Below, one piece after another: positions 1-64,000 of a stretch of 64,000 nt of DNA; position 1 is the first letter of the stretch, and each line of letters begins with the position of its first letter. Made by a program: the position numbers and the translations under genes. Source of the stretch: Escherichia phage RB49. The stretch is taken from sequence record NC_005066.1. The stretch is one strand, 5' to 3'. The notes below the pieces were generated by a model. The model saw only the letters and a program-made list of their open reading frames with translations. It was not told the DNA's origin and did no database searches.

Positions 1-204
1 TTTATAGCTACCCGCATTTTCACTTGTTGCGTCTGCTACAGTTAGCGTAGCTGTGTTATTTTCATGTGGTTGGTCGTCTTTTGTCCATGTATATGTCAAA
101 TTGCTGGGTAATGGTTCGTCACCCGCTACAGTCGCTGTTAAGGTGAAACCATCTCCAGCAAGAAAACATCTTTTGTTAGATTGTATTGATACTGTGAAAG
201 CCAT
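1..204 (-). CDS. hoc: Hoc-like head outer capsid protein, N-terminal Ig-like domain (partial; ATG ~202-204, continues past window start)
   Basis: Minus-strand translation from 204: MAFTVSIQSNKRCFLAGDGFTLTATVAGDEPLPSNLTYTWTKDD... resembles T4 Hoc N-terminus (MTFTVDIT...); Ig-like motifs; position next to uvsW. Confidence 0.5.
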   Translation of the reverse strand, partial: MAFTVSIQSNKRCFLAGDGFTLTATVAGDEPLPSNLTYTWTKDDQPHENNTATLTVADATSENAGSYK

Positions 205-373
205 ATAAAGCCACTCCCATCGAAAATCCGAATTTAATTAATTGAAATAGTTGATTGTCATCAACCAGATAACCATTGCGAGATTCCAATACATGAGTAT
301 TAGAATAGTGATGCAACGAGGCCGAAATAGTATCGATCTCGTCTGGGTATTTGTTCTGTTTGATGTAATACAT
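176..373 (-). CDS. small protein (65 aa) with ESRNGY motif resembling the end of the T4 Hoc capsid-binding domain
   Basis: Track ORF, ATG start; motif KYPDEID...ESRNGY recalled from T4 Hoc C-terminus; weak RBS; may be a gene fragment. Confidence 0.35.
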   Translation of the reverse strand: MYYIKQNKYPDEIDTISASLHHYSNTHVLESRNGYLVDDNQLFQLIKFGFSMGVALYGFHSINTI

Positions 374-468
374 TGATTTTGTTAGACATGTAGTATCCTC
401 TTTTTAATTGCATAACGGAACTACAATTAAAATTATAACAAATATTTCACAACTTTTATCACCCAAAA

Positions 469-1197
469 TTACTTGAGTGTGTGGAATTGGCTATGTTTAG
501 TCTCTCGCACCTTGACAGACCCATCGCGTTTGATATAATAGATCAGTGACTTGAGGGTGTCGTGTACATACGCGTGCGGGAAACGCTCTGGATACTTCTT
601 CCAATCTGGAGTATTAACGATCCAGTCGAAAATCCACCACGGGCAGGAGTAGTAACCACGACCGCCACCGATCAAGCAAATGGTCGGACGGAAGCCAGTA
701 AGATCGCAAAATGAATCAGTGTCATGTGCTGGGGAACGATGTTCTGCTTCGTCAGAGAAAATGTTGGCTACCGGAGATTCCACTTTAACTTCCGGTACAT
801 CTACAACTTCAATTGTAACTGGTACTGTGTGTGGTTTGGCTTCTTCTACAACTTCAATTGTAATTGGTTCTTCTTTTTGTTCTGGTTCTTTCATTGCTTC
901 AACCAGAGACGGATCAACTTCGTCGAATACCACTTTATCATCTACGGTGTCTGCTGCCAGAATAAGATCGTTAATACTGGTTCCTTCTGCCGGAGTTTCT
1001 TCTTCCATTTCGGAAGCCAGTTTAGTTAATTCGGTTTCTACGAACTCGATCATGTTCTCTAGTGATAAAGTCTTTTTGACCTTAATATCAAATTGTTTTG
1101 CGTAGTCAGCTAATTCTGTTTTAGCTGTTTTCTGTGCTTCTTTGTCGTCGGACGCCGCAATAGCGCGGAGTTCTTCGAAATATTCTTTATCAAACAT
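469..1197 (-). CDS. acidic protein (242 aa) in the T4 inh position; C-terminus carries W/Y-rich motif (YYSCPWWIFDW) resembling Hoc capsid-binding domain
   Basis: Track ORF, ATG with AGGAGA RBS; synteny (hoc-inh-uvsW in T4); C-terminal motif similarity from memory only. Confidence 0.5.
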   Translation of the reverse strand: MFDKEYFEELRAIAASDDKEAQKTAKTELADYAKQFDIKVKKTLSLENMIEFVETELTKLASEMEEETPAEGTSINDLILAADTVDDKVVFDEVDPSLVEAMKEPEQKEEPITIEVVEEAKPHTVPVTIEVVDVPEVKVESPVANIFSDEAEHRSPAHDTDSFCDLTGFRPTICLIGGGRGYYSCPWWIFDWIVNTPDWKKYPERFPHAYVHDTLKSLIYYIKRDGSVKVRETKHSQFHTLK

Positions 1198-1223
1198 GTT
1201 ATTCTCCTGAATGGGGGTGTTTG

Positions 1224-1231
1224 TATAAATA
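1224..1231 (+). promoter_or_regulatory. T4-type late promoter TATAAATA upstream of uvsW
   Basis: Exact TATAAATA ~40 nt upstream of uvsW ATG. Confidence 0.55.
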
Positions 1232-1267
1232 TTTGTATACTGTATTTATTGAGTGAGGCTATTCGCT

Positions 1268-2770
1268 ATGCAAGATATTAAAATTCACTTTCTGAACTAC
1301 TCCCATGTTCAAATTGAATGTAGCGATTCAATTTTATTAGAAATGCGAGATTATTTTAGTTTTGAAGTCGAGGGAGCGCGGTTTCAAAAAAGATTTAAGT
1401 ATGGTGGATGGGATGGGCGTATTCGTCTTTTAGATTACAACGGAAAGCTGCCAATCGGCCTAACTAAAACCGTGGGAATCTTCGCTAAAAATATGGGCTA
1501 TAGCGTATGGGTAGATCCTCGCTTATTCGAAAAAGAACAAGTTACAGAAGAAGAAATTACAAAATGGTGTAATGACTTAGAATTATATTCCGGTGCTAAC
1601 AGGATCACCCCGCACTGGTATCAATCAAAGGCTGTCTTTGAAGGTATTCATCATAAACGCCGTATGTTAGTTTTGCCTACGTCCGCTGGTAAATCTGCGA
1701 TTGCTTGTATGTTGTCTCGTTGGTACTTAGAGAACTACGAAGGGAAAGTGCTGATCATCGTTCCTACCACGTCGCTAGTGCTGCAAATGCGTGATGATTT
1801 TGTTGATTATCGCCAGTTTCCGTATGAAGCAATTCATACTATCATGAGCGGTACTAGTAAACACGTAGGTGATCGCCTGATCGTTGTTAGTACGTGGCAA
1901 TCAGCATGTAAACAGCCGAGTGAATGGTTCCAGCAATTTGGGATGGTTATTGTTGATGAATGTCACAAGGCCACTGCTAAAAACCTGCTAAACATCGTTA
2001 CTGATATGGATCATTGCCAGTTTAAGATCGGTATGACTGGTTCCCCTCGTGACGGGAAAGCTAACATGATGCAGTATGTCGGTCTTTTCGGTGATATTTC
2101 TAAGATCGTGAGTATTGACCGCCTGATGGAAGAAGGTCAAGTGACGAAACTGAAAATCAACTGTCTTTTCCTTCGTTATACCGATGAGGAATGTAGCGCG
2201 GTTAAGGGTAGAGAATATGCGGAAGAGATCAAGTATATTACGTCTAACCCACGACGTAATAAGTTTGCTTGTAATTTGGCGCTAAAACTCGCTAAGAAGG
2301 GCGAAAACGTATTCCTGATGTTCCGCAATACTAAGCACGGAAAACTTATGTATGATGCGTTACAGAAGGTACACGACAAGGTTTATTATATTGACGGTGG
2401 AGTTAAGACAGAAGAACGTGATGAATTTAAGAAATTAGCGGAAGGGGAAACAGGGATCATTTGCGTTGCATCCTATGGTGTGTTCTCTACTGGTGTTTCA
2501 ATTAAGAACTTGCACCATGTTATTTTCGGTCATCCAGTGAAGGAATCAACTATCGTTCGTCAGAGTATCGGTCGTGCATTGCGTAAACATGGTTCTAAGG
2601 ATATTGCAACGGTCTGGGATCTTATAGATCATCTGGCGGTGAAGACAAAGAGCAAGAATGCTAAGAAACAGTTTAGCCACCTTAATTATGCTCTTAAACA
2701 TGCCCTTGAAAGAATAAAAATTTACAACACCGATCGATTCGAATATGTCACGAAAACCATCGAGATTTAA
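1268..2770 (+). CDS. uvsW: UvsW DNA/RNA helicase (SF2)
   Basis: Strong similarity to T4 UvsW N-terminus (MDIKVHF...); Walker A LPTSAGKS, DEAH-like VDECH; track ORF begins at upstream GTG, ATG at 1268 has GAGG RBS. Confidence 0.95.
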   Translation: MQDIKIHFLNYSHVQIECSDSILLEMRDYFSFEVEGARFQKRFKYGGWDGRIRLLDYNGKLPIGLTKTVGIFAKNMGYSVWVDPRLFEKEQVTEEEITKWCNDLELYSGANRITPHWYQSKAVFEGIHHKRRMLVLPTSAGKSAIACMLSRWYLENYEGKVLIIVPTTSLVLQMRDDFVDYRQFPYEAIHTIMSGTSKHVGDRLIVVSTWQSACKQPSEWFQQFGMVIVDECHKATAKNLLNIVTDMDHCQFKIGMTGSPRDGKANMMQYVGLFGDISKIVSIDRLMEEGQVTKLKINCLFLRYTDEECSAVKGREYAEEIKYITSNPRRNKFACNLALKLAKKGENVFLMFRNTKHGKLMYDALQKVHDKVYYIDGGVKTEERDEFKKLAEGETGIICVASYGVFSTGVSIKNLHHVIFGHPVKESTIVRQSIGRALRKHGSKDIATVWDLIDHLAVKTKSKNAKKQFSHLNYALKHALERIKIYNTDRFEYVTKTIEI

Positions 2771-2775
2771 TAAAT

Positions 2776-2800
2776 AGGGGCTTTAATGCCCCTTTATTCT
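2776..2800 (+). terminator. intrinsic terminator after uvsW
   Basis: Hairpin AGGGGC-tttaat-GCCCCT followed by T-rich run. Confidence 0.6.
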
Positions 2801-2813
2801 ACGGAGATTAAAA

Positions 2814-3050
2814 ATGATTAGCTTTAAACGTTTTTTGGTTGAGGCCGCTATTGACGGTTTCATGAGTAAGATTTATTCTTGTAATACTATCGAGGGATTA
2901 AATGAACTTGAGGCATATTATGAGAAGCGCAAGAAAGAAACAGAATTGAAACCTGCTGATGATATTTCGATCCGTGATGCCATCGCTGGACGCCGTAAGC
3001 AATTGGAAGCGGACAACGAGCCAGAAGAGGAGCCGGAAGAGGATTTTTAA
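2814..3050 (+). CDS. uvsW.1: UvsW.1-like small acidic protein
   Basis: Track ORF 78 aa directly downstream of uvsW, as in T4. Confidence 0.6.
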   Translation: MISFKRFLVEAAIDGFMSKIYSCNTIEGLNELEAYYEKRKKETELKPADDISIRDAIAGRRKQLEADNEPEEEPEEDF

Positions 3051-3055
3051 GATAT

Positions 3056-3082
3056 AAAAAAGCCCCATCATTGATGGGGCAA
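3056..3082 (-). terminator. intrinsic terminator for minus-strand 26-25-uvsY transcripts
   Basis: Hairpin GCCCCATC/GATGGGGC followed by T6 on minus strand. Confidence 0.65.
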
Positions 3083-3113
3083 AATAAACCAATTAAAATC
3101 GGTTATCAACAAA

Positions 3114-3290
3114 TTACATTAACAGCATTGTTTGCTCTACGAGTTGTTCTTGTTCTTCGCCGTTCGCATCTTCACTAATCGAACGTTCTGTTACTAGCTG
3201 TAAGCAGTAGCCAGTATGAACAACGCCGTTTTCTGTCTGGACGGATAACGCATCCTCGACAGGTTGTTTACAACAAATACAGATTTTCAT
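3114..3290 (-). CDS. small Cys-containing protein (58 aa) in uvsY.-1 position
   Basis: Hand-found ORF below track cutoff: MKICICCKQPVEDALSVQTENGVVHTGYC...; AGGAGG RBS 6 nt upstream of ATG. Confidence 0.55.
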   Translation of the reverse strand: MKICICCKQPVEDALSVQTENGVVHTGYCLQLVTERSISEDANGEEQEQLVEQTMLLM

Positions 3291-3311
3291 AAAAATTCCT
3301 CCTGCATGTAT

Positions 3312-3719
3312 TTAGCGACCAGATTCCAGCATACGCAATTCTATAGCATTCTTGATCGCAAAGCCACGAGATTTAACGATATCAAGTGCGCGACCAGCAA
3401 AATCCATTACCATCTGGTAATATGCAATTTTCGTATCAAGCGGTAAGATCTCGTCGTCTGCTGCCATGACAACTTTCAATTCTGATTTCTCATATTCAGC
3501 ACGACACCAGTCATCACTACGGTTAGTGTAAAAGTCAAGACGATTTTTCATAGCCTTTTTCTTTTTAGCCTCAAGAGCAATCGTCTCTCTTTTCGCCTCG
3601 CTGTAAATCCTTAACCACTTTGAGTATACTACCGGATTATTCAGCGCCTCCCATTGCAACTTAGTCGCATCGATCTTCATGTCAGCTTCTAATTGTTCTT
3701 TCAAATCGTTTAGGTCCAT
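3312..3719 (-). CDS. uvsY: UvsY recombination mediator
   Basis: Similarity to T4 UvsY (KSRGFAIK motif, size 135 aa), synteny. Confidence 0.9.
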   Translation of the reverse strand: MDLNDLKEQLEADMKIDATKLQWEALNNPVVYSKWLRIYSEAKRETIALEAKKKKAMKNRLDFYTNRSDDWCRAEYEKSELKVVMAADDEILPLDTKIAYYQMVMDFAGRALDIVKSRGFAIKNAIELRMLESGR

Positions 3720-3766
3720 AATATCCCCTTATTCACACTAAGACCTATATCATATCACACACAAAA

Positions 3767-4153
3767 TCACTTTGCAAGTCTTATGCGTAGTTGTTCAAGA
3801 TCATCTGGGTTGTCTATTACTGAAAAGTAGATTGATACTATGATTGAGTTATCGTCGTACTGCGGAGTTACTTCTACTGTCAGGTTTCGGACCCGTGGTT
3901 CATAGTTTCGGATCGCCTCATTGATGTTTTTTGATAAGGTATCCACCGTCAGTGGGTTCATGTTCTCAAACAAAGATTTATTGAGATCGCATCCAAACAG
4001 TGGATCAAATGGACGAGATCCCTTGCGAGTAGTCACGATCAGTAGAATAGAATCCTTAACCGCTTTAATCCCTATGTTCTTTTTAACGTCGTTATTCCAC
4101 GATCTGGATATATTGAGATCCAAATCAGTATACATCTGATTAATAGTTGCCAT
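3767..4153 (-). CDS. 25: gp25 baseplate wedge subunit
   Basis: Strong match to T4 gp25 (TTRKGSRPFDPLFGCDL, RNYEPR, FSVIDNPDD); start moved to ATG with GAGG RBS. Confidence 0.92.
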   Translation of the reverse strand: MATINQMYTDLDLNISRSWNNDVKKNIGIKAVKDSILLIVTTRKGSRPFDPLFGCDLNKSLFENMNPLTVDTLSKNINEAIRNYEPRVRNLTVEVTPQYDDNSIIVSIYFSVIDNPDDLEQLRIRLAK

Positions 4154-4161
4154 GTTATACC

Positions 4162-4791
4162 TCAAAGAATTTTAAGGAAACTGGATAGACCTGATAATGA
4201 ATATACACCAGATTCCCCGCATTCGCACTTGATCGGTACTGCCAGCGTGATTTGATTTCTTGTTAGCTCGTCGATCACTTCTTCCACTTTATCCGTGGTA
4301 AGCATATCCAGCACGCGGTCAAAGTCCTGTGCGTTCAGGTCGTCTATATTGAATTGCTGATCGCCGATCACGATATATTCGATACATGCAATTACCATCT
4401 GCATAATATCAACATCTTCTGTAAACTTAGGTTGACGAAACTTGATTTTTACTTGTCCTAAGTCCAGAATATACGGTTCAACTTCTGGTATCTGTGTGCG
4501 TGAAACATCAAGAGAGTATACTTTCTCTTTATTGCATACACCACACACCCAAGTAGCATCAAATTTCATCTTATTGAGGCTGTGACACCATAAGAGAAGA
4601 AAAATATATTCTGCTTCGCATTTCTCTAGCTCTAATGCATTGATCCCCGTACATTCATGTATGATCTCTATAACAACCTCTGACAGCTTGCCAGTCTCTT
4701 TTGCTGCTACCAGTTTTTGAAATTCGCCGAAGGTGAAAGCACGGGCGTGTATCAACTTTTCGCCTAATTGGATCTTGAAAAAGTATTGCAT
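4162..4791 (-). CDS. 26: gp26 baseplate hub subunit
   Basis: Size (209 aa vs 208 in T4) and position between 25 and 51. Confidence 0.65.
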   Translation of the reverse strand: MQYFFKIQLGEKLIHARAFTFGEFQKLVAAKETGKLSEVVIEIIHECTGINALELEKCEAEYIFLLLWCHSLNKMKFDATWVCGVCNKEKVYSLDVSRTQIPEVEPYILDLGQVKIKFRQPKFTEDVDIMQMVIACIEYIVIGDQQFNIDDLNAQDFDRVLDMLTTDKVEEVIDELTRNQITLAVPIKCECGESGVYSLSGLSSFLKIL

Positions 4792-4833
4792 AATAAAACA
4801 CCCTTTATAAACACATAGAATTATTTAGTATTT

Positions 4834-4841
4834 TATAAATA
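4834..4841 (+). promoter_or_regulatory. T4-type late promoter TATAAATA upstream of gene 51
   Basis: Exact TATAAATA ~20 nt upstream of ATG. Confidence 0.6.
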
Positions 4842-4861
4842 CCCGAAAGGGGGATTATACC

Positions 4862-5632
4862 ATGAATATTATCCGAATAAAACTACCGGAAGGTGTGCAG
4901 AGATTTAAACCGTTCACGGTAAAAGATTATAGAGATTTCCTTCTGGTGTCAACTGAAATTAAGATGAATCCAGAAGAAGAACAAACGATTCTTGATGAGC
5001 TATTAGAAGAAATATATCCAGACGTAGACCCGGCATTTCGTGAATATATTTTCCTGAATGTCTTTACTAGTTCAATTGGTAAAACTAAGATACCGCTTTG
5101 TTTTACTTGCCCGACTTGCAACAAAGAAAGAAAAATGTTGCTTAACTTACAGGTTGAAGCACTAAAACCAATCGTTCTAGAGGCCGCAGGGCTTAAAATA
5201 ACTTTCCGGTATGTTAAACCATCAACCGACTATGCAAAAACGTTTCTGGATGCGATAGAGCGTGTATCTGATGGTATTAATGATTATCTATGGACTGAAT
5301 TACCGGAAGAAGTTAGAGAACAGGTTATAGATTCAATCTCATTTGCTGAATTTGAAGAAGTTGTTAAGCAGATGCACACAATCAAGATCGAACAAAAGAT
5401 ATCTTGTTGTGAAAGTCATGACCTGAAATACATAGGTCTTCTTCCATTGTTCAAATTGTTGTTGAATCCAGATGAGTTATTCATCTTTTATCGAATAAAC
5501 CATCTATTGGCAAAATCAAATTATTCTATCAGTGATCTTATGGATATGTTACCGATTGAGAGAAACATTGCACTGACACTGGTCGAGAAAGACGTAAAAG
5601 AGGCAAATAATGCAAAGAACGGGGTTTCCTAA
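4862..5632 (+). CDS. 51: gp51 baseplate hub assembly protein
   Basis: Size and synteny (26/51 divergent, followed by 27). Confidence 0.65.
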   Translation: MNIIRIKLPEGVQRFKPFTVKDYRDFLLVSTEIKMNPEEEQTILDELLEEIYPDVDPAFREYIFLNVFTSSIGKTKIPLCFTCPTCNKERKMLLNLQVEALKPIVLEAAGLKITFRYVKPSTDYAKTFLDAIERVSDGINDYLWTELPEEVREQVIDSISFAEFEEVVKQMHTIKIEQKISCCESHDLKYIGLLPLFKLLLNPDELFIFYRINHLLAKSNYSISDLMDMLPIERNIALTLVEKDVKEANNAKNGVS

Positions 5633-6719
5633 TGTCTCAATAAAACTTTATCAGGATTATGAGGCATTTCTAAATCATCGCTTTATAGAGTTGGGTGCTA
5701 CCTTTGTTACAATGACTCTGCGTGATTCGATTCGTGGGGTGAACGAAGGATTGTTGCAATTCTATGATAATAAGGTGATGCATACAAAATTAAACGGGAG
5801 AGAGATCATTCAGATTTCGCTATCCACTGCTAATACAGATGAAGTGTTTAACCGAATCTATGGGATCTCTCATAGTAATGTAACAATTGACCAAAAATCC
5901 GACAATATTTTAACATTCCAGTTAAAGAGCTATCACGAAACATTAAACCTTAAATTTTCTCGCTCATTGACAAATAACGCGGTTAATAACGTAACTAGCA
6001 TGATTGATGCCATCTATAAGGAAGTTCCTTTATGGAAACCTACTATAAAGGGTGATAACGTTGTTATTCCTCGTTGTCCGTGGGTTAGTACCATAAATGA
6101 CTATATGGATTTTGTGAGGGCATACGGGCAAAGCGTAGAAACAGAGTCTTTCGTGTATTGCTGGGAAGATTTTGATGGTATAACGATCGCTGGACACGAT
6201 ACAATATTAAAAAATGAGCCAATACCAGCTATAATCTGTGAGCCTAGACTCATGGGGCAGTTTATTGATATGTCGCCTAATCTGATGGTTTTTAATTTCG
6301 AGTGGCAGACTAAGAGTAATGCTAAAGTTAAAAATTCATTTAGCAATGTGACATACACAACTATTGATTTTGTTACTAAGCAGTATAATAAAATTGTTGT
6401 TGGTAATGGGGATAATATTGCACACTTTGCTCATGGTGGCGCTTATGGTAATTTAACTTATAAGAATGCGTTTTTGGAAGGTTCTAAACTTGCCACAATA
6501 GAACAATATGATTCATATGCTACCGCCGTGTGTCACGGTAATTTTTCGTTGCGCCCCGGTATGGTTATTCGATTCTTTGATGAGAAACAACAAGCACGCA
6601 ATGATTTTATTGTTGACGAAGTTGTGCATGAAATTAGCCGAGAGCAATCATTAACTCACCTGTATATGATCGGTAACAGCGAAGAATTACAGGAAGTCAA
6701 ATTTGAAGGTAAGATATAA
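5610..6719 (+). CDS. 27: gp27 baseplate hub subunit
   Basis: N-terminus matches T4 gp27 (GFPNVSIKLY..., TMTLRDS, NEGLLQFYD). Confidence 0.9.
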   Translation: MQRTGFPNVSIKLYQDYEAFLNHRFIELGATFVTMTLRDSIRGVNEGLLQFYDNKVMHTKLNGREIIQISLSTANTDEVFNRIYGISHSNVTIDQKSDNILTFQLKSYHETLNLKFSRSLTNNAVNNVTSMIDAIYKEVPLWKPTIKGDNVVIPRCPWVSTINDYMDFVRAYGQSVETESFVYCWEDFDGITIAGHDTILKNEPIPAIICEPRLMGQFIDMSPNLMVFNFEWQTKSNAKVKNSFSNVTYTTIDFVTKQYNKIVVGNGDNIAHFAHGGAYGNLTYKNAFLEGSKLATIEQYDSYATAVCHGNFSLRPGMVIRFFDEKQQARNDFIVDEVVHEISREQSLTHLYMIGNSEELQEVKFEGKI

Positions 6720-7237
6720 TGACAGAAACTAAACCTATGTTAAAATTTGTTGTTCCTGTAAAAAAATTAGAGATAAACGGGAAACATATTAAGATCCCAA
6801 AAATGGGGATTAAGCAACATCGATTATTAAAAGATGTTCGTAGCTGTGATGAAACATTAAAGATTCTTCTTGATTCAATCTGTCCTGGGTTAAACGCTGC
6901 CGAGTCTGAATTGGTTATGCTTAACCTTTGTGCGTTTAATGGTAAGTGTCTGGAAGAAAAAGATGGTCTTAAGCTGTCTGATGTGTATATTTGTACAGAG
7001 ACCGAATTTACTTTAAATGGTAAAGTCTTTAAATTTAAAAATCCAATGTATACTTCTGACCCCATTATCGATGACGCTGATTTCTTGAGTCATCATTATC
7101 ACGATCCTAGCGTAGACTTCCATGATTTCCCAGCTTTTATTATGGATTGGGCTACAGGATTAAGAAAAACTATTGCACTGGATACACCGGAAGGTACTAT
7201 CTATGGTGGAATTAACATATTGGATCGCCTATCATGA
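6719..7237 (+). CDS. 28: gp28 baseplate hub distal subunit
   Basis: Size (172 aa) and synteny; coupled start/stop overlaps. Confidence 0.65.
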   Translation: MTETKPMLKFVVPVKKLEINGKHIKIPKMGIKQHRLLKDVRSCDETLKILLDSICPGLNAAESELVMLNLCAFNGKCLEEKDGLKLSDVYICTETEFTLNGKVFKFKNPMYTSDPIIDDADFLSHHYHDPSVDFHDFPAFIMDWATGLRKTIALDTPEGTIYGGINILDRLS

Positions 7238-8967
7238 ATGACGCATTAACATCATTTCGCGGGATGCGCAAGGAAGCGGAAGAAAACCCGATTGATAAAC
7301 TTAACAAATTAGATAAACTTGATTCTATTGATAATTTGCAAGCCGCTACCGAATTGGTGGCAGAGACAGTAGAACAAAAATCTAATGAAGTTGTTGGTGC
7401 GGTAGAGGATAACACCGCAGCCAATGAATTGACGGCCGAGAATACCCAATCTACCGCTGGCAATACCCAAAAAACTTATGAAGAATTGCAAAAACTCAAT
7501 AATTTCTCTTCTCAGATGAATGAGAAATTACGTGGTTTTGGTGTTATGATGGAACGTAGATTTGGTGTTGTCAGTAAAATGGCTAGCGGTATTGGTGCGA
7601 TTGAAGAAGCACTGAAAAAACCGGAACAACCGCAAACAATGCCATCACCTCAGCCATTTTTGCCTACTGTACCGGAACAGCCTAATAATGACAACTATCA
7701 AGGTCTTCCAAAGAAAAAACCGGATGTTGATGACCGAAAGAAAAAGAACGCCACAGATAAGCGTAATGCTGATTCTATGGAAAATCTTCTTAAAGTTGTT
7801 CGTGGAGGATTTAAAGAAACCATAGGTATCTCTAATAAGGTCTTAGGGATGTTATTTAAGATCACTTTGACCGCTATGGCAGAAGCCGCAAAATGGGGTG
7901 CTATTTTGATGGGTATTGTTTTTGTCATTGATACCCTGATGGTTCATTTCAGATATTGGAGTGATTTATTCGAAACAAAATTCAAGGAATTTATGGATAA
8001 GGCCGGAGGATGGGCTGGTCCTATTAGCGATATTTTAACTACTGTTCGTCAGGTTCGAGATTATTGGTCTAAAGGAGAATATAAAGAATTAATTAAATCT
8101 CTGGTTATGGGTATTGGTGATGCGTTCTATAAAACCTTTATCCAACTTGATCGAATTATCACTACTGGTATTGCTAAAATTCTTCGCATGATCCCTGGTA
8201 TGGGTGATTATGCCGATAATTTAGAATACGGTGCTTTAAAGTCTGCTGTTGCTAAAGGCTATAAGCCAAATGAAAGAGAACTCGAATTAATGGATAAGGT
8301 CGAGTCTGAACACGAAGAAGACAAATATGGAGAGCGCACAGGATGGACAGGAAAAGCCCGTGATATTGGCGAGGCCATAGGCGAATCTATTAAAGATAAA
8401 TTTAATGAAGGTCTTGTTAGTCTGGGCTGGAGAGATCAAAAGGATGTTGACGCAGAGAAACGACAAGAAGAATTAAAACGCGGGGAATACAAGTCTGTTT
8501 CTGCTGAACAACGATCTGCTAGTCGTAAACTTAAAATTAAAAGCGAGGGAGCGATCAATAATATTAATGAAGTTATGGAGAATTTGAGCGGTGACTATGA
8601 CAAAGAAAGAATGGAAGAGTTGAAAAAGGATATTGATGTTTACCGTGAACAAGTTCAAGATCCTACATTAGTTGAAAGTGATCGTTCTCAGTTAGAGCGT
8701 CTTATTGAAAAATTTGATGAGATGTATGCTGATAAAACTAATGGTGTGGTTCCAACTAACCCTGTTCCTGCAACTGAAACGGAAACAGCAAAACAAGCGG
8801 AACGTACTGAACAAATGCAGAAACAAGCTGCAATCCAGCAACAAACGACAAATCAGACCTCAAACGTAAATAATACACAAATTGTAACAAACAATAGAAC
8901 TATTAAACAGGGTGCACCAACAACTAGAATTGATGCCCCTGGTACAATTAATATGGGGAACTTTTAA
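7234..8967 (+). CDS. 29: gp29 baseplate hub/tail-length determinator
   Basis: Size (577 aa vs 590) and synteny. Confidence 0.7.
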   Translation: MNDALTSFRGMRKEAEENPIDKLNKLDKLDSIDNLQAATELVAETVEQKSNEVVGAVEDNTAANELTAENTQSTAGNTQKTYEELQKLNNFSSQMNEKLRGFGVMMERRFGVVSKMASGIGAIEEALKKPEQPQTMPSPQPFLPTVPEQPNNDNYQGLPKKKPDVDDRKKKNATDKRNADSMENLLKVVRGGFKETIGISNKVLGMLFKITLTAMAEAAKWGAILMGIVFVIDTLMVHFRYWSDLFETKFKEFMDKAGGWAGPISDILTTVRQVRDYWSKGEYKELIKSLVMGIGDAFYKTFIQLDRIITTGIAKILRMIPGMGDYADNLEYGALKSAVAKGYKPNERELELMDKVESEHEEDKYGERTGWTGKARDIGEAIGESIKDKFNEGLVSLGWRDQKDVDAEKRQEELKRGEYKSVSAEQRSASRKLKIKSEGAINNINEVMENLSGDYDKERMEELKKDIDVYREQVQDPTLVESDRSQLERLIEKFDEMYADKTNGVVPTNPVPATETETAKQAERTEQMQKQAAIQQQTTNQTSNVNNTQIVTNNRTIKQGAPTTRIDAPGTINMGNF

Positions 8968-10025
8968 TGAAAATTAGTGTTATCAATGATGCCGTTGATA
9001 GCTTTAAAGCGGGGGTTAAAACCTCCGCTGGTTTTACCTCAAAAAATAAAGGGAAAACATTAACCGCTCAATTCCCCGCTGAACGTGCTAGCGGTAATGA
9101 TGCTAGCGGTTATTATATCAACGACTTATATAATAATGGTCTGTTATTCACTGCATACGATTATACATCTCGTACTACCGGATCGTTGCGTGATTTCAGG
9201 AAAAAGAAAAATGTTGCTAGCGGTTTTGGTGGTAGCGTTAATATCGCTGGTTTTGATTTAAATTTGGGTGGGAGAAATGCTGCATTTGACCGAGAGGCAA
9301 TTGCTAATATTCTTCTTCCTCGTAGTCAATCTGACGTTGACGCTGCCAGCCATAAGTTTAATGATGTTGGTGAATCTGTTATTTCTCGCGGCGGTGGTAC
9401 TTTAGGCGGTGCTCTTTCTAATATGGCATCTACTGCCGTTTTTGGTGGTATCGAAAGTATTACTGGTGGATACCTTGCCGATCACGGTGAACAGATTTAT
9501 AATACTGCGCGAAGCATGTATGCGGGTGCTGACGCACGAACGAAAAACTACGTATGGCATCTAACCCCACGTAGTATTGAAGACCTTCGCAATATTCTGA
9601 TCATATACGAAACGTTTTTAGAATTGTCTTATGGTTCTAGTGGTATTTCCAGCACCGCAAAAGAATTAAAAGCGGAAGTTGATGCGTGGTATAAAAATAC
9701 ACTATTGAGAAAATCCACTCCAGAGGAAGCGAAGAGAAATGATACTCTGTTTGAAGGGATCACCGATTTTCTATCAAACGTAATTACTGTATCTAACCCG
9801 ACAATATGGATGATCTCTAACTTCGGCAAGCGTACATCGTTTGAAGGGCGTAGCGATGCATTTGGTCCCGCTCAGATCTCAAGTGTACGTCTGGACAAGT
9901 CGCCTGATGGTAAGTTTAATGGCCTTGCTATTTCTCCTAACTTGCCGAGTACCTTTGTTCTGGAAGTAACATTTAGAGAGATCTTGACACTTTCCCGTGG
10001 TACTATATTTGGGAGTGCGGCATAA
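8967..10025 (+). CDS. 48: gp48 baseplate tail tube cap
   Basis: Size and synteny. Confidence 0.7.
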   Translation: MKISVINDAVDSFKAGVKTSAGFTSKNKGKTLTAQFPAERASGNDASGYYINDLYNNGLLFTAYDYTSRTTGSLRDFRKKKNVASGFGGSVNIAGFDLNLGGRNAAFDREAIANILLPRSQSDVDAASHKFNDVGESVISRGGGTLGGALSNMASTAVFGGIESITGGYLADHGEQIYNTARSMYAGADARTKNYVWHLTPRSIEDLRNILIIYETFLELSYGSSGISSTAKELKAEVDAWYKNTLLRKSTPEEAKRNDTLFEGITDFLSNVITVSNPTIWMISNFGKRTSFEGRSDAFGPAQISSVRLDKSPDGKFNGLAISPNLPSTFVLEVTFREILTLSRGTIFGSAA

Positions 10026-10957
10026 TGTTTGATTTAAATGACTTTAACGAACAAGCCGCTAACCTTGACTTTCAGCGATCGAACTTATTCAGTGTGGCAT
10101 TTGCCACCACTCCAAGTAATAAGACACAAGCGATCCTAGAAAGTATGGGTGGTGCGGTATATGATATTATACCAAATGCATTAAATGACTATTTCGGGAT
10201 TACTCGTGGTGATTATACTGACGCATTAACAAATCTTGCTGTACAGGGTGTTAGGCGTGCTGTTGATTCATCTGGTGTCAAAAAGTATCTTTTAGGTGCA
10301 ATGTCATCCCGCGTAGTTCAATCTCTTCTGGGGCAATTTGATGTTGGTACGTATGCGCTTGACTGGTTCAATATGGCATATAAGACAAGCGGTCTTCTGG
10401 TGTATGCTGTTAAGGTTCCAGAAAACAGATTGAATTATGAAATGGACCGTAACCACAATGCGCCAAACATTCGAATTACCGGACGTGATTTTGATCCGCT
10501 TGTATTGAGCTTTAGAATGGACTCTAGCGCATCAAACTATAGAGCAATGCAGGATTGGGTTAACTCAGTAGAAGACCCCGTTACAGGGCTTCGTGCGCTT
10601 CCTGTTGACGTTGAAGCAGATATTCAGGTCAACTTACATAACCGAATGGGAGTTCCTCACACGATCATGATGTTTAATGGTTGTGTTCCTGTTGGTGTGA
10701 GTGCACCGGAATTAAACTATGAAAACAACAACGAAATCACAACATTCGATGTTACTTTTGCGTATAGGACTATGCAAACTGGTGCTGTAGGAGAGCAAGC
10801 CGCGCGAGAATGGATTGAGGATAAGGCAATAAACGCAATAACAAACACTTTCGGTAATAATTTACTTGATAGTGGGTTATCTGCTGCTGGTAATGCTTTA
10901 TCGCGTCTAAATGGCGTTGGTGGGCGTGTGGTGAATACTGTTACTAACTGGTTCTGA
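10025..10957 (+). CDS. 54: gp54 baseplate tail tube initiator
   Basis: Size and synteny. Confidence 0.7.
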   Translation: MFDLNDFNEQAANLDFQRSNLFSVAFATTPSNKTQAILESMGGAVYDIIPNALNDYFGITRGDYTDALTNLAVQGVRRAVDSSGVKKYLLGAMSSRVVQSLLGQFDVGTYALDWFNMAYKTSGLLVYAVKVPENRLNYEMDRNHNAPNIRITGRDFDPLVLSFRMDSSASNYRAMQDWVNSVEDPVTGLRALPVDVEADIQVNLHNRMGVPHTIMMFNGCVPVGVSAPELNYENNNEITTFDVTFAYRTMQTGAVGEQAAREWIEDKAINAITNTFGNNLLDSGLSAAGNALSRLNGVGGRVVNTVTNWF

Positions 10958-10965
10958 TAAGCGAA

Positions 10966-10995
10966 AGGCGGGGATAATCCCCGCCTTTTTATTTT
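10966..10995. terminator. intrinsic terminator after gene 54 (overlaps stop of convergent minus-strand gene)
   Basis: Hairpin GGCGGGGA-taat-CCCCGCC followed by T5. Confidence 0.7.
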
Positions 10996-11474
10996 GCTAA
11001 ATCATTGCAATATTTTAGTGCCTTAGTTTGAAATTCTGCGCTGTTAAGTTCTTCATAACGGTCATAATCACCGTTTAATGCTGCCTTTCTTGCTTCTTGC
11101 TCTATCTGCATGTCAGACATGATAATACAGCGATCCCGCGCTTTCATCTTCTCAAGTTGTATAGACTCTTCTTTCTGCTTGCGCAATTCTTCTTGACGCT
11201 TCTTTTCTTCTTGTGCTTTCTCTTCCCGCGCTTCTTTGATTGCATCCTTGAACATCTGCGTTTGTGGTGCTAAACCAACTTTAACTCGATCTACGTCTCG
11301 ACGTTCCATTTTAGAAATAAAGCATGATTCGATCTGATCATCACTTGCATATGCTGCTTTACATTCACGAAGCAAGAAAACCGGATCTGATTTAGCATTC
11401 ATCATAGCTTCCATGTTGGCACAACCAGTAAGCATGAATACAGCCGCAAGACCAATCAGTTTAATCATTTTCAT
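10989..11474 (-). CDS. putative lipoprotein with coiled-coil region
   Basis: Signal peptide with lipobox LTGC; KR/E-rich coiled-coil segment. Confidence 0.6.
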   Translation of the reverse strand: MKMIKLIGLAAVFMLTGCANMEAMMNAKSDPVFLLRECKAAYASDDQIESCFISKMERRDVDRVKVGLAPQTQMFKDAIKEAREEKAQEEKKRQEELRKQKEESIQLEKMKARDRCIIMSDMQIEQEARKAALNGDYDRYEELNSAEFQTKALKYCNDLAK

Positions 11475-12295
11475 TTAGTCACCTCACCGAAAATTGTAAA
11501 TTGTCTACGATTCTCATCGCCGAAAGATTCTACTACGTCGTTTACCTTGACGCAAGTCCCGCGCGGTAAAATTACTTCACATTCGCAAGGGTTCCATGCA
11601 ATGGACCCAACAACAAAACCTTTATGATCTTTTACGTCAATTACCCATGATACATTACAAGAATGTTGCATCTTTCCGGTCATTGATTCATATCGATTCT
11701 CACAATAAAGGCTAGTGCTGTTTGATAGCCATCCTCCAAAGATGATCGGTGTCATGCTGGTTGACACAAAGTTTTTAAAGGTAAATTCCTTATCTTCAAT
11801 AATACGCTCTATTGTCTGAATGTCAAGATGTTGACCGCGATAAAGAGTACCGTTTAACTTTTCGGTTTTATCCATGACGCAATCCATCAAATCAACAATC
11901 TCTGATATCTCATCGGTCATGTCTTCTTCCCCTAAGAGAGCACCATTTACCCATTCGTATTGCTCAGACACATAATCACAGATTGCATTATATTCTGCTG
12001 GTGTTATGTTGTTATGTTTGTAATGTTTGAATACATTATCTCCAAAGTCTTCGGAGTGTACTTCATACATCACATTAATGATTTTCTTGACAAATCCATA
12101 ATCTTGTGTCTCACGCTCAAGGAAGCGGATAACCTTCACATAATCATCAAAGTTAATCTGATCGCTGATCATCTCAGTGATCATGTAACCATTAATCCCC
12201 TCAATGTCATATGTTTCAATATAATTGTCCATACGTTCCATCATTGATTCGCGTGATTCTTCCGAAAGACGAAAATCCTGTAATTTCTTGAACAT
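11471..12295 (-). CDS. Alt-like ADP-ribosyltransferase paralog (274 aa)
   Basis: R-S-E triad motifs shared with adjacent Alt: LYRGQ, FKNFVSTSMTPIIFGGW, ECEVILPRG. Confidence 0.8.
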   Translation of the reverse strand: MFKKLQDFRLSEESRESMMERMDNYIETYDIEGINGYMITEMISDQINFDDYVKVIRFLERETQDYGFVKKIINVMYEVHSEDFGDNVFKHYKHNNITPAEYNAICDYVSEQYEWVNGALLGEEDMTDEISEIVDLMDCVMDKTEKLNGTLYRGQHLDIQTIERIIEDKEFTFKNFVSTSMTPIIFGGWLSNSTSLYCENRYESMTGKMQHSCNVSWVIDVKDHKGFVVGSIAWNPCECEVILPRGTCVKVNDVVESFGDENRRQFTIFGEVTK

Positions 12296-12372
12296 TTTAA
12301 ACCTCCCATATAACAGAAAACGGGGCTAGTATAAAACTAGTCCCCGTTTGAGTCAACCATTATTTCTTAAAA

Positions 12373-14424
12373 TTACATTTTAAATTTATCTGGCATTGCG
12401 TCTACAGATACCAGATCAGCGATAAGCTGACGTAGAGTTGCCTTATCTGCTTTCTTACGTTCGGTTTTAGCTTCGCTAATGAAGCTGGAGAAAGACAGGT
12501 CAGAAGCAGGTTTAACAACACCTTCACGGATGAATGCATCACCGTCCGCGATCATCTCGCCAGATTCTTGTAATGCTGCCAGTTCATTTTTGTTCATAAT
12601 ATGTGCCTCAATGTAATAAGTTTCTTGTGAATCCGTCGATGCCGTAGCACGAGTTACCGTATCAAAGGATAACACAACACCGCGAGGAAGTAAAATCTCG
12701 CATTCTTTGTAAGCAAATGCTTTGTTACCTACTGGCAAGACAGGGATGTTTTCCGCGCCAGCAATGGAGAAAGCAACATTGGCGCCACCTTCACCGCGAG
12801 AGCCAGCCATAGAATCAACACCAGCAACGGCACTAGCCACGTTTGCATTCCAGCCGCCAAAAATGTTAGGTGCAAGGGAAGTGCTCACATAGTTTTTAAA
12901 GTAAAACGCTTTTTGCTTACGTGCAGTTTCCCACATTTGCGACCGGAAGTCCATACCACGATACAGAATAGTACCCGGATCAAGTTTAACGCCATAGTTG
13001 GAGAAGGCATTATCCAGTGCATCGCACATCTTGACCAATTCTTCTGGATCTGATATGCCTTCAAACTCTTCCAGCTTGCGGTCGGTTAGGAAGTTGTTCA
13101 TATTGATGTATGCTGCATCGGCATATTCGCTCAACACAAAACCTTCCGCGCCTGGCAGATCAAGATCAATATCTGCCATCATTTCACCCATGTTGCTAGC
13201 AATTGCTTCAAACATACCGGAAGCAACATTACGTAGGGCATCGGTTTTAATCTGGGTGATATGACTACGCAGCATTTCAGCTTTTACATCTGCTGGCATA
13301 GACTGGTCTACTCGATCCATTGCCAGGGCGGTGATCTTGTTTTCGAATACTTCCTCGCTCATGATTTCTTTTAAGCGTTTGACCGAGGCTGCGATAACTT
13401 CCGCAGACAACGGATCATATTGATCCTGAACTTTTACCAGTTCGCTTACTGCGTATTTTGCATCGGCTTCGCTTTCAAAAATAGTACGCATGAAACCATA
13501 GCGAGTGATAATATCACTTGTCCAGTCATTCAGAGAACGGGCGGTTGAACGTTCTAAGGCTTGACGGTCAATCAGAGTATTAAACTGTTTCTTAGGTTCG
13601 GCTTCGGTGATATCTTCTTCCGGTTTAAGATTAATTTTTTCTGGATGATTCACATAGTCGCTGTTATAGGTCGCTTGAGTTTTCAGCATTTCTTCTTTAG
13701 TCAAACGAGATTTAGCCGCTACGCGTTGTTCTGCTTCCGCGTTTCGTTCTTCTTCTGACACAAGACTAGCCGCATACGCTTCATCTTTAGTCAGAGATTC
13801 ACCAGTAGCCTTAGATACCCAGCGATCACCTAAATCACTTTCTACTTTAGTGAACAAGGATTCATCAAGTTTAATCCCTTTAATCTTATCAATCGCCATC
13901 CCGCGACGCTTGACAACAACTAAAGCGATCTTTTTGCTGGTCATTACTTCCTGCTGGAATACTTCAAACTTCGGTGTACGACGCACCAAACGCTCTATAA
14001 CGCGCTTAACCAGTTCGGTCTTACCTTTCATGCGGGATACGTTAAAACGGAACATAACAGCGTCTAATTGCGATTTACGGGCTGTTTCCATAACCACATC
14101 AAAAGCACTTGCCATGACTGCAATCGGGTTATCGCCTAGACCATTTTTAAGCTGTACAATACGACCGCTTTTGTTCATTTCGCACAGTACAACATGTGCG
14201 GTCTTGTCACCCATACGAATGATTTTAGGTGTTTTGTTGGTGAAGTTACAAAGACGGACAATCACATCTTTATCGCGTGTCTGTACTGCAAAAAGCTGTT
14301 TAGGATTCTGCTTAGGCTTTAAGCACTGTACCGGAGCAATACTGCCAAAGTTTTCTTCCTCTTCCGTCAACAGCCATTTCTCGAAAGATTCAATCATTAG
14401 ATCGTCGATTTCTAAGTTAAACAT
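12373..14424 (-). CDS. alt: Alt RNA polymerase ADP-ribosyltransferase
   Basis: 683 aa (T4 Alt 682); YRGMDF, FKNYVSTSLAPNIFGGW, ECEILLPRG. Confidence 0.9.
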   Translation of the reverse strand: MFNLEIDDLMIESFEKWLLTEEEENFGSIAPVQCLKPKQNPKQLFAVQTRDKDVIVRLCNFTNKTPKIIRMGDKTAHVVLCEMNKSGRIVQLKNGLGDNPIAVMASAFDVVMETARKSQLDAVMFRFNVSRMKGKTELVKRVIERLVRRTPKFEVFQQEVMTSKKIALVVVKRRGMAIDKIKGIKLDESLFTKVESDLGDRWVSKATGESLTKDEAYAASLVSEEERNAEAEQRVAAKSRLTKEEMLKTQATYNSDYVNHPEKINLKPEEDITEAEPKKQFNTLIDRQALERSTARSLNDWTSDIITRYGFMRTIFESEADAKYAVSELVKVQDQYDPLSAEVIAASVKRLKEIMSEEVFENKITALAMDRVDQSMPADVKAEMLRSHITQIKTDALRNVASGMFEAIASNMGEMMADIDLDLPGAEGFVLSEYADAAYINMNNFLTDRKLEEFEGISDPEELVKMCDALDNAFSNYGVKLDPGTILYRGMDFRSQMWETARKQKAFYFKNYVSTSLAPNIFGGWNANVASAVAGVDSMAGSRGEGGANVAFSIAGAENIPVLPVGNKAFAYKECEILLPRGVVLSFDTVTRATASTDSQETYYIEAHIMNKNELAALQESGEMIADGDAFIREGVVKPASDLSFSSFISEAKTERKKADKATLRQLIADLVSVDAMPDKFKM

Positions 14425-14465
14425 TTTATATCCTCTAGTTGATAACCTATAAACCTATATTTATG

Positions 14466-14490
14466 AAAAGGGGGCTTAACGCCCCCTTTA
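14466..14490. terminator. hairpin terminator between small early gene and alt
   Basis: AAGGGGGC-ttaac-GCCCCCTT with flanking T/A runs. Confidence 0.5.
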
Positions 14491-14703
14491 TTATAATGCA
14501 CCATCGAGCAATTGCTCTAAGGTGTATCCTGAATAGTCTTTTTCAATCAGGGTATATTTTCCTACTCGTTTAATCCAGCCACGCATTTCAACGTATTCTG
14601 CGTAGTTGATGGTGCGAGTTGTTCCATCTTCTAGCAAAGCAGTACCGATTTCGTTAATGCGGTCATAAGTTACGTCGGTAATGATGATTTCGATGTTAGC
14701 CAT
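14491..14703 (-). CDS. small early protein (70 aa)
   Basis: Track ORF preceded by PeSL cassette with GGAG RBS. Confidence 0.6.
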   Translation of the reverse strand: MANIEIIITDVTYDRINEIGTALLEDGTTRTINYAEYVEMRGWIKRVGKYTLIEKDYSGYTLEQLLDGAL

Positions 14704-14774
14704 TTGATACTCCTTAGTAGTTCGTTTCGGTATGGGTGTATTATGATATACACCCTCTGTTATGTCAACAACTT
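14704..14774 (-). promoter_or_regulatory. PeSL-like early promoter cassette (-35 TTGACA, -10, 5' UTR with SD)
   Basis: Conserved tcgtttcggtatgggtgtattat...tgtcaacaactttt (plus-strand reading). Confidence 0.65.
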
Positions 14775-14954
14775 TTAGAACATTTTTGAAATTAATTCTG
14801 CTTTGATTTCGCAGAGAACATCTAAAGATTTCTCGTCACCTGCTTTTGCGGCTTCTGTTTGCATTTTTGAAATGGCTTCAATGTCAGTGCAATTATAAGC
14901 CGCTTGAACTTTAGCGATTGCGATGATTGCCGATTCGATGGTTAAGTGTTTCAT
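14775..14954 (-). CDS. small early protein (59 aa)
   Basis: Hand-translated ORF MKHLTIESAIIAIAKVQAAYNCTD... below track cutoff; preceded by PeSL. Confidence 0.5.
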   Translation of the reverse strand: MKHLTIESAIIAIAKVQAAYNCTDIEAISKMQTEAAKAGDEKSLDVLCEIKAELISKMF

Positions 14955-15022
14955 GTTTGATTCTCCTTTCGTTTCGGTATGGGTGCATTATAGGGGATCG
15001 GTGACCCCCTGTCAACAACTTT
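14955..15022 (-). promoter_or_regulatory. PeSL-like early promoter cassette with stem-loop
   Basis: gattctcc...gtttcggtatgggtgcattat AGGGGATCGGTGACCCCCT gtcaacaactttt. Confidence 0.65.
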
Positions 15023-15541
15023 TTAGTTATTTTTTAATTGTTCATCTTGCAATAATGCAATCACATGCTGGCGATGTTCTTCCGATTGAGACACACCGAA
15101 AAAGTTTGTTTTGTAGAAATACTCTAATCGGTCTTCTCGTGTGCTCTCTTCCATCATGATCGCGGGTAGTCCGAGATTTCGGAAACGTCGCTTTTCTGCT
15201 GGCGTAAAATCACTGTAATACAACATAGAATCATCATTACAAGCAATGCTAAACTCATCCTTCATAAAGGAGAATATTGCGTTTAAACGCTGTTTACCGT
15301 CCACGATTTCGATCTCATAGCGAGAGCCATCATCAATCTTAGCCATTGCGATAGCACCAACCGGAAAATCATTAATCAGGTTTTCGATAAACATACGTTT
15401 GTTTTCGGTGTCCCATACTAAAGGACGCTGATAATCTGGGTTCATGTTGATATAGCCATCTTCTAACCATGCTTCATAAACAGAGATAACAAAGTTTTTA
15501 GTATTGGTATAGTAACGGCGTTTAGGCGTTAAACGGTTCAT
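15023..15541 (-). CDS. DUF262 (ParB-like nuclease/NTPase domain) protein
   Basis: Motifs PDYQRPLVW, FPVGAIAM, VDGKQRLNAI; start placed at ATG with AGGAG RBS (track ORF begins at upstream TTG). Confidence 0.7.
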   Translation of the reverse strand: MNRLTPKRRYYTNTKNFVISVYEAWLEDGYINMNPDYQRPLVWDTENKRMFIENLINDFPVGAIAMAKIDDGSRYEIEIVDGKQRLNAIFSFMKDEFSIACNDDSMLYYSDFTPAEKRRFRNLGLPAIMMEESTREDRLEYFYKTNFFGVSQSEEHRQHVIALLQDEQLKNN

Positions 15542-15542
15542 G

Positions 15543-15872
15543 TTATAGTCTCCTGAATGGATCATCACGTAAATCAATATCTTTTAAGAACTCATCCCAT
15601 GAATGGCGGATATTGTTCTTAATTCTCCAGATAAGAGCAGGGATTGAACGCTCTCCCATCTGGAAGTATGGATCATATGATCCGTATGCCCAATATGCTA
15701 CTACAATTCCACAATCAGCGCAATAGTATTCTATTTCACTTGCTGGCGACCAAAGTCCATCAATATGATCGGTGATCTTGCTTTCGATGTTATGGCTATG
15801 ACAATCAGGGCAACGGATGCAATGACCTTGTTTATCGTAATTTGACGTTAGCGAATACTTAAACAATCTCAT
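15543..15872 (-). CDS. Zn-ribbon protein (109 aa)
   Basis: CIRCPDCHSH ... CADCG cysteine pairs; TAATG overlap with upstream gene. Confidence 0.6.
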   Translation of the reverse strand: MRLFKYSLTSNYDKQGHCIRCPDCHSHNIESKITDHIDGLWSPASEIEYYCADCGIVVAYWAYGSYDPYFQMGERSIPALIWRIKNNIRHSWDEFLKDIDLRDDPFRRL

Positions 15873-16588
15873 TATAGATCCTTATTTGCTTCAAATACTG
15901 CCTTTGCGAATCCTCGCGGGGTAAGTGACCTGATAGTCTTTGTTTTCGTTCCTTTCCCGCCTAGCTTAGAATGCTGTTTACTGTACCCTTTATTAATCTG
16001 CAAAGGTTTCTTTTCTGGCATTATAAAGCCTTGTCCGGTCCATAAGCAAGTCTTTTTCGGGTACATATCACGGGCGGCAATATACTCAGGAAAAGTAGGA
16101 TGTTTATCATCTTCCGGCAAATAACCGCCATATTCCCACGGATGGAACATATAATCAGGCTTACGCCACATGCTAGAGATAACGCTTACAGGATTCTCTA
16201 TCATGTAGGGAACTCCTATCCATTCACCCAAATAAGCGGTTATTTTAGCTGCCCTTACATCATGAACTTGAATCAATGGTCCTTGTTCTAGTTTCTTTCG
16301 TTCAAAGTGCGCAGCGCCACTAACAGCTAAATTGGTGCACGGTGGGAATGCAAAGATAATATCCGGTTTCCCCCATTCAAGGTCCATTGCTCTTTCCAGC
16401 CAGTTCAAATCAATCCAGGTGTTTACATAGGTAATGTTTGGATGTTCAAATCTGGTATTATATTTTTTGTATGTACCGTGGTCGCCATCGTCAGCATTAA
16501 AGCAGATCACCTTATGACCCGCTTTAGCCCATTCTAACCCCATTATCCCCGACCCGTCAAAGTTGCAGAATATTAATTTTTGTTTCAT
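15872..16588 (-). CDS. C5-cytosine DNA methyltransferase-like protein (238 aa, short)
   Basis: Motif I-like FCNFDGSGIMG..AG, motif IV-like FAFPPCTNLAVSGA, motif VI-like MIENPV. Confidence 0.55.
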   Translation of the reverse strand: MKQKLIFCNFDGSGIMGLEWAKAGHKVICFNADDGDHGTYKKYNTRFEHPNITYVNTWIDLNWLERAMDLEWGKPDIIFAFPPCTNLAVSGAAHFERKKLEQGPLIQVHDVRAAKITAYLGEWIGVPYMIENPVSVISSMWRKPDYMFHPWEYGGYLPEDDKHPTFPEYIAARDMYPKKTCLWTGQGFIMPEKKPLQINKGYSKQHSKLGGKGTKTKTIRSLTPRGFAKAVFEANKDL

Positions 16589-16830
16589 ATACGCCCCTTT
16601 AATCCAACACAGATTTTAGAAGGTTCTTTGCCGTGCCACATTAAGTAAAGTCCGTTAATGCGGCCTTGTTTTGTATATGATTCTTTTCTGATCTTCTTAT
16701 AGTGTCGTGTTTCCTCTACCGATTGTTTAGAATACCAATCATAAAGGAAGAGGAACAAAGGCCAACCATTAGCAACCTTAATGCAGTTATTCAAAAATTC
16801 CTTATTTCGTTTAATTAATTTTCTTTTCAC
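16585..16830 (-). CDS. small basic protein (81 aa), GTG start overlapping upstream stop
   Basis: Track ORF, 4-nt overlaps on both sides. Confidence 0.5.
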   Translation of the reverse strand: MKRKLIKRNKEFLNNCIKVANGWPLFLFLYDWYSKQSVEETRHYKKIRKESYTKQGRINGLYLMWHGKEPSKICVGLKGRI

Positions 16831-17078
16831 GCTGCCCCCATTGGTTTGATAGTAACAGAATCTAAAAGACCTTTGTTAGCCAGTTCGCGGCAAGTTTTCA
16901 GATCCGCAACTTCCCAGCCAGCCGCAATCAGGTTATCAATGAGGCTGTTAGCAACTTCTTCGCTCATGAAAGAGCACTGTTTGCCGATGGTGTAGCGTAC
17001 ACGCTGTAATTTCAGTTTACGGAAGCCTTTAACGTTCAGGTCTTTAGCGATTTTCTTTGCGGTTTCGATGTTAGCCAT
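16827..17078 (-). CDS. small protein (83 aa), first gene of 5-gene operon
   Basis: Track ORF, ATG preceded by PeSL with GGAG RBS. Confidence 0.6.
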   Translation of the reverse strand: MANIETAKKIAKDLNVKGFRKLKLQRVRYTIGKQCSFMSEEVANSLIDNLIAAGWEVADLKTCRELANKGLLDSVTIKPMGAA

Positions 17079-17158
17079 TGTTTGATTCTCCTAAGTGGTA
17101 TCTCGTCTTGATGGTTGTATTGTAGGGGAGTTATCCTCCCCTGTCAACACTTTTTATA
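17079..17158 (-). promoter_or_regulatory. PeSL-like early promoter cassette
   Basis: gattctcctaagtggtatctcgtcttgatgg...GGGGAGttatcCTCCCC tgtcaacac. Confidence 0.65.
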
Positions 17159-17161
17159 AAA

Positions 17162-17329
17162 TTATTTGTTAATTTCTGGTGCGTTGCTAGGATAGTAACC
17201 TTCTTTAACTCCGAGGTATTTCGCAACCATCCCTACAATCTTCTGTGCTACTACAATGTCAAATTTCAGATAATCTTCGCCGTGGGTTTCAACGATATAT
17301 GCTTCACATGCTGCTTTAGTCTCGAACAT
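17162..17329 (-). CDS. small protein (55 aa), paralog of 21488..21655
   Basis: MFETKAACEAYIVETHGEDYLKFDIVVAQKIVGMVAKYLGVKEGYYPSNAPEINK; ~85-90% nt identity to second copy. Confidence 0.65.
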   Translation of the reverse strand: MFETKAACEAYIVETHGEDYLKFDIVVAQKIVGMVAKYLGVKEGYYPSNAPEINK

Positions 17330-17400
17330 TTTGATTCTCCTATTTCGTTTCGGTATGTGTGTATTATAGGGGATCTCCCGATCCCCGTCAACAACTTTTT
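17330..17400 (-). promoter_or_regulatory. PeSL-like early promoter cassette
   Basis: ttgattctcc...tcgtttcggtatgtgtgtattat AGGGGATCtcccGATCCCC gtcaacaactttttt. Confidence 0.65.
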
Positions 17401-17404
17401 TAGA

Positions 17405-17881
17405 TTATTTGCACCACACTGTAATTTTCTTATCATGTTGGTAGTGAATCCATCGAATATCATCTTTATCAATCATGACAGTAACATACCCATTTACTAG
17501 TGATTTGTCAAAACGGTTATGTAACAGTGCAATATATTGAAAGAATGGTTCTTTTGTATTTGAATATATTCCCTTACCATCAAACGTCATGACATTTTTG
17601 TGAACTTTAAATTCATTACGAAGAACAGCCGTCATTGTCCCGTCTTCATTAGTTTTGAGTTTTAATTCGGATTCTTTGTAAAAATATGCGTCACGGGCTT
17701 TACTTTCTTCCCCGTCTTGTACTCTTACTTCACTAGCATAATCACACTGATAGGTCTTATCTACATTTTCGATCTTTTCTTGTGTCATATCAAAAAGCGG
17801 TGCGACCTTTTTCTTGGCCGCGTGTGCTACGTTGGTCATGGACAGTGCTGCAACAACCGCAATAGCAATAATCTTCTTCAT
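17405..17881 (-). CDS. secreted protein (158 aa) with signal peptide
   Basis: N-terminal MKKIIAIAVVAALSMTNVAHA signal sequence. Confidence 0.6.
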   Translation of the reverse strand: MKKIIAIAVVAALSMTNVAHAAKKKVAPLFDMTQEKIENVDKTYQCDYASEVRVQDGEESKARDAYFYKESELKLKTNEDGTMTAVLRNEFKVHKNVMTFDGKGIYSNTKEPFFQYIALLHNRFDKSLVNGYVTVMIDKDDIRWIHYQHDKKITVWCK

Positions 17882-17946
17882 AGTATTCTCCTTTTGTTTT
17901 GTGTTGGGAGTATCTTAGCGACACTCCCGTTATTTTTCAAATCTTT
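17882..17946 (-). promoter_or_regulatory. PeSL-like variant (stem-loop GGGAGTATCTTAGCGACACTCCC, no canonical TTGACA)
   Basis: SD-complement ggagaata plus hairpin in intergenic region. Confidence 0.35.
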
Positions 17947-18228
17947 TTATTCGTGATTAGTTTCGATGTTGTGCATTTTGCACCAGTTCAACCAATCGCC
18001 CAGATCTTGATAGTTGATGCTTTTATCTGCTGCCATCGTTTTTGTCTTGATACCCATATGTGCGTTATGAGTAAGCATTTTTACAGTGAACTCAATTTTA
18101 TCACCTTTAGCTTTAACATCAACCAGTTTGGTCCACTGGCTACCAGCGCCGCGAATGTTCATACCAACGATGTTTCCGATGTATGCTTCTTTGTTTTTCA
18201 GGATTTCGGTTGCTTTGATGAATTTCAT
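17947..18228 (-). CDS. small protein (93 aa)
   Basis: Track ORF preceded by PeSL. Confidence 0.55.
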   Translation of the reverse strand: MKFIKATEILKNKEAYIGNIVGMNIRGAGSQWTKLVDVKAKGDKIEFTVKMLTHNAHMGIKTKTMAADKSINYQDLGDWLNWCKMHNIETNHE

Positions 18229-18297
18229 TTTTGATTCTCCAGTTCGTTTCGGTATGGGTGTATTATGCTATGTTCTTACTTTGGTGTCAACAACTTT
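18229..18297 (-). promoter_or_regulatory. PeSL-like early promoter cassette
   Basis: tttgattctcc...gtttcggtatgggtgtattat...gtgtcaacaactttttt. Confidence 0.65.
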
Positions 18298-18567
18298 TTA
18301 GATATTTTCAGAAATAAATTTTAAAACTTGACGTAAATGTTTCTCATCTTTGATAGTCGCCGGAAGTTCTTCTTTTACTTCCTGTGCAAGATAGATATTT
18401 CCGTTCCAAGTGAAAGATCCGTCTTCGTTTACGCGATAGCTGAACATCCACTCGCAATCATTTTCGATTTCATATACACACAGAAGGGTGTAATCGTTAA
18501 AGCTAGTGATTTCAAGGTCGAAGCCGTGACGTTTTGCAAAGTTGGTAGTGGTTTTAGTCAGTGCCAT
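18298..18567 (-). CDS. small protein (89 aa)
   Basis: Track ORF preceded by PeSL. Confidence 0.55.
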   Translation of the reverse strand: MALTKTTTNFAKRHGFDLEITSFNDYTLLCVYEIENDCEWMFSYRVNEDGSFTWNGNIYLAQEVKEELPATIKDEKHLRQVLKFISENI

Positions 18568-18650
18568 TGTTTGATTCTCCTAAGTGGTATCTCGTCTTGA
18601 TGGGTGTATTATGCTATAGTCGTGATCTGGTGTCAACAACTTTTTTAAAT
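18568..18650 (-). promoter_or_regulatory. PeSL-like early promoter cassette
   Basis: Shares 31-nt gattctcctaagtggtatctcgtcttgatgg with cassette at 17079; tgtcaacaactttttt. Confidence 0.65.
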
Positions 18651-18658
18651 TTTTGGAA

Positions 18659-18689
18659 ATAAAAAAGCCGACACTAAGGTCGGCACATT
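18659..18689 (-). terminator. intrinsic terminator
   Basis: GCCGAC-actaag-GTCGGC hairpin; T6 on minus strand. Confidence 0.7.
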
Positions 18690-19001
18690 TTAAAAATTCT
18701 TGCTATATATGCAAGCCTCATAATCTAGAGGATGACCGCCAATCCTACCAGGCTTAATATTCCAACCGCATCGATATTTTCTGACCATGCTAACCGTTTC
18801 GGTTCTTAGAGCATTTCTTTGCAAATCATACCCCCTAAATTCTTGTCTATAAGGACAGTCCGCTTTGCAAGTTGGCGGTTCTACGTCATTTAGCGGGTCG
18901 GAAGCAGTTGGCTTTATTATCAATTCTTTGTTTGCAATAATCATAAGCACATCCCATTGAAGACAATTTAACATCTTCGCAATAAGTGTTGAATCCGTCA
19001 A
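18690..19001 (-). CDS. Cys-rich protein; overlaps upstream ORF by 116 nt, probably starts at internal ATG or is joined by frameshift
   Basis: Track ORF begins at TTG; internal ATGs at ~18974 and ~18944. Confidence 0.35.
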   Translation of the reverse strand: MTDSTLIAKMLNCLQWDVLMIIANKELIIKPTASDPLNDVEPPTCKADCPYRQEFRGYDLQRNALRTETVSMVRKYRCGWNIKPGRIGGHPLDYEACIYSKNF

Positions 19002-19077
19002 ATACGATCACTTCGTATTTGACTCCATCAGCGATAGCTTTTACTTTATACCATCCATGCTTGTATAAAATCTTCAT
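18886..19077 (-). CDS. small Cys-rich protein (63 aa)
   Basis: ATG with GAGGAAA RBS directly after PeSL. Confidence 0.5.
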   Translation of the reverse strand: MKILYKHGWYKVKAIADGVKYEVIVFDGFNTYCEDVKLSSMGCAYDYCKQRIDNKANCFRPAK

Positions 19078-19150
19078 CTTTATTTCCTCAATCTCGTTTC
19101 GATGGGTGTATTATGCTATAGGCTAGACCAGGTTGTCAACAACTTTTTTA
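19078..19150 (-). promoter_or_regulatory. PeSL-like early promoter cassette
   Basis: tcgtttcgatgggtgtattatgctat...ttgtcaacaactttttta. Confidence 0.65.
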
Positions 19151-19162
19151 ATTTTTTGGGAA

Positions 19163-19190
19163 ATAAAAAAGCCGACGCTAAGGTCGGCTA
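19163..19190 (-). terminator. intrinsic terminator
   Basis: GCCGACgctaagGTCGGC hairpin with T7 on minus strand. Confidence 0.7.
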
Positions 19191-19196
19191 ATAAAA

Positions 19197-19505
19197 TCAT
19201 TTGGACAAATAATCATTCTGTGCAATCCGGTCGGCGTATGCTGGTGTTATGTCAATCGCCAGCACTTTAACGCGTGCTTTCTTGCGACCTGGGTTTTCTC
19301 GTAACCAGTGCTCATGACCGTGAACATTTTTATACTTTGATGCTTCTTCAAATGTACGGATCGGACCTGGGTAATCAGCGTAAAGGATCTCTAGGTCTTC
19401 GGTGATGTAAAAATATACATCGTAATTACTGTTCTCTAGTTTAAGCAGAGAGTTGCGAAATTGTGGTAAATTCTCGCGGGTAAATTCAACTACAAGATTT
19501 TTCAT
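19197..19505 (-). CDS. H-x-H-W family small protein (member 1)
   Basis: HGHEHW ... VLAIDI motif shared with five neighbouring ORFs. Confidence 0.6.
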   Translation of the reverse strand: MKNLVVEFTRENLPQFRNSLLKLENSNYDVYFYITEDLEILYADYPGPIRTFEEASKYKNVHGHEHWLRENPGRKKARVKVLAIDITPAYADRIAQNDYLSK

Positions 19506-19529
19506 AGTGATATCCTCATTCAGATAGAT

Positions 19530-19552
19530 TAAAAGGGGCTTAACGCCCCCCG
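19530..19552 (-). terminator. intrinsic terminator
   Basis: GGGGC-ttaac-GCCCC hairpin followed by T4 on minus strand. Confidence 0.5.
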
Positions 19553-19556
19553 TATA

Positions 19557-19844
19557 TTAAAACAGTCCTTCCTGTACACCGTAGTAGAGTTCGTCACTGA
19601 TAATTTCATTAATGCGACGGTGTGCATATTCCTGATTTGCGAAGTTATCAGCAAGTTCTACTTTAGTTTCGCCGTCATGAGTCCATTTAGTGATAACTTT
19701 ACCATCTGCAAATTTGAAGTTGAACTCTTTAGCTACTGCATCGCGTACCAGACGTGCGAACTTGTTGTTACGGATGGCATTATCGGTTTCGTGTGCAGCG
19801 TGAGCGAATTTGTTAACTTTCAGAGTGATAGTAATGTATGCCAT
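19557..19844 (-). CDS. small protein (95 aa)
   Basis: Track ORF preceded by PeSL. Confidence 0.55.
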   Translation of the reverse strand: MAYITITLKVNKFAHAAHETDNAIRNNKFARLVRDAVAKEFNFKFADGKVITKWTHDGETKVELADNFANQEYAHRRINEIISDELYYGVQEGLF

Positions 19845-19925
19845 AATTTGATTCTCCTAGTTAGAAAGTGTATCTCGTTTCGATGGGGATATTATGCTAT
19901 ATCCCCGATCCGGTGTCAACACTTT
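19845..19925 (-). promoter_or_regulatory. PeSL-like early promoter cassette
   Basis: aatttgattctcc...tcgtttcgatggggatattat...GGGGATattatgctatATCCCC...gtgtcaacac. Confidence 0.65.
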
Positions 19926-20219
19926 TTATAAAATAATTTTTTGATATTTTTCTATGATGTTTGTGTAGGTCACGTCAACCGCTAGCACCGTTGCTTCGAA
20001 TCCACCGTTTAGCCAATGGCTATGATCATGATCGTGAAAGAAACCTAGACCAGTACGAAGACCTTCTTTATATTCTGCGCGTACATTCAGTTTGTCGTCG
20101 ATAAACAGATAAAACCATGAATTTTTACTAGGATTGATGATACAACCTTTCAGATTAGGAAGAATATCACGACTAAGAATAAACTTATCACCTACTTTGA
20201 ACATAATATTAGTCCTCAC
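19926..20219 (-). CDS. H-x-H-W family small protein (member 2)
   Basis: HDHDHSHW ... VLAVDV. Confidence 0.6.
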   Translation of the reverse strand: MRTNIMFKVGDKFILSRDILPNLKGCIINPSKNSWFYLFIDDKLNVRAEYKEGLRTGLGFFHDHDHSHWLNGGFEATVLAVDVTYTNIIEKYQKIIL

Positions 20220-20529
20220 TTATAAGGTCAAACCAATTGTTTTTCGCATAATGCTTAATGCGTGCTTGATCTGCTTCCGCTGGTGATAGATTCCATGCAA
20301 CCACTACAACTTCTGACGCATCGTCATCCGTTTCTGATACCCAATGATTGTGATTCATACAGTTATTTGCTATCGAGTGAGCAAATGATTTCATCACTGG
20401 AGACGTATAATCATAGTAACGGATTTTCAGATTTTCATCAACGTACAAGTAGATCGTATACGGCTTATATTCAGTAACCAGTAACAGACAGTTACGCAAT
20501 TCTGGGAAAATCTTTTTAGTTAATTTCAT
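20209..20529 (-). CDS. H-x-H-W family small protein (member 3)
   Basis: NHNHW motif; N-terminus parallels member 1; start at ATG with GAGGA RBS. Confidence 0.55.
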   Translation of the reverse strand: MKLTKKIFPELRNCLLLVTEYKPYTIYLYVDENLKIRYYDYTSPVMKSFAHSIANNCMNHNHWVSETDDDASEVVVVAWNLSPAEADQARIKHYAKNNWFDLISED

Positions 20530-20530
20530 T

Positions 20531-20749
20531 TTATAATCCTCGGTCTCGGCTATAGTACACGGTACGCCATACAATTTCATGTTTCGTGTCGCTCCAGCAC
20601 ACGATCTCATTTACTCTTAAATCTTTGTTATCAACAAAAGATGAACATTGTGACGCTTCTTTCATCATTTTATCTGCTGTTTTCTCATCAAATACAGCAC
20701 AGATTTCTTTATACACTCGATAATCTTTGAATTGACTCTGAATACCCAT
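20531..20749 (-). CDS. small protein, tandem paralog A (KMMKEASQC motif)
   Basis: FKDYRVYKEI...KMMKEASQCSSF parallels next ORF; start moved to internal ATG. Confidence 0.5.
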   Translation of the reverse strand: MGIQSQFKDYRVYKEICAVFDEKTADKMMKEASQCSSFVDNKDLRVNEIVCWSDTKHEIVWRTVYYSRDRGL

Positions 20750-20972
20750 AATTAACACCATTCCAACCAATTGTTTTTGAGAAAACGTTTATCCACTGTT
20801 GAGTGTAGCATGTTTCTTTCCATGATACAATACGAGTGGAATAATGGTTTTTGTTTCCAGAAAAGGACGGGCATTTTGATGCATCTTCCATCATCTTTTC
20901 GGCGAACTCTGGTGCGTATACTCGCAGGATCTGTTGATATGCTTTGTATTCTTTAAATTTGCTCATAATCAT
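20709..20972 (-). CDS. small protein, tandem paralog B (KMMEDASKC motif)
   Basis: KFKEYKAYQQIL...KMMEDASKCPSF. Confidence 0.5.
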   Translation of the reverse strand: MIMSKFKEYKAYQQILRVYAPEFAEKMMEDASKCPSFSGNKNHYSTRIVSWKETCYTQQWINVFSKTIGWNGVNYGYSESIQRLSSV

Positions 20973-21231
20973 TCACTACCTTATCAGCTTCTTTTGTTGT
21001 TTTTACATCAACTGCGATAACTCGTAAAGGTTCGTCATGGTTCCACCAGTGGTCATGAATATCAGCTTGTGATTTATCACCAAAGGAATCACGAATATCA
21101 TTTTTACATTTATAGCTAATGTGACCTTCATAGTCAACATAAAGGTAATTATCGAAAATCGGCGTTTTTAAGATCATACCGAAAAATCTTTCTTTGTGTG
21201 TCTTATCCAGCGTTGCAGTAATTCGCATCAT
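20953..21231 (-). CDS. H-x-H-W family small protein (member 4)
   Basis: DIHDHWW ... VIAVDV. Confidence 0.6.
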   Translation of the reverse strand: MMRITATLDKTHKERFFGMILKTPIFDNYLYVDYEGHISYKCKNDIRDSFGDKSQADIHDHWWNHDEPLRVIAVDVKTTKEADKVVNDYEQI

Positions 21232-21243
21232 AATATATTCCTC

Positions 21244-21423
21244 TTAGAAAGGGATGGTCATTTCTTGAGCTTGTACATTCTCGTTAGGATTAAACTTCAT
21301 CCAGCCGATATTGTCTACCAGCATATGCACATTTTTATCATATCCTACGTGAGTAGTCAACACTAAATGTGCTTTACCTTCAATGATGAGTTCCATGTAC
21401 TTCTGAACTTCGATAGCTTTCAT
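21244..21423 (-). CDS. small protein (59 aa)
   Basis: Hand-found ORF MKAIEVQKYMELIIEGKAHLVL... directly after PeSL. Confidence 0.5.
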   Translation of the reverse strand: MKAIEVQKYMELIIEGKAHLVLTTHVGYDKNVHMLVDNIGWMKFNPNENVQAQEMTIPF

Positions 21424-21487
21424 TTTGATTCTCCGTTTGTTGTCTTGATGGGAGTATCTTACTACTCCATTTAATCATTGTCAACTA
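21424..21487 (-). promoter_or_regulatory. PeSL-like early promoter cassette
   Basis: gattctccgtttgttgtcttgatgGGAGTAtcttacTACTCC...ttgtcaactat. Confidence 0.6.
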
Positions 21488-21655
21488 TTATTTGTTAATT
21501 TCTGGTGCGTTGCTCGGATAGTAACCTTCTTTAACACCTAGATATTTTGCAACCATTCCGGTGATCTTCTGTGCTACTACGATATCGAATTTCAGGTAGT
21601 CTTCACCGTGGTTTGCTACAATGTATGCTTCGCATTCTGCTTTAGTCTGGAACAT
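21488..21655 (-). CDS. small protein (55 aa), paralog of 17162..17329
   Basis: MFQTKAECEAYIVANHGEDYLKFDIVVAQKITGMVAKYLGVKEGYYPSNAPEINK; track ORF is extended into the PeSL. Confidence 0.65.
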   Translation of the reverse strand: MFQTKAECEAYIVANHGEDYLKFDIVVAQKITGMVAKYLGVKEGYYPSNAPEINK

Positions 21656-21723
21656 TTTTGATTCTCCTATATCTCGTTGGTATGTGTGCATTATAGGGGA
21701 TCACCGATCCCCTGTCAACAACT
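21656..21723 (-). promoter_or_regulatory. PeSL-like early promoter cassette
   Basis: tttgattctcc...AGGGGATCaccGATCCCCT gtcaacaacttt. Confidence 0.65.
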
Positions 21724-22017
21724 TTATAATGCTTTATATGCGTATTTCATAAATTTGTCTGCCACTTCATTGGCATGTTCAGATTCTACGCCTGATTCGA
21801 GAACAATAGCTAGGTCGGTTTCGTCATTCCCGCCGTACCAATGATTTGATGTTCGATTTTTTTCAATTGGAAATTGGTCACTTTTATCTGTGCGACAAAA
21901 TACATCTAAATGCTCGTCGATGTAAAAGATCCAATCTTCATAAAGAATAACGGTATTAGCAAGATTTTTATTGCCTTCAACGAAAGGTTCCGCGACAAAT
22001 AGCTTAGTTTGTTCCAT
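21724..22017 (-). CDS. H-x-H-W family small protein (member 5, divergent)
   Basis: NHWYGG...AIVLESG; start at ATG with GAGGAAA RBS. Confidence 0.5.
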   Translation of the reverse strand: MEQTKLFVAEPFVEGNKNLANTVILYEDWIFYIDEHLDVFCRTDKSDQFPIEKNRTSNHWYGGNDETDLAIVLESGVESEHANEVADKFMKYAYKAL

Positions 22018-22033
22018 AGTAATTTCCTCAAAA

Positions 22034-22225
22034 TTATACAGTTTCGTAAACTTCCCAATGTTCAGCGCCAACACGCTTAACGAAAAGGTTTTCTTTGATG
22101 TTATTCATAAACGTCTGGATGGATTTAATGCGGTTTGAAGGTTTCCATTCTTCGTTGGCATTGCGTCGATACATCATAACATTACCAGTTCGCTTATATT
22201 CAGCAACCATTTTAAGACCACACAT
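22034..22225 (-). CDS. small protein (63 aa)
   Basis: Track ORF, GAGGA RBS. Confidence 0.5.
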   Translation of the reverse strand: MCGLKMVAEYKRTGNVMMYRRNANEEWKPSNRIKSIQTFMNNIKENLFVKRVGAEHWEVYETV

Positions 22226-22282
22226 AATATTATCCTCAATTTGTGGGAGAGTATTACCCCTCCCAATGATTGTTATGTTATA

Positions 22283-22603
22283 TCACACAAAATGGCGTGT
22301 CAATGCTTCTTTTGCGGTTCCGCTAAGACTTTCAATCTCGCCTGGCATAACATCAACCGCCAGAACTTCTACAACATCCTCGGACCCTAACCAGTGAGTA
22401 TGGCCTTTGTAGAACTTGATAACCAGACCACCTTCCTCGTCCCATTTAACGCTATCGCTAGCCCACCACACATCACCGTCGATAAAGTTGATGTAAAGCA
22501 CACTACGCCACATTGAATTAATTACTTTCAATACTGCGCCTTTCATCTCTTCCACGGTATGGTCTTCCATTTTGAAGACCTCACCTACCTGAACTTTTGC
22601 CAT
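22283..22603 (-). CDS. H-x-H-W family small protein (member 6)
   Basis: GHTHWLGSEDVVEVLAVDV. Confidence 0.6.
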   Translation of the reverse strand: MAKVQVGEVFKMEDHTVEEMKGAVLKVINSMWRSVLYINFIDGDVWWASDSVKWDEEGGLVIKFYKGHTHWLGSEDVVEVLAVDVMPGEIESLSGTAKEALTRHFV

Positions 22604-22620
22604 TTAGTCACCTCTCTTTA

Positions 22621-22800
22621 TTACATAACAATCACGCCAGCCGTTGAAAGTTGATGTTTCAACTGAGCATTTTCTGCTACCGTCAAATCAATGATTTCTT
22701 GTGACGCTGCAATCATATAGCCATTGGTGATATTGTTTTGCATCAGTTCAATGGTTTCTTCGTTGTAGCGGATTTTAGCGATGATTTCGTTGAAGTTCAT
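22621..22800 (-). CDS. small protein (59 aa)
   Basis: MNFNEIIAKIRYNEE...; track ORF is extended into the PeSL. Confidence 0.55.
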   Translation of the reverse strand: MNFNEIIAKIRYNEETIELMQNNITNGYMIAASQEIIDLTVAENAQLKHQLSTAGVIVM

Positions 22801-22872
22801 AATTGATTCTCCTAGTTCGTTTCGGTATGTGTGTAGTATAGGGGATCGGTGATCCCCTGTCAACAACTTTTT
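22801..22872 (-). promoter_or_regulatory. PeSL-like early promoter cassette
   Basis: aattgattctcc...tcgtttcggtatgtgtgtagtat AGGGGATCggtGATCCCCT gtcaacaactttttt. Confidence 0.65.
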
Positions 22873-23202
22873 TTAAAGTTTTTCCATGATAACGGTCATA
22901 ATTACATCTTCTGCGCGAGCTGTCAGATTATCAGCGTCAGCATGTGGGCGGTTGGTTGTTACAGAGATAACACCGTTGCGCACTGGTTTGATATTGATAT
23001 CAAGATGATCCGCGAAACGTTCGTGATCCGCGAAACGTTCGCCAGTTACAGAATGAATTTTGGTGTTAAATTCTTTTGCCAGTGCCTTGCGAACTTCACG
23101 AATCAGGATAGCGTTTTTCAGTTGGTTCTCCGCGCTCATGGTCTTCTGGGTGTTCATGGTTCCGTCGAAGTCAATCATTGGCAGCGTTACGATGTATTTC
23201 AT
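22873..23202 (-). CDS. small protein (109 aa) containing in-frame duplication ERFADH-ERFADH
   Basis: Track ORF preceded by PeSL. Confidence 0.55.
   Translation of the reverse strand: MKYIVTLPMIDFDGTMNTQKTMSAENQLKNAILIREVRKALAKEFNTKIHSVTGERFADHERFADHLDINIKPVRNGVISVTTNRPHADADNLTARAEDVIMTVIMEKL
23007..23042. repeat. 18-bp perfect-to-near-perfect tandem duplication inside coding sequence
   Basis: gatccgcgaaacgttcgt / gatccgcgaaacgttcgc, adjacent. Confidence 0.8.
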
Positions 23203-23285
23203 TTTTGATTCTCCGTTTAAGAAAGTGTGTTTCGTTTTGATGTGTGTAGTATAGGGGATACGTGATCCCCTGTCAACAACTTTTT
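23203..23285 (-). promoter_or_regulatory. PeSL-like early promoter cassette
   Basis: ttttgattctcc...AGGGGATacgtGATCCCCT gtcaacaacttttttg. Confidence 0.65.
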
Positions 23286-23289
23286 TGAA

Positions 23290-23634
23290 TTATTTTTTCA
23301 TGAGCTTAATGGCTTCTTCCATAGCCAGCACATTTCGATAGTTAGGGTATCGTGTTAGATCGTCATACATTCGCTTAAGGGTGGAAACTTCCTCAAACTC
23401 TGGGTTTTCTAGATACAGTTGAACAAATTGTTTCTCTACCATCTCTGCTTTTAGCTTGTCTGCTTGTTCCTGTTCATATGATTTAGTTGGACCCAACACC
23501 AACAAAATGATAAAGGTGATCAACGGGCTAATGATCAACGATAGGAGAACATAACCGATAACGCTACGGTTTAAACGGCTTGCGTACATGCCTACTAGGA
23601 AAACAAAAAGGATATAGATAAACAGAAAGAACAT
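23290..23634 (-). CDS. small membrane protein (114 aa, two predicted TM helices)
   Basis: Hydrophobic N-terminal half MFFLFIYILFVFLVG...LLSLIISPLITFIILLVLG. Confidence 0.55.
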   Translation of the reverse strand: MFFLFIYILFVFLVGMYASRLNRSVIGYVLLSLIISPLITFIILLVLGPTKSYEQEQADKLKAEMVEKQFVQLYLENPEFEEVSTLKRMYDDLTRYPNYRNVLAMEEAIKLMKK

Positions 23635-23641
23635 ATAATGG

Positions 23642-24115
23642 TTACTCCTTATTTTCTCGCTCGTACTTTTCGAAATAAAATTCTACTGGCTGGTCATGAA
23701 TTGACAGCAAGCCAAAGCGTTTAGCCGCTCGCAATCCCATATTGCGCTGAATGTACTTCTGGAAGTTCTCGCGTATACACTTACGCCAGTATTCTAAGCC
23801 CATACAGCTTTTATAAAGATTGCATTGCACACACGCCGGATTCATGTTATCAAGTATATCATGTTCCGGTTTATGCATTCCTACAACCTTATACTTCCAC
23901 GATCCATCATCATTACGGGCAATTCGTCCATTTTCATCATAGACTACCTTTGAGCGTCGCAATACTGGTTTGATGTGGTCTGCGTGCCAGCGATCCCCTA
24001 GTTCCTCGCCACAATAGGCACAACGTCCACCATATTTCATTTTCAGGATCTGGCGTTGCTCTTTCTTTGACAATTTTTTAGGTTTAGGGGCTTTCGCCCC
24101 TTCATTATCACACAT
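23642..24115 (-). CDS. HNH endonuclease (157 aa)
   Basis: CAYCGEELGDRWHADHIKP ... NMNPACVQCN: CxxC-HxDH-N-CxxC HNH signature; overlaps 3' end of ligase gene. Confidence 0.75.
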   Translation of the reverse strand: MCDNEGAKAPKPKKLSKKEQRQILKMKYGGRCAYCGEELGDRWHADHIKPVLRRSKVVYDENGRIARNDDGSWKYKVVGMHKPEHDILDNMNPACVQCNLYKSCMGLEYWRKCIRENFQKYIQRNMGLRAAKRFGLLSIHDQPVEFYFEKYERENKE

Positions 24116-25604
24116 CGAATACCTCTTTTACTGTATTTGCAGTGGTCTTGTCGTAGCGAATACGTTTGATGATTGGGAGAAATAAAGAGAACTCCGGTTC
24201 ATCTTCTTTACGTGATTTGCTGCGGATATACCCGTTGCATGTCATCTCAATGACTTTTCCAATCAGGTTATGACGGTCAGTCCATAACATTTCTCGGTCG
24301 AGTTCATTTCGACGATCGAACGGAATTACACGTTCAGTACCATCATCACCTTTTTCGGTTGTAGTGTCGGTTAATCCCGATCCGGTGTTAGTCATCATTC
24401 GTCCGCACGCACTACGGACAGTAAAACCGCCTACCTTATTGGGGTCTTTACTATGCGGATATACATCAACAATTTCCGCGTCGAAGTCAATCACTTCTTT
24501 AAATTTAACCTGATCTTTACTACGGCGATCTTCAAATACACCATGTAAATTTTTAAGGATAATACCTTCTAAGCCCATGTTTACATAGCGATGATATACT
24601 TCGCGAGCTTCATCTATATTGTTAACTACAGTGTTTTCGATTATCTGAACACGAGGATCGTTAAGTTCTTCAACAATCTGTTTTAGTTCTTCGAATCGAT
24701 CTTTATATTGCTTCGTTGCTTTCTCATTTCCGTAATACACATCACGGTCGATAACATCCCAGACAGTATAAACAATACATTGGGCTTCTTCTTTTGGAAT
24801 AGTTCCTTTAAGTGATTTGTTGAGGATACCATTTCCAGTCTGACGGTCTGCAACAACGGATTCTTTCACTGCTTCCGCTACTGGCGTTAATGGCATTTCC
24901 TCTTCTTCAAATATCCATGACAGAGTACCATCATAAACGCTCTCAACGAAGTTCTGCGCTGGTGTTTGCGAAAGGGTAGGCATATATACCAATTCGCCAT
25001 CTAGAACAATTCCACGGCCTCGTAGACGCTCTAAAACCGCAAACAAATCATCAAGCCCTTGATAGGTATTACCTGAGCGGGTATAGATTGCTAATGTTTC
25101 CCCGTCAATATCAGCCATACCACGAGCGCCATCGCTTTTAAGTTGTGCATACGCCGGATATTTGATATTGGCAATGGTCTTATCAGAACATGACGATGCA
25201 AGGTGGCACGGCTGCTGGGGGATCAGTTTCTTCCATACCTTGTTTGCAGTGGTAGCGGAACAACCGCATTCCAGGTCACGATTCAGGACCATCATTGCAA
25301 CTTTAGCATCATCTTCTGACAAGCAAGTCAGAGTATCGGTAACTAGCTGTAATGCTGCATTACCAGTTACTTGACGTGTTGCAAGTTTATTTTTAAAGAC
25401 CTGCAATGCACCGGATAAAGACAATACAGACGAATAGCGAGACGGTTTATCGTATTTCTTTACGCCAAACGTAACCTGTTTGCAATATGCCAGATAAAAG
25501 CATTCTTTCAGCGTTTCATTGCTCGCGGATTCTTTCAGAATCTTTTCTTTCAGCGATGTTTTGTCTGTTGCTGCAAGCTGATTAATGATATTAAGAATTG
25601 ACAT
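24108..25604 (-). CDS. 30: gp30 ATP-dependent DNA ligase
   Basis: Collinear with T4 DNA ligase (KYPAYAQLKSDGAR adenylation motif, RDLECG); track ORF begins at upstream GTG. Confidence 0.95.
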   Translation of the reverse strand: MSILNIINQLAATDKTSLKEKILKESASNETLKECFYLAYCKQVTFGVKKYDKPSRYSSVLSLSGALQVFKNKLATRQVTGNAALQLVTDTLTCLSEDDAKVAMMVLNRDLECGCSATTANKVWKKLIPQQPCHLASSCSDKTIANIKYPAYAQLKSDGARGMADIDGETLAIYTRSGNTYQGLDDLFAVLERLRGRGIVLDGELVYMPTLSQTPAQNFVESVYDGTLSWIFEEEEMPLTPVAEAVKESVVADRQTGNGILNKSLKGTIPKEEAQCIVYTVWDVIDRDVYYGNEKATKQYKDRFEELKQIVEELNDPRVQIIENTVVNNIDEAREVYHRYVNMGLEGIILKNLHGVFEDRRSKDQVKFKEVIDFDAEIVDVYPHSKDPNKVGGFTVRSACGRMMTNTGSGLTDTTTEKGDDGTERVIPFDRRNELDREMLWTDRHNLIGKVIEMTCNGYIRSKSRKEDEPEFSLFLPIIKRIRYDKTTANTVKEVFDV

Positions 25605-26070
25605 TTTCACCTCGTTTTGTTAAACGTTCACGAATATCATTGAGGATACTACAAAATTCCGATTCAGTCAATATAGTCTTTAACGGATCAGTTCCACCTA
25701 TGCTATGACGTAATTTCTTATTTCCGGTCGCGAGTAATGCTTTACAAAATTCTGGGTTATTCCGTGCCATCGTAACAAATGCCAGATGTACCAGTCTGTA
25801 ATAATGCTCACTCATTCGATGAATCGGGCGACCCTGAAAATATAACATGTGATTCTCAATCTTTTCAGTTCTTCCGGTTCTTTTTGCTTTGCCGCCGTGC
25901 ATCAAAAAGATTTCTCTTTGTCTCTGAGGGTTCTTAAATCTTAGCCCCTGTAAAAATCCTTCTGTGCTGTTAATATCGCAACCAAATAGACGGAATGGTC
26001 TTTTATTGAAATTACTCAATTCACCCGATGGATAAGGTCCACCCGCATAGATATCAATTTCAGAAGTCAT
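25591..26070 (-). CDS. NADAR (YbiA/DUF1768)-like protein
   Basis: LSNF..., STEGFLQGLRF, LLATGNKKL..GG pattern consistent with NADAR domain (from memory of family consensus). Confidence 0.5.
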   Translation of the reverse strand: MTSEIDIYAGGPYPSGELSNFNKRPFRLFGCDINSTEGFLQGLRFKNPQRQREIFLMHGGKAKRTGRTEKIENHMLYFQGRPIHRMSEHYYRLVHLAFVTMARNNPEFCKALLATGNKKLRHSIGGTDPLKTILTESEFCSILNDIRERLTKRGENVNS

Positions 26071-26224
26071 TGAAACTAATCTCGCTAATCAGAGAGAACG
26101 GATCATAATCGTCATTAGGAATATCGATAGTAATCGAATGAGGATTTACCCATACACCAAACTGGTCTTCTTCGGTGAATACTTCGGTATGGATTTCGTG
26201 GATGTTTACATTCATAGTTTTCAT
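26060..26224 (-). CDS. small acidic protein (54 aa)
   Basis: Hand-found ORF MKTMNVNIHEIHTEVFTEEDQFGVWVNP...; AAGGAA RBS; stop overlaps next ATG. Confidence 0.45.
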   Translation of the reverse strand: MKTMNVNIHEIHTEVFTEEDQFGVWVNPHSITIDIPNDDYDPFSLISEISFNDF

Positions 26225-26276
26225 AATAAAATTCCTTAATAATCAATAACTTACAAAATCATATAGCCAAAATATA

Positions 26277-26300
26277 GGCGGGATTATTTCCCGCCGTTTA
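26277..26300 (-). terminator. hairpin terminator after gene 31
   Basis: GGCGGGA-ttattt-CCCGCC with T-rich tail on minus strand. Confidence 0.5.
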
Positions 26301-26306
26301 AAATAA

Positions 26307-26630
26307 TTAACCGTAAACTACCACAATATTCTGTTTGTGCGTTACAGTCCATTTCAGGTCGATCTCTTCTTCCTTCTTAACGCCGTTAATAACGTCTGGA
26401 TGAGGAACTTTATTCATCTTGCCATGTGGCAGTAAAACAGTTTTACCCAGCAATTCTTTATCTACCGTCTCGCCAATATCAATAATCTTACCTACCAGCG
26501 GAATCTCACCCATAGTGCGCTTTTGCTCAATAATGATCCCCATAGAGCTTTTTACTTCGGTCCCTGCGCTTTCTGCTTTAGCTTCGATAATTACATAATC
26601 ACCAAGTGCTTTAGGAGTTTTAACGGTCAT
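26307..26630 (-). CDS. 31: gp31 co-chaperonin (GroES-like)
   Basis: Similarity to T4 gp31 incl. VPHP motif, 107 aa. Confidence 0.85.
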   Translation of the reverse strand: MTVKTPKALGDYVIIEAKAESAGTEVKSSMGIIIEQKRTMGEIPLVGKIIDIGETVDKELLGKTVLLPHGKMNKVPHPDVINGVKKEEEIDLKWTVTHKQNIVVVYG

Positions 26631-26671
26631 AATTTTATTACCTCTTCAAATCAATACAGTTTAATGATGAA

Positions 26672-26992
26672 TTATTTATAAATTTCGACGATCTGCGCTG
26701 GAGTCAGCCCATCTACATTAATCAGACTATCAAGCCCAAAACTACGGAAACCTTCAACTGCAATTTCATATACTGGCAAAGATGTTTCTGATTCTTTACG
26801 CGGTTTTTCAACATTCGGAACTAACCACTTTTCGTATGTTTCAAACGGCATCAGTGCCGGATCTCGCGTGGCGATCATCTCGCGGACAGTACCATCTTTC
26901 TTAGTAAACTGCAAAGAGTGAGTACCGACCGAGAACATTTTCTTTAGTGCTTCACGAAGTGCGATATTATCAATTTGTTCAGTCATTATCAA
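26672..26992 (-). CDS. hypothetical protein (106 aa) between cd and 31
   Basis: Track ORF; position of T4 31.1/31.2. Confidence 0.5.
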   Translation of the reverse strand: MIMTEQIDNIALREALKKMFSVGTHSLQFTKKDGTVREMIATRDPALMPFETYEKWLVPNVEKPRKESETSLPVYEIAVEGFRSFGLDSLINVDGLTPAQIVEIYK

Positions 26993-27485
26993 TACCCTTC
27001 AAATCAGTCAATAATGCTTTTGGAATACGCGTAACCGTAATGTCGGCTTTATCCAAAATATCAGCCCAATCACGCCCACCGTTTCGGTCGTATGTATCGC
27101 AATAGTATAGATGTTTAATACCACTGTTTGCAATTGCTTTAGCGCAATCTGGACACGGTGAAGCAGTACACCACATACTAGCGCCTTCAATCGATACACC
27201 ATTACGGGCAGCAAACAAAATAGCATTTAATTCAGCGTGGATCTCGTTTTTCTGTGACCATGCACTATGTTCTGGTCGTTTTTCTGGGATCATTTTACCG
27301 TCATCATCCAGCCAACCGCTTTTATGTGCATGACAGCTACAATTTACTTGCCCTGCTGGAGTGCCGTTAAATCCAGTAGAAATGATTCGCCCGTCTTTTT
27401 CGATCAGTGCGCCTACCTTCCACGAAACACATTTAGAGTTCTTTGCGATCAGATAGGCGATCTGCATGTAAGTTTGTGACAACAT
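26979..27485 (-). CDS. cd: dCMP deaminase
   Basis: HAELNAI and PCPDCAKAI zinc-binding motifs of cytidine/dCMP deaminases. Confidence 0.9.
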   Translation of the reverse strand: MLSQTYMQIAYLIAKNSKCVSWKVGALIEKDGRIISTGFNGTPAGQVNCSCHAHKSGWLDDDGKMIPEKRPEHSAWSQKNEIHAELNAILFAARNGVSIEGASMWCTASPCPDCAKAIANSGIKHLYYCDTYDRNGGRDWADILDKADITVTRIPKALLTDLKGIDND

Positions 27486-27506
27486 AATATAATCCTCACA
27501 TAGTAA

Positions 27507-27710
27507 TTAACCGTATACGCGAAAGTATTCTACTGATCCGTCGCTATACTGTTTTACATTGAATGTATTCACACCATGATTATTTCTCATGATGACATAT
27601 ACACTGCGACGTTCATCGCTAAACGGCATAACTGGCGCTGGTTCAATATCAACACTAAAACCACGTTTAGCAAGTGCTTCGCCTAATTGCTTGAGTTTAT
27701 CGGTAAACAT
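27507..27710 (-). CDS. small protein (67 aa)
   Basis: Track ORF between pseT and cd. Confidence 0.5.
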   Translation of the reverse strand: MFTDKLKQLGEALAKRGFSVDIEPAPVMPFSDERRSVYVIMRNNHGVNTFNVKQYSDGSVEYFRVYG

Positions 27711-28588
27711 TAAAATTCTCCGTAGTTAACCTGAAAACATTCTACACCAATTGAGCGGTACATGTCAACCACTTGATCACGGTCATCTACCGCCAAAACA
27801 ACATGATAACGCGGTGCAATTTCAGAGAAGAAGATCTCTTTCTTCACTTCATGATCAGGACGACGATCATTAGTTTCACGTTGAAAGTGATCACTAGGTT
27901 CAATACCCTGTTCACGCAACCATTGCAGAGTATCTTCTTCGCAAACATCCTCACGCCCTGAGCATGTGATGATACGATAGCCATTATCACGATACAGTTT
28001 AAGCATTTCGACCACTTGCGGACGAGGTTTATCTTCTTTGACCTTTGTCCAGTCAAACGGATGACGACCGCCCTTATCCGCTAATGTTCCATCAATATCA
28101 AAGATCACTGCCTTTGGCAGCATAGTATTCGGTTTGTATACTTCTTGACCCATATATTCCTGCATCAGATAAAATTGGTTACGCAAATGAGAAAGTGGAA
28201 TTGCTTTCTCGCCGCGATAGAAATTACGTTTCTTTAGTGTCTCAAACGGTTCATTGAACACTTGTTCAGTATACACCGCGTTAAATTCTTTTGCAAGTTC
28301 TTTGTAGAATACACGATGTTTTTCTTTCAGATTAGTATCAGAGATAATGATACTTAATCCGCGTGATAGAGTCTCACGAGCAATCATTCTCTGAATAGAC
28401 TCTACCAGCTTTTCTTTTTCCTTAGTATACTTGTATTTCAAATGTGAGTCAACACCAAACAACATAAGACGAAGATCATCGCGATTCACATTACGATAAT
28501 TACTAAACCGTTTACATGTTTCCATCGCCCATGTAGTTTTACCGGACCCAGAACAACCAACGGTTAAAATCACTTCACATTTCGGCAT
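27710..28588 (-). CDS. pseT: polynucleotide 5'-kinase/3'-phosphatase
   Basis: Collinear with T4 Pnk: P-loop GCSGSGKTTWA, HAD motif VIFDIDGTLA, C-terminal RIGVECFQV. Confidence 0.93.
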   Translation of the reverse strand: MPKCEVILTVGCSGSGKTTWAMETCKRFSNYRNVNRDDLRLMLFGVDSHLKYKYTKEKEKLVESIQRMIARETLSRGLSIIISDTNLKEKHRVFYKELAKEFNAVYTEQVFNEPFETLKKRNFYRGEKAIPLSHLRNQFYLMQEYMGQEVYKPNTMLPKAVIFDIDGTLADKGGRHPFDWTKVKEDKPRPQVVEMLKLYRDNGYRIITCSGREDVCEEDTLQWLREQGIEPSDHFQRETNDRRPDHEVKKEIFFSEIAPRYHVVLAVDDRDQVVDMYRSIGVECFQVNYGEF

Positions 28589-29040
28589 TATTTCTCCTTC
28601 GGTTTGCACCGTTCCTCATTAAGTTCTTTTCGATAATAACACATGATCAACTTACTTTCAAGTGTATATCTCTTAATATCCGCAAGCCAGACTCTGAATT
28701 TTTGGGAGTCCTCCCACGACATAGAAACTCTAGGTTTACCGTCTATTGTATCCACTTTCAGGTTAATGTCAACTTTTTCTATTGGTGCTGGTAGTGGAGG
28801 ATGTAATTTCGGTTCCTGTGAATAATGGTCCATTGTACACGAAGAAAGAGCAAATACAATAGGCACAGCGAAGACATGGATTATGGCGGTCTGAAAATTC
28901 TTATGTGCTTTCTTAAACATCCAGTGTATCACGAAAATTGAAAACACCATCAGGATAATAATGCTTGCACCTATCCCCAGATAATCAACCAGATTAAAAT
29001 TGCTTATCTGCTCTTGTGTAGGCAATATTTCTATGCTCAT
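28588..29040 (-). CDS. membrane protein (150 aa)
   Basis: TM segment LGIGASIIILMVFSIFVIHWMF and second hydrophobic segment. Confidence 0.5.
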   Translation of the reverse strand: MSIEILPTQEQISNFNLVDYLGIGASIIILMVFSIFVIHWMFKKAHKNFQTAIIHVFAVPIVFALSSCTMDHYSQEPKLHPPLPAPIEKVDINLKVDTIDGKPRVSMSWEDSQKFRVWLADIKRYTLESKLIMCYYRKELNEERCKPKEK

Positions 29041-29360
29041 TTAGTAGCCTCCTTTAATTCTTCGGTAAACTCCTTAAATGAATCATTAAGCTGTTTCTCT
29101 ACCAACTTGGGTTTTTGTGCTACTACATAGCCTCGTGTAGCGTCTTTCATTGCTTTGTTTTGTTCTTCTGCAAACTTAGTTCTTATTCCGTACATCTCCT
29201 TTTGTAGCGAGTCTACAATCTTCATCTTATCATCTGTCTTTTTCTTATACTCTGTAAATTCCTGATTCAGTCGATCTACCTCCTTTTTATTTTCCCACCA
29301 CATATTGCCACCCACCCCCAGCAATACAGATATGATAACAATGTATATCAGCTTTGACAT
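29037..29360 (-). CDS. single-pass membrane/coiled-coil protein (~107 aa)
   Basis: MSKLIYIVIISVLLGVGG TM then charged coiled coil; start moved to internal ATG. Confidence 0.5.
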   Translation of the reverse strand: MSKLIYIVIISVLLGVGGNMWWENKKEVDRLNQEFTEYKKKTDDKMKIVDSLQKEMYGIRTKFAEEQNKAMKDATRGYVVAQKPKLVEKQLNDSFKEFTEELKEATK

Positions 29361-29375
29361 ATTACCCCCAACGAC

Positions 29376-29402
29376 AAAAGGCGGGGAACTAGCCCCGCTT
29401 AT
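29376..29402 (-). terminator. intrinsic terminator after rnlA
   Basis: GCGGGGCTAGTTCCCCGC hairpin followed by TTTTG on minus strand. Confidence 0.6.
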
Positions 29403-29404
29403 TA

Positions 29405-30574
29405 TTACCAATCAATCTTATCAGCCGGAATAAGTTTCTTATAATTCCGTAGATAGTAAGTTTTCATTGAATCCATAATACGGTCATAATCAAGACCATC
29501 AAATGCAATCATCAGACACATGAAAATATATGCGTGTGCATCACCGTGTTTACGTGATTCGATAGTCGCATTTGATGCATATGTCTTTCTGTCTTCTCCC
29601 GCGTGTGCGTTATAAAATTCTGTTGCTGTCGTGAAGGCATTGCGAAGAATAGACCTGAATGCTTCCTCGAATAGCTCGATTCGTTCCAGTGCTTCCGGTT
29701 CGCCTTCATATGCAGCACGCAAATCATCGGTTTCGCTTTCTACGACATAGTAGATCAGGTTATTAGGAAACATCGATGTGTTTTTAATGTTATGCACACC
29801 AATATACCATTCACTCTTCACCTTGAACATTTGACCGTCTTTAGTGCGTGCAACAATTCCTTCGATACCTTCTGCGATCCGAACTTCATCAAGAATATTG
29901 CTAAAACGCGCTGAATCAACCTGTAACGCATTTACCAGATGAGGACGTAGGATTGCGTCAGCAAATAGCATTTGATGCGGTACGTACTCTCCTGTGACGT
30001 TATGGCGTACATTCAGAAGTGTTAGCGACGGTTCAGAATATTCTACAACAATTCGGTTGCTGGGTGCTGTATATTCAAAGTTGAAAGTATAATCAGACCC
30101 AATATCAGCAATCTTAGCGCGTAGATCCGCATACTTCTCTGAATACAGAAGACCGTTTGCTCTCTCTGCCTGGCTTGAGTACAAGGCCGCTTTAGACTTC
30201 AACTGAACATAGCCATTATCAATGTATGTGCTTACTAGACTACCGTCCATTTTGTCCATGACCATTTCCACATCTTCCGGCTTAAAGCGAGCGCGATCAT
30301 TCTCACCCAAATTAAAAAACTTCTCCATAGGACGAGATGCAATGCGGACCGGACGACCTTTATCGTCAATTTCAAACATGATCCCGCGACACTCTAACGC
30401 ATCTGGTTTATTCCACATTTCCGGTTTGCTCAAGTACAGATAGCTAAAAATGCGCATACGGGTTTGCATCGCCGTAATTTCATCTTTGTAATAGAACGTA
30501 TCAGATCCGTCACATAGTGCCATCAGATTTTTGAACAATGCTAAAACTTTTTTGTTGTTTTCTTTTGTTGACAT
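29405..30574 (-). CDS. rnlA: RNA ligase 1
   Basis: Collinear with T4 RnlA (DALECRGIMFE, RIASRPMEKFFNLGEN, KMDGSL adenylation lysine, RKTYA). Confidence 0.93.
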   Translation of the reverse strand: MSTKENNKKVLALFKNLMALCDGSDTFYYKDEITAMQTRMRIFSYLYLSKPEMWNKPDALECRGIMFEIDDKGRPVRIASRPMEKFFNLGENDRARFKPEDVEMVMDKMDGSLVSTYIDNGYVQLKSKAALYSSQAERANGLLYSEKYADLRAKIADIGSDYTFNFEYTAPSNRIVVEYSEPSLTLLNVRHNVTGEYVPHQMLFADAILRPHLVNALQVDSARFSNILDEVRIAEGIEGIVARTKDGQMFKVKSEWYIGVHNIKNTSMFPNNLIYYVVESETDDLRAAYEGEPEALERIELFEEAFRSILRNAFTTATEFYNAHAGEDRKTYASNATIESRKHGDAHAYIFMCLMIAFDGLDYDRIMDSMKTYYLRNYKKLIPADKIDW

Positions 30575-30971
30575 AATTTGTGTTCCATTCTGGTTTAAAT
30601 TTGGTGATCAAAACAGGTTCTTCGATATCGGCAGTGCTTATAATATCCTTACCCGTTGGATTCTCGATGTACAACTCAAAGCACTGTCGGTAATAGAATG
30701 TTACTGTCTTACCTTCCTCTAGCGCCTTATGAATATTCTTACTCTTGCGAGTATCCGCTGTTGGTGTTTGTCTGTTAATGCTAGTCCGGTAATAATTGAT
30801 CCGCTTTCTGAGATTGACAGTCTGACCAATATATACCAGTTCATCATCAACAACAATAGCGTAAAGAACATTTAAACGGTTCTTCTGAGGCGGTAGAATC
30901 ACATCACCATCTTTACACTCTAAACATGAATATTTAACGAATCCATAGTTTTCTATTAGCTCATTAATCAT
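30510..30971 (-). CDS. denA: endonuclease II (GIY-YIG family)
   Basis: Collinear with T4 DenA: NVLYAIVVDDELVYIGQTVNLRKRINYYRT; C-terminal extension overlaps rnlA start. Confidence 0.88.
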   Translation of the reverse strand: MINELIENYGFVKYSCLECKDGDVILPPQKNRLNVLYAIVVDDELVYIGQTVNLRKRINYYRTSINRQTPTADTRKSKNIHKALEEGKTVTFYYRQCFELYIENPTGKDIISTADIEEPVLITKFKPEWNTNYVNKRKQQKSFSIVQKSDGTM

Positions 30972-31021
30972 TATCCTTTCCTCACGTCACAACAAAGGCG
31001 GGATTTCTCCCGCCCACCTTA

Positions 31022-31420
31022 TTAACTTTCCAGAATATCGCGAGCTTCGTTACGCTCCTTGATGATTTTCAGGACAAATTCCAGTTTTTCTTTGTTCAGC
31101 GTTCCATTTTCCATTGCTTCTTTGACGGTAAACACTCCGCCACCTTGCCCGTATACAGTGACAGTGATTTCACCTAACATCGTGGTATGAAAACCGCCAA
31201 TTTTCGGTGATTCGAAAGAAACAATTACCTCGCGGACAGTATTACCGTCGTTGATTTCTGAGAGGGTAATGTCGTTTTTGTAGGCGGTTGCTTTAACCAT
31301 ACGGATCAGCATAGTCTGATCTGGGGAGATGGTCATTTTGTCCATTGCATGTTGCAATGCAGCGTAACCGAAAACTTTAACGAAGTCCAGAACGTCTTTG
31401 CGAGTTTGAAATTTAATCAT
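31022..31420 (-). CDS. hypothetical protein (132 aa)
   Basis: Track ORF preceded by PeSL. Confidence 0.55.
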   Translation of the reverse strand: MIKFQTRKDVLDFVKVFGYAALQHAMDKMTISPDQTMLIRMVKATAYKNDITLSEINDGNTVREVIVSFESPKIGGFHTTMLGEITVTVYGQGGGVFTVKEAMENGTLNKEKLEFVLKIIKERNEARDILES

Positions 31421-31490
31421 CTTGATACTCCTTAGTTGTTTTGGTATGGGAGTATCTTACTACTCCCGTGATATGCTGTCAACTGCTTTT
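31421..31490 (-). promoter_or_regulatory. PeSL-like early promoter cassette
   Basis: cttgatactcc...GGGAGTAtcttacTACTCCC...gctgtcaactgctttttt. Confidence 0.6.
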
Positions 31491-31640
31491 TTATGCAACC
31501 GCAAACATCAACATTTGAACATTCTTGGCTGTCTGGCTTTCAAAGTTCTGACATTCTTTGATAATGTCCTCTACTTTCTCGCCGGAGATCTCCGCGTAAG
31601 TTTCGATTGCCATTTTCAGTACCGCGTCAAAGTTGTTCAT
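31491..31640 (-). CDS. small protein (49 aa)
   Basis: Hand-found ORF MNNFDAVLKMAIETYAEISGEKVEDIIKECQNF... flanked by PeSLs. Confidence 0.45.
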   Translation of the reverse strand: MNNFDAVLKMAIETYAEISGEKVEDIIKECQNFESQTAKNVQMLMFAVA

Positions 31641-31707
31641 TTGATTCTCCTTAAAGTGTATTTCGTTTCGATGGGGGTATATTACTACCCCCGTTTCATG
31701 CTGTCAA
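31641..31707 (-). promoter_or_regulatory. PeSL-like early promoter cassette
   Basis: ttgattctcc...GGGGGTAtattacTACCCCC...gctgtcaactacttttt. Confidence 0.6.
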
Positions 31708-31926
31708 CTACTTTTTAATGACAAGTTCGAATTTTGCTACCTTGCGTCCTCGTTTATTGAAAGCAACCCACGGACGGTTTTCAATGTAGAACAATTCTTC
31801 ACCAATAATGAATACTGGCTGATTGTAAAGGCGACCCATCAGGTCACGCTGGCGAATGGTAGTAGATTCGTATACTTCGCCTACTACAAAGTGTTTGCTG
31901 ATAGAGTCGGTGCAAGTAAATTTCAT
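31708..31926 (-). CDS. small protein (72 aa)
   Basis: Track ORF flanked by PeSLs. Confidence 0.5.
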   Translation of the reverse strand: MKFTCTDSISKHFVVGEVYESTTIRQRDLMGRLYNQPVFIIGEELFYIENRPWVAFNKRGRKVAKFELVIKK

Positions 31927-31995
31927 TTTGATTCTCCTTTGTTTCGTTTCGATGGGAGTATCTTACTACCCCCGTTATTCAGTGTCAACTACTTT
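31927..31995 (-). promoter_or_regulatory. PeSL-like early promoter cassette
   Basis: ttgattctcc...cgatgggagtatcttactaccccc...gtgtcaactacttttt. Confidence 0.6.
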
Positions 31996-32214
31996 TTACT
32001 TGTTGTATTCATTCCACCATTGGGTGAGCTTATCAATTATTTTTGTGTTTCTATCCAACTTCTCCCACCGTTTTCTAGGGTTTATCAACCGGAATAGGTA
32101 AGGTGTACTTGTTAAGTGGACTCGGTCAATGTAGTGATTGATGTACTGCTTTTCAATTCTAAGTTTCATCTTTTTACGATGAAAATATGCAATGACTTGT
32201 TCTTCTGTTTCCAT
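31996..32214 (-). CDS. small protein (72 aa)
   Basis: Track ORF flanked by PeSLs. Confidence 0.5.
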   Translation of the reverse strand: METEEQVIAYFHRKKMKLRIEKQYINHYIDRVHLTSTPYLFRLINPRKRWEKLDRNTKIIDKLTQWWNEYNK

Positions 32215-32272
32215 ATGTTCCTCCGTTTCGATGTGCGTATTATGCTATGGCAAGATCAGATTGTCAACACCC
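32215..32272 (-). promoter_or_regulatory. PeSL-like early promoter cassette
   Basis: ttcctccgtttcgatgtgcgtattatgctat...gattgtcaacac. Confidence 0.55.
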
Positions 32273-32282
32273 AATAACAAAA

Positions 32283-32312
32283 AAGTCGCCACTATGGGCG
32301 ACTTTGAACAAA
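32283..32312 (-). terminator. intrinsic terminator after HAD phosphatase gene
   Basis: GTCGCC-actatg-GGCGAC hairpin with T6 on minus strand. Confidence 0.7.
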
Positions 32313-32314
32313 CA

Positions 32315-32791
32315 TTAATCATGACCGTGATTTGCAATATCCGCTCGCGTCTTATCTTTGTGATTTCCTACGTCAAAGACACGATAACCATTTTCACGCA
32401 AAACTTTAATCACTTCTGGGTTATCCTCAAAGACTCCGACAACTTCATCTTTATCAAAGGATTTAATTACCTCTAATTTGATGTGATAGTCTTTACGGGA
32501 ATCGGTACGGCCTCTCATAAAGATTTTATCAAAACACACCCCGTTAGAAATTAACCAATCAATTGTTTCCATGTAAGCATGTGAACTTCGTCCGGTGAGG
32601 ATGTAAATCAAATGCCCGTTGTCGGAAAGAGCATTAATAACACGAATTACATCGTAAATGGGGGAATCTCCCCCACATGCCTTGTTATATTCGATCCATG
32701 ACTCAACTTTATCAAGATTTTCGGTTGGCATCTTTGCTAGTCGATGTGTTGGATCTGTGATCGTAAAATCTAAATCGACAAAATATATCAT
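32315..32791 (-). CDS. HAD-superfamily phosphatase (possible nucleotidase)
   Basis: N-terminal VDLDFTIT (DxDxT) motif; sits in nucleotide-metabolism cluster. Confidence 0.6.
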   Translation of the reverse strand: MIYFVDLDFTITDPTHRLAKMPTENLDKVESWIEYNKACGGDSPIYDVIRVINALSDNGHLIYILTGRSSHAYMETIDWLISNGVCFDKIFMRGRTDSRKDYHIKLEVIKSFDKDEVVGVFEDNPEVIKVLRENGYRVFDVGNHKDKTRADIANHGHD

Positions 32792-33948
32792 AGATATTTC
32801 CCGAATCGGTTGTAGTCTTCGTCTGTTAAATCGGTATTAACCTGAGATACCAGATACATAATCTCTACTTCCTGCGCTGCATTCTGTACTTCGTCAGAGT
32901 TCAACCATTTACGCATCCACGGTAACGGATGACGACGAACACTAAACGGGCTTTTCAGTCCGGCAGCGCGCATACGGGAATCTGCCAGGTATTCTACATA
33001 GGTTTTCAGAATTTCCGGTGACAGGTTAGGAATTGCCCCCATTGCGAATAAGTGGTCTACCCATTCTTTTTCTTGCTCGACAACATCCAGAAAGATTTTC
33101 GTTGCTTCGCCTTCAAGTTCTTCCGCAATCTGTTTCCACTCATCACCATCAACCCCCGTTTGCCATTGACGAATAATGTATTGTGTGCCTTTTAAGTGAA
33201 GTTGTTCATCACGCGCAATAAATTTCATGATCTTCGCGTTACCTTCCAGTAAACCACGTTCGGCAAAGCTGAAAGTACATGCAAAGGACACATAAAAACG
33301 GATTGCTTCCAGTGCATTTACGCAGTGTGCACACAGATAAATCGAAGCCATCAGATCTCGTTTTGTGTCTTCAAAAAATCTTCGCGCATCATCTAATGCT
33401 GTCTGGTCGTCTCGTTCTTCCCAATAGCGGAGATCTTCTTTTGCATTCTCATACTTACGAATCCAATAAAGAACATCATCATAATATTTCCCGATAGATT
33501 CCGCTCGCTTCATGATAGCAGGGTTATCGATGATCTGGTCGAACTCACTAGCCGGATCAATGAAACAGTTACGCATAATGTGTGTATAGCTTCGGCTATG
33601 AATCGTTTCGCTGAATGTCCATGTTTGCAACCATGTATCGAGAGTTGGATCAGATACAATTGGACCAAATGCTGCGGACGGTGCGCGACCTTGAATAGAA
33701 TCAAGTAATGTCTGATACTTCAAGTTTTCAGTAAAGAAACGCTTTTCAACGTCACCCATATTAAGATATTGAATACGGTCGGTTGCAAGTGAAATTTCTT
33801 CTGGACGCCAGAAAAATGACAATTGCTTTTCGATCAGTTCTTCAAATACTTGATGACGCTGAATATCATAGCGAGCGATACCCAACCCACTACCCAGAAA
33901 CATTGGTTCGTTCATAATATCAACATGTTCGCGGTTAAATACGCTCAT
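32788..33948 (-). CDS. nrdB: ribonucleotide reductase class Ia small subunit
   Basis: 386 aa; di-iron/tyrosyl radical family features (ExxH motifs), adjacent to nrdA. Confidence 0.85.
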   Translation of the reverse strand: MSVFNREHVDIMNEPMFLGSGLGIARYDIQRHQVFEELIEKQLSFFWRPEEISLATDRIQYLNMGDVEKRFFTENLKYQTLLDSIQGRAPSAAFGPIVSDPTLDTWLQTWTFSETIHSRSYTHIMRNCFIDPASEFDQIIDNPAIMKRAESIGKYYDDVLYWIRKYENAKEDLRYWEERDDQTALDDARRFFEDTKRDLMASIYLCAHCVNALEAIRFYVSFACTFSFAERGLLEGNAKIMKFIARDEQLHLKGTQYIIRQWQTGVDGDEWKQIAEELEGEATKIFLDVVEQEKEWVDHLFAMGAIPNLSPEILKTYVEYLADSRMRAAGLKSPFSVRRHPLPWMRKWLNSDEVQNAAQEVEIMYLVSQVNTDLTDEDYNRFGKYL

Positions 33949-33963
33949 TAATTCACCTCACTA

Positions 33964-34131
33964 TCACTTTTTAACACAAAAGAACTTAGTATTTCTGTTT
34001 ATTTCGCTATCCTGCTGCAATTCCTGCACAGCTTCAAAACAATTTTGATATGATGAAAACTCTACGCTGGTAACAGTTCCTTTATTATATACGCCGACGC
34101 TAACGGAAAGCAATAACCATAATGTAGCCAT
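33964..34131 (-). CDS. small hydrophobic-N-terminus protein (55 aa), paralog 1
   Basis: MATLWLLLSVSVGVYNKGTVTSVEF...; TAATG junction with upstream ORF; SD before nrdB follows. Confidence 0.45.
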   Translation of the reverse strand: MATLWLLLSVSVGVYNKGTVTSVEFSSYQNCFEAVQELQQDSEINRNTKFFCVKK

Positions 34132-34304
34132 TAGTTCACCTTTTGTTTTTCAACGCAATATAGATTCATAAAGCGTTTATTGTCTTCGCGGATAATCTCG
34201 CGAGCTTTAACGCAATCCTGCTTTGTTGCAAACTCAATGCTTGACATATTTCCGTAATTATACATTGAATTGCTTATTGCAATCAATAACCATACAGTAG
34301 CCAT
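34131..34304 (-). CDS. small hydrophobic-N-terminus protein (57 aa), paralog 2
   Basis: MATVWLLIAISNSMYNYGNMSSIEF...; TAATG junctions. Confidence 0.45.
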   Translation of the reverse strand: MATVWLLIAISNSMYNYGNMSSIEFATKQDCVKAREIIREDNKRFMNLYCVEKQKVN

Positions 34305-34471
34305 TATCCGACAACCTCAAAACATTTATCATCAGGAAGAATCGCCCATTCTACACCGTATTCATCCTCGACGTAGTAGCAAGTCCCATCATGTCGAGCA
34401 TCATATTCATCACCAACAACAAAGCTATCAGCTAGTTCAAAATCTACAGCAACACATTTTAATTTGGTCAT
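34304..34471 (-). CDS. small acidic protein (55 aa)
   Basis: MTKLKCVAVDFELADSF...; track ORF is extended into the PeSL. Confidence 0.5.
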   Translation of the reverse strand: MTKLKCVAVDFELADSFVVGDEYDARHDGTCYYVEDEYGVEWAILPDDKCFEVVG

Positions 34472-34539
34472 AATAAAATCCTCACTTGTTTTTGATGGTT
34501 GTATTATAGCGGGGATTTCTCCCCGCGTCAACACTTATT
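34472..34539 (-). promoter_or_regulatory. PeSL-like early promoter cassette (abuts nrdA stop)
   Basis: aatcctcac...ttgtattat aGCGGGGAtttcTCCCCGC gtcaacactt. Confidence 0.6.
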
Positions 34540-36783
34540 TTACAGCTTGCAAGATGAGCACTCGCTAGCGTCTTCCGTACCATCAGCACCATCACGCACG
34601 TTAGCGTAATACAGGGTTTTCAGACCGTAATATTGAGCAAACAGCATATCATCTAACACATCAGCAATATCGACTTTACCAGTCTTATAAGTGCTTGGAT
34701 CGTATGATGTATTGGAACTAATCGCCTGATCCACAAACTTCTGCATGATCGCTGCCAGTGTCAGATAAGGCTTGTTACCTTTCTTGATCAGTGTCCAAAG
34801 CAGGTCAATAACATCAGCATTATTCTCTACGTTCGGAATAACCTGATTAAATTGCCCTTCTTTCGATCCTTTAACCGATACAATCCCGCGAGGCGGTTCA
34901 ATACCATTTGTGCTGTTAGACACCTGAGAGGACGACTCACAAGGCATCAGCGCCGACAGTGTACTGTTACGAATGCCATATTTTTTCAGGTCTTTGCGCA
35001 GTTCTTCCCAATCCATCTCATACACCGGATCAACCAGTTCATCTACTGTCTTTTTGTACCAGTCGATAGGCAGTTCACCGCGTCCATAACGTGTTTCGTG
35101 CATCAGTTCGCAAGCACCCTTCTCTTTAGCCAGTTGCACACTAGCCTTAATCAGAGCATATTGCAAGCGTTCAAACGTTTTATGCGTAAACTCGTTAGCG
35201 TCTTCATATGTGAAGAAATTATCCGCTAGATATGACGCAAAGTTAGTCACACCAACACCCAGAGAGCGACGTTTTTTGGCTGTTAGAGCTTGTTCTACAG
35301 GATAATCCTGATAATCTAACAGGTTGTCCAGTGCACGCACCATAACCATAGCAATGCGTTCTACTTCTTCCATATTTTCGATATCGAAATTACCTAAAAC
35401 ATATGCTGCCAAAGTACATAGGCTAATTTCTGAATCATCACGACCCATCGGTTTAGTAGGCAGTGCAATTTCACAACACAGGTTAGATTGTTTAATCGGT
35501 GCTACATTACGAATAAACGCCCCGTGATTGTTCATGTTGTCTGTGAACGTTGGGTAGATTCGACCAGTGTTAAAACGTTCAATTGCCACCGCTAAAAACA
35601 GGTCTTCGGCTTTAACACGAGTTTTACGAACACTCGGATCTTTTTCCAGTTTTTCGTAAAGCTGGCGGAAACCTTCCTCATCTCGGAAGTATAGATCCCA
35701 CAACAAGCCACCCGCAACATCTGGACTAAACAGAGTAATGTAATCCCGTTTAAGGAATCGCTCTACCATCAGGTTATTAATCTGTACGCCGTAATCAAGA
35801 TGACGAATGCGGTTATCTTCCACCCCCTTATTGTTCTTTAACACAATCAGACTTTCAAACTCTAAATGCCACATTGGGTAATAGAGAGTCGCCGCCCCGC
35901 CACGAATACCGCCTTGTGAGCATGACTTAACGGCAGTCTGAAAATGTTTCCAGAATGGGATAACGCCAGTATGACGAACTTCACCATGCCCGATCTTAGA
36001 TCCTTCCGCGCGAATCATACCAGCGTTGATACCGATGCCAGCACGCTTGCTAATATACTTGATGATTGCATTTGCTGTTTCGTTGATGCCCTGCAATGAG
36101 TCATCACTTTCAATCACCACGCACGAACTAAATTGTCGTGTTGGAGTACGCACACCCGCCATAATCGGAGTAGGCAGAGAGATTTGCTTATTCGCAACAG
36201 CATTATAAAAATCAATCACATGTTCAAGTCTATTTTCTGTCTCTTCTTGATGTAAGCACATACCGATCAGCATATACGCAAATTGCGGTGTTTCGATGAT
36301 TTTCTTAGTGCTGCGATCCTGAACAAGATATTTCTCTTTTAACTGCATCGCACCAGCATAGGTCATTTTAAAATCAAGTTTATGGTCGATGAATTTCTCC
36401 AGATATTCCACTTCTTCACGGGAATACTTTTGCAGAATTTCGCGATCATATTTTCCGGTTGCAATATTACGCTCAATATGGCTGTAAAAATCAATCGGTT
36501 GGAATTGACCGTATACTGATTTGCGAAGCGCGAACATTGCAAGGTTACTTGCTACATATTGATAATCGGGCGTTTCTACCGTGATGTTATCTGCGGCGAC
36601 CTTAATCAATACTTTCTGGATATCATTGGTAGACATACCTTCTGTCAGAAGTGGTTCAACCATATCAAACAATTCATATGGATCAACGTTATGACCTTCG
36701 GCTGCCGCTTCCAGAATTTTCATTACTTTTTCTTTTTCAAACGGAACAGTCAGACCGGAAGACTTAACAACATTTTTAATCAT
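34540..36783 (-). CDS. nrdA: ribonucleotide reductase class Ia large subunit
   Basis: 747 aa; NLCCEIALP active-site motif; C-terminal Cys pair (CSSCKL). Confidence 0.9.
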   Translation of the reverse strand: MIKNVVKSSGLTVPFEKEKVMKILEAAAEGHNVDPYELFDMVEPLLTEGMSTNDIQKVLIKVAADNITVETPDYQYVASNLAMFALRKSVYGQFQPIDFYSHIERNIATGKYDREILQKYSREEVEYLEKFIDHKLDFKMTYAGAMQLKEKYLVQDRSTKKIIETPQFAYMLIGMCLHQEETENRLEHVIDFYNAVANKQISLPTPIMAGVRTPTRQFSSCVVIESDDSLQGINETANAIIKYISKRAGIGINAGMIRAEGSKIGHGEVRHTGVIPFWKHFQTAVKSCSQGGIRGGAATLYYPMWHLEFESLIVLKNNKGVEDNRIRHLDYGVQINNLMVERFLKRDYITLFSPDVAGGLLWDLYFRDEEGFRQLYEKLEKDPSVRKTRVKAEDLFLAVAIERFNTGRIYPTFTDNMNNHGAFIRNVAPIKQSNLCCEIALPTKPMGRDDSEISLCTLAAYVLGNFDIENMEEVERIAMVMVRALDNLLDYQDYPVEQALTAKKRRSLGVGVTNFASYLADNFFTYEDANEFTHKTFERLQYALIKASVQLAKEKGACELMHETRYGRGELPIDWYKKTVDELVDPVYEMDWEELRKDLKKYGIRNSTLSALMPCESSSQVSNSTNGIEPPRGIVSVKGSKEGQFNQVIPNVENNADVIDLLWTLIKKGNKPYLTLAAIMQKFVDQAISSNTSYDPSTYKTGKVDIADVLDDMLFAQYYGLKTLYYANVRDGADGTEDASECSSCKL

Positions 36784-36851
36784 ATTACCTCACTTCATAT
36801 TTTAGCAGGAACAAGTTTATCCTCCATATTGGGGGCTTTCGCCCCCTTTGT

Positions 36852-38084
36852 TTATACTGCCATTTGAGCGGTGATTGCTGGATGGCTTTGATAGTTGTGA
36901 ATTTTAAAATCTTTCGGAGTCTTTGTCAATACCTCATCTAAAGATTTAAATTCCGGCAACTCAATTGTTGGTTTATCAAACGGAACACGGCTTAACTGTT
37001 CCATAACTTGATCAAAATGGTTTTTGTAAATGTGAGTATCTCCACCAGAGAAAATCAGTTCTCCTACCTCAAGATCACACATTTTCGCTATGATGTGAGT
37101 TAACAGCGCATAGCTGGCGACGTTAAAGGGCAAGCCCAAAAAGCTGTCTACGCTTCGCTGAAACCACATACAAGACAGTTTACCTTCATTGACGTAGAAT
37201 TGTACGAACGGATGACATACACCCAACACAGCATTATGTGTTCCTTGTACGTTCCATGAGTCAATAATGATCCGGCGATCCGTTGGATTGTTTTTAATTT
37301 GTTCAATCACGTTTTGTAACTGGTCTTCCCAAATCTTCGGGCGATAGACATATTCTTCATCGTCTTTAGTGCTCGATGTGTCTACGTCCATACTAGCAAA
37401 GATCGTGGTATCTGGTGCTAAAATATCCCCACCCAGATAATCACTATCAAGCAGATAACCGAAATAACCATCATCTACCCATTCCTGGAATCCCCACAAG
37501 CAATATGCATCATTAACAAAATTAGATTGAGTCTTCCAGTGGTCTGCTACTAAGAATAGATTATACTCAGAATCAAACTCTTCATAACGCATACCACGCC
37601 AGATAGCACATAAACGGTCTTCTGTTTCATTGGTTGGCGTAAAGTCTTCTACCCACGGGTGTTTAAATGTATGTGTATATTTGCTCTTAACGCGCTTAAT
37701 TTTGATTTCACCGTGTGGATGAATCGGTTTGCGTCGCCATGCCATACCATACATATTACCGACATTATAACCATTGAATCGCAAAGGATTCTTTTCTTTC
37801 ATATCAAGACAGTTGCCGCGCCAAATATCAAAGGCTTCCTCGTCAAACTTACCGCGTGTAATTTCCTGTAAGCGACGGCGGTCAAGTGATCCCTCCATAA
37901 ACCATAGCAACTCGCCAATTACAGAGGCTGTAGCCATCTTTTTAGTGGTCAGTAAGGGGAAACCCTTGCTTAAATCAATTCGCATCTCTGCGCCGAATTT
38001 AGAGAGCGTACCTACCCCCGTGCGGTCTTCACGAGGCCAACCATTATCAAGAACATCACGCAATAGTTTCAAATATTCTTTCAT
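36852..38084 (-). CDS. td: thymidylate synthase with ~125-aa internal insertion
   Basis: Collinear with E. coli ThyA at both ends (RTGVGTLS..., DRRIIIDSWN, CHPFVQFYV..KLSC.W.QRS.D.FLGLPFN.ASYALLTH, GDTHIY, AITAQMAV); extra segment residues ~125-252. Confidence 0.9.
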   Translation of the reverse strand: MKEYLKLLRDVLDNGWPREDRTGVGTLSKFGAEMRIDLSKGFPLLTTKKMATASVIGELLWFMEGSLDRRRLQEITRGKFDEEAFDIWRGNCLDMKEKNPLRFNGYNVGNMYGMAWRRKPIHPHGEIKIKRVKSKYTHTFKHPWVEDFTPTNETEDRLCAIWRGMRYEEFDSEYNLFLVADHWKTQSNFVNDAYCLWGFQEWVDDGYFGYLLDSDYLGGDILAPDTTIFASMDVDTSSTKDDEEYVYRPKIWEDQLQNVIEQIKNNPTDRRIIIDSWNVQGTHNAVLGVCHPFVQFYVNEGKLSCMWFQRSVDSFLGLPFNVASYALLTHIIAKMCDLEVGELIFSGGDTHIYKNHFDQVMEQLSRVPFDKPTIELPEFKSLDEVLTKTPKDFKIHNYQSHPAITAQMAV

Positions 38085-38325
38085 CCCACATCACCTTTTT
38101 CTTGTTGATTGCTTTCTTACGCAGTTTTGCTACTGTCTCGTCAATATCGATAAAGACAACGCCACGGTCGAATACAGTAGCAGGTCTTGAAATGTCGCTA
38201 TTTTCCTGTACTGGAAGCCATGATGCGCTCGCTTCATCATAGAGATATTGTAAACCATAATAATCTACGGCTACTGCGTAGTTTTCACTGGTAGCCGTCC
38301 ATAATTGAATAATACCGACTTTCAT
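38056..38325 (-). CDS. small protein (~90 aa) between frd and td
   Basis: Track ORF (begins at GTG); start uncertain. Confidence 0.4.
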   Translation of the reverse strand: MKVGIIQLWTATSENYAVAVDYYGLQYLYDEASASWLPVQENSDISRPATVFDRGVVFIDIDETVAKLRKKAINKKKVMWDERIFETIA

Positions 38326-38418
38326 TATTGTTCCCGTCCGCAATGTAAGCACCGACTACCAGCAAACATCAAAGATTCACCACAATGTTTGCACTCATAA
38401 TCTGTAAGAATTTTCATG

Positions 38419-38988
38419 TTACGCCTTCTTACGTTCTAAGATTTGTTCGCTGATCAGGTAATCATCAAGGAAGTAATTATGTTCTTCTTTTGTTGCAAAG
38501 TCAAAATATAATTCCTGAATCATTTCCTTAGAAATACCAACATCATATTCAAATGGATCGTTGATTCCTGAACGTTGAACATACGTTAACACAATACGGT
38601 CCGCAAAGTCAACTGCTTTTTCAATCAGGGAAGGTCCACCAATAACACTTACCAAACCTTGCGTTTTCTCCAGGACTTTTAACAGATCCTTTAATTCAAT
38701 TCCAGTATACACATTAGGCTGGTCGCCGTTTTTGGCTTTCGGTGTCGGCTTGCTGGCATCGGTACTAATAACCACATTAAGACGACCTTCCAGTGCTTTA
38801 GGCAGACTTTCAAAGGTATTACGTCCCATTACAACCGCCGCAAGTTCAACATCTCCCATAGTGCGCATTTTAAAGTTTTCCATGTCCTTTTTGATTGGAC
38901 GACCCCACGGTAAACCGCCTTTAAAACCAAAAGCCCAATTTTCATCTGACATTTTAGTGTCACCAATCGCAAATACACATTGAATCAT
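38419..38988 (-). CDS. frd: dihydrofolate reductase
   Basis: GGLPWG motif, size 189 aa, adjacent to td. Confidence 0.85.
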   Translation of the reverse strand: MIQCVFAIGDTKMSDENWAFGFKGGLPWGRPIKKDMENFKMRTMGDVELAAVVMGRNTFESLPKALEGRLNVVISTDASKPTPKAKNGDQPNVYTGIELKDLLKVLEKTQGLVSVIGGPSLIEKAVDFADRIVLTYVQRSGINDPFEYDVGISKEMIQELYFDFATKEEHNYFLDDYLISEQILERKKA

Positions 38989-39003
38989 AATATAAATCTC
39001 CCA

Positions 39004-39333
39004 TCAAATCAGTTTGAAATAGTTTTCGTTTACATTTTCTTCTGTGATTGCGGTCTTAAATTCTTGACCGTTATCCGGTGTGATGAAATAACGGTCAGAA
39101 TAATCACGAAAACGTTTTAAGTGAGATACCCCAACATTAACACCATTTTCCCAGAAACGAAAGGTAATCATTTTTGGTTCATATCGATAGTCGCTGGTTA
39201 ACACAGTACCATCACCGCGACGGGCTTCATAAACCGTAATACATTCACGATTAGCGGCTTTTAGGCATTCTTCAATAGTGCCACATGAGATAATACTTAC
39301 TTTTTCATCTACGATTTGTTCTACAGTCCACAT
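39004..39333 (-). CDS. hypothetical protein (109 aa)
   Basis: Track ORF preceded by PeSL. Confidence 0.5.
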   Translation of the reverse strand: MWTVEQIVDEKVSIISCGTIEECLKAANRECITVYEARRGDGTVLTSDYRYEPKMITFRFWENGVNVGVSHLKRFRDYSDRYFITPDNGQEFKTAITEENVNENYFKLI

Positions 39334-39400
39334 AATATAGTCCTCACTTTGATTCGATGTTTGTATTATACACTGTTGCGTTACGCTGTCAACTCTTTTT
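39334..39400 (-). promoter_or_regulatory. PeSL-like early promoter cassette
   Basis: agtcctcac...cgatgtttgtattatacac...gctgtcaactcttttt. Confidence 0.6.
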
Positions 39401-40838
39401 CAAAAGATTTTACGATATACATGATAGTGCTCAATTCAGACGGCGCTACTGTCTCTGTCCAACCATCCGGCATATCTTCTTTCGAGATATAGGAAGTTTT
39501 ACCTTTCATCGCTTCCTTGATCTTGTTCTCTAAGTCTAAGATCTTTTGACCGTCTTGTAAAGTCAGTTCATAAAAGATCTCGTGGTCGAATTTAGAAACG
39601 TTAGATTGCTGTTTCATTCTTTCTTGTGTTGTTTTATTTGTTATACCAAATTTAATTCCCACCAAGAAAGAATCTTTAATTATTTTCTGTATATACAATA
39701 CGCCTTTTTTGGATGGTCTAAATCCATAATGTGCACAATTCGGACATCCTTTACCAGATAAAAAATTTTGTGCGGATGTTGTATATTCTCCACAATTAGA
39801 ACACAACAATTTTAGATTTTTTACTTTTCCTCCTTTATAACCAGAATCAAAGCATACAAATGTTATATTATCACGGTCTTTAGATTCTTTAATAATATCG
39901 AGCATGGCTTCTTCTTCGGTTTTTAATCCAACCCCAGCACATTTAGCACACCCGTTTCTTCCATTTTTAATAGAATTTAATGATGTTGTATACTCACCGT
40001 GTCGGTGACAACTAACTACCAAATTTTTTGTGTTTATATTTTTATAGCCATCAATAAAACCAACAACAGTTAAACCGAGTTGATCTGCACACTCTTTTGC
40101 AAAATTAATAGCGTCTTCTTCTGAAAATGTTCTCTTAGACACTGCTTTATTTTTACTACATATAGGACAGCCACGACCCAACCTACAGAAATTGTAATAA
40201 CTGGTTTTAAATTCACCATGAATAAAACATTCAACAATTAAATTTCTCTCATTGTTTTTTACATACCCACCTTCAAATCCGACAACTACACAATTTCCTA
40301 GTATATTTGCACGTTCGACCGCTTCTAGTGTAACAATGTTTATGTCATATTTTGGTGTTCCTTTGCATTTAGGACAACCACGCCCTTGCATATATTTGTT
40401 ATGCGAAGTTTTATATTCTCCATGATGTTTACAGTTCACTATAAGATTTCTGTATGCGCTTGTTTTATATCCACCGTCGAATCCTATAATATCTTCGGTT
40501 TCTCTTTTCTGAGACTCCATCAAAACATCGGCAAGTGCTTTATTAGTTGAGTTTCTTCTGATTTCAGCAACTCTATTGGTTGCACATTTTTTACAGCCAT
40601 AGTTTTTTTCGTAATTTCCGATATTTGACGTGAAGATGTTTTTACATTTGCATAATATACATGCTTTTGTTTTAACAGAATTCCATTCACCAATAAAGCC
40701 AAGATATATATGTTTTTTGGATAATGATATTTTAATAAATCTTTTCTCATATTCCATAGGAGAAATAGCACTAGATGTTTTTCCAGTCCATTGAATGTCT
40801 TTAGCATATCTAAGAATTGTCATTGATTTAATTTTCAT
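39381..40838 (-). CDS. large protein with five tandem Zn-ribbon modules and C-terminal GIY-YIG/T5orf172-like segment
   Basis: Repeats C-x2-[HC]GE[YF]xTS...G.GCPxC x5, each followed by GF.GGY; C-terminal GVLYIQKII...GIKFGITNKTTQER. Confidence 0.7.
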   Translation of the reverse strand: MKIKSMTILRYAKDIQWTGKTSSAISPMEYEKRFIKISLSKKHIYLGFIGEWNSVKTKACILCKCKNIFTSNIGNYEKNYGCKKCATNRVAEIRRNSTNKALADVLMESQKRETEDIIGFDGGYKTSAYRNLIVNCKHHGEYKTSHNKYMQGRGCPKCKGTPKYDINIVTLEAVERANILGNCVVVGFEGGYVKNNERNLIVECFIHGEFKTSYYNFCRLGRGCPICSKNKAVSKRTFSEEDAINFAKECADQLGLTVVGFIDGYKNINTKNLVVSCHRHGEYTTSLNSIKNGRNGCAKCAGVGLKTEEEAMLDIIKESKDRDNITFVCFDSGYKGGKVKNLKLLCSNCGEYTTSAQNFLSGKGCPNCAHYGFRPSKKGVLYIQKIIKDSFLVGIKFGITNKTTQERMKQQSNVSKFDHEIFYELTLQDGQKILDLENKIKEAMKGKTSYISKEDMPDGWTETVAPSELSTIMYIVKSFEKELTA

Positions 40839-40905
40839 ATTTTATCCTCCGTTGTTTCGATGTTTGTATTATACATTACCACATAGTCATGTCAACACCT
40901 TTTTC
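40839..40905 (-). promoter_or_regulatory. PeSL-like early promoter cassette
   Basis: tatcctccgttgtttcgatgtttgtattatac...catgtcaacaccttttt. Confidence 0.6.
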
Positions 40906-40919
40906 ATAAATTTTTAGGC

Positions 40920-40948
40920 AATAAAAAAGCCTCCCCGAAGGGAGGCTG
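40920..40948 (-). terminator. intrinsic terminator after gene 32
   Basis: GCCTCCC-cgaa-GGGAGGC hairpin with T6 on minus strand. Confidence 0.7.
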
Positions 40949-40957
40949 TAAAATTCA

Positions 40958-41926
40958 TTACATCGCTAACAGAGAGTCCAGGTCATCCAGATCAGAAGCG
41001 GAGGAAGTACCGCCACCCAGATCCAGTGATGCCATCAGGTCATCAGCAGAAGAATCTGCCGCCGTGCTAGCTGCGTTAATACCAACTACAGTGCTAGCTG
41101 CGGCAATACCAGAATCGAATGCATTTAAAGCAGCGTCAAAATCGTCAAGCTGGCTGTTAATCGCTGCCGCAGCACTGGAAGCCGCAGCACCAGCTACCAT
41201 AGAAACGCCCATAGTTTTCTTAAATTTGGTTTCCAGTTCATCGAACGGTTTAAACTGGCTAGGCGCTACAATCTCACTCAGATCAACCATGTTTTCCATC
41301 AGATATTTCTGATATGCTTCGTCTTCAATTTTCGGAAGCTGTGATTGCTGCATGAAACGAGAATCATCATAGTTCTGGTGTTTATCAACCTTCTTAGCTT
41401 TCAGGAGGAAGTTAGCACCGGAGAACACACAAGTTACATCTACCGGAACTTCGCCCATGTCGGTATTCACGTTCACCATTGCAACGATCTTATCATAAAT
41501 TTTCTGACCGAAGCGGAATTTGAATACCTTACCTTCATTTTCTGGTGCTTGAGGATCTTTCAGTACCAGAATATTTGCGTAGTAAGAGGCTTTACGCTTA
41601 ATCAGTTGCCATTCTGTTTTATCGGTATTGTACAGATCTTTTTCGTTAATATATTTGCACACAGGGCAAGAATCAAAATCACCGTGGGTGCTGGAGCAGT
41701 TTTCCCAATACCATTTACCATTAACTTTGAAGGAATGGTTTACCAGTTTCACAATCGGCAGACCGTCTTCTGTCTTAGACGGCAGGAAGCGAATCAGGGC
41801 TTCACCGTTACCTGCTGCATCAGTCTTAATCTTCCACTCTTTCGGATCTTCTTTGGAGAAACCGTTGCCACCTTTCAGTGCGGCCAGTTGAGCTTGCAGT
41901 TTGGAAGAATCTTGGCGTTTAAACAT
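40958..41926 (-). CDS. 32: gp32 single-stranded DNA-binding protein
   Basis: Collinear with T4 gp32 (MFKR..., IRFLPSK, zinc-site [14 protein letters not shown]), acidic C-terminus. Confidence 0.95.
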
Positions 41927-42000
41927 ATTCACTATTCCTTCTTTTGATTAATTTACTAGACTATTATACAGATTTAAATTTACTTGTCAACTATTTGTTT
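41927..42000 (-). promoter_or_regulatory. promoter region upstream of gene 32 with TTGACA-type -35
   Basis: tacttgtcaactatttg and tattatac motifs between 59 and 32. Confidence 0.45.
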
Positions 42001-42667
42001 CGACTTTTAATTGAGATATTTCTTTACACTCTTTAACTACTTTAACAAATAATGCTCTTGCTTTTGCGGCGTCAATAACAAGTAGTTTCTTATACGCCTT
42101 CATTTTAACACTATAAGTTTGCCAAATCAAGTCTTTGGCTACCTTGTCGTGTTCGTCGATTATATTTAGAAAGCTATCTAACAACATAAACGACTCAAAC
42201 GATATAATCCGATTTTGCAGTAGTTTAAAGATACCGCTAGTTTCGGTTGCGGGATTGTATGTAATTAGCTCTTTAAGAGTAACCCCGCGTTTCTCGGAGA
42301 AGTATACCAGACTTTTAATGTCATCGTCAAATCGTGTTGCCGCATCAGTGATTTTACCGATGTACTCCATGTAAAACCCGTATGCGTCAACATCGGTGAT
42401 TTCACCTACCCATGCATCGGTATTAGCTACCAGATTGCTTAGGAATAGGAAGTATAATTCTCTTAGATTGTACTTTTCCGCTAATTTTGCGAAATAATAC
42501 TTATCTCTGCGTTTATTGAATGCGGCATCAGACAACCGCATCCTCCAATTGTATTTTACGCAATCATAACGCCCGTTCATATGAGCTTTCATCATGCAAT
42601 ATAACATATACACAGATTTAGCATTAATTCGCATATCTGGATCTGGAGGAAGACGGTTTCTGATCAT
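41987..42667 (-). CDS. 59: gp59 helicase loader
   Basis: Collinear with T4 gp59 (KSVYMLYCMMKAHMNGRYDCVKYNW, ISFESFMLLDSFLNIIDEHD). Confidence 0.93.
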   Translation of the reverse strand: MIRNRLPPDPDMRINAKSVYMLYCMMKAHMNGRYDCVKYNWRMRLSDAAFNKRRDKYYFAKLAEKYNLRELYFLFLSNLVANTDAWVGEITDVDAYGFYMEYIGKITDAATRFDDDIKSLVYFSEKRGVTLKELITYNPATETSGIFKLLQNRIISFESFMLLDSFLNIIDEHDKVAKDLIWQTYSVKMKAYKKLLVIDAAKARALFVKVVKECKEISQLKVETNS

Positions 42668-42676
42668 ACATACCCC

Positions 42677-42946
42677 TTAAATATCGAGAGTGTTGGTCGG
42701 TTCGTCGATCACTCCCTTCCTGAGCGTTCTATTTACTATACATTCTTGTGTGATCTTGTCAATAATGGACACCGGAATATACTTCTGATAGTGACCATAT
42801 TCTATAGAGTTTTCCTCTACAAACTGAGTGGTCGCTTCAAGATAAGTCAATCCCTCTTCAACAACCAGTTTTTCGATTGCAAGACCGTTTGCTGTTTTGT
42901 TCGCGGCTTTTACCGCATGTTCATTAAGCATTGAACACCCGATCAT
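42677..42946 (-). CDS. small protein in gp33 position (late transcription co-activator?)
   Basis: Synteny only (59-33-dsbA-rnh in T4). Confidence 0.3.
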   Translation of the reverse strand: MIGCSMLNEHAVKAANKTANGLAIEKLVVEEGLTYLEATTQFVEENSIEYGHYQKYIPVSIIDKITQECIVNRTLRKGVIDEPTNTLDI

Positions 42947-43199
42947 AGAGTTCTACCGCTTCATCGCGTTCTGCTTCGAAGGTTTCGCGCTGTTGCTGGT
43001 GATACAGTTTAAACAGAATGCCCCACATTTTACCATCTACGCCTAATTCTTCTTTAGCACGCTGTTTGATCTCTTTGATCTTATCGCCATATGCTTCTTG
43101 AATGGTTTTCTGATCGCTGGCTTCTTTAATCAGTTGTGCCAGGGTATTTCCGTGCACTGCTTCGTCAAATACTACTTTTTCTTTTTTCTGTTCAGTCAT
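42924..43199 (-). CDS. small protein in DsbA position (dsDNA-binding late transcription enhancer?)
   Basis: Synteny and size (91 aa vs 89) only. Confidence 0.3.
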   Translation of the reverse strand: MTEQKKEKVVFDEAVHGNTLAQLIKEASDQKTIQEAYGDKIKEIKQRAKEELGVDGKMWGILFKLYHQQQRETFEAERDEAVELYDRVFNA

Positions 43200-43203
43200 A
43201 ATA

Positions 43204-43800
43204 TTAACCCTCTTTAGTCATTAATTGAAAACCACGTTCAGCTTTTGAGATTTCGCTAGGACTTAAATCGTCACCCACATATTCTAGCATCATTTCTCGG
43301 ATAATGTCAAGTGCTTTTTCATCACCTGATTTTAACTCGAACTCAAGTTCATAGTGAGCATCTCCCATTACTTCGCCGACTTTGCAATAATAGAAAGTGT
43401 CTTTGCACATTTCCACTATAGCACCCTCAAGGTCAATTGTCAATGACTTGCGGTATGTCATTACTTGAAGTAAAGGAACGATAAGGTCGGAGTTTACGCC
43501 TAGACTATCAACATAATGATAGAAATCATCCATTGTTGAAAAAGTAATTTCTTCTCGGTTGAAGAGTCCAGATTCACTATCACCTATTTTGACCATGATC
43601 AATGATCTATTAACGTCAAGTCGAGCATAAATTCCTTTTCGACGCAGTGCATGATCTTCGGTATCATAATAAAATTCGTGTTTTAGAGTGTTAGCACGAT
43701 CTACTAGATTGTACCCGTCATACATTGCTACCCACAAATCACAGATTGTTTCGACGCCAATTTGTGAGTGTGCATAGTATTTTAATTCAAGTTCTTTCAT
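43204..43800 (-). CDS. CYTH-like (triphosphate tunnel metalloenzyme) protein
   Basis: N-terminal ELELK (ExExK) motif, C-terminal ELEFELK acidic strand; 198 aa. Confidence 0.5.
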   Translation of the reverse strand: MKELELKYYAHSQIGVETICDLWVAMYDGYNLVDRANTLKHEFYYDTEDHALRRKGIYARLDVNRSLIMVKIGDSESGLFNREEITFSTMDDFYHYVDSLGVNSDLIVPLLQVMTYRKSLTIDLEGAIVEMCKDTFYYCKVGEVMGDAHYELEFELKSGDEKALDIIREMMLEYVGDDLSPSEISKAERGFQLMTKEG

Positions 43801-43810
43801 ATGTCAACCC

Positions 43811-44758
43811 TTAGAACTCACCAATTTTCTGCAACATTTTAACTAACGCATTTGTTACAAAATAGTTATAAATTTTACCGCGTGGTGCTGGTTTAGATTT
43901 TTCCCATGACTCCAGAATCTGATTCTGAATATCATCTGGGATGTAATCGAAATCAATAAGTTCGCGGTTTTCGTCAAATCGTCGTGCTTCTTCCTCTGTC
44001 ATCAAAGACTTTGGGTCTTCGGCATCGAAAATTTGCTCTAACCATTTGGTTGCAACTGGTTTAGCTCGTTCCCCTTCCAGTCGAGAGATAATGAAATCAC
44101 TACGACACTTGACAGAAGCCACACCGTCTTTTGCGTCACCCTTAACACATTTTACCATAAGGTCTTTGTAAGGGCTACCATATTTGCATTTCTTCCATGC
44201 TTTCTGTACTGGCGCCCACTGTTTCACGTTTTTGTATTTGTGCAACTGTGTGTAGTCTCCATCACCGGAGTTGATCAGCACCTGGCGACCTTCTACAGAA
44301 AACTTTTTAGTTAACACAGCGATTATATCATCCGCTTCAACTTTGTCAACCTTAATAACGTGATAGGGCATATTCTCTTTAAACTCTTCGGTGATCTTAT
44401 TGATCGCAGCAAAGATCATCTCCCAATCACGCGGATCTGCGTCTCGCTTTTCCTTACGGTTGCGTTTATAGTAAGGTGCGATATCACGTCGCCAGTAACC
44501 TTTGCTTGAATCAAAAGCAAGTACCGTAATAGGGTATTGCTCTTTGAATTTTGTCATATTATAACGCATGGTGTCAAGAATAAGATGACGGATCATGCCT
44601 TCATTAATAGGATCTTCCGGTTTAAAGGTATGCGAGATAGTAGCAATCATAAGCTGCGACATATCAATCAAATGCACACCTTCCGGCAGTTTATCTTCTG
44701 GATCATCAAAGAAATCATTAAGTGTAGCGGTAGTTTTTGTAAACGGGTTATACGTCAT
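43811..44758 (-). CDS. rnh: RNase H / 5'-3' exonuclease (FEN)
   Basis: Size 315 aa, conserved acidic clusters (DGD, EADD), synteny upstream of gene 34. Confidence 0.85.
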   Translation of the reverse strand: MTYNPFTKTTATLNDFFDDPEDKLPEGVHLIDMSQLMIATISHTFKPEDPINEGMIRHLILDTMRYNMTKFKEQYPITVLAFDSSKGYWRRDIAPYYKRNRKEKRDADPRDWEMIFAAINKITEEFKENMPYHVIKVDKVEADDIIAVLTKKFSVEGRQVLINSGDGDYTQLHKYKNVKQWAPVQKAWKKCKYGSPYKDLMVKCVKGDAKDGVASVKCRSDFIISRLEGERAKPVATKWLEQIFDAEDPKSLMTEEEARRFDENRELIDFDYIPDDIQNQILESWEKSKPAPRGKIYNYFVTNALVKMLQKIGEF

Positions 44759-44760
44759 AA

Positions 44761-44946
44761 TTAAGTTCTCTCCACTCTCACAACAACATATTCGCCAAAC
44801 GAGTTAGATACTTCACGATCATACCCATATTTCTCCATAACTCGCAGAATTGCATTGTTTAATTCGGCGCGGAAATAATTGTAATCCTTATCAGGGATTC
44901 TGTCAACTACCCATTTTGCACCTTCTGACAAATCAACTTTAACCAT
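44761..44946 (-). CDS. small protein (61 aa)
   Basis: Track ORF. Confidence 0.45.
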   Translation of the reverse strand: MVKVDLSEGAKWVVDRIPDKDYNYFRAELNNAILRVMEKYGYDREVSNSFGEYVVVRVERT

Positions 44947-44984
44947 AATATATCATCCTCTTTTGTTTCTATCAAGCCTTATTT

Positions 44985-44992
44985 TATAAATA
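44985..44992 (+). promoter_or_regulatory. T4-type late promoter TATAAATA upstream of gene 34
   Basis: Exact TATAAATA ~28 nt upstream of ATG. Confidence 0.6.
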
Positions 44993-45020
44993 TGAACATA
45001 CTATAAAAGGAGACCCAATA

Positions 45021-48000
45021 ATGGCAGATTTTTCTCAACATTTCAAGGCCACATTTGGCTTTGACGCTGGTAATGAAAAGGTCGTCAATGTAGCATTGGC
45101 TGATAAGAATGTCAACACCGATGCGGTCAACGTTGAATTTTTCAATTACCATAATGGCATTACTCAGTATGACACAACTCGCGGTTATGATCAATACGGA
45201 ACTACAATTTATCAAAACCGTCCATATTATGCAAAAGAAGATATCACAAAGCCAGCAGGTGATTTTGACCCGACTAAATGGCAAGCACTGCGCACGGACC
45301 CACGTTGGGATTATATTGCAGCAACTTCCGGTGATACTCCTTTAAAGTCTGGTGATTATATCGCAGCAGATGGTCAATTTGCAAACTTGACTTTCTCTAT
45401 GCCAACTAAACCAGCAGAGGGAGACACTATAACAGTAAAAGATATCGGTGGCAAGTGTGGTGTTAACGAATTATCGTTCTTGAGTTCAGGACATGAGTTT
45501 TACCATAACGGTAATGTGTATAACCGAAAATGGTATTGCACTACCCCGTATGCAATGAACTATTTCATCTTTGTTCGGAATCGTTGGCATGTTTATCAGA
45601 CGGGAACAGAGCCGCGCGGTGTGTACGCACAGCCAGCGATTGATGCTATTCAAATGCAGAATGGTGATCAGGTATTTCGTCGTAGTTCGTTGGGTAATAT
45701 TACCTTAGTGCTTCCTAAGTTTGCCAACAATGGCGACATGATCCAGACTACAGACCTTGACGGATTAACCGCAACCAACCACGTTACGGTTAAAGTTCAT
45801 GAGCACGCAGAAGAACAATCAATTGGCACGTCCGGTCTAAAAGAGATTATCGGTAAGCGTAGCGGTCATGGTGTATTCATCTTTGACAAACCGGAAAACT
45901 TATGGCGTTTGTGGGATGGTGATCAGTCTGTTCGTCTTAAACCGATCATCGATGACACTCGCTTGCAACCTAATAGCTATGTTGCTGTATTTGGTGATCG
46001 TGATGTTACTCTGACTCTACCGACCAATGTTGAGCCGGGTGATCGTATTCAAGTTTCTATGCAGTATATGCACGGAAACCAGAATTGCCGTATTATCACC
46101 GCCACAGAGGATACAAAAATCCTTATGTCGAAAAACATGGTTCAGTTTCCGAAGCGTAGCGAGTACCCATTCAACGGGACCGACACATGGAAGGAAGTGT
46201 CTGAATTGTCGTTCAATGCGGCTAGTGATTATGTACCTTATCTGGAGTTCTCTTATTCAGAAGGTGATGATGGTAAGAAACATTGGCTGGTAGCACACTC
46301 TCATCCGATCGTCGAACGAGTAGACCCTACTCGTAAAGATCGTGTTGGTGTAATTGCACTGGCTACCCAGACTGAAACGAATAAAAACCATGAAGAGAAT
46401 CCTAGCGACGAAGTTGCGGTAACACCAAAAATGCTGGCTAATAAAACCGCCAACGAAACTCGACGCGGTATTGCTCGCATTGCGACTCAAGCGGAAACGC
46501 ATCAAGATACTGGTTCCAACTTCCTGGATGATGTTATCGTTACGCCTAAAAAGTTAAATGATTGTGTTGCTACCGAAGCCCGTCGTGGCGTGATGGAAAT
46601 TGCAACCCAGCACGAAACCAATGAAGGTTTAGACGATACCCGCGCTATTACACCTAAGAAATTAGAAGAACGTCGCGCTTCCGAAGATCTCGCTGGTATT
46701 GCTGAAATTGTTCAGGCTGGCGGTAGTGCTGCCGCTCGACGTGGCGAAGCTGGTACAGGGATCTATAACATCAACGACCATGTTAAAATTGTTACGCCAC
46801 AAAACATCAACGAAGTCAAGGCGACCGAAACTTCCCGTGGTGTTGGCTATCTGGCAACTGACGCGGAAGTGCAAGGGGCTACAGAATCAACCCCGCAAGA
46901 TGCTTTACTAATCACGACTCGCACGCTAACGAAACGTACTGCTACCGAATCGCGCACTGGTATCGCTGAAATTGCAACTCAGGAAGAAACAAACTTAGGT
47001 CAAAGTGATAACCATATCATCACGCCTAAAAAGCTGCATACTCGCCGCGCAACGGAAACTTTACACGGTTTAGCAGAAATTGCAACTCAGCCGGAATTTG
47101 ACGCAGGTCTTGACGATGCTCGCATTTCTACCCCATTGAAGATTAAAACCTTCTTTGAGAATGCACAGCGTTTGAAAGTAGATCCGACTCAGGGGCTTAA
47201 CCTTACTGGTGATTTGTGGCAAGGTATCATGATCAGCGGTCTGGATGCAACCGAAGACACAAAGGGTGTCGCTAAAGTTGCTACTACTCAGCTTACGGAT
47301 GCTGGTCAAGATGATACTACAATCATCACGCCTAAAAAGCTGCAAGGCAAAAAAGCCACCGAAGGTAAAGAAGGTATTATCCGCGTTGGTACTCAAGCCG
47401 AAACCGTGGCTGGTACACTGGCTAATGTAGCAATTTCTCCGAAGAACTTCAAATATGTTGTTCAGACAGAGGATACATGGAAAGCAACCGAAGCGCGTCG
47501 TGGATTCTTGAAAGTTGCTACTCAGGAAAACTGTTTTGTTGGTGATAATCTGCAAGGTTCTACTCAAGAACTAGGAAACTACCAGCATGACGGAATTGCT
47601 GTTACTCCGAAAGGATTAAACTACGCACTTGCTAATTTCTTACCTAAGATGGCAACCGCTCAGAATAGTTTGAAATTGGGTAACGTAGAGGCCGCTAAAT
47701 GGGCGCGTAGAGACATTGACCAGACCATAGAGAGCAATTACACGTTTAATAAAAACGTTAACGTGAAGGGCGATTTAGAGTGCTTAAAATCTGGTTCCTT
47801 TGAAACTCTGTCTGTGACTAAGAACTCAACCGATGATCCGAGTAATGGTCATCTGGTGTTGGGTGAGCGTGGAGTTGACGGTCACACCGGAATTACTCTG
47901 CATGGCACAACCGCATCGGAAGGCATGAAAAACTCGTGGTCTATTATCGTTGGTGGTACTGGAACAGCGCAAGTTGTTGATAGTGATGCTATCGCTTTCG

Positions 48001-48761
48001 GTAAAATCAATGATGGTGGAGTCGTCGAGCATTACGCCTTTGCTATGAAACACAATGGCGACGCGACAGCATATAGAGACTTTATTGCAGGTCGCAACCT
48101 GTATGCGAAACAAGGCGGTTTATACATTGTTGACCAGTCTAATCCGGCAATGACTCGTTCCCCAGATGGTATGCTGAATATCGGTCACGGTGGAAGTGTT
48201 AACATCAAGGCAGGTCATCAAACGTTAACTACAGAGATCGCCGGACAGAAATATCAGATCGTACACGCAGGAAACGCTGACGAAGTTCTTAACCGTCAGT
48301 TTGTTAAGAATGCTGGCGATACAATGGTCGGTAAGCTGACTATGGATAATGCGCCTATTGTTTCTGTTAAGCATGAAGCTAGCGCGGCAACCGCTCCAGC
48401 AATCGGTAACATCGGTTTCTGGAATATGCGAGTTACTACCCAGAACATCAAAGAAACTTATCCAGAGAAGAAAAACGGTACTCTGATGCAATGGGGTACT
48501 GACGCGGACGGGCTTACCCAGCTTTGGTCCCCTGATGGTACTCATAAACATTATATCCGTTCCGGTACTGGTGGTCAATGGACCGCATGGGGTGAAATTT
48601 ACACCAAACAGAACAAACCTACCGCCCAGGAAATCGGGGCAGTGGTTGCAGAAGGTGGTTTAATGAACTCTATGACGGTTCGTGATTGGATCAAAGTTGG
48701 TAATGTTAAAATCATCGCCAATAATCTGACTCGTACCGTAGACTTTATCTGGGAAGACTAA
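45021..48761 (+). CDS. 34: gp34 long tail fibre proximal subunit
   Basis: 1246 aa; conserved repeats TETRRGIARIATQAE, ISTPLKIKT as in T4 gp34. Confidence 0.93.
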   Translation: MADFSQHFKATFGFDAGNEKVVNVALADKNVNTDAVNVEFFNYHNGITQYDTTRGYDQYGTTIYQNRPYYAKEDITKPAGDFDPTKWQALRTDPRWDYIAATSGDTPLKSGDYIAADGQFANLTFSMPTKPAEGDTITVKDIGGKCGVNELSFLSSGHEFYHNGNVYNRKWYCTTPYAMNYFIFVRNRWHVYQTGTEPRGVYAQPAIDAIQMQNGDQVFRRSSLGNITLVLPKFANNGDMIQTTDLDGLTATNHVTVKVHEHAEEQSIGTSGLKEIIGKRSGHGVFIFDKPENLWRLWDGDQSVRLKPIIDDTRLQPNSYVAVFGDRDVTLTLPTNVEPGDRIQVSMQYMHGNQNCRIITATEDTKILMSKNMVQFPKRSEYPFNGTDTWKEVSELSFNAASDYVPYLEFSYSEGDDGKKHWLVAHSHPIVERVDPTRKDRVGVIALATQTETNKNHEENPSDEVAVTPKMLANKTANETRRGIARIATQAETHQDTGSNFLDDVIVTPKKLNDCVATEARRGVMEIATQHETNEGLDDTRAITPKKLEERRASEDLAGIAEIVQAGGSAAARRGEAGTGIYNINDHVKIVTPQNINEVKATETSRGVGYLATDAEVQGATESTPQDALLITTRTLTKRTATESRTGIAEIATQEETNLGQSDNHIITPKKLHTRRATETLHGLAEIATQPEFDAGLDDARISTPLKIKTFFENAQRLKVDPTQGLNLTGDLWQGIMISGLDATEDTKGVAKVATTQLTDAGQDDTTIITPKKLQGKKATEGKEGIIRVGTQAETVAGTLANVAISPKNFKYVVQTEDTWKATEARRGFLKVATQENCFVGDNLQGSTQELGNYQHDGIAVTPKGLNYALANFLPKMATAQNSLKLGNVEAAKWARRDIDQTIESNYTFNKNVNVKGDLECLKSGSFETLSVTKNSTDDPSNGHLVLGERGVDGHTGITLHGTTASEGMKNSWSIIVGGTGTAQVVDSDAIAFGKINDGGVVEHYAFAMKHNGDATAYRDFIAGRNLYAKQGGLYIVDQSNPAMTRSPDGMLNIGHGGSVNIKAGHQTLTTEIAGQKYQIVHAGNADEVLNRQFVKNAGDTMVGKLTMDNAPIVSVKHEASAATAPAIGNIGFWNMRVTTQNIKETYPEKKNGTLMQWGTDADGLTQLWSPDGTHKHYIRSGTGGQWTAWGEIYTKQNKPTAQEIGAVVAEGGLMNSMTVRDWIKVGNVKIIANNLTRTVDFIWED

Positions 48762-48794
48762 TTAAAGGGGGCGAAAGCCCCCTATGGGGTTATT

Positions 48795-49934
48795 ATGACA
48801 CAAGATATAGAATTACGCAACACTGGAATTAGGTTTGCGCATTTCGACGAAGACTCTGCGACATTTACCAGCATTTCAGAAAATAACTCTGTGATGTATA
48901 AGCTGGAAGTGCGCGGATCTAATGCGGATTCTACCAAACCAGCAAGAATTCGATTTAATGGAGTGGAGATCGTTGGCACTGGCTATGAAAATGGCCTAAA
49001 TTTTAAAGTTCTTACTCCAACTGGACAACTACACGAAGAAAAGGTATTCTATGGTCGCGGTGCTGTTTTGGCAATGCGTGATTATCTTTCTTTGCTGAAA
49101 GGTGATTATATCATTGCGATGGCAACTCATGGAGAATTGTTTGCAGATCCGATAAGTGATGTTGTATTTTCTAAGATGGGATCTGTATCATTCCCGAATC
49201 ACATTTTGTTACAGCAAATGCCTCGTGTATCATATGCAGCAATTTATTCTACTAAAATGGGTAAAATTGTGTGCGAAGGGATGCAAGCAACTCACGGGGA
49301 AGGACAAGATTCATCTATACAAATTGAGAAAGTCTATGATACTATAGATGATCTTGCTATAACAGGAACACCACAACGATTTTTAGATTATCCGGTTGAG
49401 TATGTTAGCGAAGATGCCGAACATTTCGAGCTAATACAATGGCCTCATGATGAGATCAGCGCACCACTTGAATATTTTAACATAAAGGCAGGTGACAAAC
49501 TATCATTATCATTTGAATTGTTCCGTGATAGTGCCGCAGCCGCAGCCAACGTAACAGCGCGTTTCTATCACAACTATTTTACTGATGGACAATACAAAAC
49601 TGGCGTTCGATACAATGCCAGCAAAAAAGATCAATGGGAAAAGTTTGAAGCCGTCTATACCGTGCCGGAAGGTGTCGATAGTGTAGTAACTGGTTGTATC
49701 AGATATCCAACCAACTCAAATGAAGGTATTGTTAAAATTAGAAACATACTAATAACGCCGATCAGTGGAGTCGTCAAAACTACTGGTCCTACTTCATTTG
49801 GTGTTAATGGTGTTAGAACAACTCATATTCAGGATAACGGTGATTTTACTAACCCTGTAATGAGTCTTCTTAAACTTCCTAGAGATAATAAACACATCAC
49901 ATCCAACAACTTTAAAGAGTTCGATGTTGATTAA
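48795..49934 (+). CDS. 35: gp35 long tail fibre hinge
   Basis: Size (379 aa vs 372) and synteny. Confidence 0.75.
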   Translation: MTQDIELRNTGIRFAHFDEDSATFTSISENNSVMYKLEVRGSNADSTKPARIRFNGVEIVGTGYENGLNFKVLTPTGQLHEEKVFYGRGAVLAMRDYLSLLKGDYIIAMATHGELFADPISDVVFSKMGSVSFPNHILLQQMPRVSYAAIYSTKMGKIVCEGMQATHGEGQDSSIQIEKVYDTIDDLAITGTPQRFLDYPVEYVSEDAEHFELIQWPHDEISAPLEYFNIKAGDKLSLSFELFRDSAAAAANVTARFYHNYFTDGQYKTGVRYNASKKDQWEKFEAVYTVPEGVDSVVTGCIRYPTNSNEGIVKIRNILITPISGVVKTTGPTSFGVNGVRTTHIQDNGDFTNPVMSLLKLPRDNKHITSNNFKEFDVD

Positions 49935-49945
49935 CATTTTTAACA

Positions 49946-49977
49946 AGCCGATCCATGTGGTCGGCTTTATTTTTTAT
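49946..49977 (+). terminator. intrinsic terminator after gene 35
   Basis: AGCCGATC-catgtg-GTCGGCT followed by TTATTTTTT. Confidence 0.7.
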
Positions 49978-50096
49978 ACAGTTGGTTAAAATGTAACCAA
50001 AACGAAGAAAGATCTTTAGAATAATAGAAAATTTGTTTCGGTTAAAAATTAGTCAGTGCCTACGGCACGTCGCGAAGCGATATTTTGTTAACATTC

Positions 50097-50104
50097 TATA
50101 AATA
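50097..50104 (+). promoter_or_regulatory. T4-type late promoter TATAAATA upstream of gene 36
   Basis: Exact TATAAATA ~33 nt upstream of ATG. Confidence 0.6.
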
Positions 50105-50137
50105 CTCGGAACTATAACTAATTTTTGAGGTTACTTT

Positions 50138-51628
50138 ATGGCAGATTTGAAACATGGATCTACTGTAGGCGGATCTCCCATTTGGACGCAAGGAAACTTG
50201 ACGATCCAGCCAGCGGGGGATCAGCTTTTCTACAAAGGTCATAAAATCTATACCGCTTTTGATAGACCTTCGGCTACCGATTTTGATGCTGTTAGTGCAT
50301 CCGAAGGTGGAACATTTCAAAAGCAAGTTCATTTCGAGGAAGGTTTAAGCGTAGGTAGCGCATCGGCTGGAGAAACCAAAAAGAATGGTATCTTTAAAGG
50401 CCAGAGTGATGCTGCTAATTTTGACGGCGTAAGCTGGGGTTTGCATTCATGGAAGTCAATCGGCTTTGTTAATGCCCGTGATGGCGTTATTATGGCTTAT
50501 ATTGACACCACAACGGGCGAATTTAAGTCTAAAGGGACTATCGAAGGGACAACCATTAAAGATACAGGTCAACGCGTCTATAGCCCTGTTAATAAACCAA
50601 CGAATAATGATTTAGATTTGGTGTCTCGTCGCGGTGATACCCTAACAGGAACATATAATTTAAACACTGTCACAGTTAAACTATCGGTTGATTCGAAATT
50701 AATTGCAAGGGAACGTGATTTAATTAATTTTGATGCGACTAAGATCTATTATGGTAACGTTCTTGATACGTTGGTATTCCGAAGTAAAGATGAGCCTACC
50801 ATTTTTGTTAATGGCAAAGAAGGTCGTTTTTATCACACCAACAATAAACCGACTAAAGCCGATGTTGGACTAGGCAATGTCACCAATGATGCACAGGTTA
50901 AACGTGCTGGTGATATTATGGAAGGTAACTTGCAAGCGCCTAGAATGTTGGCGACAAACGATCCTGCTGGTCCTAATGAATTGGTTCGTTTGAGCTACTT
51001 TGAGAGAAAATCAATGGTAGCAAATCCAACCATCATTGGAAACGTTGATTGGAACACTCTTATTAATCGCGGTATCTATCGTGTGGAAAATGCTGGGTCG
51101 GGCACTAATAAACCGTCTGATAGCTATTATAATGGCGTTTTGATGGTATATCGCCCAGAAGATGCGGTCGGTACTCGTCGAATTGTTCAGGTGTATTATC
51201 CTGAATCTATTGACCATCCGATGTGCTGGCGTTCGTGTTCTAATGAATCATGGACTGCATGGAACTATGTAGATCACCGTAAATTAGCCGATATTCGCTA
51301 TGTTAACGTAACTGGCGATACCATGACAGGACCGTTAACTGTTCCGGCTGCAAACGGTGTTAGAACAGCTAAAACTAACTATAACGGGGATAACTGTTAT
51401 GCGGCGTTAAGCGGTGCTGATGGTACTGCTATGATTCACCGCATTAGTGATATTAAAGGGACCGAAAAGCTGGGGATCACCCACGACTCAAAGGTCGTGT
51501 TTTTCCGTTCTAGAAACAATACTCAAACCGTGGACCGCTATCAGCTTTATCATGAAGGTAATAAACCTACTCCGGCTGATGTTGGAGCGGTTCCACTTAA
51601 TGCGGTGATTGATTTTGGTACTTTCTAA
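50138..51628 (+). CDS. 36: gp36 long tail fibre distal-proximal connector (expanded, 496 aa)
   Basis: N-terminus matches T4 gp36 (MADLK.GST.GGS.IW.QGN); much longer than T4 (221 aa). Confidence 0.8.
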   Translation: MADLKHGSTVGGSPIWTQGNLTIQPAGDQLFYKGHKIYTAFDRPSATDFDAVSASEGGTFQKQVHFEEGLSVGSASAGETKKNGIFKGQSDAANFDGVSWGLHSWKSIGFVNARDGVIMAYIDTTTGEFKSKGTIEGTTIKDTGQRVYSPVNKPTNNDLDLVSRRGDTLTGTYNLNTVTVKLSVDSKLIARERDLINFDATKIYYGNVLDTLVFRSKDEPTIFVNGKEGRFYHTNNKPTKADVGLGNVTNDAQVKRAGDIMEGNLQAPRMLATNDPAGPNELVRLSYFERKSMVANPTIIGNVDWNTLINRGIYRVENAGSGTNKPSDSYYNGVLMVYRPEDAVGTRRIVQVYYPESIDHPMCWRSCSNESWTAWNYVDHRKLADIRYVNVTGDTMTGPLTVPAANGVRTAKTNYNGDNCYAALSGADGTAMIHRISDIKGTEKLGITHDSKVVFFRSRNNTQTVDRYQLYHEGNKPTPADVGAVPLNAVIDFGTF

Positions 51629-51632
51629 TTTT

Positions 51633-51658
51633 AGCGGGGATTATCTCCCCGCTTTTCT
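51633..51658 (+). terminator. hairpin terminator/attenuator after gene 36
   Basis: AGCGGGGA-ttatc-TCCCCGCT followed by TTTTCT. Confidence 0.6.
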
Positions 51659-51698
51659 AAATAATATTATTCTAATAACCGTTTAAGGATTTTATAAA

Positions 51699-54638
51699 AT
51701 GGCAGATTTAAGCAGAATCCAATTTAAACGCACTAGCACTAAAGGTCGTCGACCTGATGCTGGTACGATGAATCCGGGGGAATTGGCAATCAACCTTGCG
51801 GATCAATATCTTCTTACTAAAAATGATTTCGGTGCTATTATCAATTTAAGTTGTCCTCCGGTTTATGACCGCGATGTTACAATGGCAGGTAAGGTTAAAG
51901 GTAATAATTATATCTTAAGTAAAACCGCTAACTATCTGGAAGATCAGACAGCGCGAGATCTTAATTACTTTGGTGCTTTCCGTACCAATGGTCTTGATGG
52001 TCTTCTCGAACTCACGCTAAACGTTCCTCATTCTTCTGGTGTTCAGCATGGTCGAGGATTTACTTTCCAGTATGGACATACTGGATCACGAGTAGAAACC
52101 TATGGCTATAATAGAGAAGGTCAAAAAGCATTTAGTTATAAAATGTATCACGAAGGCGATAAACCTACACCATCGGAATTGAACGTTTACAGCAAACAAG
52201 AAATTGACCGTATGTTTGTTAAGAACGTTAAAATGGTTGTTCCTTCTGGTGGTGCAACCCGTGGTTATTTTAAAATTGCATCCGCAATGATCCCGCAGAG
52301 TGGTCGGATGGTGTTTCTGCGAATCTATGATGGTAATGGATATAATGTAAACTCATATGATCAAGTTGATTTTCTTGAAATTGTTATTCGTAGTGGTAAT
52401 AATAACCCTAAAGGTGTTAGTATTGCTGCTTATCGTCGAAATGCTCTGAACGTTCATCAAGTATTTGCGGTTAATACTTCCGGTGATAACTACGATATCT
52501 ACGTTAACTACGGTCGTTACACCGATAACGTTATTGTCGAATACGGTAAAACTAATGATGTTACTCTGACAGTACATGATGTTCCTGAATTAACTCTCGT
52601 TAAACCTTCTGTTGGTGTTACCGATGCTCGTGTTATTACAATGTTCAACACCGAAAACAAAGCCGGAACGTTGATGTTTGATAATAACCCGCAAGGGACT
52701 TACGATATTATCAGTTTGAGTAATGCTGCTGATAATAATAGAAATTATCTGCGTAAATTCCGAAGCAAAGCTAGTGAAATGGTTTGGCATGAAACCGTTC
52801 AGGGTGCTGTATATCGTCTTGCTACTGGTGCTACAGATTCTACAGAAGTTATTAGAATTGATTCTAATAGTGCAATACCGGGTAATTATAAAGGATATGT
52901 AATTACTGGTAAAATGGAATTGCACGGTAGTGGTAATGCGATGACTTTACATCGACAGACTGGTCAAGCTGCATATATGGCGTGGTGGGATCGTCGTGAT
53001 GGTAAAAACCAACGTAGTGGTTATATCGGTCATGCGGATGGTACTAGTGATGGTTTTGTGTGGCGTAATGATGTTGGTGCTAACTCATTTGATTTGGAAG
53101 GTAGTGGACAAGTAAATTTGACTACAGGAAAAACAAAAATTGTATATACCAATGGTCAATATTATTCCGCTAACGCCGATGCATACCGTATGATCTTTGG
53201 TAATTACGGTGCATTCTGGCGTAATGACGGCACTAAAGTTTATCTTCTGTCTACTGCTGAAAATGATAAGTATGGTGGATGGAATGCCTATCGTCCATTC
53301 ATTTATGATTTAACTTCCGGTAACGTTCAATTAGGCGGTGATGGTAACGAAGAAGCATTAACGTTAGAACGTGCTTCTCGTGCCGCTCGCTTTAGTAATG
53401 ACGTTTACATTAAGAAAGGGCATTTGACTTTCGACGCTGGGCGATTAAATTCCCGCGATTACTTCCGGTTTAACCATTGGGGTGATAGTAATAATGCTCG
53501 TGATAACATCTTACAGCTTGACGATAGCAAGGGTGCTCATTTTACCACTGAACGTACTTTAGCAACTGGTGCAATTAAAACTAAATTCTTCGGTGATTTG
53601 GAATCTGCTGGTCAAATTAAATGGGGTAAAGGGACCGCCACATCTACGTTTACTCTACGTGTATGGGGTAACGATAGTCGTAAACAAATATTTGAATGCG
53701 GCGATGAAAGCGGGTGGCATTGGTATACCCAACGAGCGGGGGGTCCTGGTACAAATGAGATTATATTCAATGTTAACGGGAAATTTCAATCTCGGGATTT
53801 TGAGACTTCCGGTAATATTAAGATAACTGGTCCAGACATTGAGTTTCGTCGCACTGGTAATAAGCACATCTGGTTTAGAGATCCGAACGGTTTAGAATTA
53901 GGTTTGATGTACTGCGATGATGCTGGTGCTATTCGCTTCCGTGGTCAGAAACAAGCCCAGACGTGGAAACTTGCGGATAAGATGATTCATCTTGAGGCGG
54001 GGACTGTCGGCGGATCTGATAAAGGTTTGATTCGTGGTAGTGTTGCTGGTGGTAGCTGGGCTAGCTGGCGTGATCGTTCTGCCGGAATCCTCGTAGACTG
54101 TCCTCAATCAACCGATTCCGCTCATAACATCTGGAAAGCGACTCATTGGGGAAAATATCATATTGCGGCAATGGGTGTACACGTTCCTGGCGGCACTATA
54201 GGTAATGCTATAGCACGCCTAAACGTTAATGACGCAAACTTTGAATTTAGCGCCTCCGGTGACATGTCGGCAGGACGTAACGGTAGCTTTAACGATGTGT
54301 ATATTCGTTCTGATGCTCGACTTAAAATCAATAAGGAAGAGTATAAAGAGAATGCCACCGATAAAGTTAATCGCTTGACTGTATACACCTATGATAAGGT
54401 TAAATCTTTAACCGACCGTACTGTCATTGCCCACGAAGTTGGTATTATTGCACAGGATCTTGAGAAAGAATTGCCGGAAGCAGTAACAACTTCTAAGGTT
54501 GGCGATCCTGATAAGCCAGAAGAAATCTTAACAATTTCTAACTCTGCTGTCAACGCTCTTTTAATTAAGGCGTTCCAGGAAATGAGCGAAGAACTTAAAG
54601 CCGTTAAAGCTGAACTAGAGGAACTTAAAAAGAATTAA
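51699..54638 (+). CDS. 37: gp37 long tail fibre distal subunit (receptor-binding) with C-terminal chaperone domain
   Basis: N-terminus matches T4 gp37 (IQFKR....G.RP.A......GELAINL.D); 979 aa. Confidence 0.9.
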   Translation: MADLSRIQFKRTSTKGRRPDAGTMNPGELAINLADQYLLTKNDFGAIINLSCPPVYDRDVTMAGKVKGNNYILSKTANYLEDQTARDLNYFGAFRTNGLDGLLELTLNVPHSSGVQHGRGFTFQYGHTGSRVETYGYNREGQKAFSYKMYHEGDKPTPSELNVYSKQEIDRMFVKNVKMVVPSGGATRGYFKIASAMIPQSGRMVFLRIYDGNGYNVNSYDQVDFLEIVIRSGNNNPKGVSIAAYRRNALNVHQVFAVNTSGDNYDIYVNYGRYTDNVIVEYGKTNDVTLTVHDVPELTLVKPSVGVTDARVITMFNTENKAGTLMFDNNPQGTYDIISLSNAADNNRNYLRKFRSKASEMVWHETVQGAVYRLATGATDSTEVIRIDSNSAIPGNYKGYVITGKMELHGSGNAMTLHRQTGQAAYMAWWDRRDGKNQRSGYIGHADGTSDGFVWRNDVGANSFDLEGSGQVNLTTGKTKIVYTNGQYYSANADAYRMIFGNYGAFWRNDGTKVYLLSTAENDKYGGWNAYRPFIYDLTSGNVQLGGDGNEEALTLERASRAARFSNDVYIKKGHLTFDAGRLNSRDYFRFNHWGDSNNARDNILQLDDSKGAHFTTERTLATGAIKTKFFGDLESAGQIKWGKGTATSTFTLRVWGNDSRKQIFECGDESGWHWYTQRAGGPGTNEIIFNVNGKFQSRDFETSGNIKITGPDIEFRRTGNKHIWFRDPNGLELGLMYCDDAGAIRFRGQKQAQTWKLADKMIHLEAGTVGGSDKGLIRGSVAGGSWASWRDRSAGILVDCPQSTDSAHNIWKATHWGKYHIAAMGVHVPGGTIGNAIARLNVNDANFEFSASGDMSAGRNGSFNDVYIRSDARLKINKEEYKENATDKVNRLTVYTYDKVKSLTDRTVIAHEVGIIAQDLEKELPEAVTTSKVGDPDKPEEILTISNSAVNALLIKAFQEMSEELKAVKAELEELKKN
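54309..54635 (+). other. intramolecular chaperone (peptidase S74-like) domain; predicted autocleavage before Ser of SDARLK
   Basis: YIR|SDARLKINKEEY... matches the SDARLK cleavage motif of phage fibre/endosialidase chaperone domains. Confidence 0.7.
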
Positions 54639-54680
54639 GGAAAATTCCCAGGGAAGGGAAACTACTAAGGAGAAACGGCT

Positions 54681-54920
54681 GTGGTCTATAATATCATCAT
54701 TGGTGCTTTGTCTAATTTCGGAATGAAATTATTGTCAAAGTTAATTAGTGAAAAGATGCTCACTAAAATTTTCTTCTATTGCGCTCGTCGTCTTGCGGCT
54801 TATACCAATACGCCAATTGATGATCGTTTTGTGGAAGAACTTTATAAGGAGTTTAATAAAGATCAGTCAGAAGATAGTAACGAGCAAGATAAACCTAGTG
54901 ATAGTCAACTACCTAAATAA
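54681..54920 (+). CDS. small protein (79 aa) with hydrophobic N-terminus
   Basis: Track ORF between 37 and t (position of gene 38 in T4, no similarity). Confidence 0.45.
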   Translation: MVYNIIIGALSNFGMKLLSKLISEKMLTKIFFYCARRLAAYTNTPIDDRFVEELYKEFNKDQSEDSNEQDKPSDSQLPK

Positions 54921-54953
54921 GAGTACACTGTCATAGTTATCTTAGGGCATTAT

Positions 54954-55610
54954 ATGCAAGTTTCTGAAAAAGGGAAAGACTTTGCTATCTCAAATGTCCT
55001 GCGCGCTATTTTCACAACTAAAAGCACGGAGTTGCTCGTACTTCGTGTTTTTGCTGCCGTCGTGTTGTCCATATTAGCATTTGTCGTTTATAGTAAAAAC
55101 GAGTTATTTGCGCTTTATAAAGAGACTCGTTATGAGACTTATGCTCACATTCTCCAGGTAGAGAAAGACCGCAATTTTGATAATGCAGCACAGGAGCAGT
55201 TACAGATAGTTCATGTGTCGGCTGATGCCGATTTTTCTGCTGTTTTTAGTTTTCGTCCGAAAAACCTAAACTATTTTGTTGATTTGGTGGCATATGAAGG
55301 AAAGCTACCGCACACAATCGATGAAAAAAATTTAGGCGGATTCCCTATCAATAAAACGAGTGAAGAATATCGTAGGCATCTTTTAGGTAAATCCTATTTT
55401 ACCGATAAAGATTTCCAGTATATTCCATCAAGAGAAAAGAAATTAGAGAATATCGATATAGGTTTCATGTATTCTTGTCCTATATTCAATCTCGATAATG
55501 TCTATTCTGGTAGTATCGCCATTTCATGGAAGAATAAACCGGATATTGACATTGAGAATTTAGATACTCTTTGCAATCAATCTGCCAGAATCCTCGGAAG
55601 GATTAGATAA
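54954..55610 (+). CDS. t: holin
   Basis: 218 aa, collinear with T4 T (QLQIVHVSADADFSAVFSFRPKNLNYFVD..AYEGKLP, MYSCPIFNLDN, ARILGR). Confidence 0.95.
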   Translation: MQVSEKGKDFAISNVLRAIFTTKSTELLVLRVFAAVVLSILAFVVYSKNELFALYKETRYETYAHILQVEKDRNFDNAAQEQLQIVHVSADADFSAVFSFRPKNLNYFVDLVAYEGKLPHTIDEKNLGGFPINKTSEEYRRHLLGKSYFTDKDFQYIPSREKKLENIDIGFMYSCPIFNLDNVYSGSIAISWKNKPDIDIENLDTLCNQSARILGRIR

Positions 55611-55614
55611 CTTA

Positions 55615-55650
55615 AAGGGGAAGCCTTTCGGCCTCCCCTTCTTTTTATTG
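55615..55650. terminator. hairpin terminator after t (convergent genes)
   Basis: GGGGAAGCC-tttc-GGCCTCCCC followed by TTCTTTTTATT. Confidence 0.6.
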
Positions 55651-55893
55651 GCGCATAGAAGCCCCTGAATCGCATTTTGACGCTGTATGATGAAAACAGG
55701 TAGCGTACCAGTCATCGGCTTGTTTGTCTTCGTCAGAAAACGCGTAATTTCGTTGTATGCCGTTTTCTACTTTGACAAGTGCAATAGCTGTTTCTGGAAG
55801 ATCAATCAATCGGACAAAATCACCATCTTCCCACTCTACACGAGCAATATCATAGCCCATCTCAAAGTATACAATCGCTTGTTCTAATTTCAT
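55645..55893 (-). CDS. small protein (82 aa)
   Basis: Track ORF. Confidence 0.45.
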   Translation of the reverse strand: MKLEQAIVYFEMGYDIARVEWEDGDFVRLIDLPETAIALVKVENGIQRNYAFSDEDKQADDWYATCFHHTASKCDSGASMRQ

Positions 55894-56219
55894 TCTGGAA
55901 ACTTCCCGTAAACATTCTCTGCCAGCTTACGTGCATCTTTTACAATATCTTTCATATAATGACTATAATTTTTAGCTAGATCAATGATGCAATCAACAAA
56001 GAAGTAATAGCGTCGCAGTGCTACCAGCTCAACATCTTCAAGATGACCATTTTCTCCAATCGCTGAAATATGTTTAAATTCCTTTCGGATCGCGTCCATC
56101 GCTACATTAACTTCTTTTATAATATCTTTCGTATTATATGCACCTCGACTAATCAAAATTTTGGTTAGGTCTTCTGCTTTTTCATGAAAGTTGTCAATTT
56201 CAAACTCGATCATAATCAC
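55890..56219 (-). CDS. small protein (109 aa), paralog of 56328..56660
   Basis: Shared C-terminus ...DARKLAENVYGKF vs ...EARIMTENIFGKF. Confidence 0.55.
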   Translation of the reverse strand: MIMIEFEIDNFHEKAEDLTKILISRGAYNTKDIIKEVNVAMDAIRKEFKHISAIGENGHLEDVELVALRRYYFFVDCIIDLAKNYSHYMKDIVKDARKLAENVYGKFPE

Positions 56220-56262
56220 CTCTCATAGTTTCACGCTGTTGTGTCAACATTTTTTCGTGGTT
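56220..56262 (-). promoter_or_regulatory. early promoter-like element (TTGACA -35)
   Basis: gttgtgtcaacatttttt upstream of gene start. Confidence 0.4.
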
Positions 56263-56327
56263 TACTAATTCTATACATTGTAATAGCATAACCAGTGAAA
56301 TTTTCAATGATTCATCATCTTTCATAA

Positions 56328-56660
56328 TCAAAATTTACCGAAAATATTCTCTGTCATAATTCTTGCTTCGTCGATTATTTTCGTCATGTTCATGGTGTAG
56401 TTATGACCATTTAGTGCCTTAATAACAACGAGCAAGGAATCTAAAAACACTCGATACCGGGTATATTCTACGCTATTTGTGAATACCGATGTTTTCTCTA
56501 CTTTATCGATCAGATAGCCTAAAGCCGATAGCGCCTCGTTTACTTCCCTTGTTACTTTATCGGCGCTAAACAACACCGGATAAAGACGCGGTGTGATTAA
56601 CCGCGCTGCCTCTTTCAATTCGGTCGCTTTCCATGATTCATATTTGTCATAGTTAAACAT
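56328..56660 (-). CDS. small protein (110 aa), paralog of 55890..56219
   Basis: See paralog. Confidence 0.55.
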   Translation of the reverse strand: MFNYDKYESWKATELKEAARLITPRLYPVLFSADKVTREVNEALSALGYLIDKVEKTSVFTNSVEYTRYRVFLDSLLVVIKALNGHNYTMNMTKIIDEARIMTENIFGKF

Positions 56661-56672
56661 TGTATAGTCCCC

Positions 56673-57005
56673 TTACAGATGAAAACCTGTTACGATCACC
56701 GCATCGATCATACCGCTAGGAATAAACGGTTCACCCTCTTTTATTTCAACTTTGAATTGATGCCATTTCGCTAATACTTCTTCCGGTACACCCAGCGATT
56801 CGGCGTCTGCTTTAGTTTCATCCATAATCCAACTAGGCTGCATGAGAGCATAGTTTACATAGTCCATTTCTGGGGTCATGTCATCAATGTTAATATATTT
56901 GCAGTTGACGCGTTTCAGAATTTCAAATTCTTTATTGTCAACCTGTACCATGTATAATTCAGTAGTTTCTGGAATCAGTTCCCACACAATCAGTACATTT
57001 TTCAT
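56673..57005 (-). CDS. small protein (110 aa)
   Basis: Track ORF. Confidence 0.5.
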   Translation of the reverse strand: MKNVLIVWELIPETTELYMVQVDNKEFEILKRVNCKYINIDDMTPEMDYVNYALMQPSWIMDETKADAESLGVPEEVLAKWHQFKVEIKEGEPFIPSGMIDAVIVTGFHL

Positions 57006-57013
57006 AGTTCACC

Positions 57014-57382
57014 TCACTTAACAAAGATTTTCTTTAATGCTTTCAGGATCGTTGCTTCCGGCGCTTCTTCCGGTGGAGGAAGCAATTCTACCACTTCCTC
57101 TTCCAACTCGATATAGTCTACCAGATATTCTACATAGAATGCAAGTGCTTCCATGAAATTAGATGCTACATCCGATTCACCACAAGCGCCTACATGCATT
57201 GTATAAACATCACTGCGATCAAGTTTGTGGATGCTTCCCAGATAGTTTCGGTTATACCAGACTTCCCACACTTTCAACTTTCCGGTTTTTGTTGATGTTT
57301 TATAATCGGTTTCGTAATGATGCAATTGACGTTGCAGATCATTGATAATAACACATTTTTCGTAATTGTTTTGAATTTCCAT
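57014..57382 (-). CDS. small protein (122 aa)
   Basis: Track ORF. Confidence 0.5.
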   Translation of the reverse strand: MEIQNNYEKCVIINDLQRQLHHYETDYKTSTKTGKLKVWEVWYNRNYLGSIHKLDRSDVYTMHVGACGESDVASNFMEALAFYVEYLVDYIELEEEVVELLPPPEEAPEATILKALKKIFVK

Positions 57383-57392
57383 GATGCAATCC

Positions 57393-57584
57393 TCACTTAT
57401 CGTTCAGAAGTTCTAAAACTTTCTGTCGTACTTTGTCAATATTAGTTGATTCAAAAACTGTACGGTATCCCCAGCTTTGACCGTATGATCGCGAGCAATC
57501 CCCATATCCCCATTGTTCAATCTGATAGTATTCAAGGAATGGGTGCTGCCGAACTATGATACCATCGCGATTAAAAATTACCAT
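57393..57584 (-). CDS. small protein (63 aa)
   Basis: Track ORF. Confidence 0.45.
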   Translation of the reverse strand: MVIFNRDGIIVRQHPFLEYYQIEQWGYGDCSRSYGQSWGYRTVFESTNIDKVRQKVLELLNDK

Positions 57585-57610
57585 AATATAATCCTCACGT
57601 CAACAACTTA
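57585..57610 (-). promoter_or_regulatory. compact early promoter-like element
   Basis: cctcacgtcaacaacttatttt. Confidence 0.35.
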
Positions 57611-57895
57611 TTTTCGGTTGTGGTCACGATATGTTTTAAAATATCCCTCGTACCACGGTAAAATATCTGGATTTTTACCACTATACAGACCTTTAACCAT
57701 CATGTCAATAAGGCCATCTGGTGTTTGATAGTTTCCAGCTTTTATAAGCTCTCTGATTAAAATCTCTCTGTATATGTCTTTCGGATCTTCGTAATCAACT
57801 TGTATTGTGGTTGTGGTCTCATTCAATTTGGTTTCTGGAGTATCTCGCATCGCATCCCACCAATCTTTTGTGATCTTCATGTTATTGAATTGCAT
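57608..57895 (-). CDS. small protein (95 aa)
   Basis: Track ORF. Confidence 0.5.
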   Translation of the reverse strand: MQFNNMKITKDWWDAMRDTPETKLNETTTTIQVDYEDPKDIYREILIRELIKAGNYQTPDGLIDMMVKGLYSGKNPDILPWYEGYFKTYRDHNRK

Positions 57896-57906
57896 AATTT
57901 AACCTC

Positions 57907-58665
57907 TTACTTGCAAACGTATTGATCTACATCAATTGCGCCACCGAATGTAGGATGACGTTTTTCGAATCGAATAGTTCCGTCGTTTGGTTCGAAAACG
58001 GAGTATTCATATAGATCTTTCTTGCCAACATTCTTATAAAACCCGCCTTTAGTCATAACGGTTTCTTGTACGTTTGCTTTGTGTACGTTGTATTCATCAA
58101 TGTATACAAAATCAACCATCTTCCCATTTTTAATGGTTACTTTAAGATCTCCTGGTTGGTTTCCATATTTTGCATACAGTGGAGCTTCTTTAATTTTGGT
58201 GGAAATTCCATCTTTCATACTCCACTCATAACGAACGGTGCATTGATAGGTAAAAGTTTCGACCTTCGGTTCTTCCACCACTTTTTCTTCCTGTTTCGGT
58301 TGTTCTTCTTCAACCTTCGCAGAAGTCTCTGAATCGCTTTCTGACGCGGTTTCTTCTTTAGGTAATACATTCATCAAGTTTTGGATTTGAGCGTTGTATA
58401 CAGCCTCCAGTGGCTGAATCTGCCCGATATTGATCATTGTATCACGAACAGTTTTATTCCAGTTGCGTTGCTCTTGTTTAAGCGACGGGTCAATCTTAAC
58501 AGCCTTAACATATACTTCATGAAGTTTAGAATCAAGTGCGGAGATAGACTCATTAGCACAAATAAACTTCTCTGATTTGGTAGTAGCTTTAGCGCAATCA
58601 AAGGACGCAGCGTTAGCACCGAAAGCAGTAGCAGAAAGAACGATAGCAGCGATAATGTTTTTCAT
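57907..58665 (-). CDS. secreted DUF1311/LprI-like protein (252 aa)
   Basis: Signal peptide MKNIIAAIVLSATAFGANA; FDCAKATTKSEKFICANESISALDSKLHEVY resembles DUF1311 N-terminal motif. Confidence 0.5.
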   Translation of the reverse strand: MKNIIAAIVLSATAFGANAASFDCAKATTKSEKFICANESISALDSKLHEVYVKAVKIDPSLKQEQRNWNKTVRDTMINIGQIQPLEAVYNAQIQNLMNVLPKEETASESDSETSAKVEEEQPKQEEKVVEEPKVETFTYQCTVRYEWSMKDGISTKIKEAPLYAKYGNQPGDLKVTIKNGKMVDFVYIDEYNVHKANVQETVMTKGGFYKNVGKKDLYEYSVFEPNDGTIRFEKRHPTFGGAIDVDQYVCK

Positions 58666-58735
58666 AATATATTCCTCATTGTTTTGTCTTGATGGGAGTA
58701 TCTTACTACTCCCTTAATCCGGTGTCAACTACTTT
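58666..58735 (-). promoter_or_regulatory. PeSL-like early promoter cassette
   Basis: tattcctcattgttttgtcttgatGGGAGTAtcttacTACTCCC...ggtgtcaactacttttt. Confidence 0.6.
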
Positions 58736-58891
58736 TTAAATTTCTTCTACAGTAAAGTCTTCAATGTTGTTGTGCTCGGCGAACGTTGCCAGACCAGCAT
58801 TCCATGCATCATCCTCAGAGAAGAATACACCGTAACGTTCATATCCTTTAGCGCCTTCAAATTTAACCATTAATTTGTGAGTATGTTTCAT
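58736..58891 (-). CDS. small protein (51 aa)
   Basis: MKHTHKLMVKFEGAKGYERYGVFF...; track ORF is extended into the PeSL. Confidence 0.5.
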   Translation of the reverse strand: MKHTHKLMVKFEGAKGYERYGVFFSEDDAWNAGLATFAEHNNIEDFTVEEI

Positions 58892-58961
58892 TTTGATTCT
58901 CCTTCGTTGTCTTGATGAGTTTAGTATAGGGGATCGCCGATCCCCTGTCAACAACTATTTT
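58892..58961 (-). promoter_or_regulatory. PeSL-like early promoter cassette
   Basis: ttttgattctcc...AGGGGATCgccGATCCCCT gtcaacaactatttttt. Confidence 0.65.
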
Positions 58962-59174
58962 TTAATTTTTACCCGCTCGTGCATTAATACGCATTTTCTG
59001 CATAGCCATGATCTGGTTTACTGCTTCTTCTTTACGTTCTTGCGTGATAACGTGACCAGATTCCGCAAACTCTCCCGCAACTTCTTCTACGATCTCGCGA
59101 ACTTGAGAACGTCCAAAGATGCGGTTTCCTTCGTAGCTCATAAATTCAGTCACTACTTGCTCGATAGATTTCAT
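58962..59174 (-). CDS. small protein (70 aa)
   Basis: MKSIEQVVTEFMSYEGNRIF...; start moved to ATG after PeSL. Confidence 0.5.
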   Translation of the reverse strand: MKSIEQVVTEFMSYEGNRIFGRSQVREIVEEVAGEFAESGHVITQERKEEAVNQIMAMQKMRINARAGKN

Positions 59175-59238
59175 GTGATTCTCCTTCTTTCGTTTGGTAT
59201 GGGAGTATAATACTACTCCCATTTCTTTACGTCAACAA
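59175..59238 (-). promoter_or_regulatory. PeSL-like early promoter cassette
   Basis: gtgattctcc...GGGAGTAtaatacTACTCCC...acgtcaacaactatttt. Confidence 0.6.
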
Positions 59239-59400
59239 CTATTTTAAATTATTTTCGACCTTCACCCATTCCGCGTATTCTTGCGCGGCTACTTTCGGAT
59301 TTAGTCCGTCTTCGTACATTGCATCAAGTAATTCTTTGTCGGTGGGCTTATACCCTAGATAAGCCTCCACCTGATTTTTCCAAATTTTATACCAGTTCAT
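59239..59400 (-). CDS. small protein (53 aa)
   Basis: MNWYKIWKNQVEAYLGYKPTD...; start moved to internal ATG. Confidence 0.45.
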   Translation of the reverse strand: MNWYKIWKNQVEAYLGYKPTDKELLDAMYEDGLNPKVAAQEYAEWVKVENNLK

Positions 59401-59404
59401 ATTA

Positions 59405-59677
59405 TCACCAGTCAAGAGCGCGTGTCTCTGCGTCTTCCCATGCTTGATCCATAACAGCCTTGAAAACATATTCTAAAGTATCATCTTTAGAGAATCCGAA
59501 GACCTTAGACGGAATATCTTCAATTGCTACTCCCGCAACTTCTGCATTACGCGCTTGGCAATAATGCAACTCTAAGTTATCGAGATAGCGACCGCCTAAT
59601 TTCTCCATATCATCCCAGCATTTCCAGTAGCCTACTTTATCTGCAATTGCTAACACTTTGCTGTTTTTGTTGCTCAT
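59405..59677 (-). CDS. small protein (90 aa)
   Basis: MSNKNSKVLAIADKVGYWKCWDD...; ATG directly after PeSL. Confidence 0.5.
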   Translation of the reverse strand: MSNKNSKVLAIADKVGYWKCWDDMEKLGGRYLDNLELHYCQARNAEVAGVAIEDIPSKVFGFSKDDTLEYVFKAVMDQAWEDAETRALDW

Positions 59678-59748
59678 CTTTGATTCTCCTTTTGTCTGGT
59701 ATGGGTGTATTATGTAGTGTTGGATTCTGTAAGTCAACAACTTTTTAA
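59678..59748 (-). promoter_or_regulatory. PeSL-like early promoter cassette
   Basis: tctttgattctcc...tctggtatgggtgtattat...aagtcaacaactttttaaa. Confidence 0.65.
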
Positions 59749-59778
59749 AATAAAAAGCCGACCACAAGGATCGGCTTA
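59749..59778 (-). terminator. intrinsic terminator
   Basis: GCCGACC-acaagga-TCGGC hairpin with T-run on minus strand. Confidence 0.6.
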
Positions 59779-59786
59779 ATAATCAG

Positions 59787-60182
59787 TTACTTACTAAATT
59801 TCTTTTTGGCTTCGTCTACCGCATGAGATGCCAGTACCGCAGCCGCATGTGCACTTTTATCTGTGTTGCAGAGAACGCCCAGATAAACATCACGCCAAAG
59901 TTTAATCATCTCGTAGATCATATCAATATCATTTTCTTGTTTGTTGGCGATGCTATTCGTCGTTATCTGGTAAGGTAACGGCTTGATCTGTACTGGTTCC
60001 GCCATCGGGCTAATAGGTTTCGGATCTGTCATAATAGGTGCTGTTGTGGGCGGTGTTTTCCATACACCATTATTCCACGGTTTAATCGTTGTGTCGTAAA
60101 GTTTATAAGGATTTTTGTCTGGGTCAACCATCCATGCATGATGAGTACCCAAACCATTTGAAGTGATGCGTCGTTCAGTCAT
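59787..60182 (-). CDS. hypothetical protein (131 aa)
   Basis: Track ORF. Confidence 0.5.
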   Translation of the reverse strand: MTERRITSNGLGTHHAWMVDPDKNPYKLYDTTIKPWNNGVWKTPPTTAPIMTDPKPISPMAEPVQIKPLPYQITTNSIANKQENDIDMIYEMIKLWRDVYLGVLCNTDKSAHAAAVLASHAVDEAKKKFSK

Positions 60183-60185
60183 AAT

Positions 60186-60389
60186 TTATTTCCTCTCTGA
60201 AAATTCTTTCATCAAGCTGTCGATCTTTGCTCTGTGTTCTGGCGTGTTTGTCATCTCTGCTAATTTGCTCAGAGATTCACTGGTGATCCGGTTGGATTCT
60301 TCCAGTGTTTCAACGACCATTGGCACAATCTTTTTATTGTTGTACACAAATGCAATATAACCGCCTTCTGGATATTCTTTCATAATCAA
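60186..60389 (-). CDS. small protein (67 aa)
   Basis: Track ORF, coupled to gene 52. Confidence 0.5.
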   Translation of the reverse strand: MIMKEYPEGGYIAFVYNNKKIVPMVVETLEESNRITSESLSKLAEMTNTPEHRAKIDSLMKEFSERK

Positions 60390-61765
60390 CCCTTCTTAAG
60401 TTCTTTAAGATCTTTCTTATATTCCTTCATTGCGGTCGTCTTTGTCCAATACTCATATTCACTATGATGTTTATCGGCATCTTTGACCAGTCGATCATAC
60501 TCTTCTTGAGTAACGCTATACAATGGCATAGAAACTAGCTTATCGGCGTATGGACGCAGTTTTTCATGTCCATTGATGGATTGCATTACCTCGGACTTTT
60601 TCTTGCCCTGTAGCTCGATTTCGCCCTTAATTACGCGATCGATAAATTCGGCTTTAGCCATTGCATAATTGTATGCTTCCAGCGTTTCCGCTTGCATCAA
60701 TTCAATGCGTTTATCGACATACCCTAATCGGATTTCGACGAATCGACGGATCAGATCGCTCGCTTTCTCGAATACTTCTACTAAACCACGTTCGTTAACT
60801 ACTACGATATTCTGGGCTACTAACTGCGTTAGTTTAAAATCCTTCATGATTTGCTCATGTCGAGCGGATTCATCTTCGCTTTTGAAATAATCGCGTTTCA
60901 GTGTTACTTCAAATCTGAATCCGTCCTTAGAGCAACGGTCATTATACGATACAATCAGATCTTTTTCTTCCAGTGCATCCAGTACCGCTACATATTCTTC
61001 ACGGTCGAACTTATAAGGAACTTCTGATATTGTCAGTTTAGTCTTGCCGTTTAGTTCATATGTACCCTCAAGAATCACACCATCGCGATCATCTCGCGGG
61101 ATAACTTTACCTGTGAATTTCGGGAATTGAACACTAGGTTCTTTATCCAGTTTTCCGGCAAGTGCTAGCTCTGTGCATTCAATAAGGCTTTCCAGTGAAT
61201 GCGGTAAAATGTCAGTTTTATACCCTGTAGCAATACCACTAATACCATTAGCCAATACCATTGGCACAACTGGCAAGTAGAACGCTGGCGGGATGTGTTC
61301 CAGATCTTCGTGCTTAGGTGCGCAATTCATATCTTTATAGATTTTAAAGAAGTTTTCATGCACACGAGCAAAGATATAACGTGCCGCACCTGCTTTCTGG
61401 ACTAAACGCGATCCGAAGTTACCTTGACCGTCAAGCAGTGGAGTATTATTGCTCCATGTATTCGCCATGAGTGATCCGGCTTCTACGGCATTAGTTTCCC
61501 CGTGGTGATAACCCAACTCAGCAACACCAGATCCAATATCTGCCATCTTACGGAATTTCTTACGGTCGCCTTTACTCTTTTGCAAAGCACATTCCATAAC
61601 AAAGCGTTGCACTGGTTTAAGCCCATCCACTAATTGAGGAATCCCGCGTTCCTCAGCAGAATAGATCGCATATTCCTTAGCTTCATTATGTACAATGCTT
61701 TCAAGGCTGCGGTAAGTAAATGTGTTTACAATTTGACTAATTTTATCCATCTTCACCTCATACAC
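60386..61765 (-). CDS. 52: gp52 DNA topoisomerase II medium subunit (GyrA-like)
   Basis: RGIPQLVDGLKPVQRFVM matches GyrA/ParC N-terminal motif; 459 aa. Confidence 0.88.
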   Translation of the reverse strand: MYEVKMDKISQIVNTFTYRSLESIVHNEAKEYAIYSAEERGIPQLVDGLKPVQRFVMECALQKSKGDRKKFRKMADIGSGVAELGYHHGETNAVEAGSLMANTWSNNTPLLDGQGNFGSRLVQKAGAARYIFARVHENFFKIYKDMNCAPKHEDLEHIPPAFYLPVVPMVLANGISGIATGYKTDILPHSLESLIECTELALAGKLDKEPSVQFPKFTGKVIPRDDRDGVILEGTYELNGKTKLTISEVPYKFDREEYVAVLDALEEKDLIVSYNDRCSKDGFRFEVTLKRDYFKSEDESARHEQIMKDFKLTQLVAQNIVVVNERGLVEVFEKASDLIRRFVEIRLGYVDKRIELMQAETLEAYNYAMAKAEFIDRVIKGEIELQGKKKSEVMQSINGHEKLRPYADKLVSMPLYSVTQEEYDRLVKDADKHHSEYEYWTKTTAMKEYKKDLKELKKG

Positions 61766-62120
61766 GCTTACAAATCACATTCTTTACTTTATCAGATTTA
61801 TCAGCCCAATCCAATAGCCATTTTAACGGAAGGATTGACACAATAAACGGGGCAGCAATCAAAGCAAACATGATACACCTGATAATCAGGAAAACGCAAG
61901 TGACAAAACTAGCGATAGTGATCCCGACAAAACAAAATACCATAGAAAACAGAGTAATGATATAGAAAGGCCAGAATACCCACTCCCGCATCTTAACTCC
62001 TTTGTATTCTCTGAATTGCTTAAAATCTACAAACAACTCTCGGATAGACGCGTACAGGACCGAAAAATCATCTTTCATTGCTCTGAATGAGCAATCTTCT
62101 ATTTTAGAGTGACCTAGCAT
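61758..62120 (-). CDS. membrane protein (120 aa)
   Basis: Two long hydrophobic segments. Confidence 0.5.
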   Translation of the reverse strand: MLGHSKIEDCSFRAMKDDFSVLYASIRELFVDFKQFREYKGVKMREWVFWPFYIITLFSMVFCFVGITIASFVTCVFLIIRCIMFALIAAPFIVSILPLKWLLDWADKSDKVKNVICKRV

Positions 62121-62122
62121 TA

Positions 62123-62416
62123 TTAACCGCCTTTCATCATTGATACTGGAATCGTTTTCTGATTGGTGTATAATTGGCCTACTTCAATTTTTTCTTGAAT
62201 CACCACGACGTTACAATATCCACTGTCTTTAAGTTTTCTGATAATGACTCTCTTTTGTTCGTCGGTGATAGGATTGACTGTTCTCACCAATTCACCGCAA
62301 ATAATAGCACCATCTTTACAATTACCAGTAACTTTCATGCTACGACCGTGAACAACAACCACGTCACCGTAAATCACATTTTCGTCGTCGTATTTGGTAA
62401 TAACCGTGACCGTCAT
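62123..62416 (-). CDS. small protein (97 aa)
   Basis: Track ORF. Confidence 0.45.
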   Translation of the reverse strand: MTVTVITKYDDENVIYGDVVVVHGRSMKVTGNCKDGAIICGELVRTVNPITDEQKRVIIRKLKDSGYCNVVVIQEKIEVGQLYTNQKTIPVSMMKGG

Positions 62417-62461
62417 AATGTATACCCTCTAAGAAAGGCCGCGCAAAGCGGCCTATGTTGA

Positions 62462-62788
62462 TTATTGTTCTACAGTATAGCCGTTGTTTTCAAGCCATGC
62501 AATAACAATCTTTTCGCCAATTTCATCGAGCATTTCATCATAGCCATATTCTTTGATGAAAATCGATGGATCGTTATTGCTTACTACGTGCTGGATCACA
62601 ACATGTTCAGGAATTGCGTCTAGCAGTTCGCTATGATCATACTCATTAACGATATCTTCAACACTAACATTATTAACCAAATCAACATCATCCATAGTCA
62701 CAGTAACGCGACCGGACGGACGCAATGAATATTGACTACTTTCAACTTCAACATGTGCACTTTCGCAAGTAACTTTCATATCAACCAT
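62462..62788 (-). CDS. small acidic protein (108 aa)
   Basis: Track ORF. Confidence 0.45.
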   Translation of the reverse strand: MVDMKVTCESAHVEVESSQYSLRPSGRVTVTMDDVDLVNNVSVEDIVNEYDHSELLDAIPEHVVIQHVVSNNDPSIFIKEYGYDEMLDEIGEKIVIAWLENNGYTVEQ

Positions 62789-62802
62789 AATTAATTCCTC
62801 TG

Positions 62803-63804
62803 TTAGTAATGGCTAAAACCTTCGGTCACATCTTCAACCACATAGTAACGATGACAGCGCATTTTGGCATTCGCATAATCTTTCGGGATACTTACAACGT
62901 GACGCGGATCAACTTTACATTTAATGATTCGGCCTCGTCCACCGCCATAGTGCGGAATATAGTGTTTCGCTGCAACGTGGAGGCCATTAGAGCAAGTGCG
63001 ATCATCATCTGGGTCCACGTCTTTACGCTTCATTTTAACCGTGCGCCCTGGGCTATTATCAAACGTATGCGTAAAGAAATCTTTATAATCAACATCAACA
63101 CGTTTCCATGCATAGAAACAACCATCTTCCCCGATCTCAATGTCGTTGTGCTCTAAGAAGTCAAACAGACGATCTACGGCCTTACGGCTAGGGTTTTTCT
63201 TGCACTTCTCAAAGAAGTTCAGATAGTGCGTATATGGCTTATTCTCTTTAATCGACTCCACAACTCGACGAGTCAGATTATTATCAAGAACAATATTATG
63301 ATAATACACAATACCATTTTCGATACGGAAAGCTCCGTGATAATATACTTCAACCGCTTTCTTAATGTCAATCAGCGTAATTGCTTTAATGAAATCATTC
63401 TGTTTAACTGCTTCCAGTGCTTCCTTAAAGTTAACATGTGATGGATCGGCAGTATAAACAATGTCACCACATGTAATAGTAATAAACTTAGTTGAGGCTA
63501 TGGCTACGATTTTTGAGGAAGTAGTCACGGGCTTTTTTGCGCGTTCACCGCCTTTTCCTTTACTGGTTTTACGGCGTGCTTTACGTTTTTCTAGTGCCTT
63601 GCGACCTTCCGCTACTGCGTCTTTCTGAATCAGTAATACGCGGGAAGCAGTACGACGAGATACACCAAATGCTGCCGCAAGTGCTTCGCGGGTAGTAAAC
63701 TTACCTTCGCCCCACTGTTTAGCCAGTTTGATTTGTTTTTCAGAATCCAGGCATTGAACGTTACGGTCAGAGACGGTGATTTTTGCTTTAGTCATAGTAT
63801 TCAT
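62803..63804 (-). CDS. rIIB: rIIB protector from prophage-induced early lysis
   Basis: Matches remembered T4 rIIB segments (KAVDRLFDFL, EDGCFYAWK, TFDNSPGRTVKM, HPRHVVSIP, KMR..YYVVEDVTE); N-terminal HTH. Confidence 0.8.
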   Translation of the reverse strand: MNTMTKAKITVSDRNVQCLDSEKQIKLAKQWGEGKFTTREALAAAFGVSRRTASRVLLIQKDAVAEGRKALEKRKARRKTSKGKGGERAKKPVTTSSKIVAIASTKFITITCGDIVYTADPSHVNFKEALEAVKQNDFIKAITLIDIKKAVEVYYHGAFRIENGIVYYHNIVLDNNLTRRVVESIKENKPYTHYLNFFEKCKKNPSRKAVDRLFDFLEHNDIEIGEDGCFYAWKRVDVDYKDFFTHTFDNSPGRTVKMKRKDVDPDDDRTCSNGLHVAAKHYIPHYGGGRGRIIKCKVDPRHVVSIPKDYANAKMRCHRYYVVEDVTEGFSHY

Positions 63805-63857
63805 TCCTCTATTAGTTGGGCGACTATCGCCGCCCGATTCACATCATTATACCAGAA

Positions 63858-63998
63858 TTATTTTGCTTCTACAACCTTGCGGATTGTGCGGTCTGATACA
63901 TTATAGATTCGTGCCAGTTCGCCTTTAGTCAAGCCGCGAGCGTATTGTTTACGGATGGTTTCTTTCTGGATAGCGGTCAGTTTAGTCATAATATCACC
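63858..63998 (-). CDS. rIIA: rIIA C-terminal end (partial, continues beyond window end)
   Basis: Open frame to window edge ending ...RGLTKGELARIYNVSDRTIRKVVEAK*; synteny upstream of rIIB. Confidence 0.5.
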   Translation of the reverse strand, partial: GDIMTKLTAIQKETIRKQYARGLTKGELARIYNVSDRTIRKVVEAK

Positions 63999-64000
63999 TC

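Follow-up and report, generated by a model that had tools for sequence, protein, structure and literature searches.

What brings a T-even long tail fibre to maturity, and which part of it meets the receptor, when the place of gene 38, between the distal-subunit gene 37 and the holin gene t, is held by an ORF of only 79 codons? This question is raised by the distal fibre locus in a 64-kb stretch of phage DNA (hereafter, the window), for which a preliminary description suggested a self-cleaving gp37, the lack of any gp38, and a maturation route different from that of T4. We conclude that this long-tail-fibre distal module, of an RB49-like phage, very likely follows the T2/T6/S16 plan and not the T4 plan, with the adhesin gene displaced to a remote part of the genome.

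The fibre locus and its relatives

The genes in question are arranged in the order g34-g35-g36-g37-ORF79-t, as they are in Phi1, and the lengths of the encoded proteins (1246 aa for g34, 379 aa for g35, 496 aa for g36 and about 980 aa for g37) are those of RB49, Phi1 and JSE. In megablast comparisons, positions 1-25000 of the window were 95-98% identical to Krischvirus genomes, and the DNA from g37 to t was 84-91% identical to records from a phage collection, the closest among the matches listed being 89-91% identical. Judged from these comparisons, the window comes from a T-even genome of the genus Krischvirus (RB49/Phi1-like) and includes the long-tail-fibre distal module. The locus shares with RB49, Phi1 and JSE the gene order, the S74 end of g37 and the 79-aa ORF before t, and differs from them in the g37-t DNA; this difference is simply a new allele of a gene for host range that is hypervariable. 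An index of contigs contained no record of this exact gp37 sequence. The features of the locus are collected in Table 1.

Table 1. Features of the distal fibre locus, in coordinates of the window.
Feature	Position	Strand	Evidence
T4 late-promoter-like motif TATAAATA	50097..50104	+	33 nt upstream of g36 ATG
gp36, distal connector of long tail fibre, 496 aa	50138..51628	+	phrog_16472 1-496/496; phrog_1425 'hinge connector ... distal connector'
gp37, distal long-tail-fibre subunit, 979-aa precursor, 108.8 kDa	51699..54638	+	ORF; phrog_1699 E 6.9e-191
Gp34_trimer domain in gp37, aa 425-536	52971..53306	+	Pfam PF21446 E 2e-42
Mature gp37, distal tip (aa 751-870) with C-terminus ...NDVYIR; putative gp38 docking platform	53949..54308	+	Likeness to RB10; S16
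Predicted autocleavage site, Arg870 (CGT)/Ser871 (TCT)	54306..54311	+	Alignment to S16 and fPS-phage sites and to the 6F45 chain
Peptidase_S74 intramolecular chaperone, aa 871-979, 12.2 kDa, plus stop codon	54309..54638	+	Pfam, motif, fold
79-aa ORF ('Dc5 ORF'), hydrophobic N-terminal segment, acidic tail	54681..54920	+	phrog_402 E 4.6e-20
Holin T (gene t), 218 aa	54954..55610	+	Pfam Phage_holin_T E 4.5e-61; phrog_860

The gp36 of this locus is, as had been noticed from the sequence, more than twice as long as its T4 counterpart (221 aa; ratio 2.2). The same length is found in Phi1 and is typical of the genus Krischvirus; the Pfam family Phage_T4_gp36 matches aa 57-154 weakly, below the cutoff. 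No late-promoter-like motif other than the one upstream of g36 occurs from g35 to the end of t, with the caveat that the five matches to this motif in the window are, overall, no more than expected by chance. A search of the + strand found no terminator-like sites or promoters separating g37, ORF79 and t, and late co-transcription of ORF79 with g36, g37 and t is probable.

gp37 ends in an S74-type intramolecular chaperone

The C-terminal 109 residues of gp37, from the SDARLK motif onwards, are an S74-type intramolecular chaperone, as the preliminary description had it. In the profile search that it proposed, Peptidase_S74 (PF13884) aligned over its full length (1-58/58) with aa 871-930 (E 1.4e-11), scoring 45 bits where the gathering score is 22, a match far beyond chance. 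The predicted catalytic dyad consists of Ser871 (TCT, 54309-54311) and Lys876 (AAA, 54324-54326) within an SDxxLK motif, and, given the position of the serine codon, both the start at 54309 and the length of 109 residues stated earlier are exact. In an alignment of 20 sequences reaching down to 37% identity, the pattern D-V-x-I-R-S-D-x-x-L-K-x-N, which includes S871, D872, L875 and K876, is invariant.

Structural comparison leads to the same assignment. With phmmer, aa 857-979 hit the 6F45 chain of S16 gp37 (E 1e-4) as well as the ICA domain of MyRF (7DC3), the latter at E 0.47, which is not significant alone. In the AlphaFold2 model, aa 871-979 have a pLDDT of 76-95, mostly 85-95 (means of 10-residue blocks), with a long C-terminal helix at residues 148-178 of the model, and the top Foldseek matches, 7DC3 (E 3e-5), 3GW6 (endosialidase) and 3GUD (GA-1), are all solved chaperone domains of the S74 family. 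The domain is placed C-terminally in a protein of the long-tail-fibre distal subunit families. Both this fold and the motif of the Ser-Lys dyad recur in the endosialidase of K1F, the GA-1 neck appendage, T5 pb1 and MyRF (MEROPS S74), in which the domain likewise stands at the C-terminal end of a beta-helical trimer; in those proteins, however, the cleaved product itself is the functional enzyme or receptor binder, whereas cleavage of gp37 would also make a dock for a second protein.

A fibre probably on the T2/S16 plan

The claim that this fibre is unlike that of T4 was borne out by a control scan, in which T4 gp37 showed no S74 domain and was followed by the gene for the 183-aa gp38 chaperone. 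Common to the two loci are the position of the fibre gene, its neighbours g36 and t, and a Gp34_trimer-like segment, which in gp37 here matches the T4 gp34 structures 4UXE and 5NXF and the Mu fibre 5YVQ (phmmer). T4 gp37, in contrast, has its own receptor-binding needle with Collar and Phage_fiber domains, which gp37 here lacks, and T4 gp38 is an assembly chaperone unrelated to the T2-type adhesin. The T4 plan of a gp37 needle with a gp38 chaperone is thus rejected for this locus: the S74 domain is present, the Collar and Phage_fiber domains are absent, and the T4 gp38 query found nothing in the window (see below).

The closer parallel is with S16 (6F45) and the T2/T6/RB10-type fibres of Tequatrovirus, which end in an S74 domain and undergo autocleavage at x^SDxR(L/I)K, exposing the dock for gp38, an adhesin with the Gp38_N and GP38 domains that is also encoded by Krischvirus relatives. 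RB10 gp37, of the T2 type, has the same architecture as gp37 here, namely, a Gp34_trimer domain and a terminal S74 domain. In S16, T2 and RB10, gene 38 lies between 37 and t, whereas here this slot contains the unrelated phrog_402 ORF; such a location of gene 38 away from the g37-t slot is a known exception of RB49-type phages (PMC3157838).

gp38 is absent from the window but present in relatives

Tblastn searches of the 64-kb window found neither a T2-type gp38 adhesin (Phi1 gp38 query, best E 6.6) nor a T4-type gp38 chaperone (T4 gp38 query, best E 0.56), and, according to Pfam, there is no gp38 among ten window ORFs with lengths of 198-310 aa, eight of which fall within 198-274 aa, the two without a match having been translated. 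In Phi1, gene 38 is located at 44989-45765, about 54 kb past t on the circular map, and therefore the corresponding position is outside the window, which ends 8.4 kb after gene t. The product of this gene matches the Pfam domains GP38 (E 1.8e-70) and Gp38_N (E 3.9e-18), and 97 phage records hold at least 80% of the gene. The carriers include ELT3, Whisky, PTE-Eco09, AV108, PHB13, SSG23, TB34, RB49 and Sf20, which are, among the matches listed, the closest relatives of the window; altogether, at least 19 of the 28 phages listed as DNA relatives, including Phi1 and RB49, are found among the 40 listed carriers.

The displacement of gp38 in RB49-type phages, with a short ORF without an assigned function in the slot, was described by Trojet in 2011 (PMC3157838). 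According to Efimov (2022), RB49 gp37 bears a self-cleaving chaperone, the removal of which lets a gp38 monomer attach, and the RB49 host-range mutations E230K and Y231S map to gp38 (PMC9569957). Because the window itself is without gene 38, its presence in the window's own phage is extrapolated from the relatives, which most likely places an adhesin gene elsewhere in this genome. Thus, the proposed lack of a gp38 homolog is true of the slot and of the whole window, but is not supported for the phage itself, given the gene 38 of the relatives. Likewise, the predicted maturation route is indeed different from that of T4 but is not a new one: since the RB49 group has a gp38 adhesin and chaperone removal allows its attachment, the route is most likely the standard one of T2, T6 and S16, common among T-even phages.

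Predicted cleavage and the mature tip

The reported cut sites are DLNVS^SDRRIKK in S16 and DVYIR^SDGRLKI in an fPS phage (PMC7917993), and the corresponding stretch of gp37 reads ...NDVYIR^SDARLKIN.... From the homologues in S16 and T2 and from the literature, we infer a cut between Arg870 and Ser871. In the proposed mechanism, gp37 would first be made as the full-length precursor, the last 109 residues of which would act as the nucleus on which the beta-helical tip of the fibre trimerises and folds; the chaperone would then cleave itself off via Ser871/Lys876, leaving a mature gp37 of 870 aa (96.6 kDa), with the exposed end serving as the surface on which a gp38 adhesin, a separate monomer, would dock, and not as the main receptor binder. 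In this genus, the gene for that adhesin would have been displaced to the hyperplastic region about 54 kb beyond t, and the g37-t slot taken by the unrelated Dc5 (phrog_402) ORF.

For the tip upstream of the cut, the AlphaFold2 model, which is of a monomer, is poor (pLDDT 38-67, means of 10-residue blocks). This tip is 57.7% identical to the tip of RB10 gp37 (gp37 aa 774-870; query aa 24-120), and in RB10 gene 37 is followed by a GP38 adhesin gene and then by t. The S16 tip, in contrast, is unlike this one, the alignment starting six residues before the cut (PMC7917993). By analogy with S16, in which docking is described (PMC7917993), the cleaved end of gp37 is probably a gp38 docking platform rather than the receptor-binding tip. 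The earlier proposal of a mature receptor-binding tip ending in ...DVYIR is at odds with the mapping of the RB49 host-range mutations to gp38 and with the gp38 adhesin of the relatives.

An ORF of 79 aa in the gene-38 slot

The ORF between g37 and t has been named Dc5 (PMC6832132). It starts with GTG, with AAGGAG 7 nt upstream, and, in agreement with the preliminary description, encodes 79 aa with a hydrophobic N-terminus, if only moderately so (Kyte-Doolittle 19-residue maximum 1.33; 1.3-2.1 across the family). The protein is 95-99% identical in RB49/Phi1/JSE-type phages and belongs to a conserved family of small proteins, phrog_402, without an assigned function; its homologues carry the precomputed PF26925, a search against Pfam gave only a sub-threshold TPR match, and one against NCBIfam gave none. 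Family members occur directly after the last tail-fibre gene in Ounavirinae, adjoining a 'putative holin'. In a Vibrio phage a member directly follows an endolysin gene, and in podophages members are flanked by capsid and tail genes, an S74 fibre being absent from the vicinity. Overall, three lineages have lysis genes as neighbours and two have structural genes, and therefore no single neighbourhood rule applies.

The protein may be a widely distributed small membrane protein that acts at the end of infection, and could be a holin partner or regulator, given that it adjoins holin t here, the 'putative holin' in Ounavirinae and the endolysin gene in the Vibrio phage; a role as a helper in fibre assembly, with a distant relationship to the central part of the T4 gp38 chaperone, is less likely. 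Separately, T5-like fibres that function in the absence of gp38 have a tip in common with cleaved gp37 (see below), so that the gp37 tip may itself retain a site for receptor binding. Taken together, an end-of-infection role of the 79-aa protein and a separate receptor site on the gp37 tip form a tentative reading that we consider unlikely.

Alternative explanations

A fibre without any gp38, in which the cleaved gp37 end itself binds the receptor as in the L-shaped fibre protein pb1 of T5, would agree with the failure to find either type of gp38 in the window and with the 32-42% identity of the tip and chaperone module to fibres of T5-like Epseptimavirus phages, which have no gp38 or adhesin gene downstream; the occurrence of the module in such fibres implies that the tip is not intrinsically gp38-dependent. 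Nevertheless, this explanation is highly improbable: the close relatives that were checked carry a T2-type gp38 beyond the reach of the window, RB49 host-range mutations map to that protein (PMC9569957), and a similar tip, the 57.7% identical one of RB10, belongs to a fibre with an adjoining gp38. Even harder to accept is the notion that the S74 domain has degenerated into a relic, which aids folding but is no longer cleaved, so that virion gp37 is full length. A search of a limited literature collection found no published data, virion proteomics included, on gp37 processing in RB49-like phages or any other Krischvirus, which is compatible with such a relic, but no sequence of the family departs from the catalytic Ser and Lys or from the motif around them, the domain scores well over the Pfam threshold, and docking of S16 gp38 needs removal of the domain (PMC7917993).

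There is also little to recommend the functional replacement of gp38 by the 79-aa ORF, as a novel small adhesin or a dedicated fibre chaperone, which we regard as improbable. The ORF occupies the syntenic position of gene 38, its co-transcription with g37 is probable, its Ounavirinae homologue also directly follows a tail-fibre gene, and pairwise BLASTP detects a local similarity of 20 residues to the T4 gp38 chaperone, with the exact run EELYKEF (E 0.001). However, profile-sequence comparison (hhalign) of the family with T4 gp38 yields a homology probability of 1%, the family also occurs in the Vibrio phage and podophage contexts described above, a genuine gp38 adhesin exists in the genus, and the Sf14 homologue is missing from the published gene-product table that records mass-spectrometric detection in particles (PMC11821841). 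A related candidate, the 79-aa ORF as a relic of the T4 gp38 chaperone, was rejected on the same hhalign result, the BLASTP similarity being probably due to chance. The T2/T6/S16 plan, with a displaced adhesin gene, is thus retained as the explanation of this locus.

Implications

The self-cleaving chaperone of gp37 and the displaced gp38 of RB49-type phages are an already known, ordinary arrangement of the T2/S16 type, present in the literature since 2002-2011 and restated in 2022, and the finding matters little past correct annotation. It does call for caution, in that a gene 'absent' from a 64-kb window or from its syntenic slot can sit elsewhere in the genome. For the prediction or engineering of host range, the receptor-binding determinant to examine is gp38 and not the end of gp37. 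Should the gp37 tip also bind a receptor, RB49-like phages would have two binding specificities per fibre.

The long tail fibre locus

Megablast assigns the window to Krischvirus, the genus of RB49, Phi1, JSE and the like, with 95-98% identity to its members across positions 1-25000, but only 84-91% across the interval from gene 37 to the holin gene t, a drop to be expected at a host-range locus. PHROG and Pfam agree on the gene names, and the annotated Phi1 locus corresponds to it gene for gene and length for length, down to a 79-aa ORF ("ORF252") between gene 37 and t. As had been stated in the preliminary description, gp36 is more than twice as long as its T4 counterpart (496 vs 221 aa, 2.2-fold), and, judging from the match to phrog_16472 (1-496/496) and from Phi1 gp36, this length is invariant across the genus.

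Features of the fibre locus and loci of the phrog_402 family (L003-L008, other-phage loci with homologues of the 79-aa ORF, in their own coordinates)
Feature	Coordinates	Length	Basis
gp34	45021-48761	1246 aa	ORF map + PHROG/Pfam
gp35	48795-49934	379 aa	ORF map + PHROG/Pfam
gp36	50138-51628	496 aa	ORF map + PHROG/Pfam
gp37	51699-54638	979 aa	ORF map + PHROG/Pfam
Gp34_trimer domain within gp37	52971-53306		Pfam, E 2e-42
Small slot ORF (phrog_402)	54681-54920	79 aa	ORF map
Holin T	54954-55610	218 aa	ORF map + PHROG/Pfam
ORF with LprI domain	57907-58665 (- strand)	252 aa	Pfam
phrog_402, L003	4992-5186
phrog_402, L004	5004-5213
phrog_402, L005	4992-5201
phrog_402, L006	4001-4183
phrog_402, L007	3992-4192
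phrog_402, L008	4001-4192

Homologues of the Gp34_trimer domain of gp37 are found in the C-terminal part of T4 gp34 (4UXE, 5NXF) and in tail fibre S of Mu (5YVQ); the presence of this domain in gp37 points to sharing of modules between the proximal and distal half-fibres. The record of phage Brandy (Brandy49; L013, 1501-4430) splits gene 37 into two overlapping CDS (1501-3138 and 3084-4430), a sign of a frameshift or of faulty sequencing in this record. Downstream of the locus, an ORF with a signal-peptide-like N-terminus contains the Pfam LprI (lysozyme inhibitor) domain (aa 24-76, E 1.3e-5, 26 bits vs a cutoff of 22). Its positional counterpart in Phi1 (ORF262) is listed as a hypothetical protein. 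If it inhibits lysozyme in the periplasm, the putative product might, in the manner of T4 Spackle, counter the tail lysozyme of a superinfecting phage.

The chaperone domain of gp37

gp37 ends in a genuine intramolecular chaperone domain. Residues 871-930 match the whole Peptidase_S74 profile (E 1.4e-11, 45 bits vs the Pfam gathering score of 22), as the preliminary description had predicted, and the start it gave for the domain (54309) and the length of 109 residues are exact, Ser871 being encoded by the TCT codon at this position. In phmmer searches, aa 857-979 matched the gp37 chain of Salmonella phage S16 in the gp37-gp38 crystal structure 6F45 (E 1e-4; ...NDVYIRSDARLKIN... aligned with ...RDLNVSSDRRIKKD...) and, weakly, the ICA domain of MyRF (7DC3, E 0.47). 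The sequence D-V-x-I-R-S-D-x-x-L-K-x-N is invariant in an alignment of 20 gp37 homologues, with members down to 37% identity, and includes Ser871 and Lys876, the Ser/Lys catalytic dyad positions of the S74 family. In the AlphaFold2 model of aa 801-979, 10-residue blocks of the chaperone part have mean pLDDT of 76-95, most of them 85-95; the upstream part is modelled weakly, as is to be expected when an intertwined trimer is modelled as a monomer. The best PDB matches of this model in Foldseek are only solved domains of the S74 family (MyRF ICA, 7DC3, E 3e-5; endosialidase chaperone, 3GW6; GA-1 chaperone, 3GUD). Among the controls, a domain scan detected no S74 domain in T4 gp37, and the T2-type gp37 of RB10 has Gp34_trimer and S74 in the same architecture as the window protein.

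gp38 in the window and in related phages

The claim that no gp38 homologue is present stands for the window and for the gene 38 slot: in tblastn searches of the 64-kb window, the best E values were 6.6 for the T2-type adhesin (Phi1 gp38) and 0.56 for the T4 gp38 chaperone, and there was no gp38 among ten scanned ORFs of 198-310 aa. As a statement about the whole phage, however, it almost certainly fails, the absence being an artefact of the window boundary. In Phi1, the "gp38 distal long tail fiber adhesin" is annotated at 44989-45765, and its Pfam domains are GP38 (E 1.8e-70) and Gp38_N (E 3.9e-18). Its gene lies ~54 kb beyond t on the circular map, with the same spacing in RB49, Whisky and ELT3; the window extends 8.4 kb past t and therefore cannot include it. 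At least 19 of the 28 phages listed as g37-t matches carry gp38 (with 40 of the 796 gp38-containing records listed). FL37 and FL38, two Krischvirus phages that are among the relatives of the window, have been reported to encode gp38 away from the holin (Sorensen-type surveys, PMC12032242). From these relatives, we infer that this exact phage would encode gp38 as well.

The displaced Phi1 gene is on the opposite strand, amid small early-region ORFs. In the region upstream of it (45766-45830), there is a stem-loop, GC-rich and with a T-run, and the TATAAATA late-promoter motif is absent. The sequence does not readily suggest how a gene for a virion protein would be expressed late from this position.

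The small ORF in the gene 38 slot

The 79-aa ORF, named "Dc5 ORF" in RB49-type phages (PMC6832132), matches phrog_402 (E 4.6e-20) and has no match in NCBIfam; its homologues bear the precomputed label PF26925. The family comprises ~60 residues, with a hydrophobic N-terminal segment (Kyte-Doolittle 19-residue maxima of 1.3-2.1) and a conserved T-x-T-P-x-D-D-x-F motif, followed in Krischvirus by an additional acidic tail. Using tblastn, we found it in 386 phage records, with 95-99% identity in Krischvirus and 32-48% in Ounavirinae, Grimontviridae, Lahexavirus and some Vibrio phages, that is, in several unrelated phage groups. In Ounavirinae (Sf14, Hena2), the homologue follows the last tail-fibre gene and shares one base with a 111-124-aa coiled-coil "putative holin" (phrog_4038); in Vibrio phage 1.071.A, it is directly 3' of the endolysin gene (phrog_315, E 1.4e-46); and Grimontviridae and Lahexavirus carry it within the structural module, with needle-knob or tail genes on one side and virion-structural genes on the other. 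Because the context differs by lineage, there is no single neighbourhood rule; holin or endolysin genes adjoin the family in Krischvirus, Ounavirinae and one Vibrio phage. Our leading guess is a small membrane protein tied to lysis. Transcription of the ORF together with g36, g37 and t is probable: from g35 to the end of t, the TATAAATA motif occurs only at 50097, and there is no terminator on the + strand between these genes.

Fibre maturation and receptor binding

In S16, the cut DLNVS^SDRRIKK releases 113 residues and exposes the gp38 dock, and this site has been aligned with DVYIR^SDGRLKI of other T-even phages (Salem et al. 2021, PMC7917993). The window motif differs from the latter by one substitution. 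Very likely, gp37 would be translated as a 108.8-kDa precursor, the trimer folding of which would be driven by the C-terminal 12.2-kDa domain; this domain would then cut itself off between Arg870 and Ser871, via Ser871 and Lys876, leaving a mature 96.6-kDa subunit with the end ...NDVYIR, on which the gp38 adhesin, encoded elsewhere, would dock to give receptor specificity. Our analysis shows the S74 domain with its dyad and fold, the synteny, and the presence of gp38 in relatives; self-cleavage, docking and gp38 in this exact phage are predicted. Support for this scheme comes from the tip before the cut (aa 774-870), which is 57.7% identical to that of RB10, where gene 37 is directly followed by the GP38 adhesin gene and then t, and from gp57A, a general fibre chaperone that is also genus-encoded (Phi1 60895-61155).

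That S74 is a non-cleaving relic seems extremely improbable given the invariant dyad. Substitution of the 79-aa ORF for gp38 might be suggested by the similarity of its aa 40-59 (window 54798-54857) to aa 105-124 of the T4 gp38 chaperone (10 of 20 residues identical, exact run EELYKEF, pairwise BLASTP E 0.001), but hhalign profile comparison gives 1% probability; the similarity, although in the syntenic slot, is probably due to chance, and such a role is unlikely. We also consider it very unlikely that the phage lacks gp38 and binds the receptor by the gp37 end itself. The tip and chaperone module does occur in L-shaped fibres of T5-like Epseptimavirus, with no downstream adhesin gene (32-42% identity), but gp38 is present genus-wide, and RB49 host-range mutants carry E230K and Y231S in gp38 (Efimov et al., PMC9569957), which argues against the preliminary designation of the ...DVYIR end as the receptor-binding tip.

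The preliminary interpretation is therefore partly supported: the fibre would follow a "different fibre-maturation route", as had been proposed, in the sense that the route is not T4-like, but it is very likely the common T2/S16 route, with gp38 as the receptor binder. The arrangement, with a self-cleaving gp37 and gp38 away from the slot, has already been described for RB49-type phages: Trojet et al. (2011, PMC3157838) reported the displaced gene 38 and the small ORF in its former place, and according to Efimov et al. (2022, PMC9569957), RB49 gp37 bears a self-cleaving chaperone, after the loss of which a gp38 monomer can attach.

At 10581-10931, the "Listeria phage LPML1" record (OK283618.1, 87 kb) encodes a version of the enterobacterial gp37 tip (window 53949-54308) with 67.5% identity; the host label is odd for an 87-kb genome with this module, and the record may be mislabelled. 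The complete module (window 53949-54638) aligns with the fibre of the Epseptimavirus Salmonella phage SH9 (L009, 1739-4690). By sequence comparison, the same tip and S74 module appears to serve both with and without a capping adhesin.

Follow-up and report, generated by a model that had tools for sequence, protein, structure and literature searches.

A block of small early genes with sigma70-type promoters and no recognisable asiA–arn–motA module between t and 52 of an RB49-like phage

The interval between the holin gene t and the topoisomerase gene 52 in the 64-kb stretch of DNA analysed here (the window) is, very probably, a hyperplastic region of an RB49-like Krischvirus in which the asiA–arn–motA module and the Mot boxes are absent and only two promoter classes are present. 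We observed which genes are present, that homologues are lacking, how promoter counts compare with expectation, and that cassettes are inserted or deleted at PeSLs, the promoter–stem-loop elements of RB49-type phages described by Arbiol 2010 (PMC2839356); from motifs alone we infer the two-class promoter model and the timing of expression.

The window is a Krischvirus (RB49-like) T4-type coliphage genome with ∼97% identity to known isolates, collinear with RB49 15.6–77.8 kb and with the same gene order, and the interval itself is 97.1–97.7% identical to Krischvirus isolates across 100% of its length, with 58 matching records. Between t and 52 lie 15 leftward (minus-strand) ORFs, all 15 also called as CDS in GoldenSnicker, a relative, and each matching its own PHROG family of unknown function; they are 41–131 aa long except for one of 252 aa. 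A sequence-only reading of this DNA had put the number of small early genes here at about 14, and the block stands as described with its count corrected to 15. The features are as follows.

54954–55610, plus strand: holin gene t, left flank of the interval (Pfam Phage_holin_T, E 4.5e-61)
55612–55640, no strand assigned: G+C-rich hairpin with T-runs, read from the sequence, between convergent t and the leftward early genes
55645–55893, minus strand: Tad2-like / DUF2829 protein, 82 aa (Pfam PF11195)
55890–56219, minus strand: ORFan, paralog A, 107–109 aa (phrog_9457, E 8e-57)
56200–56331, minus strand: small ORF, 41–43 aa, overlapping both neighbours (phrog_17009, E 3e-32; a CDS in GoldenSnicker)
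56328–56660, minus strand: ORFan, paralog B, 110 aa (phrog_9457, E 4e-43)
56673–57005, minus strand: ORFan, 110 aa (phrog_4658, E 4e-40)
57014–57382, minus strand: ORFan, 122 aa (phrog_1594, E 9e-26)
57393–57584, minus strand: ORFan, 63 aa (phrog_6957, E 1e-42)
57599–57608, minus strand: PeSL-type –35 motif AGTTGTTGAC, with the next gene's ATG inside the would-be spacer
57608–57895, minus strand: ORFan, 95 aa (phrog_15915)
57907–58665, minus strand: predicted secreted LprI/DUF1311 protein, 252 aa (Pfam LprI, PF07007)
58684–58745, minus strand: PeSL cassette upstream of the secreted-protein gene (TTGACA-17-TAAGAT; palindrome GGGAGTA..TACTCCC)
58736–58891, minus strand: ORFan, 51 aa (phrog_19699, E 1e-40, matching residues 22–72 of the longer mechanical ORF; a CDS in GoldenSnicker)
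58888–58970, minus strand: PeSL cassette (TTGACA-17-TATACT; spacer palindrome GGGGATCG..CGATCCCC)
58962–59174, minus strand: ORFan, 70 aa (phrog_14966, E 1e-49)
59176–59247, minus strand: PeSL cassette (TTGACG-17-TATTAT)
59239–59400, minus strand: ORFan, 53 aa (phrog_8655, E 8e-28)
59405–59677, minus strand: ORFan, 90 aa (phrog_7287)
59709–59777, minus strand: full PeSL, with a terminator-like stem-loop (59777–59755) followed by the promoter TTGACT-17-CATAAT
59787–60182, minus strand: ORFan, 131 aa (phrog_15644, E 1e-92)
60186–60389, minus strand: ORFan, 65–67 aa, directly downstream of gene 52 (phrog_15105, E 6e-48)
60386–61765, minus strand: gene 52, topoisomerase II medium subunit, right flank (Pfam DNA_topoisoIV, E 5e-69)

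We propose that the interval groups 15 small accessory early genes transcribed leftward, their expression probably driven by at least four host-sigma70-consensus PeSL cassettes inside it and by transcripts that read through from upstream. The asiA–arn–motA module, which T4 and many T4-type phages keep at t–52, is absent as a whole, and the recognisable promoters would fall into two classes, sigma70-type early and gp55-type late. Delayed-early or 'middle' expression would then presumably result from early transcripts that read through and from early and late promoters in tandem, as has been proposed for RB49 in the literature. The hairpin that follows t (GGGGAAGCC-tttc-GGCCTCCCC, then TTCTTTTT) is probably a bidirectional terminator.

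Homology to MotA was judged by an N-terminal activation domain plus a C-terminal double-wing DNA-binding domain, and homology to AsiA by membership of a ∼90-aa all-helical family. Custom profiles built from 7 MotA and 10 AsiA sequences were run against all six-frame ORFs of at least 25 aa from the window and complete RB49 (4690 ORFs) and from the complete Krischvirus LF73P4. No MotA homologue was found in the window and RB49 (best E 0.17) or in LF73P4 (best E 0.0088), nor was any AsiA homologue (best E 0.075 and 0.06, respectively). The LF73P4 match to MotA was rejected, being a 51-aa ORF antisense inside a 408-aa gene without a Pfam MotA domain. Within the interval, Pfam gave no MotA or AsiA match at E ≤ 1, hhalign assigned every ORF a MotA/AsiA probability below 1% (at most 0.7% for AsiA), and tblastn with all ten T4 t–52 genes returned no homologue in the window. 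The 90-aa ORF at 59405–59677 has the length of AsiA and scores 0.1% against the AsiA alignment in hhalign; we regard it as unrelated. In leave-one-out controls even the family members that diverge most were recovered, with E values of 1.7e-10 to 4e-48 (1e-34 to 4e-48 for MotA), the weakest of these being an Otagovirus AsiA that is 29% identical to T4 AsiA. These results uphold the earlier claim that the interval holds neither motA nor asiA; the HMM search beyond the interval, set beforehand as the refuting test, was likewise negative in the window, RB49 and LF73P4. Absence from the genome as a whole is read from the two complete relatives, the window being 64 kb of ∼165 kb; none of the records compared is identical to it, the best reaching ∼96%.

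Gene position points the same way. In T4, UPEC01, LemonAid, JD18, PS2 and PSTRCR_121 motA lies within ∼0.1–1.2 kb of gene 52, and in distant phages of Acinetobacter, Serratia, Providencia and Klebsiella motA adjoins 52 and asiA adjoins t. Directly downstream of gene 52 in the window there is no MotA, and unrelated ORFans of 67 and 131 aa are found there. Because the two genes keep these places in such distant phages, the lineage appears to have lost the asiA–arn–motA module rather than never having had it.

We defined the Mot box as (a/t)3TGCTT(t/c)A, 11–13 bp upstream of TAnnnT, and counted the pattern TGCTT.A-N11-13-TA...T. It occurs at chance level on the minus strand of the window (1 versus 1.2 expected) and in RB49 (4 versus 3.9), and is enriched in T4, the positive control (10 versus 1.8 ± 1.7). 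Sigma70-consensus promoters are ∼13-fold enriched on the minus (early) strand of the window (26 versus 1.9 expected), with 56 versus 4.4 on the RB49 minus strand. Of the extended –35 motif AGTTGTTGAC the window has 21 copies (4.55 ± 2.09 expected), with 19 on the minus strand and five inside the interval. An unbiased box-spacing search found two classes in T4, GTTTAC-N18 (early) and TGCTTT-N13 (the Mot box), whereas in RB49 and the window it returned only GTTGAC-N18 / TTGACA-N17 and PeSL-stem words, with no second upstream-box class. With neither a MotA/AsiA homologue nor Mot boxes, only two recognisable promoter classes would be left. The sequence-only reading had suggested early/middle regulation without MotA/AsiA and pointed to abundant sigma70-like PeSL promoters; the profile searches and the box counts bear out both statements.

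The mark of a PeSL is a sigma70-consensus promoter combined with AT-rich DNA and a stem-loop, repeated upstream of ORFans. Four cassettes in the interval show TTGAC(A/G/T)-17-TAnnnT promoters with G+C palindromes and are 76–85% identical to dispersed RB49 copies, the one at 58684–58745 reaching 84–85% with PeSLs at other RB49 sites. Exactly at PeSL 59176–59247, RB49 has two additional genes, inserted as a cassette of ∼500 bp, and the window/RB49 alignment breaks there (59242–59257, corresponding to RB49 72540–73042). The motif at 57599–57608 is probably a relic or a recombination scar and not a working promoter for the following gene; since it cannot serve that gene, not every PeSL-like motif is a working promoter.

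The alternatives concern where, or in what form, a middle switch might persist. A true MotA or AsiA homologue within the interval could have diverged so far that sequence profiles miss it: the ORFs there are short and evolve fast, one of them has exactly the 90 aa of AsiA, and a helical paralog pair lies near the asiA position. We hold this to be highly improbable, as the left-out Otagovirus AsiA was still found, the 90-aa ORF scored next to nothing, no cognate Mot boxes accompany the block, and t and 52 are still ∼50% identical to T4, which would make divergence past detection unusual. That motA and/or asiA sit in the same isolate outside the window is equally hard to credit: Krischvirus genomes do differ by cassettes and much of the genome lies beyond these 64 kb, but neither gene occurs in complete RB49 or LF73P4, Mot-box promoters in the window are at chance level, and in all inspected phages that have the genes they lie at t–52, fully inside the window.

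Sequence profiles detect homologues, and a non-homologous functional analogue lies beyond their reach. Such an analogue of the AsiA/MotA sigma-appropriation switch, whether among the 13 unassigned early proteins or encoded in another region, would create a middle class by remodelling sigma70 or RNA polymerase. It would fit the 13 of 15 ORFs without function and the position of the block at the ancestral motA/asiA site, and RB49 retains the RNA polymerase-directed T4 genes srd, a modB-like gene and rpbA; passages in PMC1524935 describe T4-type phages with AsiA and without MotA, so partial or alternative systems exist. We nevertheless think it very unlikely, given that the unbiased search recovers the T4 Mot box yet shows no second box class here, that hhalign stays below 1% for every ORF, and that the two assignable ORFs, one Tad2-like and one LprI-like, suggest functions in counter-defence and in the periplasm rather than in transcription. 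More specifically, there is a slim chance that one of the 13 function-less proteins is a non-homologous RNA-polymerase/sigma70 modifier acquired in a wholesale replacement of the module; the helical paralog pair at 55890–56660 or the ORFs adjoining gene 52 could be candidates, and the Krischvirus delayed-early programme would then run through a modifier mechanism unrelated to MotA/AsiA. No result speaks positively for such a modifier, and no second upstream-box class is seen. The reading we prefer is still a block without the switch and with two promoter classes.

Two of the 15 ORFs, the Tad2-like and the LprI-like, have an assignable function and the other 13 have none; the ORFan at 56673–57005 gave zero matches in Pfam, NCBIfam and PDB, and that at 59787–60182 zero in Pfam and PDB. 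Paralogs A and B had been noticed as a pair beforehand, and both are full-length members of phrog_9457 that match each other directly (BLASTP E 8e-8). The pair is helical and lies near the asiA position.

The 82-aa Tad2-like gene holds the place beside t where T4 has asiA. Its product matches DUF2829 (PF11195) over profile positions 1–71 of 73 (27.9 bits versus a gathering cutoff of 25, E 3.4e-6) and has the alpha-1 helix followed by a five-stranded antiparallel sheet that mark the Tad2 fold, making it a candidate anti-Thoeris sponge for an immune signal. In SPO1 Tad2, the reference for the pocket, W25, N26, W73 and D79 line the site for gcADPR or His-ADPR. All five sequences of alignment A2 have W21 of the window protein, and three of them also have W62 (P0025 has F instead, and P0002 has lost it); W21 and W62 could correspond to the pair of Trp residues that sandwich the ligand. 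At the position following the conserved Trp the window protein has E22, where SPO1 Tad2 has the ligand-binding N26, and its sequence is very divergent from the Tad2/DUF2829 sponges and AcrIIA7 (Yirmiya et al., bioRxiv 10.1101/2023.05.01.538930). Sequence searches of PDB, also with a profile, gave zero matches, as did Foldseek, and only 8 relatives were found among 1.8 billion representatives.

The M. tuberculosis lysozyme inhibitor LprI is the namesake of the Pfam LprI/DUF1311 periplasmic family. The 252-aa protein, previously read as a secreted DUF1311 protein, matches LprI (PF07007, formerly DUF1311) at 26 bits, where the cutoff is 22, and its N-terminal residues (MKNIIAAIVLSATAFGANA/AS) look like a Sec signal peptide with an ANA/AS cleavage motif. 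After the signal peptide come the helical LprI/DUF1311 domain, a linker rich in E and K and, at the C-terminus, an 8-stranded beta-barrel; this last domain was compared with MliC/PliC-type lysozyme inhibitors, for which an 8-stranded beta-barrel and conserved loop motifs were taken as the mark. The cysteines C24/C36 and C142/C251, two invariant pairs, would fit disulfide bonds formed in the periplasm. The N-terminal half is invariant. The C-terminal barrel behaves as a cassette that, along with the next gene, is exchanged between near-identical phages and E. coli islands. The central and C-terminal parts of that next gene's product, the 95-aa ORFan, co-vary with the C-terminal domain of the secreted protein, and 57608–57895 is only 70% identical to Phi1 at the nucleotide level, against ∼97% for its flanks.

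Compared with T4, the window has the same flanks (t 48.5%, gp52 50.6% and rIIB 44% identity), leftward early genes converging on t and an interval of small genes. The contents differ: the T4 interval holds asiA, asiA.1, arn, arn.1–4, motA and motA.1, and none of the ten T4 t–52 genes has a homologue in the window, where the 52–rIIB genes 52.1, ac, stp, ndd and denB are also missing. T4 has motA.1 and motA where the window has the ORFan at 60186–60389, and it uses GTTTAC early and Mot-box middle promoters where the window has host-consensus TTGACA types. KVP40 and Aeh1 are T4-type phages with AsiA and without MotA, according to passages in PMC1524935 citing Pineda 2004; they resemble Krischvirus in having no MotA and no Mot-box promoters, but keep an AsiA orthologue, whereas Krischvirus has neither protein.

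That RB49 is without motA, asiA and a middle-promoter consensus is stated in passages of PMC1524935 and PMC2984593 (Desplats 2002, via Nolan 2006 and Clokie 2010). The absence of motA/asiA and of Mot boxes has been published for RB49 since 2002, and our finding is correct and ordinary. The closest known counterpart is the PeSL-bearing t–52 hyperplastic region of RB49, Phi1 and JSE (Desplats 2002; Arbiol 2010, PMC2839356), which like the window lacks motA, asiA and Mot boxes. Phi1 and JSE, unlike the window, have other LprI-like C-terminal domains and a diverged downstream gene, and the window, unlike RB49, is without the ∼500-bp two-gene insert at the 59242–59257 PeSL, differences that are at cassette level only. 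Otherwise the window matches RB49, Phi1 and JSE with 96–98% DNA identity, the same gene order and the same PeSL architecture.

The sequence-only reading had recognised neither motA nor asiA, the T4 middle-transcription switch, in the interval between t and 52 (55645-60389), and had inferred from this a regulation that does without them. The two flanking genes are as it named them, and together with rIIB they set the frame of the region:

54954-55610, plus strand: holin t (Pfam E 4.5e-61; 48.5% identical to its T4 counterpart)
60386-61765, minus strand: topoisomerase subunit gp52 (Pfam E 5e-69; 50.6% identical to its T4 counterpart)
62803-63804: rIIB (44% identical to T4 rIIB)

The interval matches 58 phage records, all of them RB49-like Krischvirus coliphages, the best of which align along its entire length at 97-98% identity. 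The window as a whole runs collinear with 15.6-77.8 kb of RB49 at 95-98% identity (our RB49 comparisons used the unannotated assembly OZ035808.1). None of the records reproduces it exactly, the closest being about 96% identical over 25 kb, which makes it a further isolate of the genus. The block of small genes stands as described, but not their exact number, as we count 15 leftward ORFs where about 14 had been given. All 15 are included in the annotation of the relative GoldenSnicker, and each has its own PHROG family match, every family being labelled 'unknown function'. The T4 counterpart of this interval carries asiA, asiA.1, arn, arn.1-4, motA and motA.1. The only protein as large as MotA or larger is indeed the signal peptide-bearing 252-aa ORF 57907-58665, which scores above the Pfam LprI (DUF1311) cutoff. 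The proposed paralog pair 55890-56219 and 56328-56660 also held up, since both ORFs are full-length members of phrog_9457 and align to each other at E 8e-8, which argues that they are diverged paralogs. An NCBIfam search of ten ORFs returned no match and PDB sequence searches with four further ORFs nothing usable; the sole PDB match below E 0.01 was to a designed repeat protein, over 23 residues.

On the t side, 51699-54638 (+) presumably encodes the 979-aa distal tail-fibre protein homologous to gp37, whose C-terminal segment (...VYTYDKV...IIAQDLEKELPEAV...) we take to resemble an intramolecular-chaperone, self-cleaving domain, with only a 79-aa ORF (54681-54920) after it at what we assume to be the T4 gp38 position. 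A G+C-rich hairpin with T/A runs on either side lies at 55612-55640, where the late gene t and the leftward early genes converge, and is probably a bidirectional terminator.

Neither MotA nor AsiA was found when the interval ORFs were compared with Pfam at E ≤ 1. T4 MotA and AsiA as tblastn queries returned 1143 and 1173 phage records, respectively, and profiles were built from 7 MotA and 10 AsiA sequences, with homologues drawn from Gaprivervirus, Gualtarvirus, Tulanevirus, Acinetobacter, Jiaodavirus, Muldoonvirus, Jiangsuvirus, Biquartavirus and Otagovirus sources and from a 230-kb Aeromonas phage. These were run in HMMER, with every filter disabled, on all stop-to-stop ORFs of 25 aa or more. 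The window plus complete RB49 (4690 ORFs) gave best E-values of 0.17 (MotA) and 0.075 (AsiA), which is noise, and the complete genome of LF73P4, a second Krischvirus, gave 0.0088 and 0.06. In leave-one-out controls the same approach recovered the Otagovirus AsiA, only 29% identical to that of T4, at 1.7e-10, the AsiA of the 230-kb Aeromonas phage at 5e-24, and the Acinetobacter and UPEC01 MotA proteins at 1e-34 and 4e-48. All 15 interval ORFs aligned to the MotA and AsiA alignments with hhalign probabilities below 1%. By tblastn, Krischvirus has no homologue of any of the ten T4 t-52 genes, while srd, a modB-like gene, rpbA, gene 55, regA and dmd are kept elsewhere in RB49.

Several individual candidates were rejected. 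The weak MotA-profile matches at ~114 kb of RB49 and ~89 kb of LF73P4 were put down to noise, as they lie on a 408-aa ORF and its antisense frame, where Pfam detects no MotA domain; the best LF73P4 match (E 0.0088) is a 51-aa ORF on the opposite strand of that 408-aa gene. The 90-aa ORF 59405-59677 has nothing but its length in common with AsiA (hhalign probability 0.1%), and a T4 MotA tblastn match at 55953-55630 has an E-value of 5.4.

The promoters point the same way. The Mot-box pattern TGCTT.A-N11-13-TA...T, with expectations from dinucleotide shuffles, is overrepresented on the T4 early strand (1-50 kb; 10 observed versus 1.8 ± 1.7 expected) but at chance in the window (1 versus 1.2) and in all of RB49 (4 versus 3.9). 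An unbiased tally of every 6-mer at every 9-20 bp spacing upstream of TA...T resolves two classes in T4, GTTTAC-N18 (early, z 22) and TGCTTT-N13/ATGCTT-N14 (the Mot box, z about 6-7). For RB49 and the window the tally yields one class only, GTTGAC-N18/TTGACA-N17 (z 30-51), besides words belonging to the stem of the PeSL, the cassette of promoter and stem-loop that precedes small early genes. The abundance of sigma70-like PeSL promoters noted earlier is borne out by a 13-fold enrichment of the strict consensus on the early strand (26 versus 1.9 in the window; 56 versus 4.4 in RB49), and of the extended -35 motif AGTTGTTGAC there are 21 copies (4.55 ± 2.09 expected), with 19 on the minus strand. 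A generic scan with loose criteria misses this enrichment (21 versus 22.9), which emerges only when the strict consensus is applied and each strand is counted separately. For the late-promoter motif TATAAATA the early strand shows no enrichment.

Profile, tblastn, hhalign and Mot-box negatives together support regulation without the MotA/AsiA system, with no motA or asiA in the interval or elsewhere in the window, complete RB49 or complete LF73P4. RB49 has served for over twenty years as the standard case of a T4-type coliphage that lacks MotA, AsiA and middle promoters. AsiA orthologues are described in RB69, 44RR, Aeh1 and KVP40 but not in RB49 (Nolan et al., PMC1524935), and Desplats 2002 on RB49 is cited both there and by Clokie et al. 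(PMC2984593), where middle-type expression in RB49 is proposed to come from overlapping early and late promoters. Given these statements, the missing switch is correct but already known, and our main result adds nothing new beyond confirming the trait in another isolate of the genus; the accessory genes of the block are the part that could matter.

In every MotA-bearing phage that we fetched motA adjoins 52, and asiA adjoins t wherever the fetched flank reached far enough, including in Acinetobacter and Serratia phages outside the Tevenvirinae. Because these positions are kept in such distant phages, our inference is that the ancestors of Krischvirus had the module and the lineage later lost it. 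That one of the interval's ORFans encodes a non-homologous RNA polymerase modifier in its stead seems to us very improbable. The interval is a hyperplastic region: the segments between the conserved genes t, 52 and rIIB have had their content wholly replaced, and cassettes turn over at PeSLs inside the block, as at the RB49 insert described below. Between 52 and rIIB, homologues of the T4 genes 52.1, ac, stp, ndd and denB were not found in Krischvirus by tblastn; here a second fully replaced segment (61758-62788, minus strand) adjoins the t-52 block and carries three unrelated ORFs of 120, 97 and 108 aa, the first hydrophobic and probably a membrane protein.

The interval holds four cassettes, which are the PeSLs already published (PMC2839356), and one further -35 motif:

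58684-58745: PeSL cassette
58888-58970: PeSL cassette
59176-59247: PeSL cassette
59709-59777: PeSL cassette
57599-57608, minus strand: fifth -35 motif, a perfect AGTTGTTGAC, 14 nt upstream of the ATG of a 63-aa gene

Each of the four cassettes consists of a TTGAC(A/G/T)-17-TAnnnT promoter, a G+C palindrome and a AAGGAGAATCA ribosome site directly before a small gene, and they are 76-85% identical to copies dispersed through RB49. At the fifth motif the start codon of the next gene lies inside the would-be spacer, and it is probably either a PeSL remnant or the promoter of a very short or leaderless transcript. The alignment of the window to RB49 is interrupted at 59242-59257, inside a PeSL, where RB49 has ~500 extra bases (72540-73042) containing two small genes (the N-terminus of one resembles a signal peptide) and another PeSL. 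Here the interval directly shows a cassette gained or lost by way of a PeSL.

A different kind of exchange is apparent in the LprI-like protein (57907-58665), which starts with a typical Sec signal peptide. Its helical DUF1311 domain is followed by an E/K-rich linker and then by an 8-stranded barrel, the barrel being modelled with confidence (pLDDT about 90). Residues 1-134 are essentially invariant across all homologues, and the C-terminal domain is of at least three unrelated types, namely those of the window, of Phi1, and of JSE and the E. coli chromosome. Compared with Phi1, the DNA stays 96.9% identical as far as 58264, loses all identity across the barrel, recovers to 70% in the 95-aa gene that follows (57608-57895) and reaches 97.5% again at 57621; this loss between ~97% identical flanks argues that barrel and adjoining gene move jointly as a cassette (57622-58263, minus strand). 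The homologue in E. coli CP035865.1 (8001-8795 of the stretch L018) has the same N-terminal half with a JSE-type C-terminus, and lies beside hicAB/ydcP, adjoining Phage_pRha and transposase genes in a prophage-like setting, so that the module is common to lytic T4-type phages and host islands. Such a swap of a domain plus its neighbour gene, between ~97% identical phages and E. coli islands, looks typical of an arms-race locus, perhaps one for superinfection exclusion or peptidoglycan-hydrolase inhibition. Separately, T4 Spackle (sp) has a weak tblastn match at RB49 ~90.6-90.8 kb (27% over 74 aa, E 0.068) that may be a diverged orthologue, and it bears on whether the LprI-like protein might act as a second periplasmic lysozyme inhibitor.

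Finally, the ORF adjoining t (55645-55893), at the position of asiA in T4, scores above the Pfam Tad2-like/DUF2829 cutoff (27.9 versus 25 bits). It is very divergent, with 8 relatives only among 1.8 billion representative proteins, and Foldseek and PDB sequence searches missed the Tad2 match. Its AF2 model (pLDDT 70.7) consists of one helix followed by five antiparallel strands, the same topology as described for Tad2. On these grounds it is a probable member of the Tad2-like family and a candidate sponge, which would extend candidate anti-Thoeris sponges to widely used therapeutic E. coli phages. W21, invariant in the alignment, and W62, present in 3 of 5 sequences, may be the counterparts of the Trp residues that sandwich the ligand in SPO1 Tad2, whereas N26 of that protein is replaced by E22.
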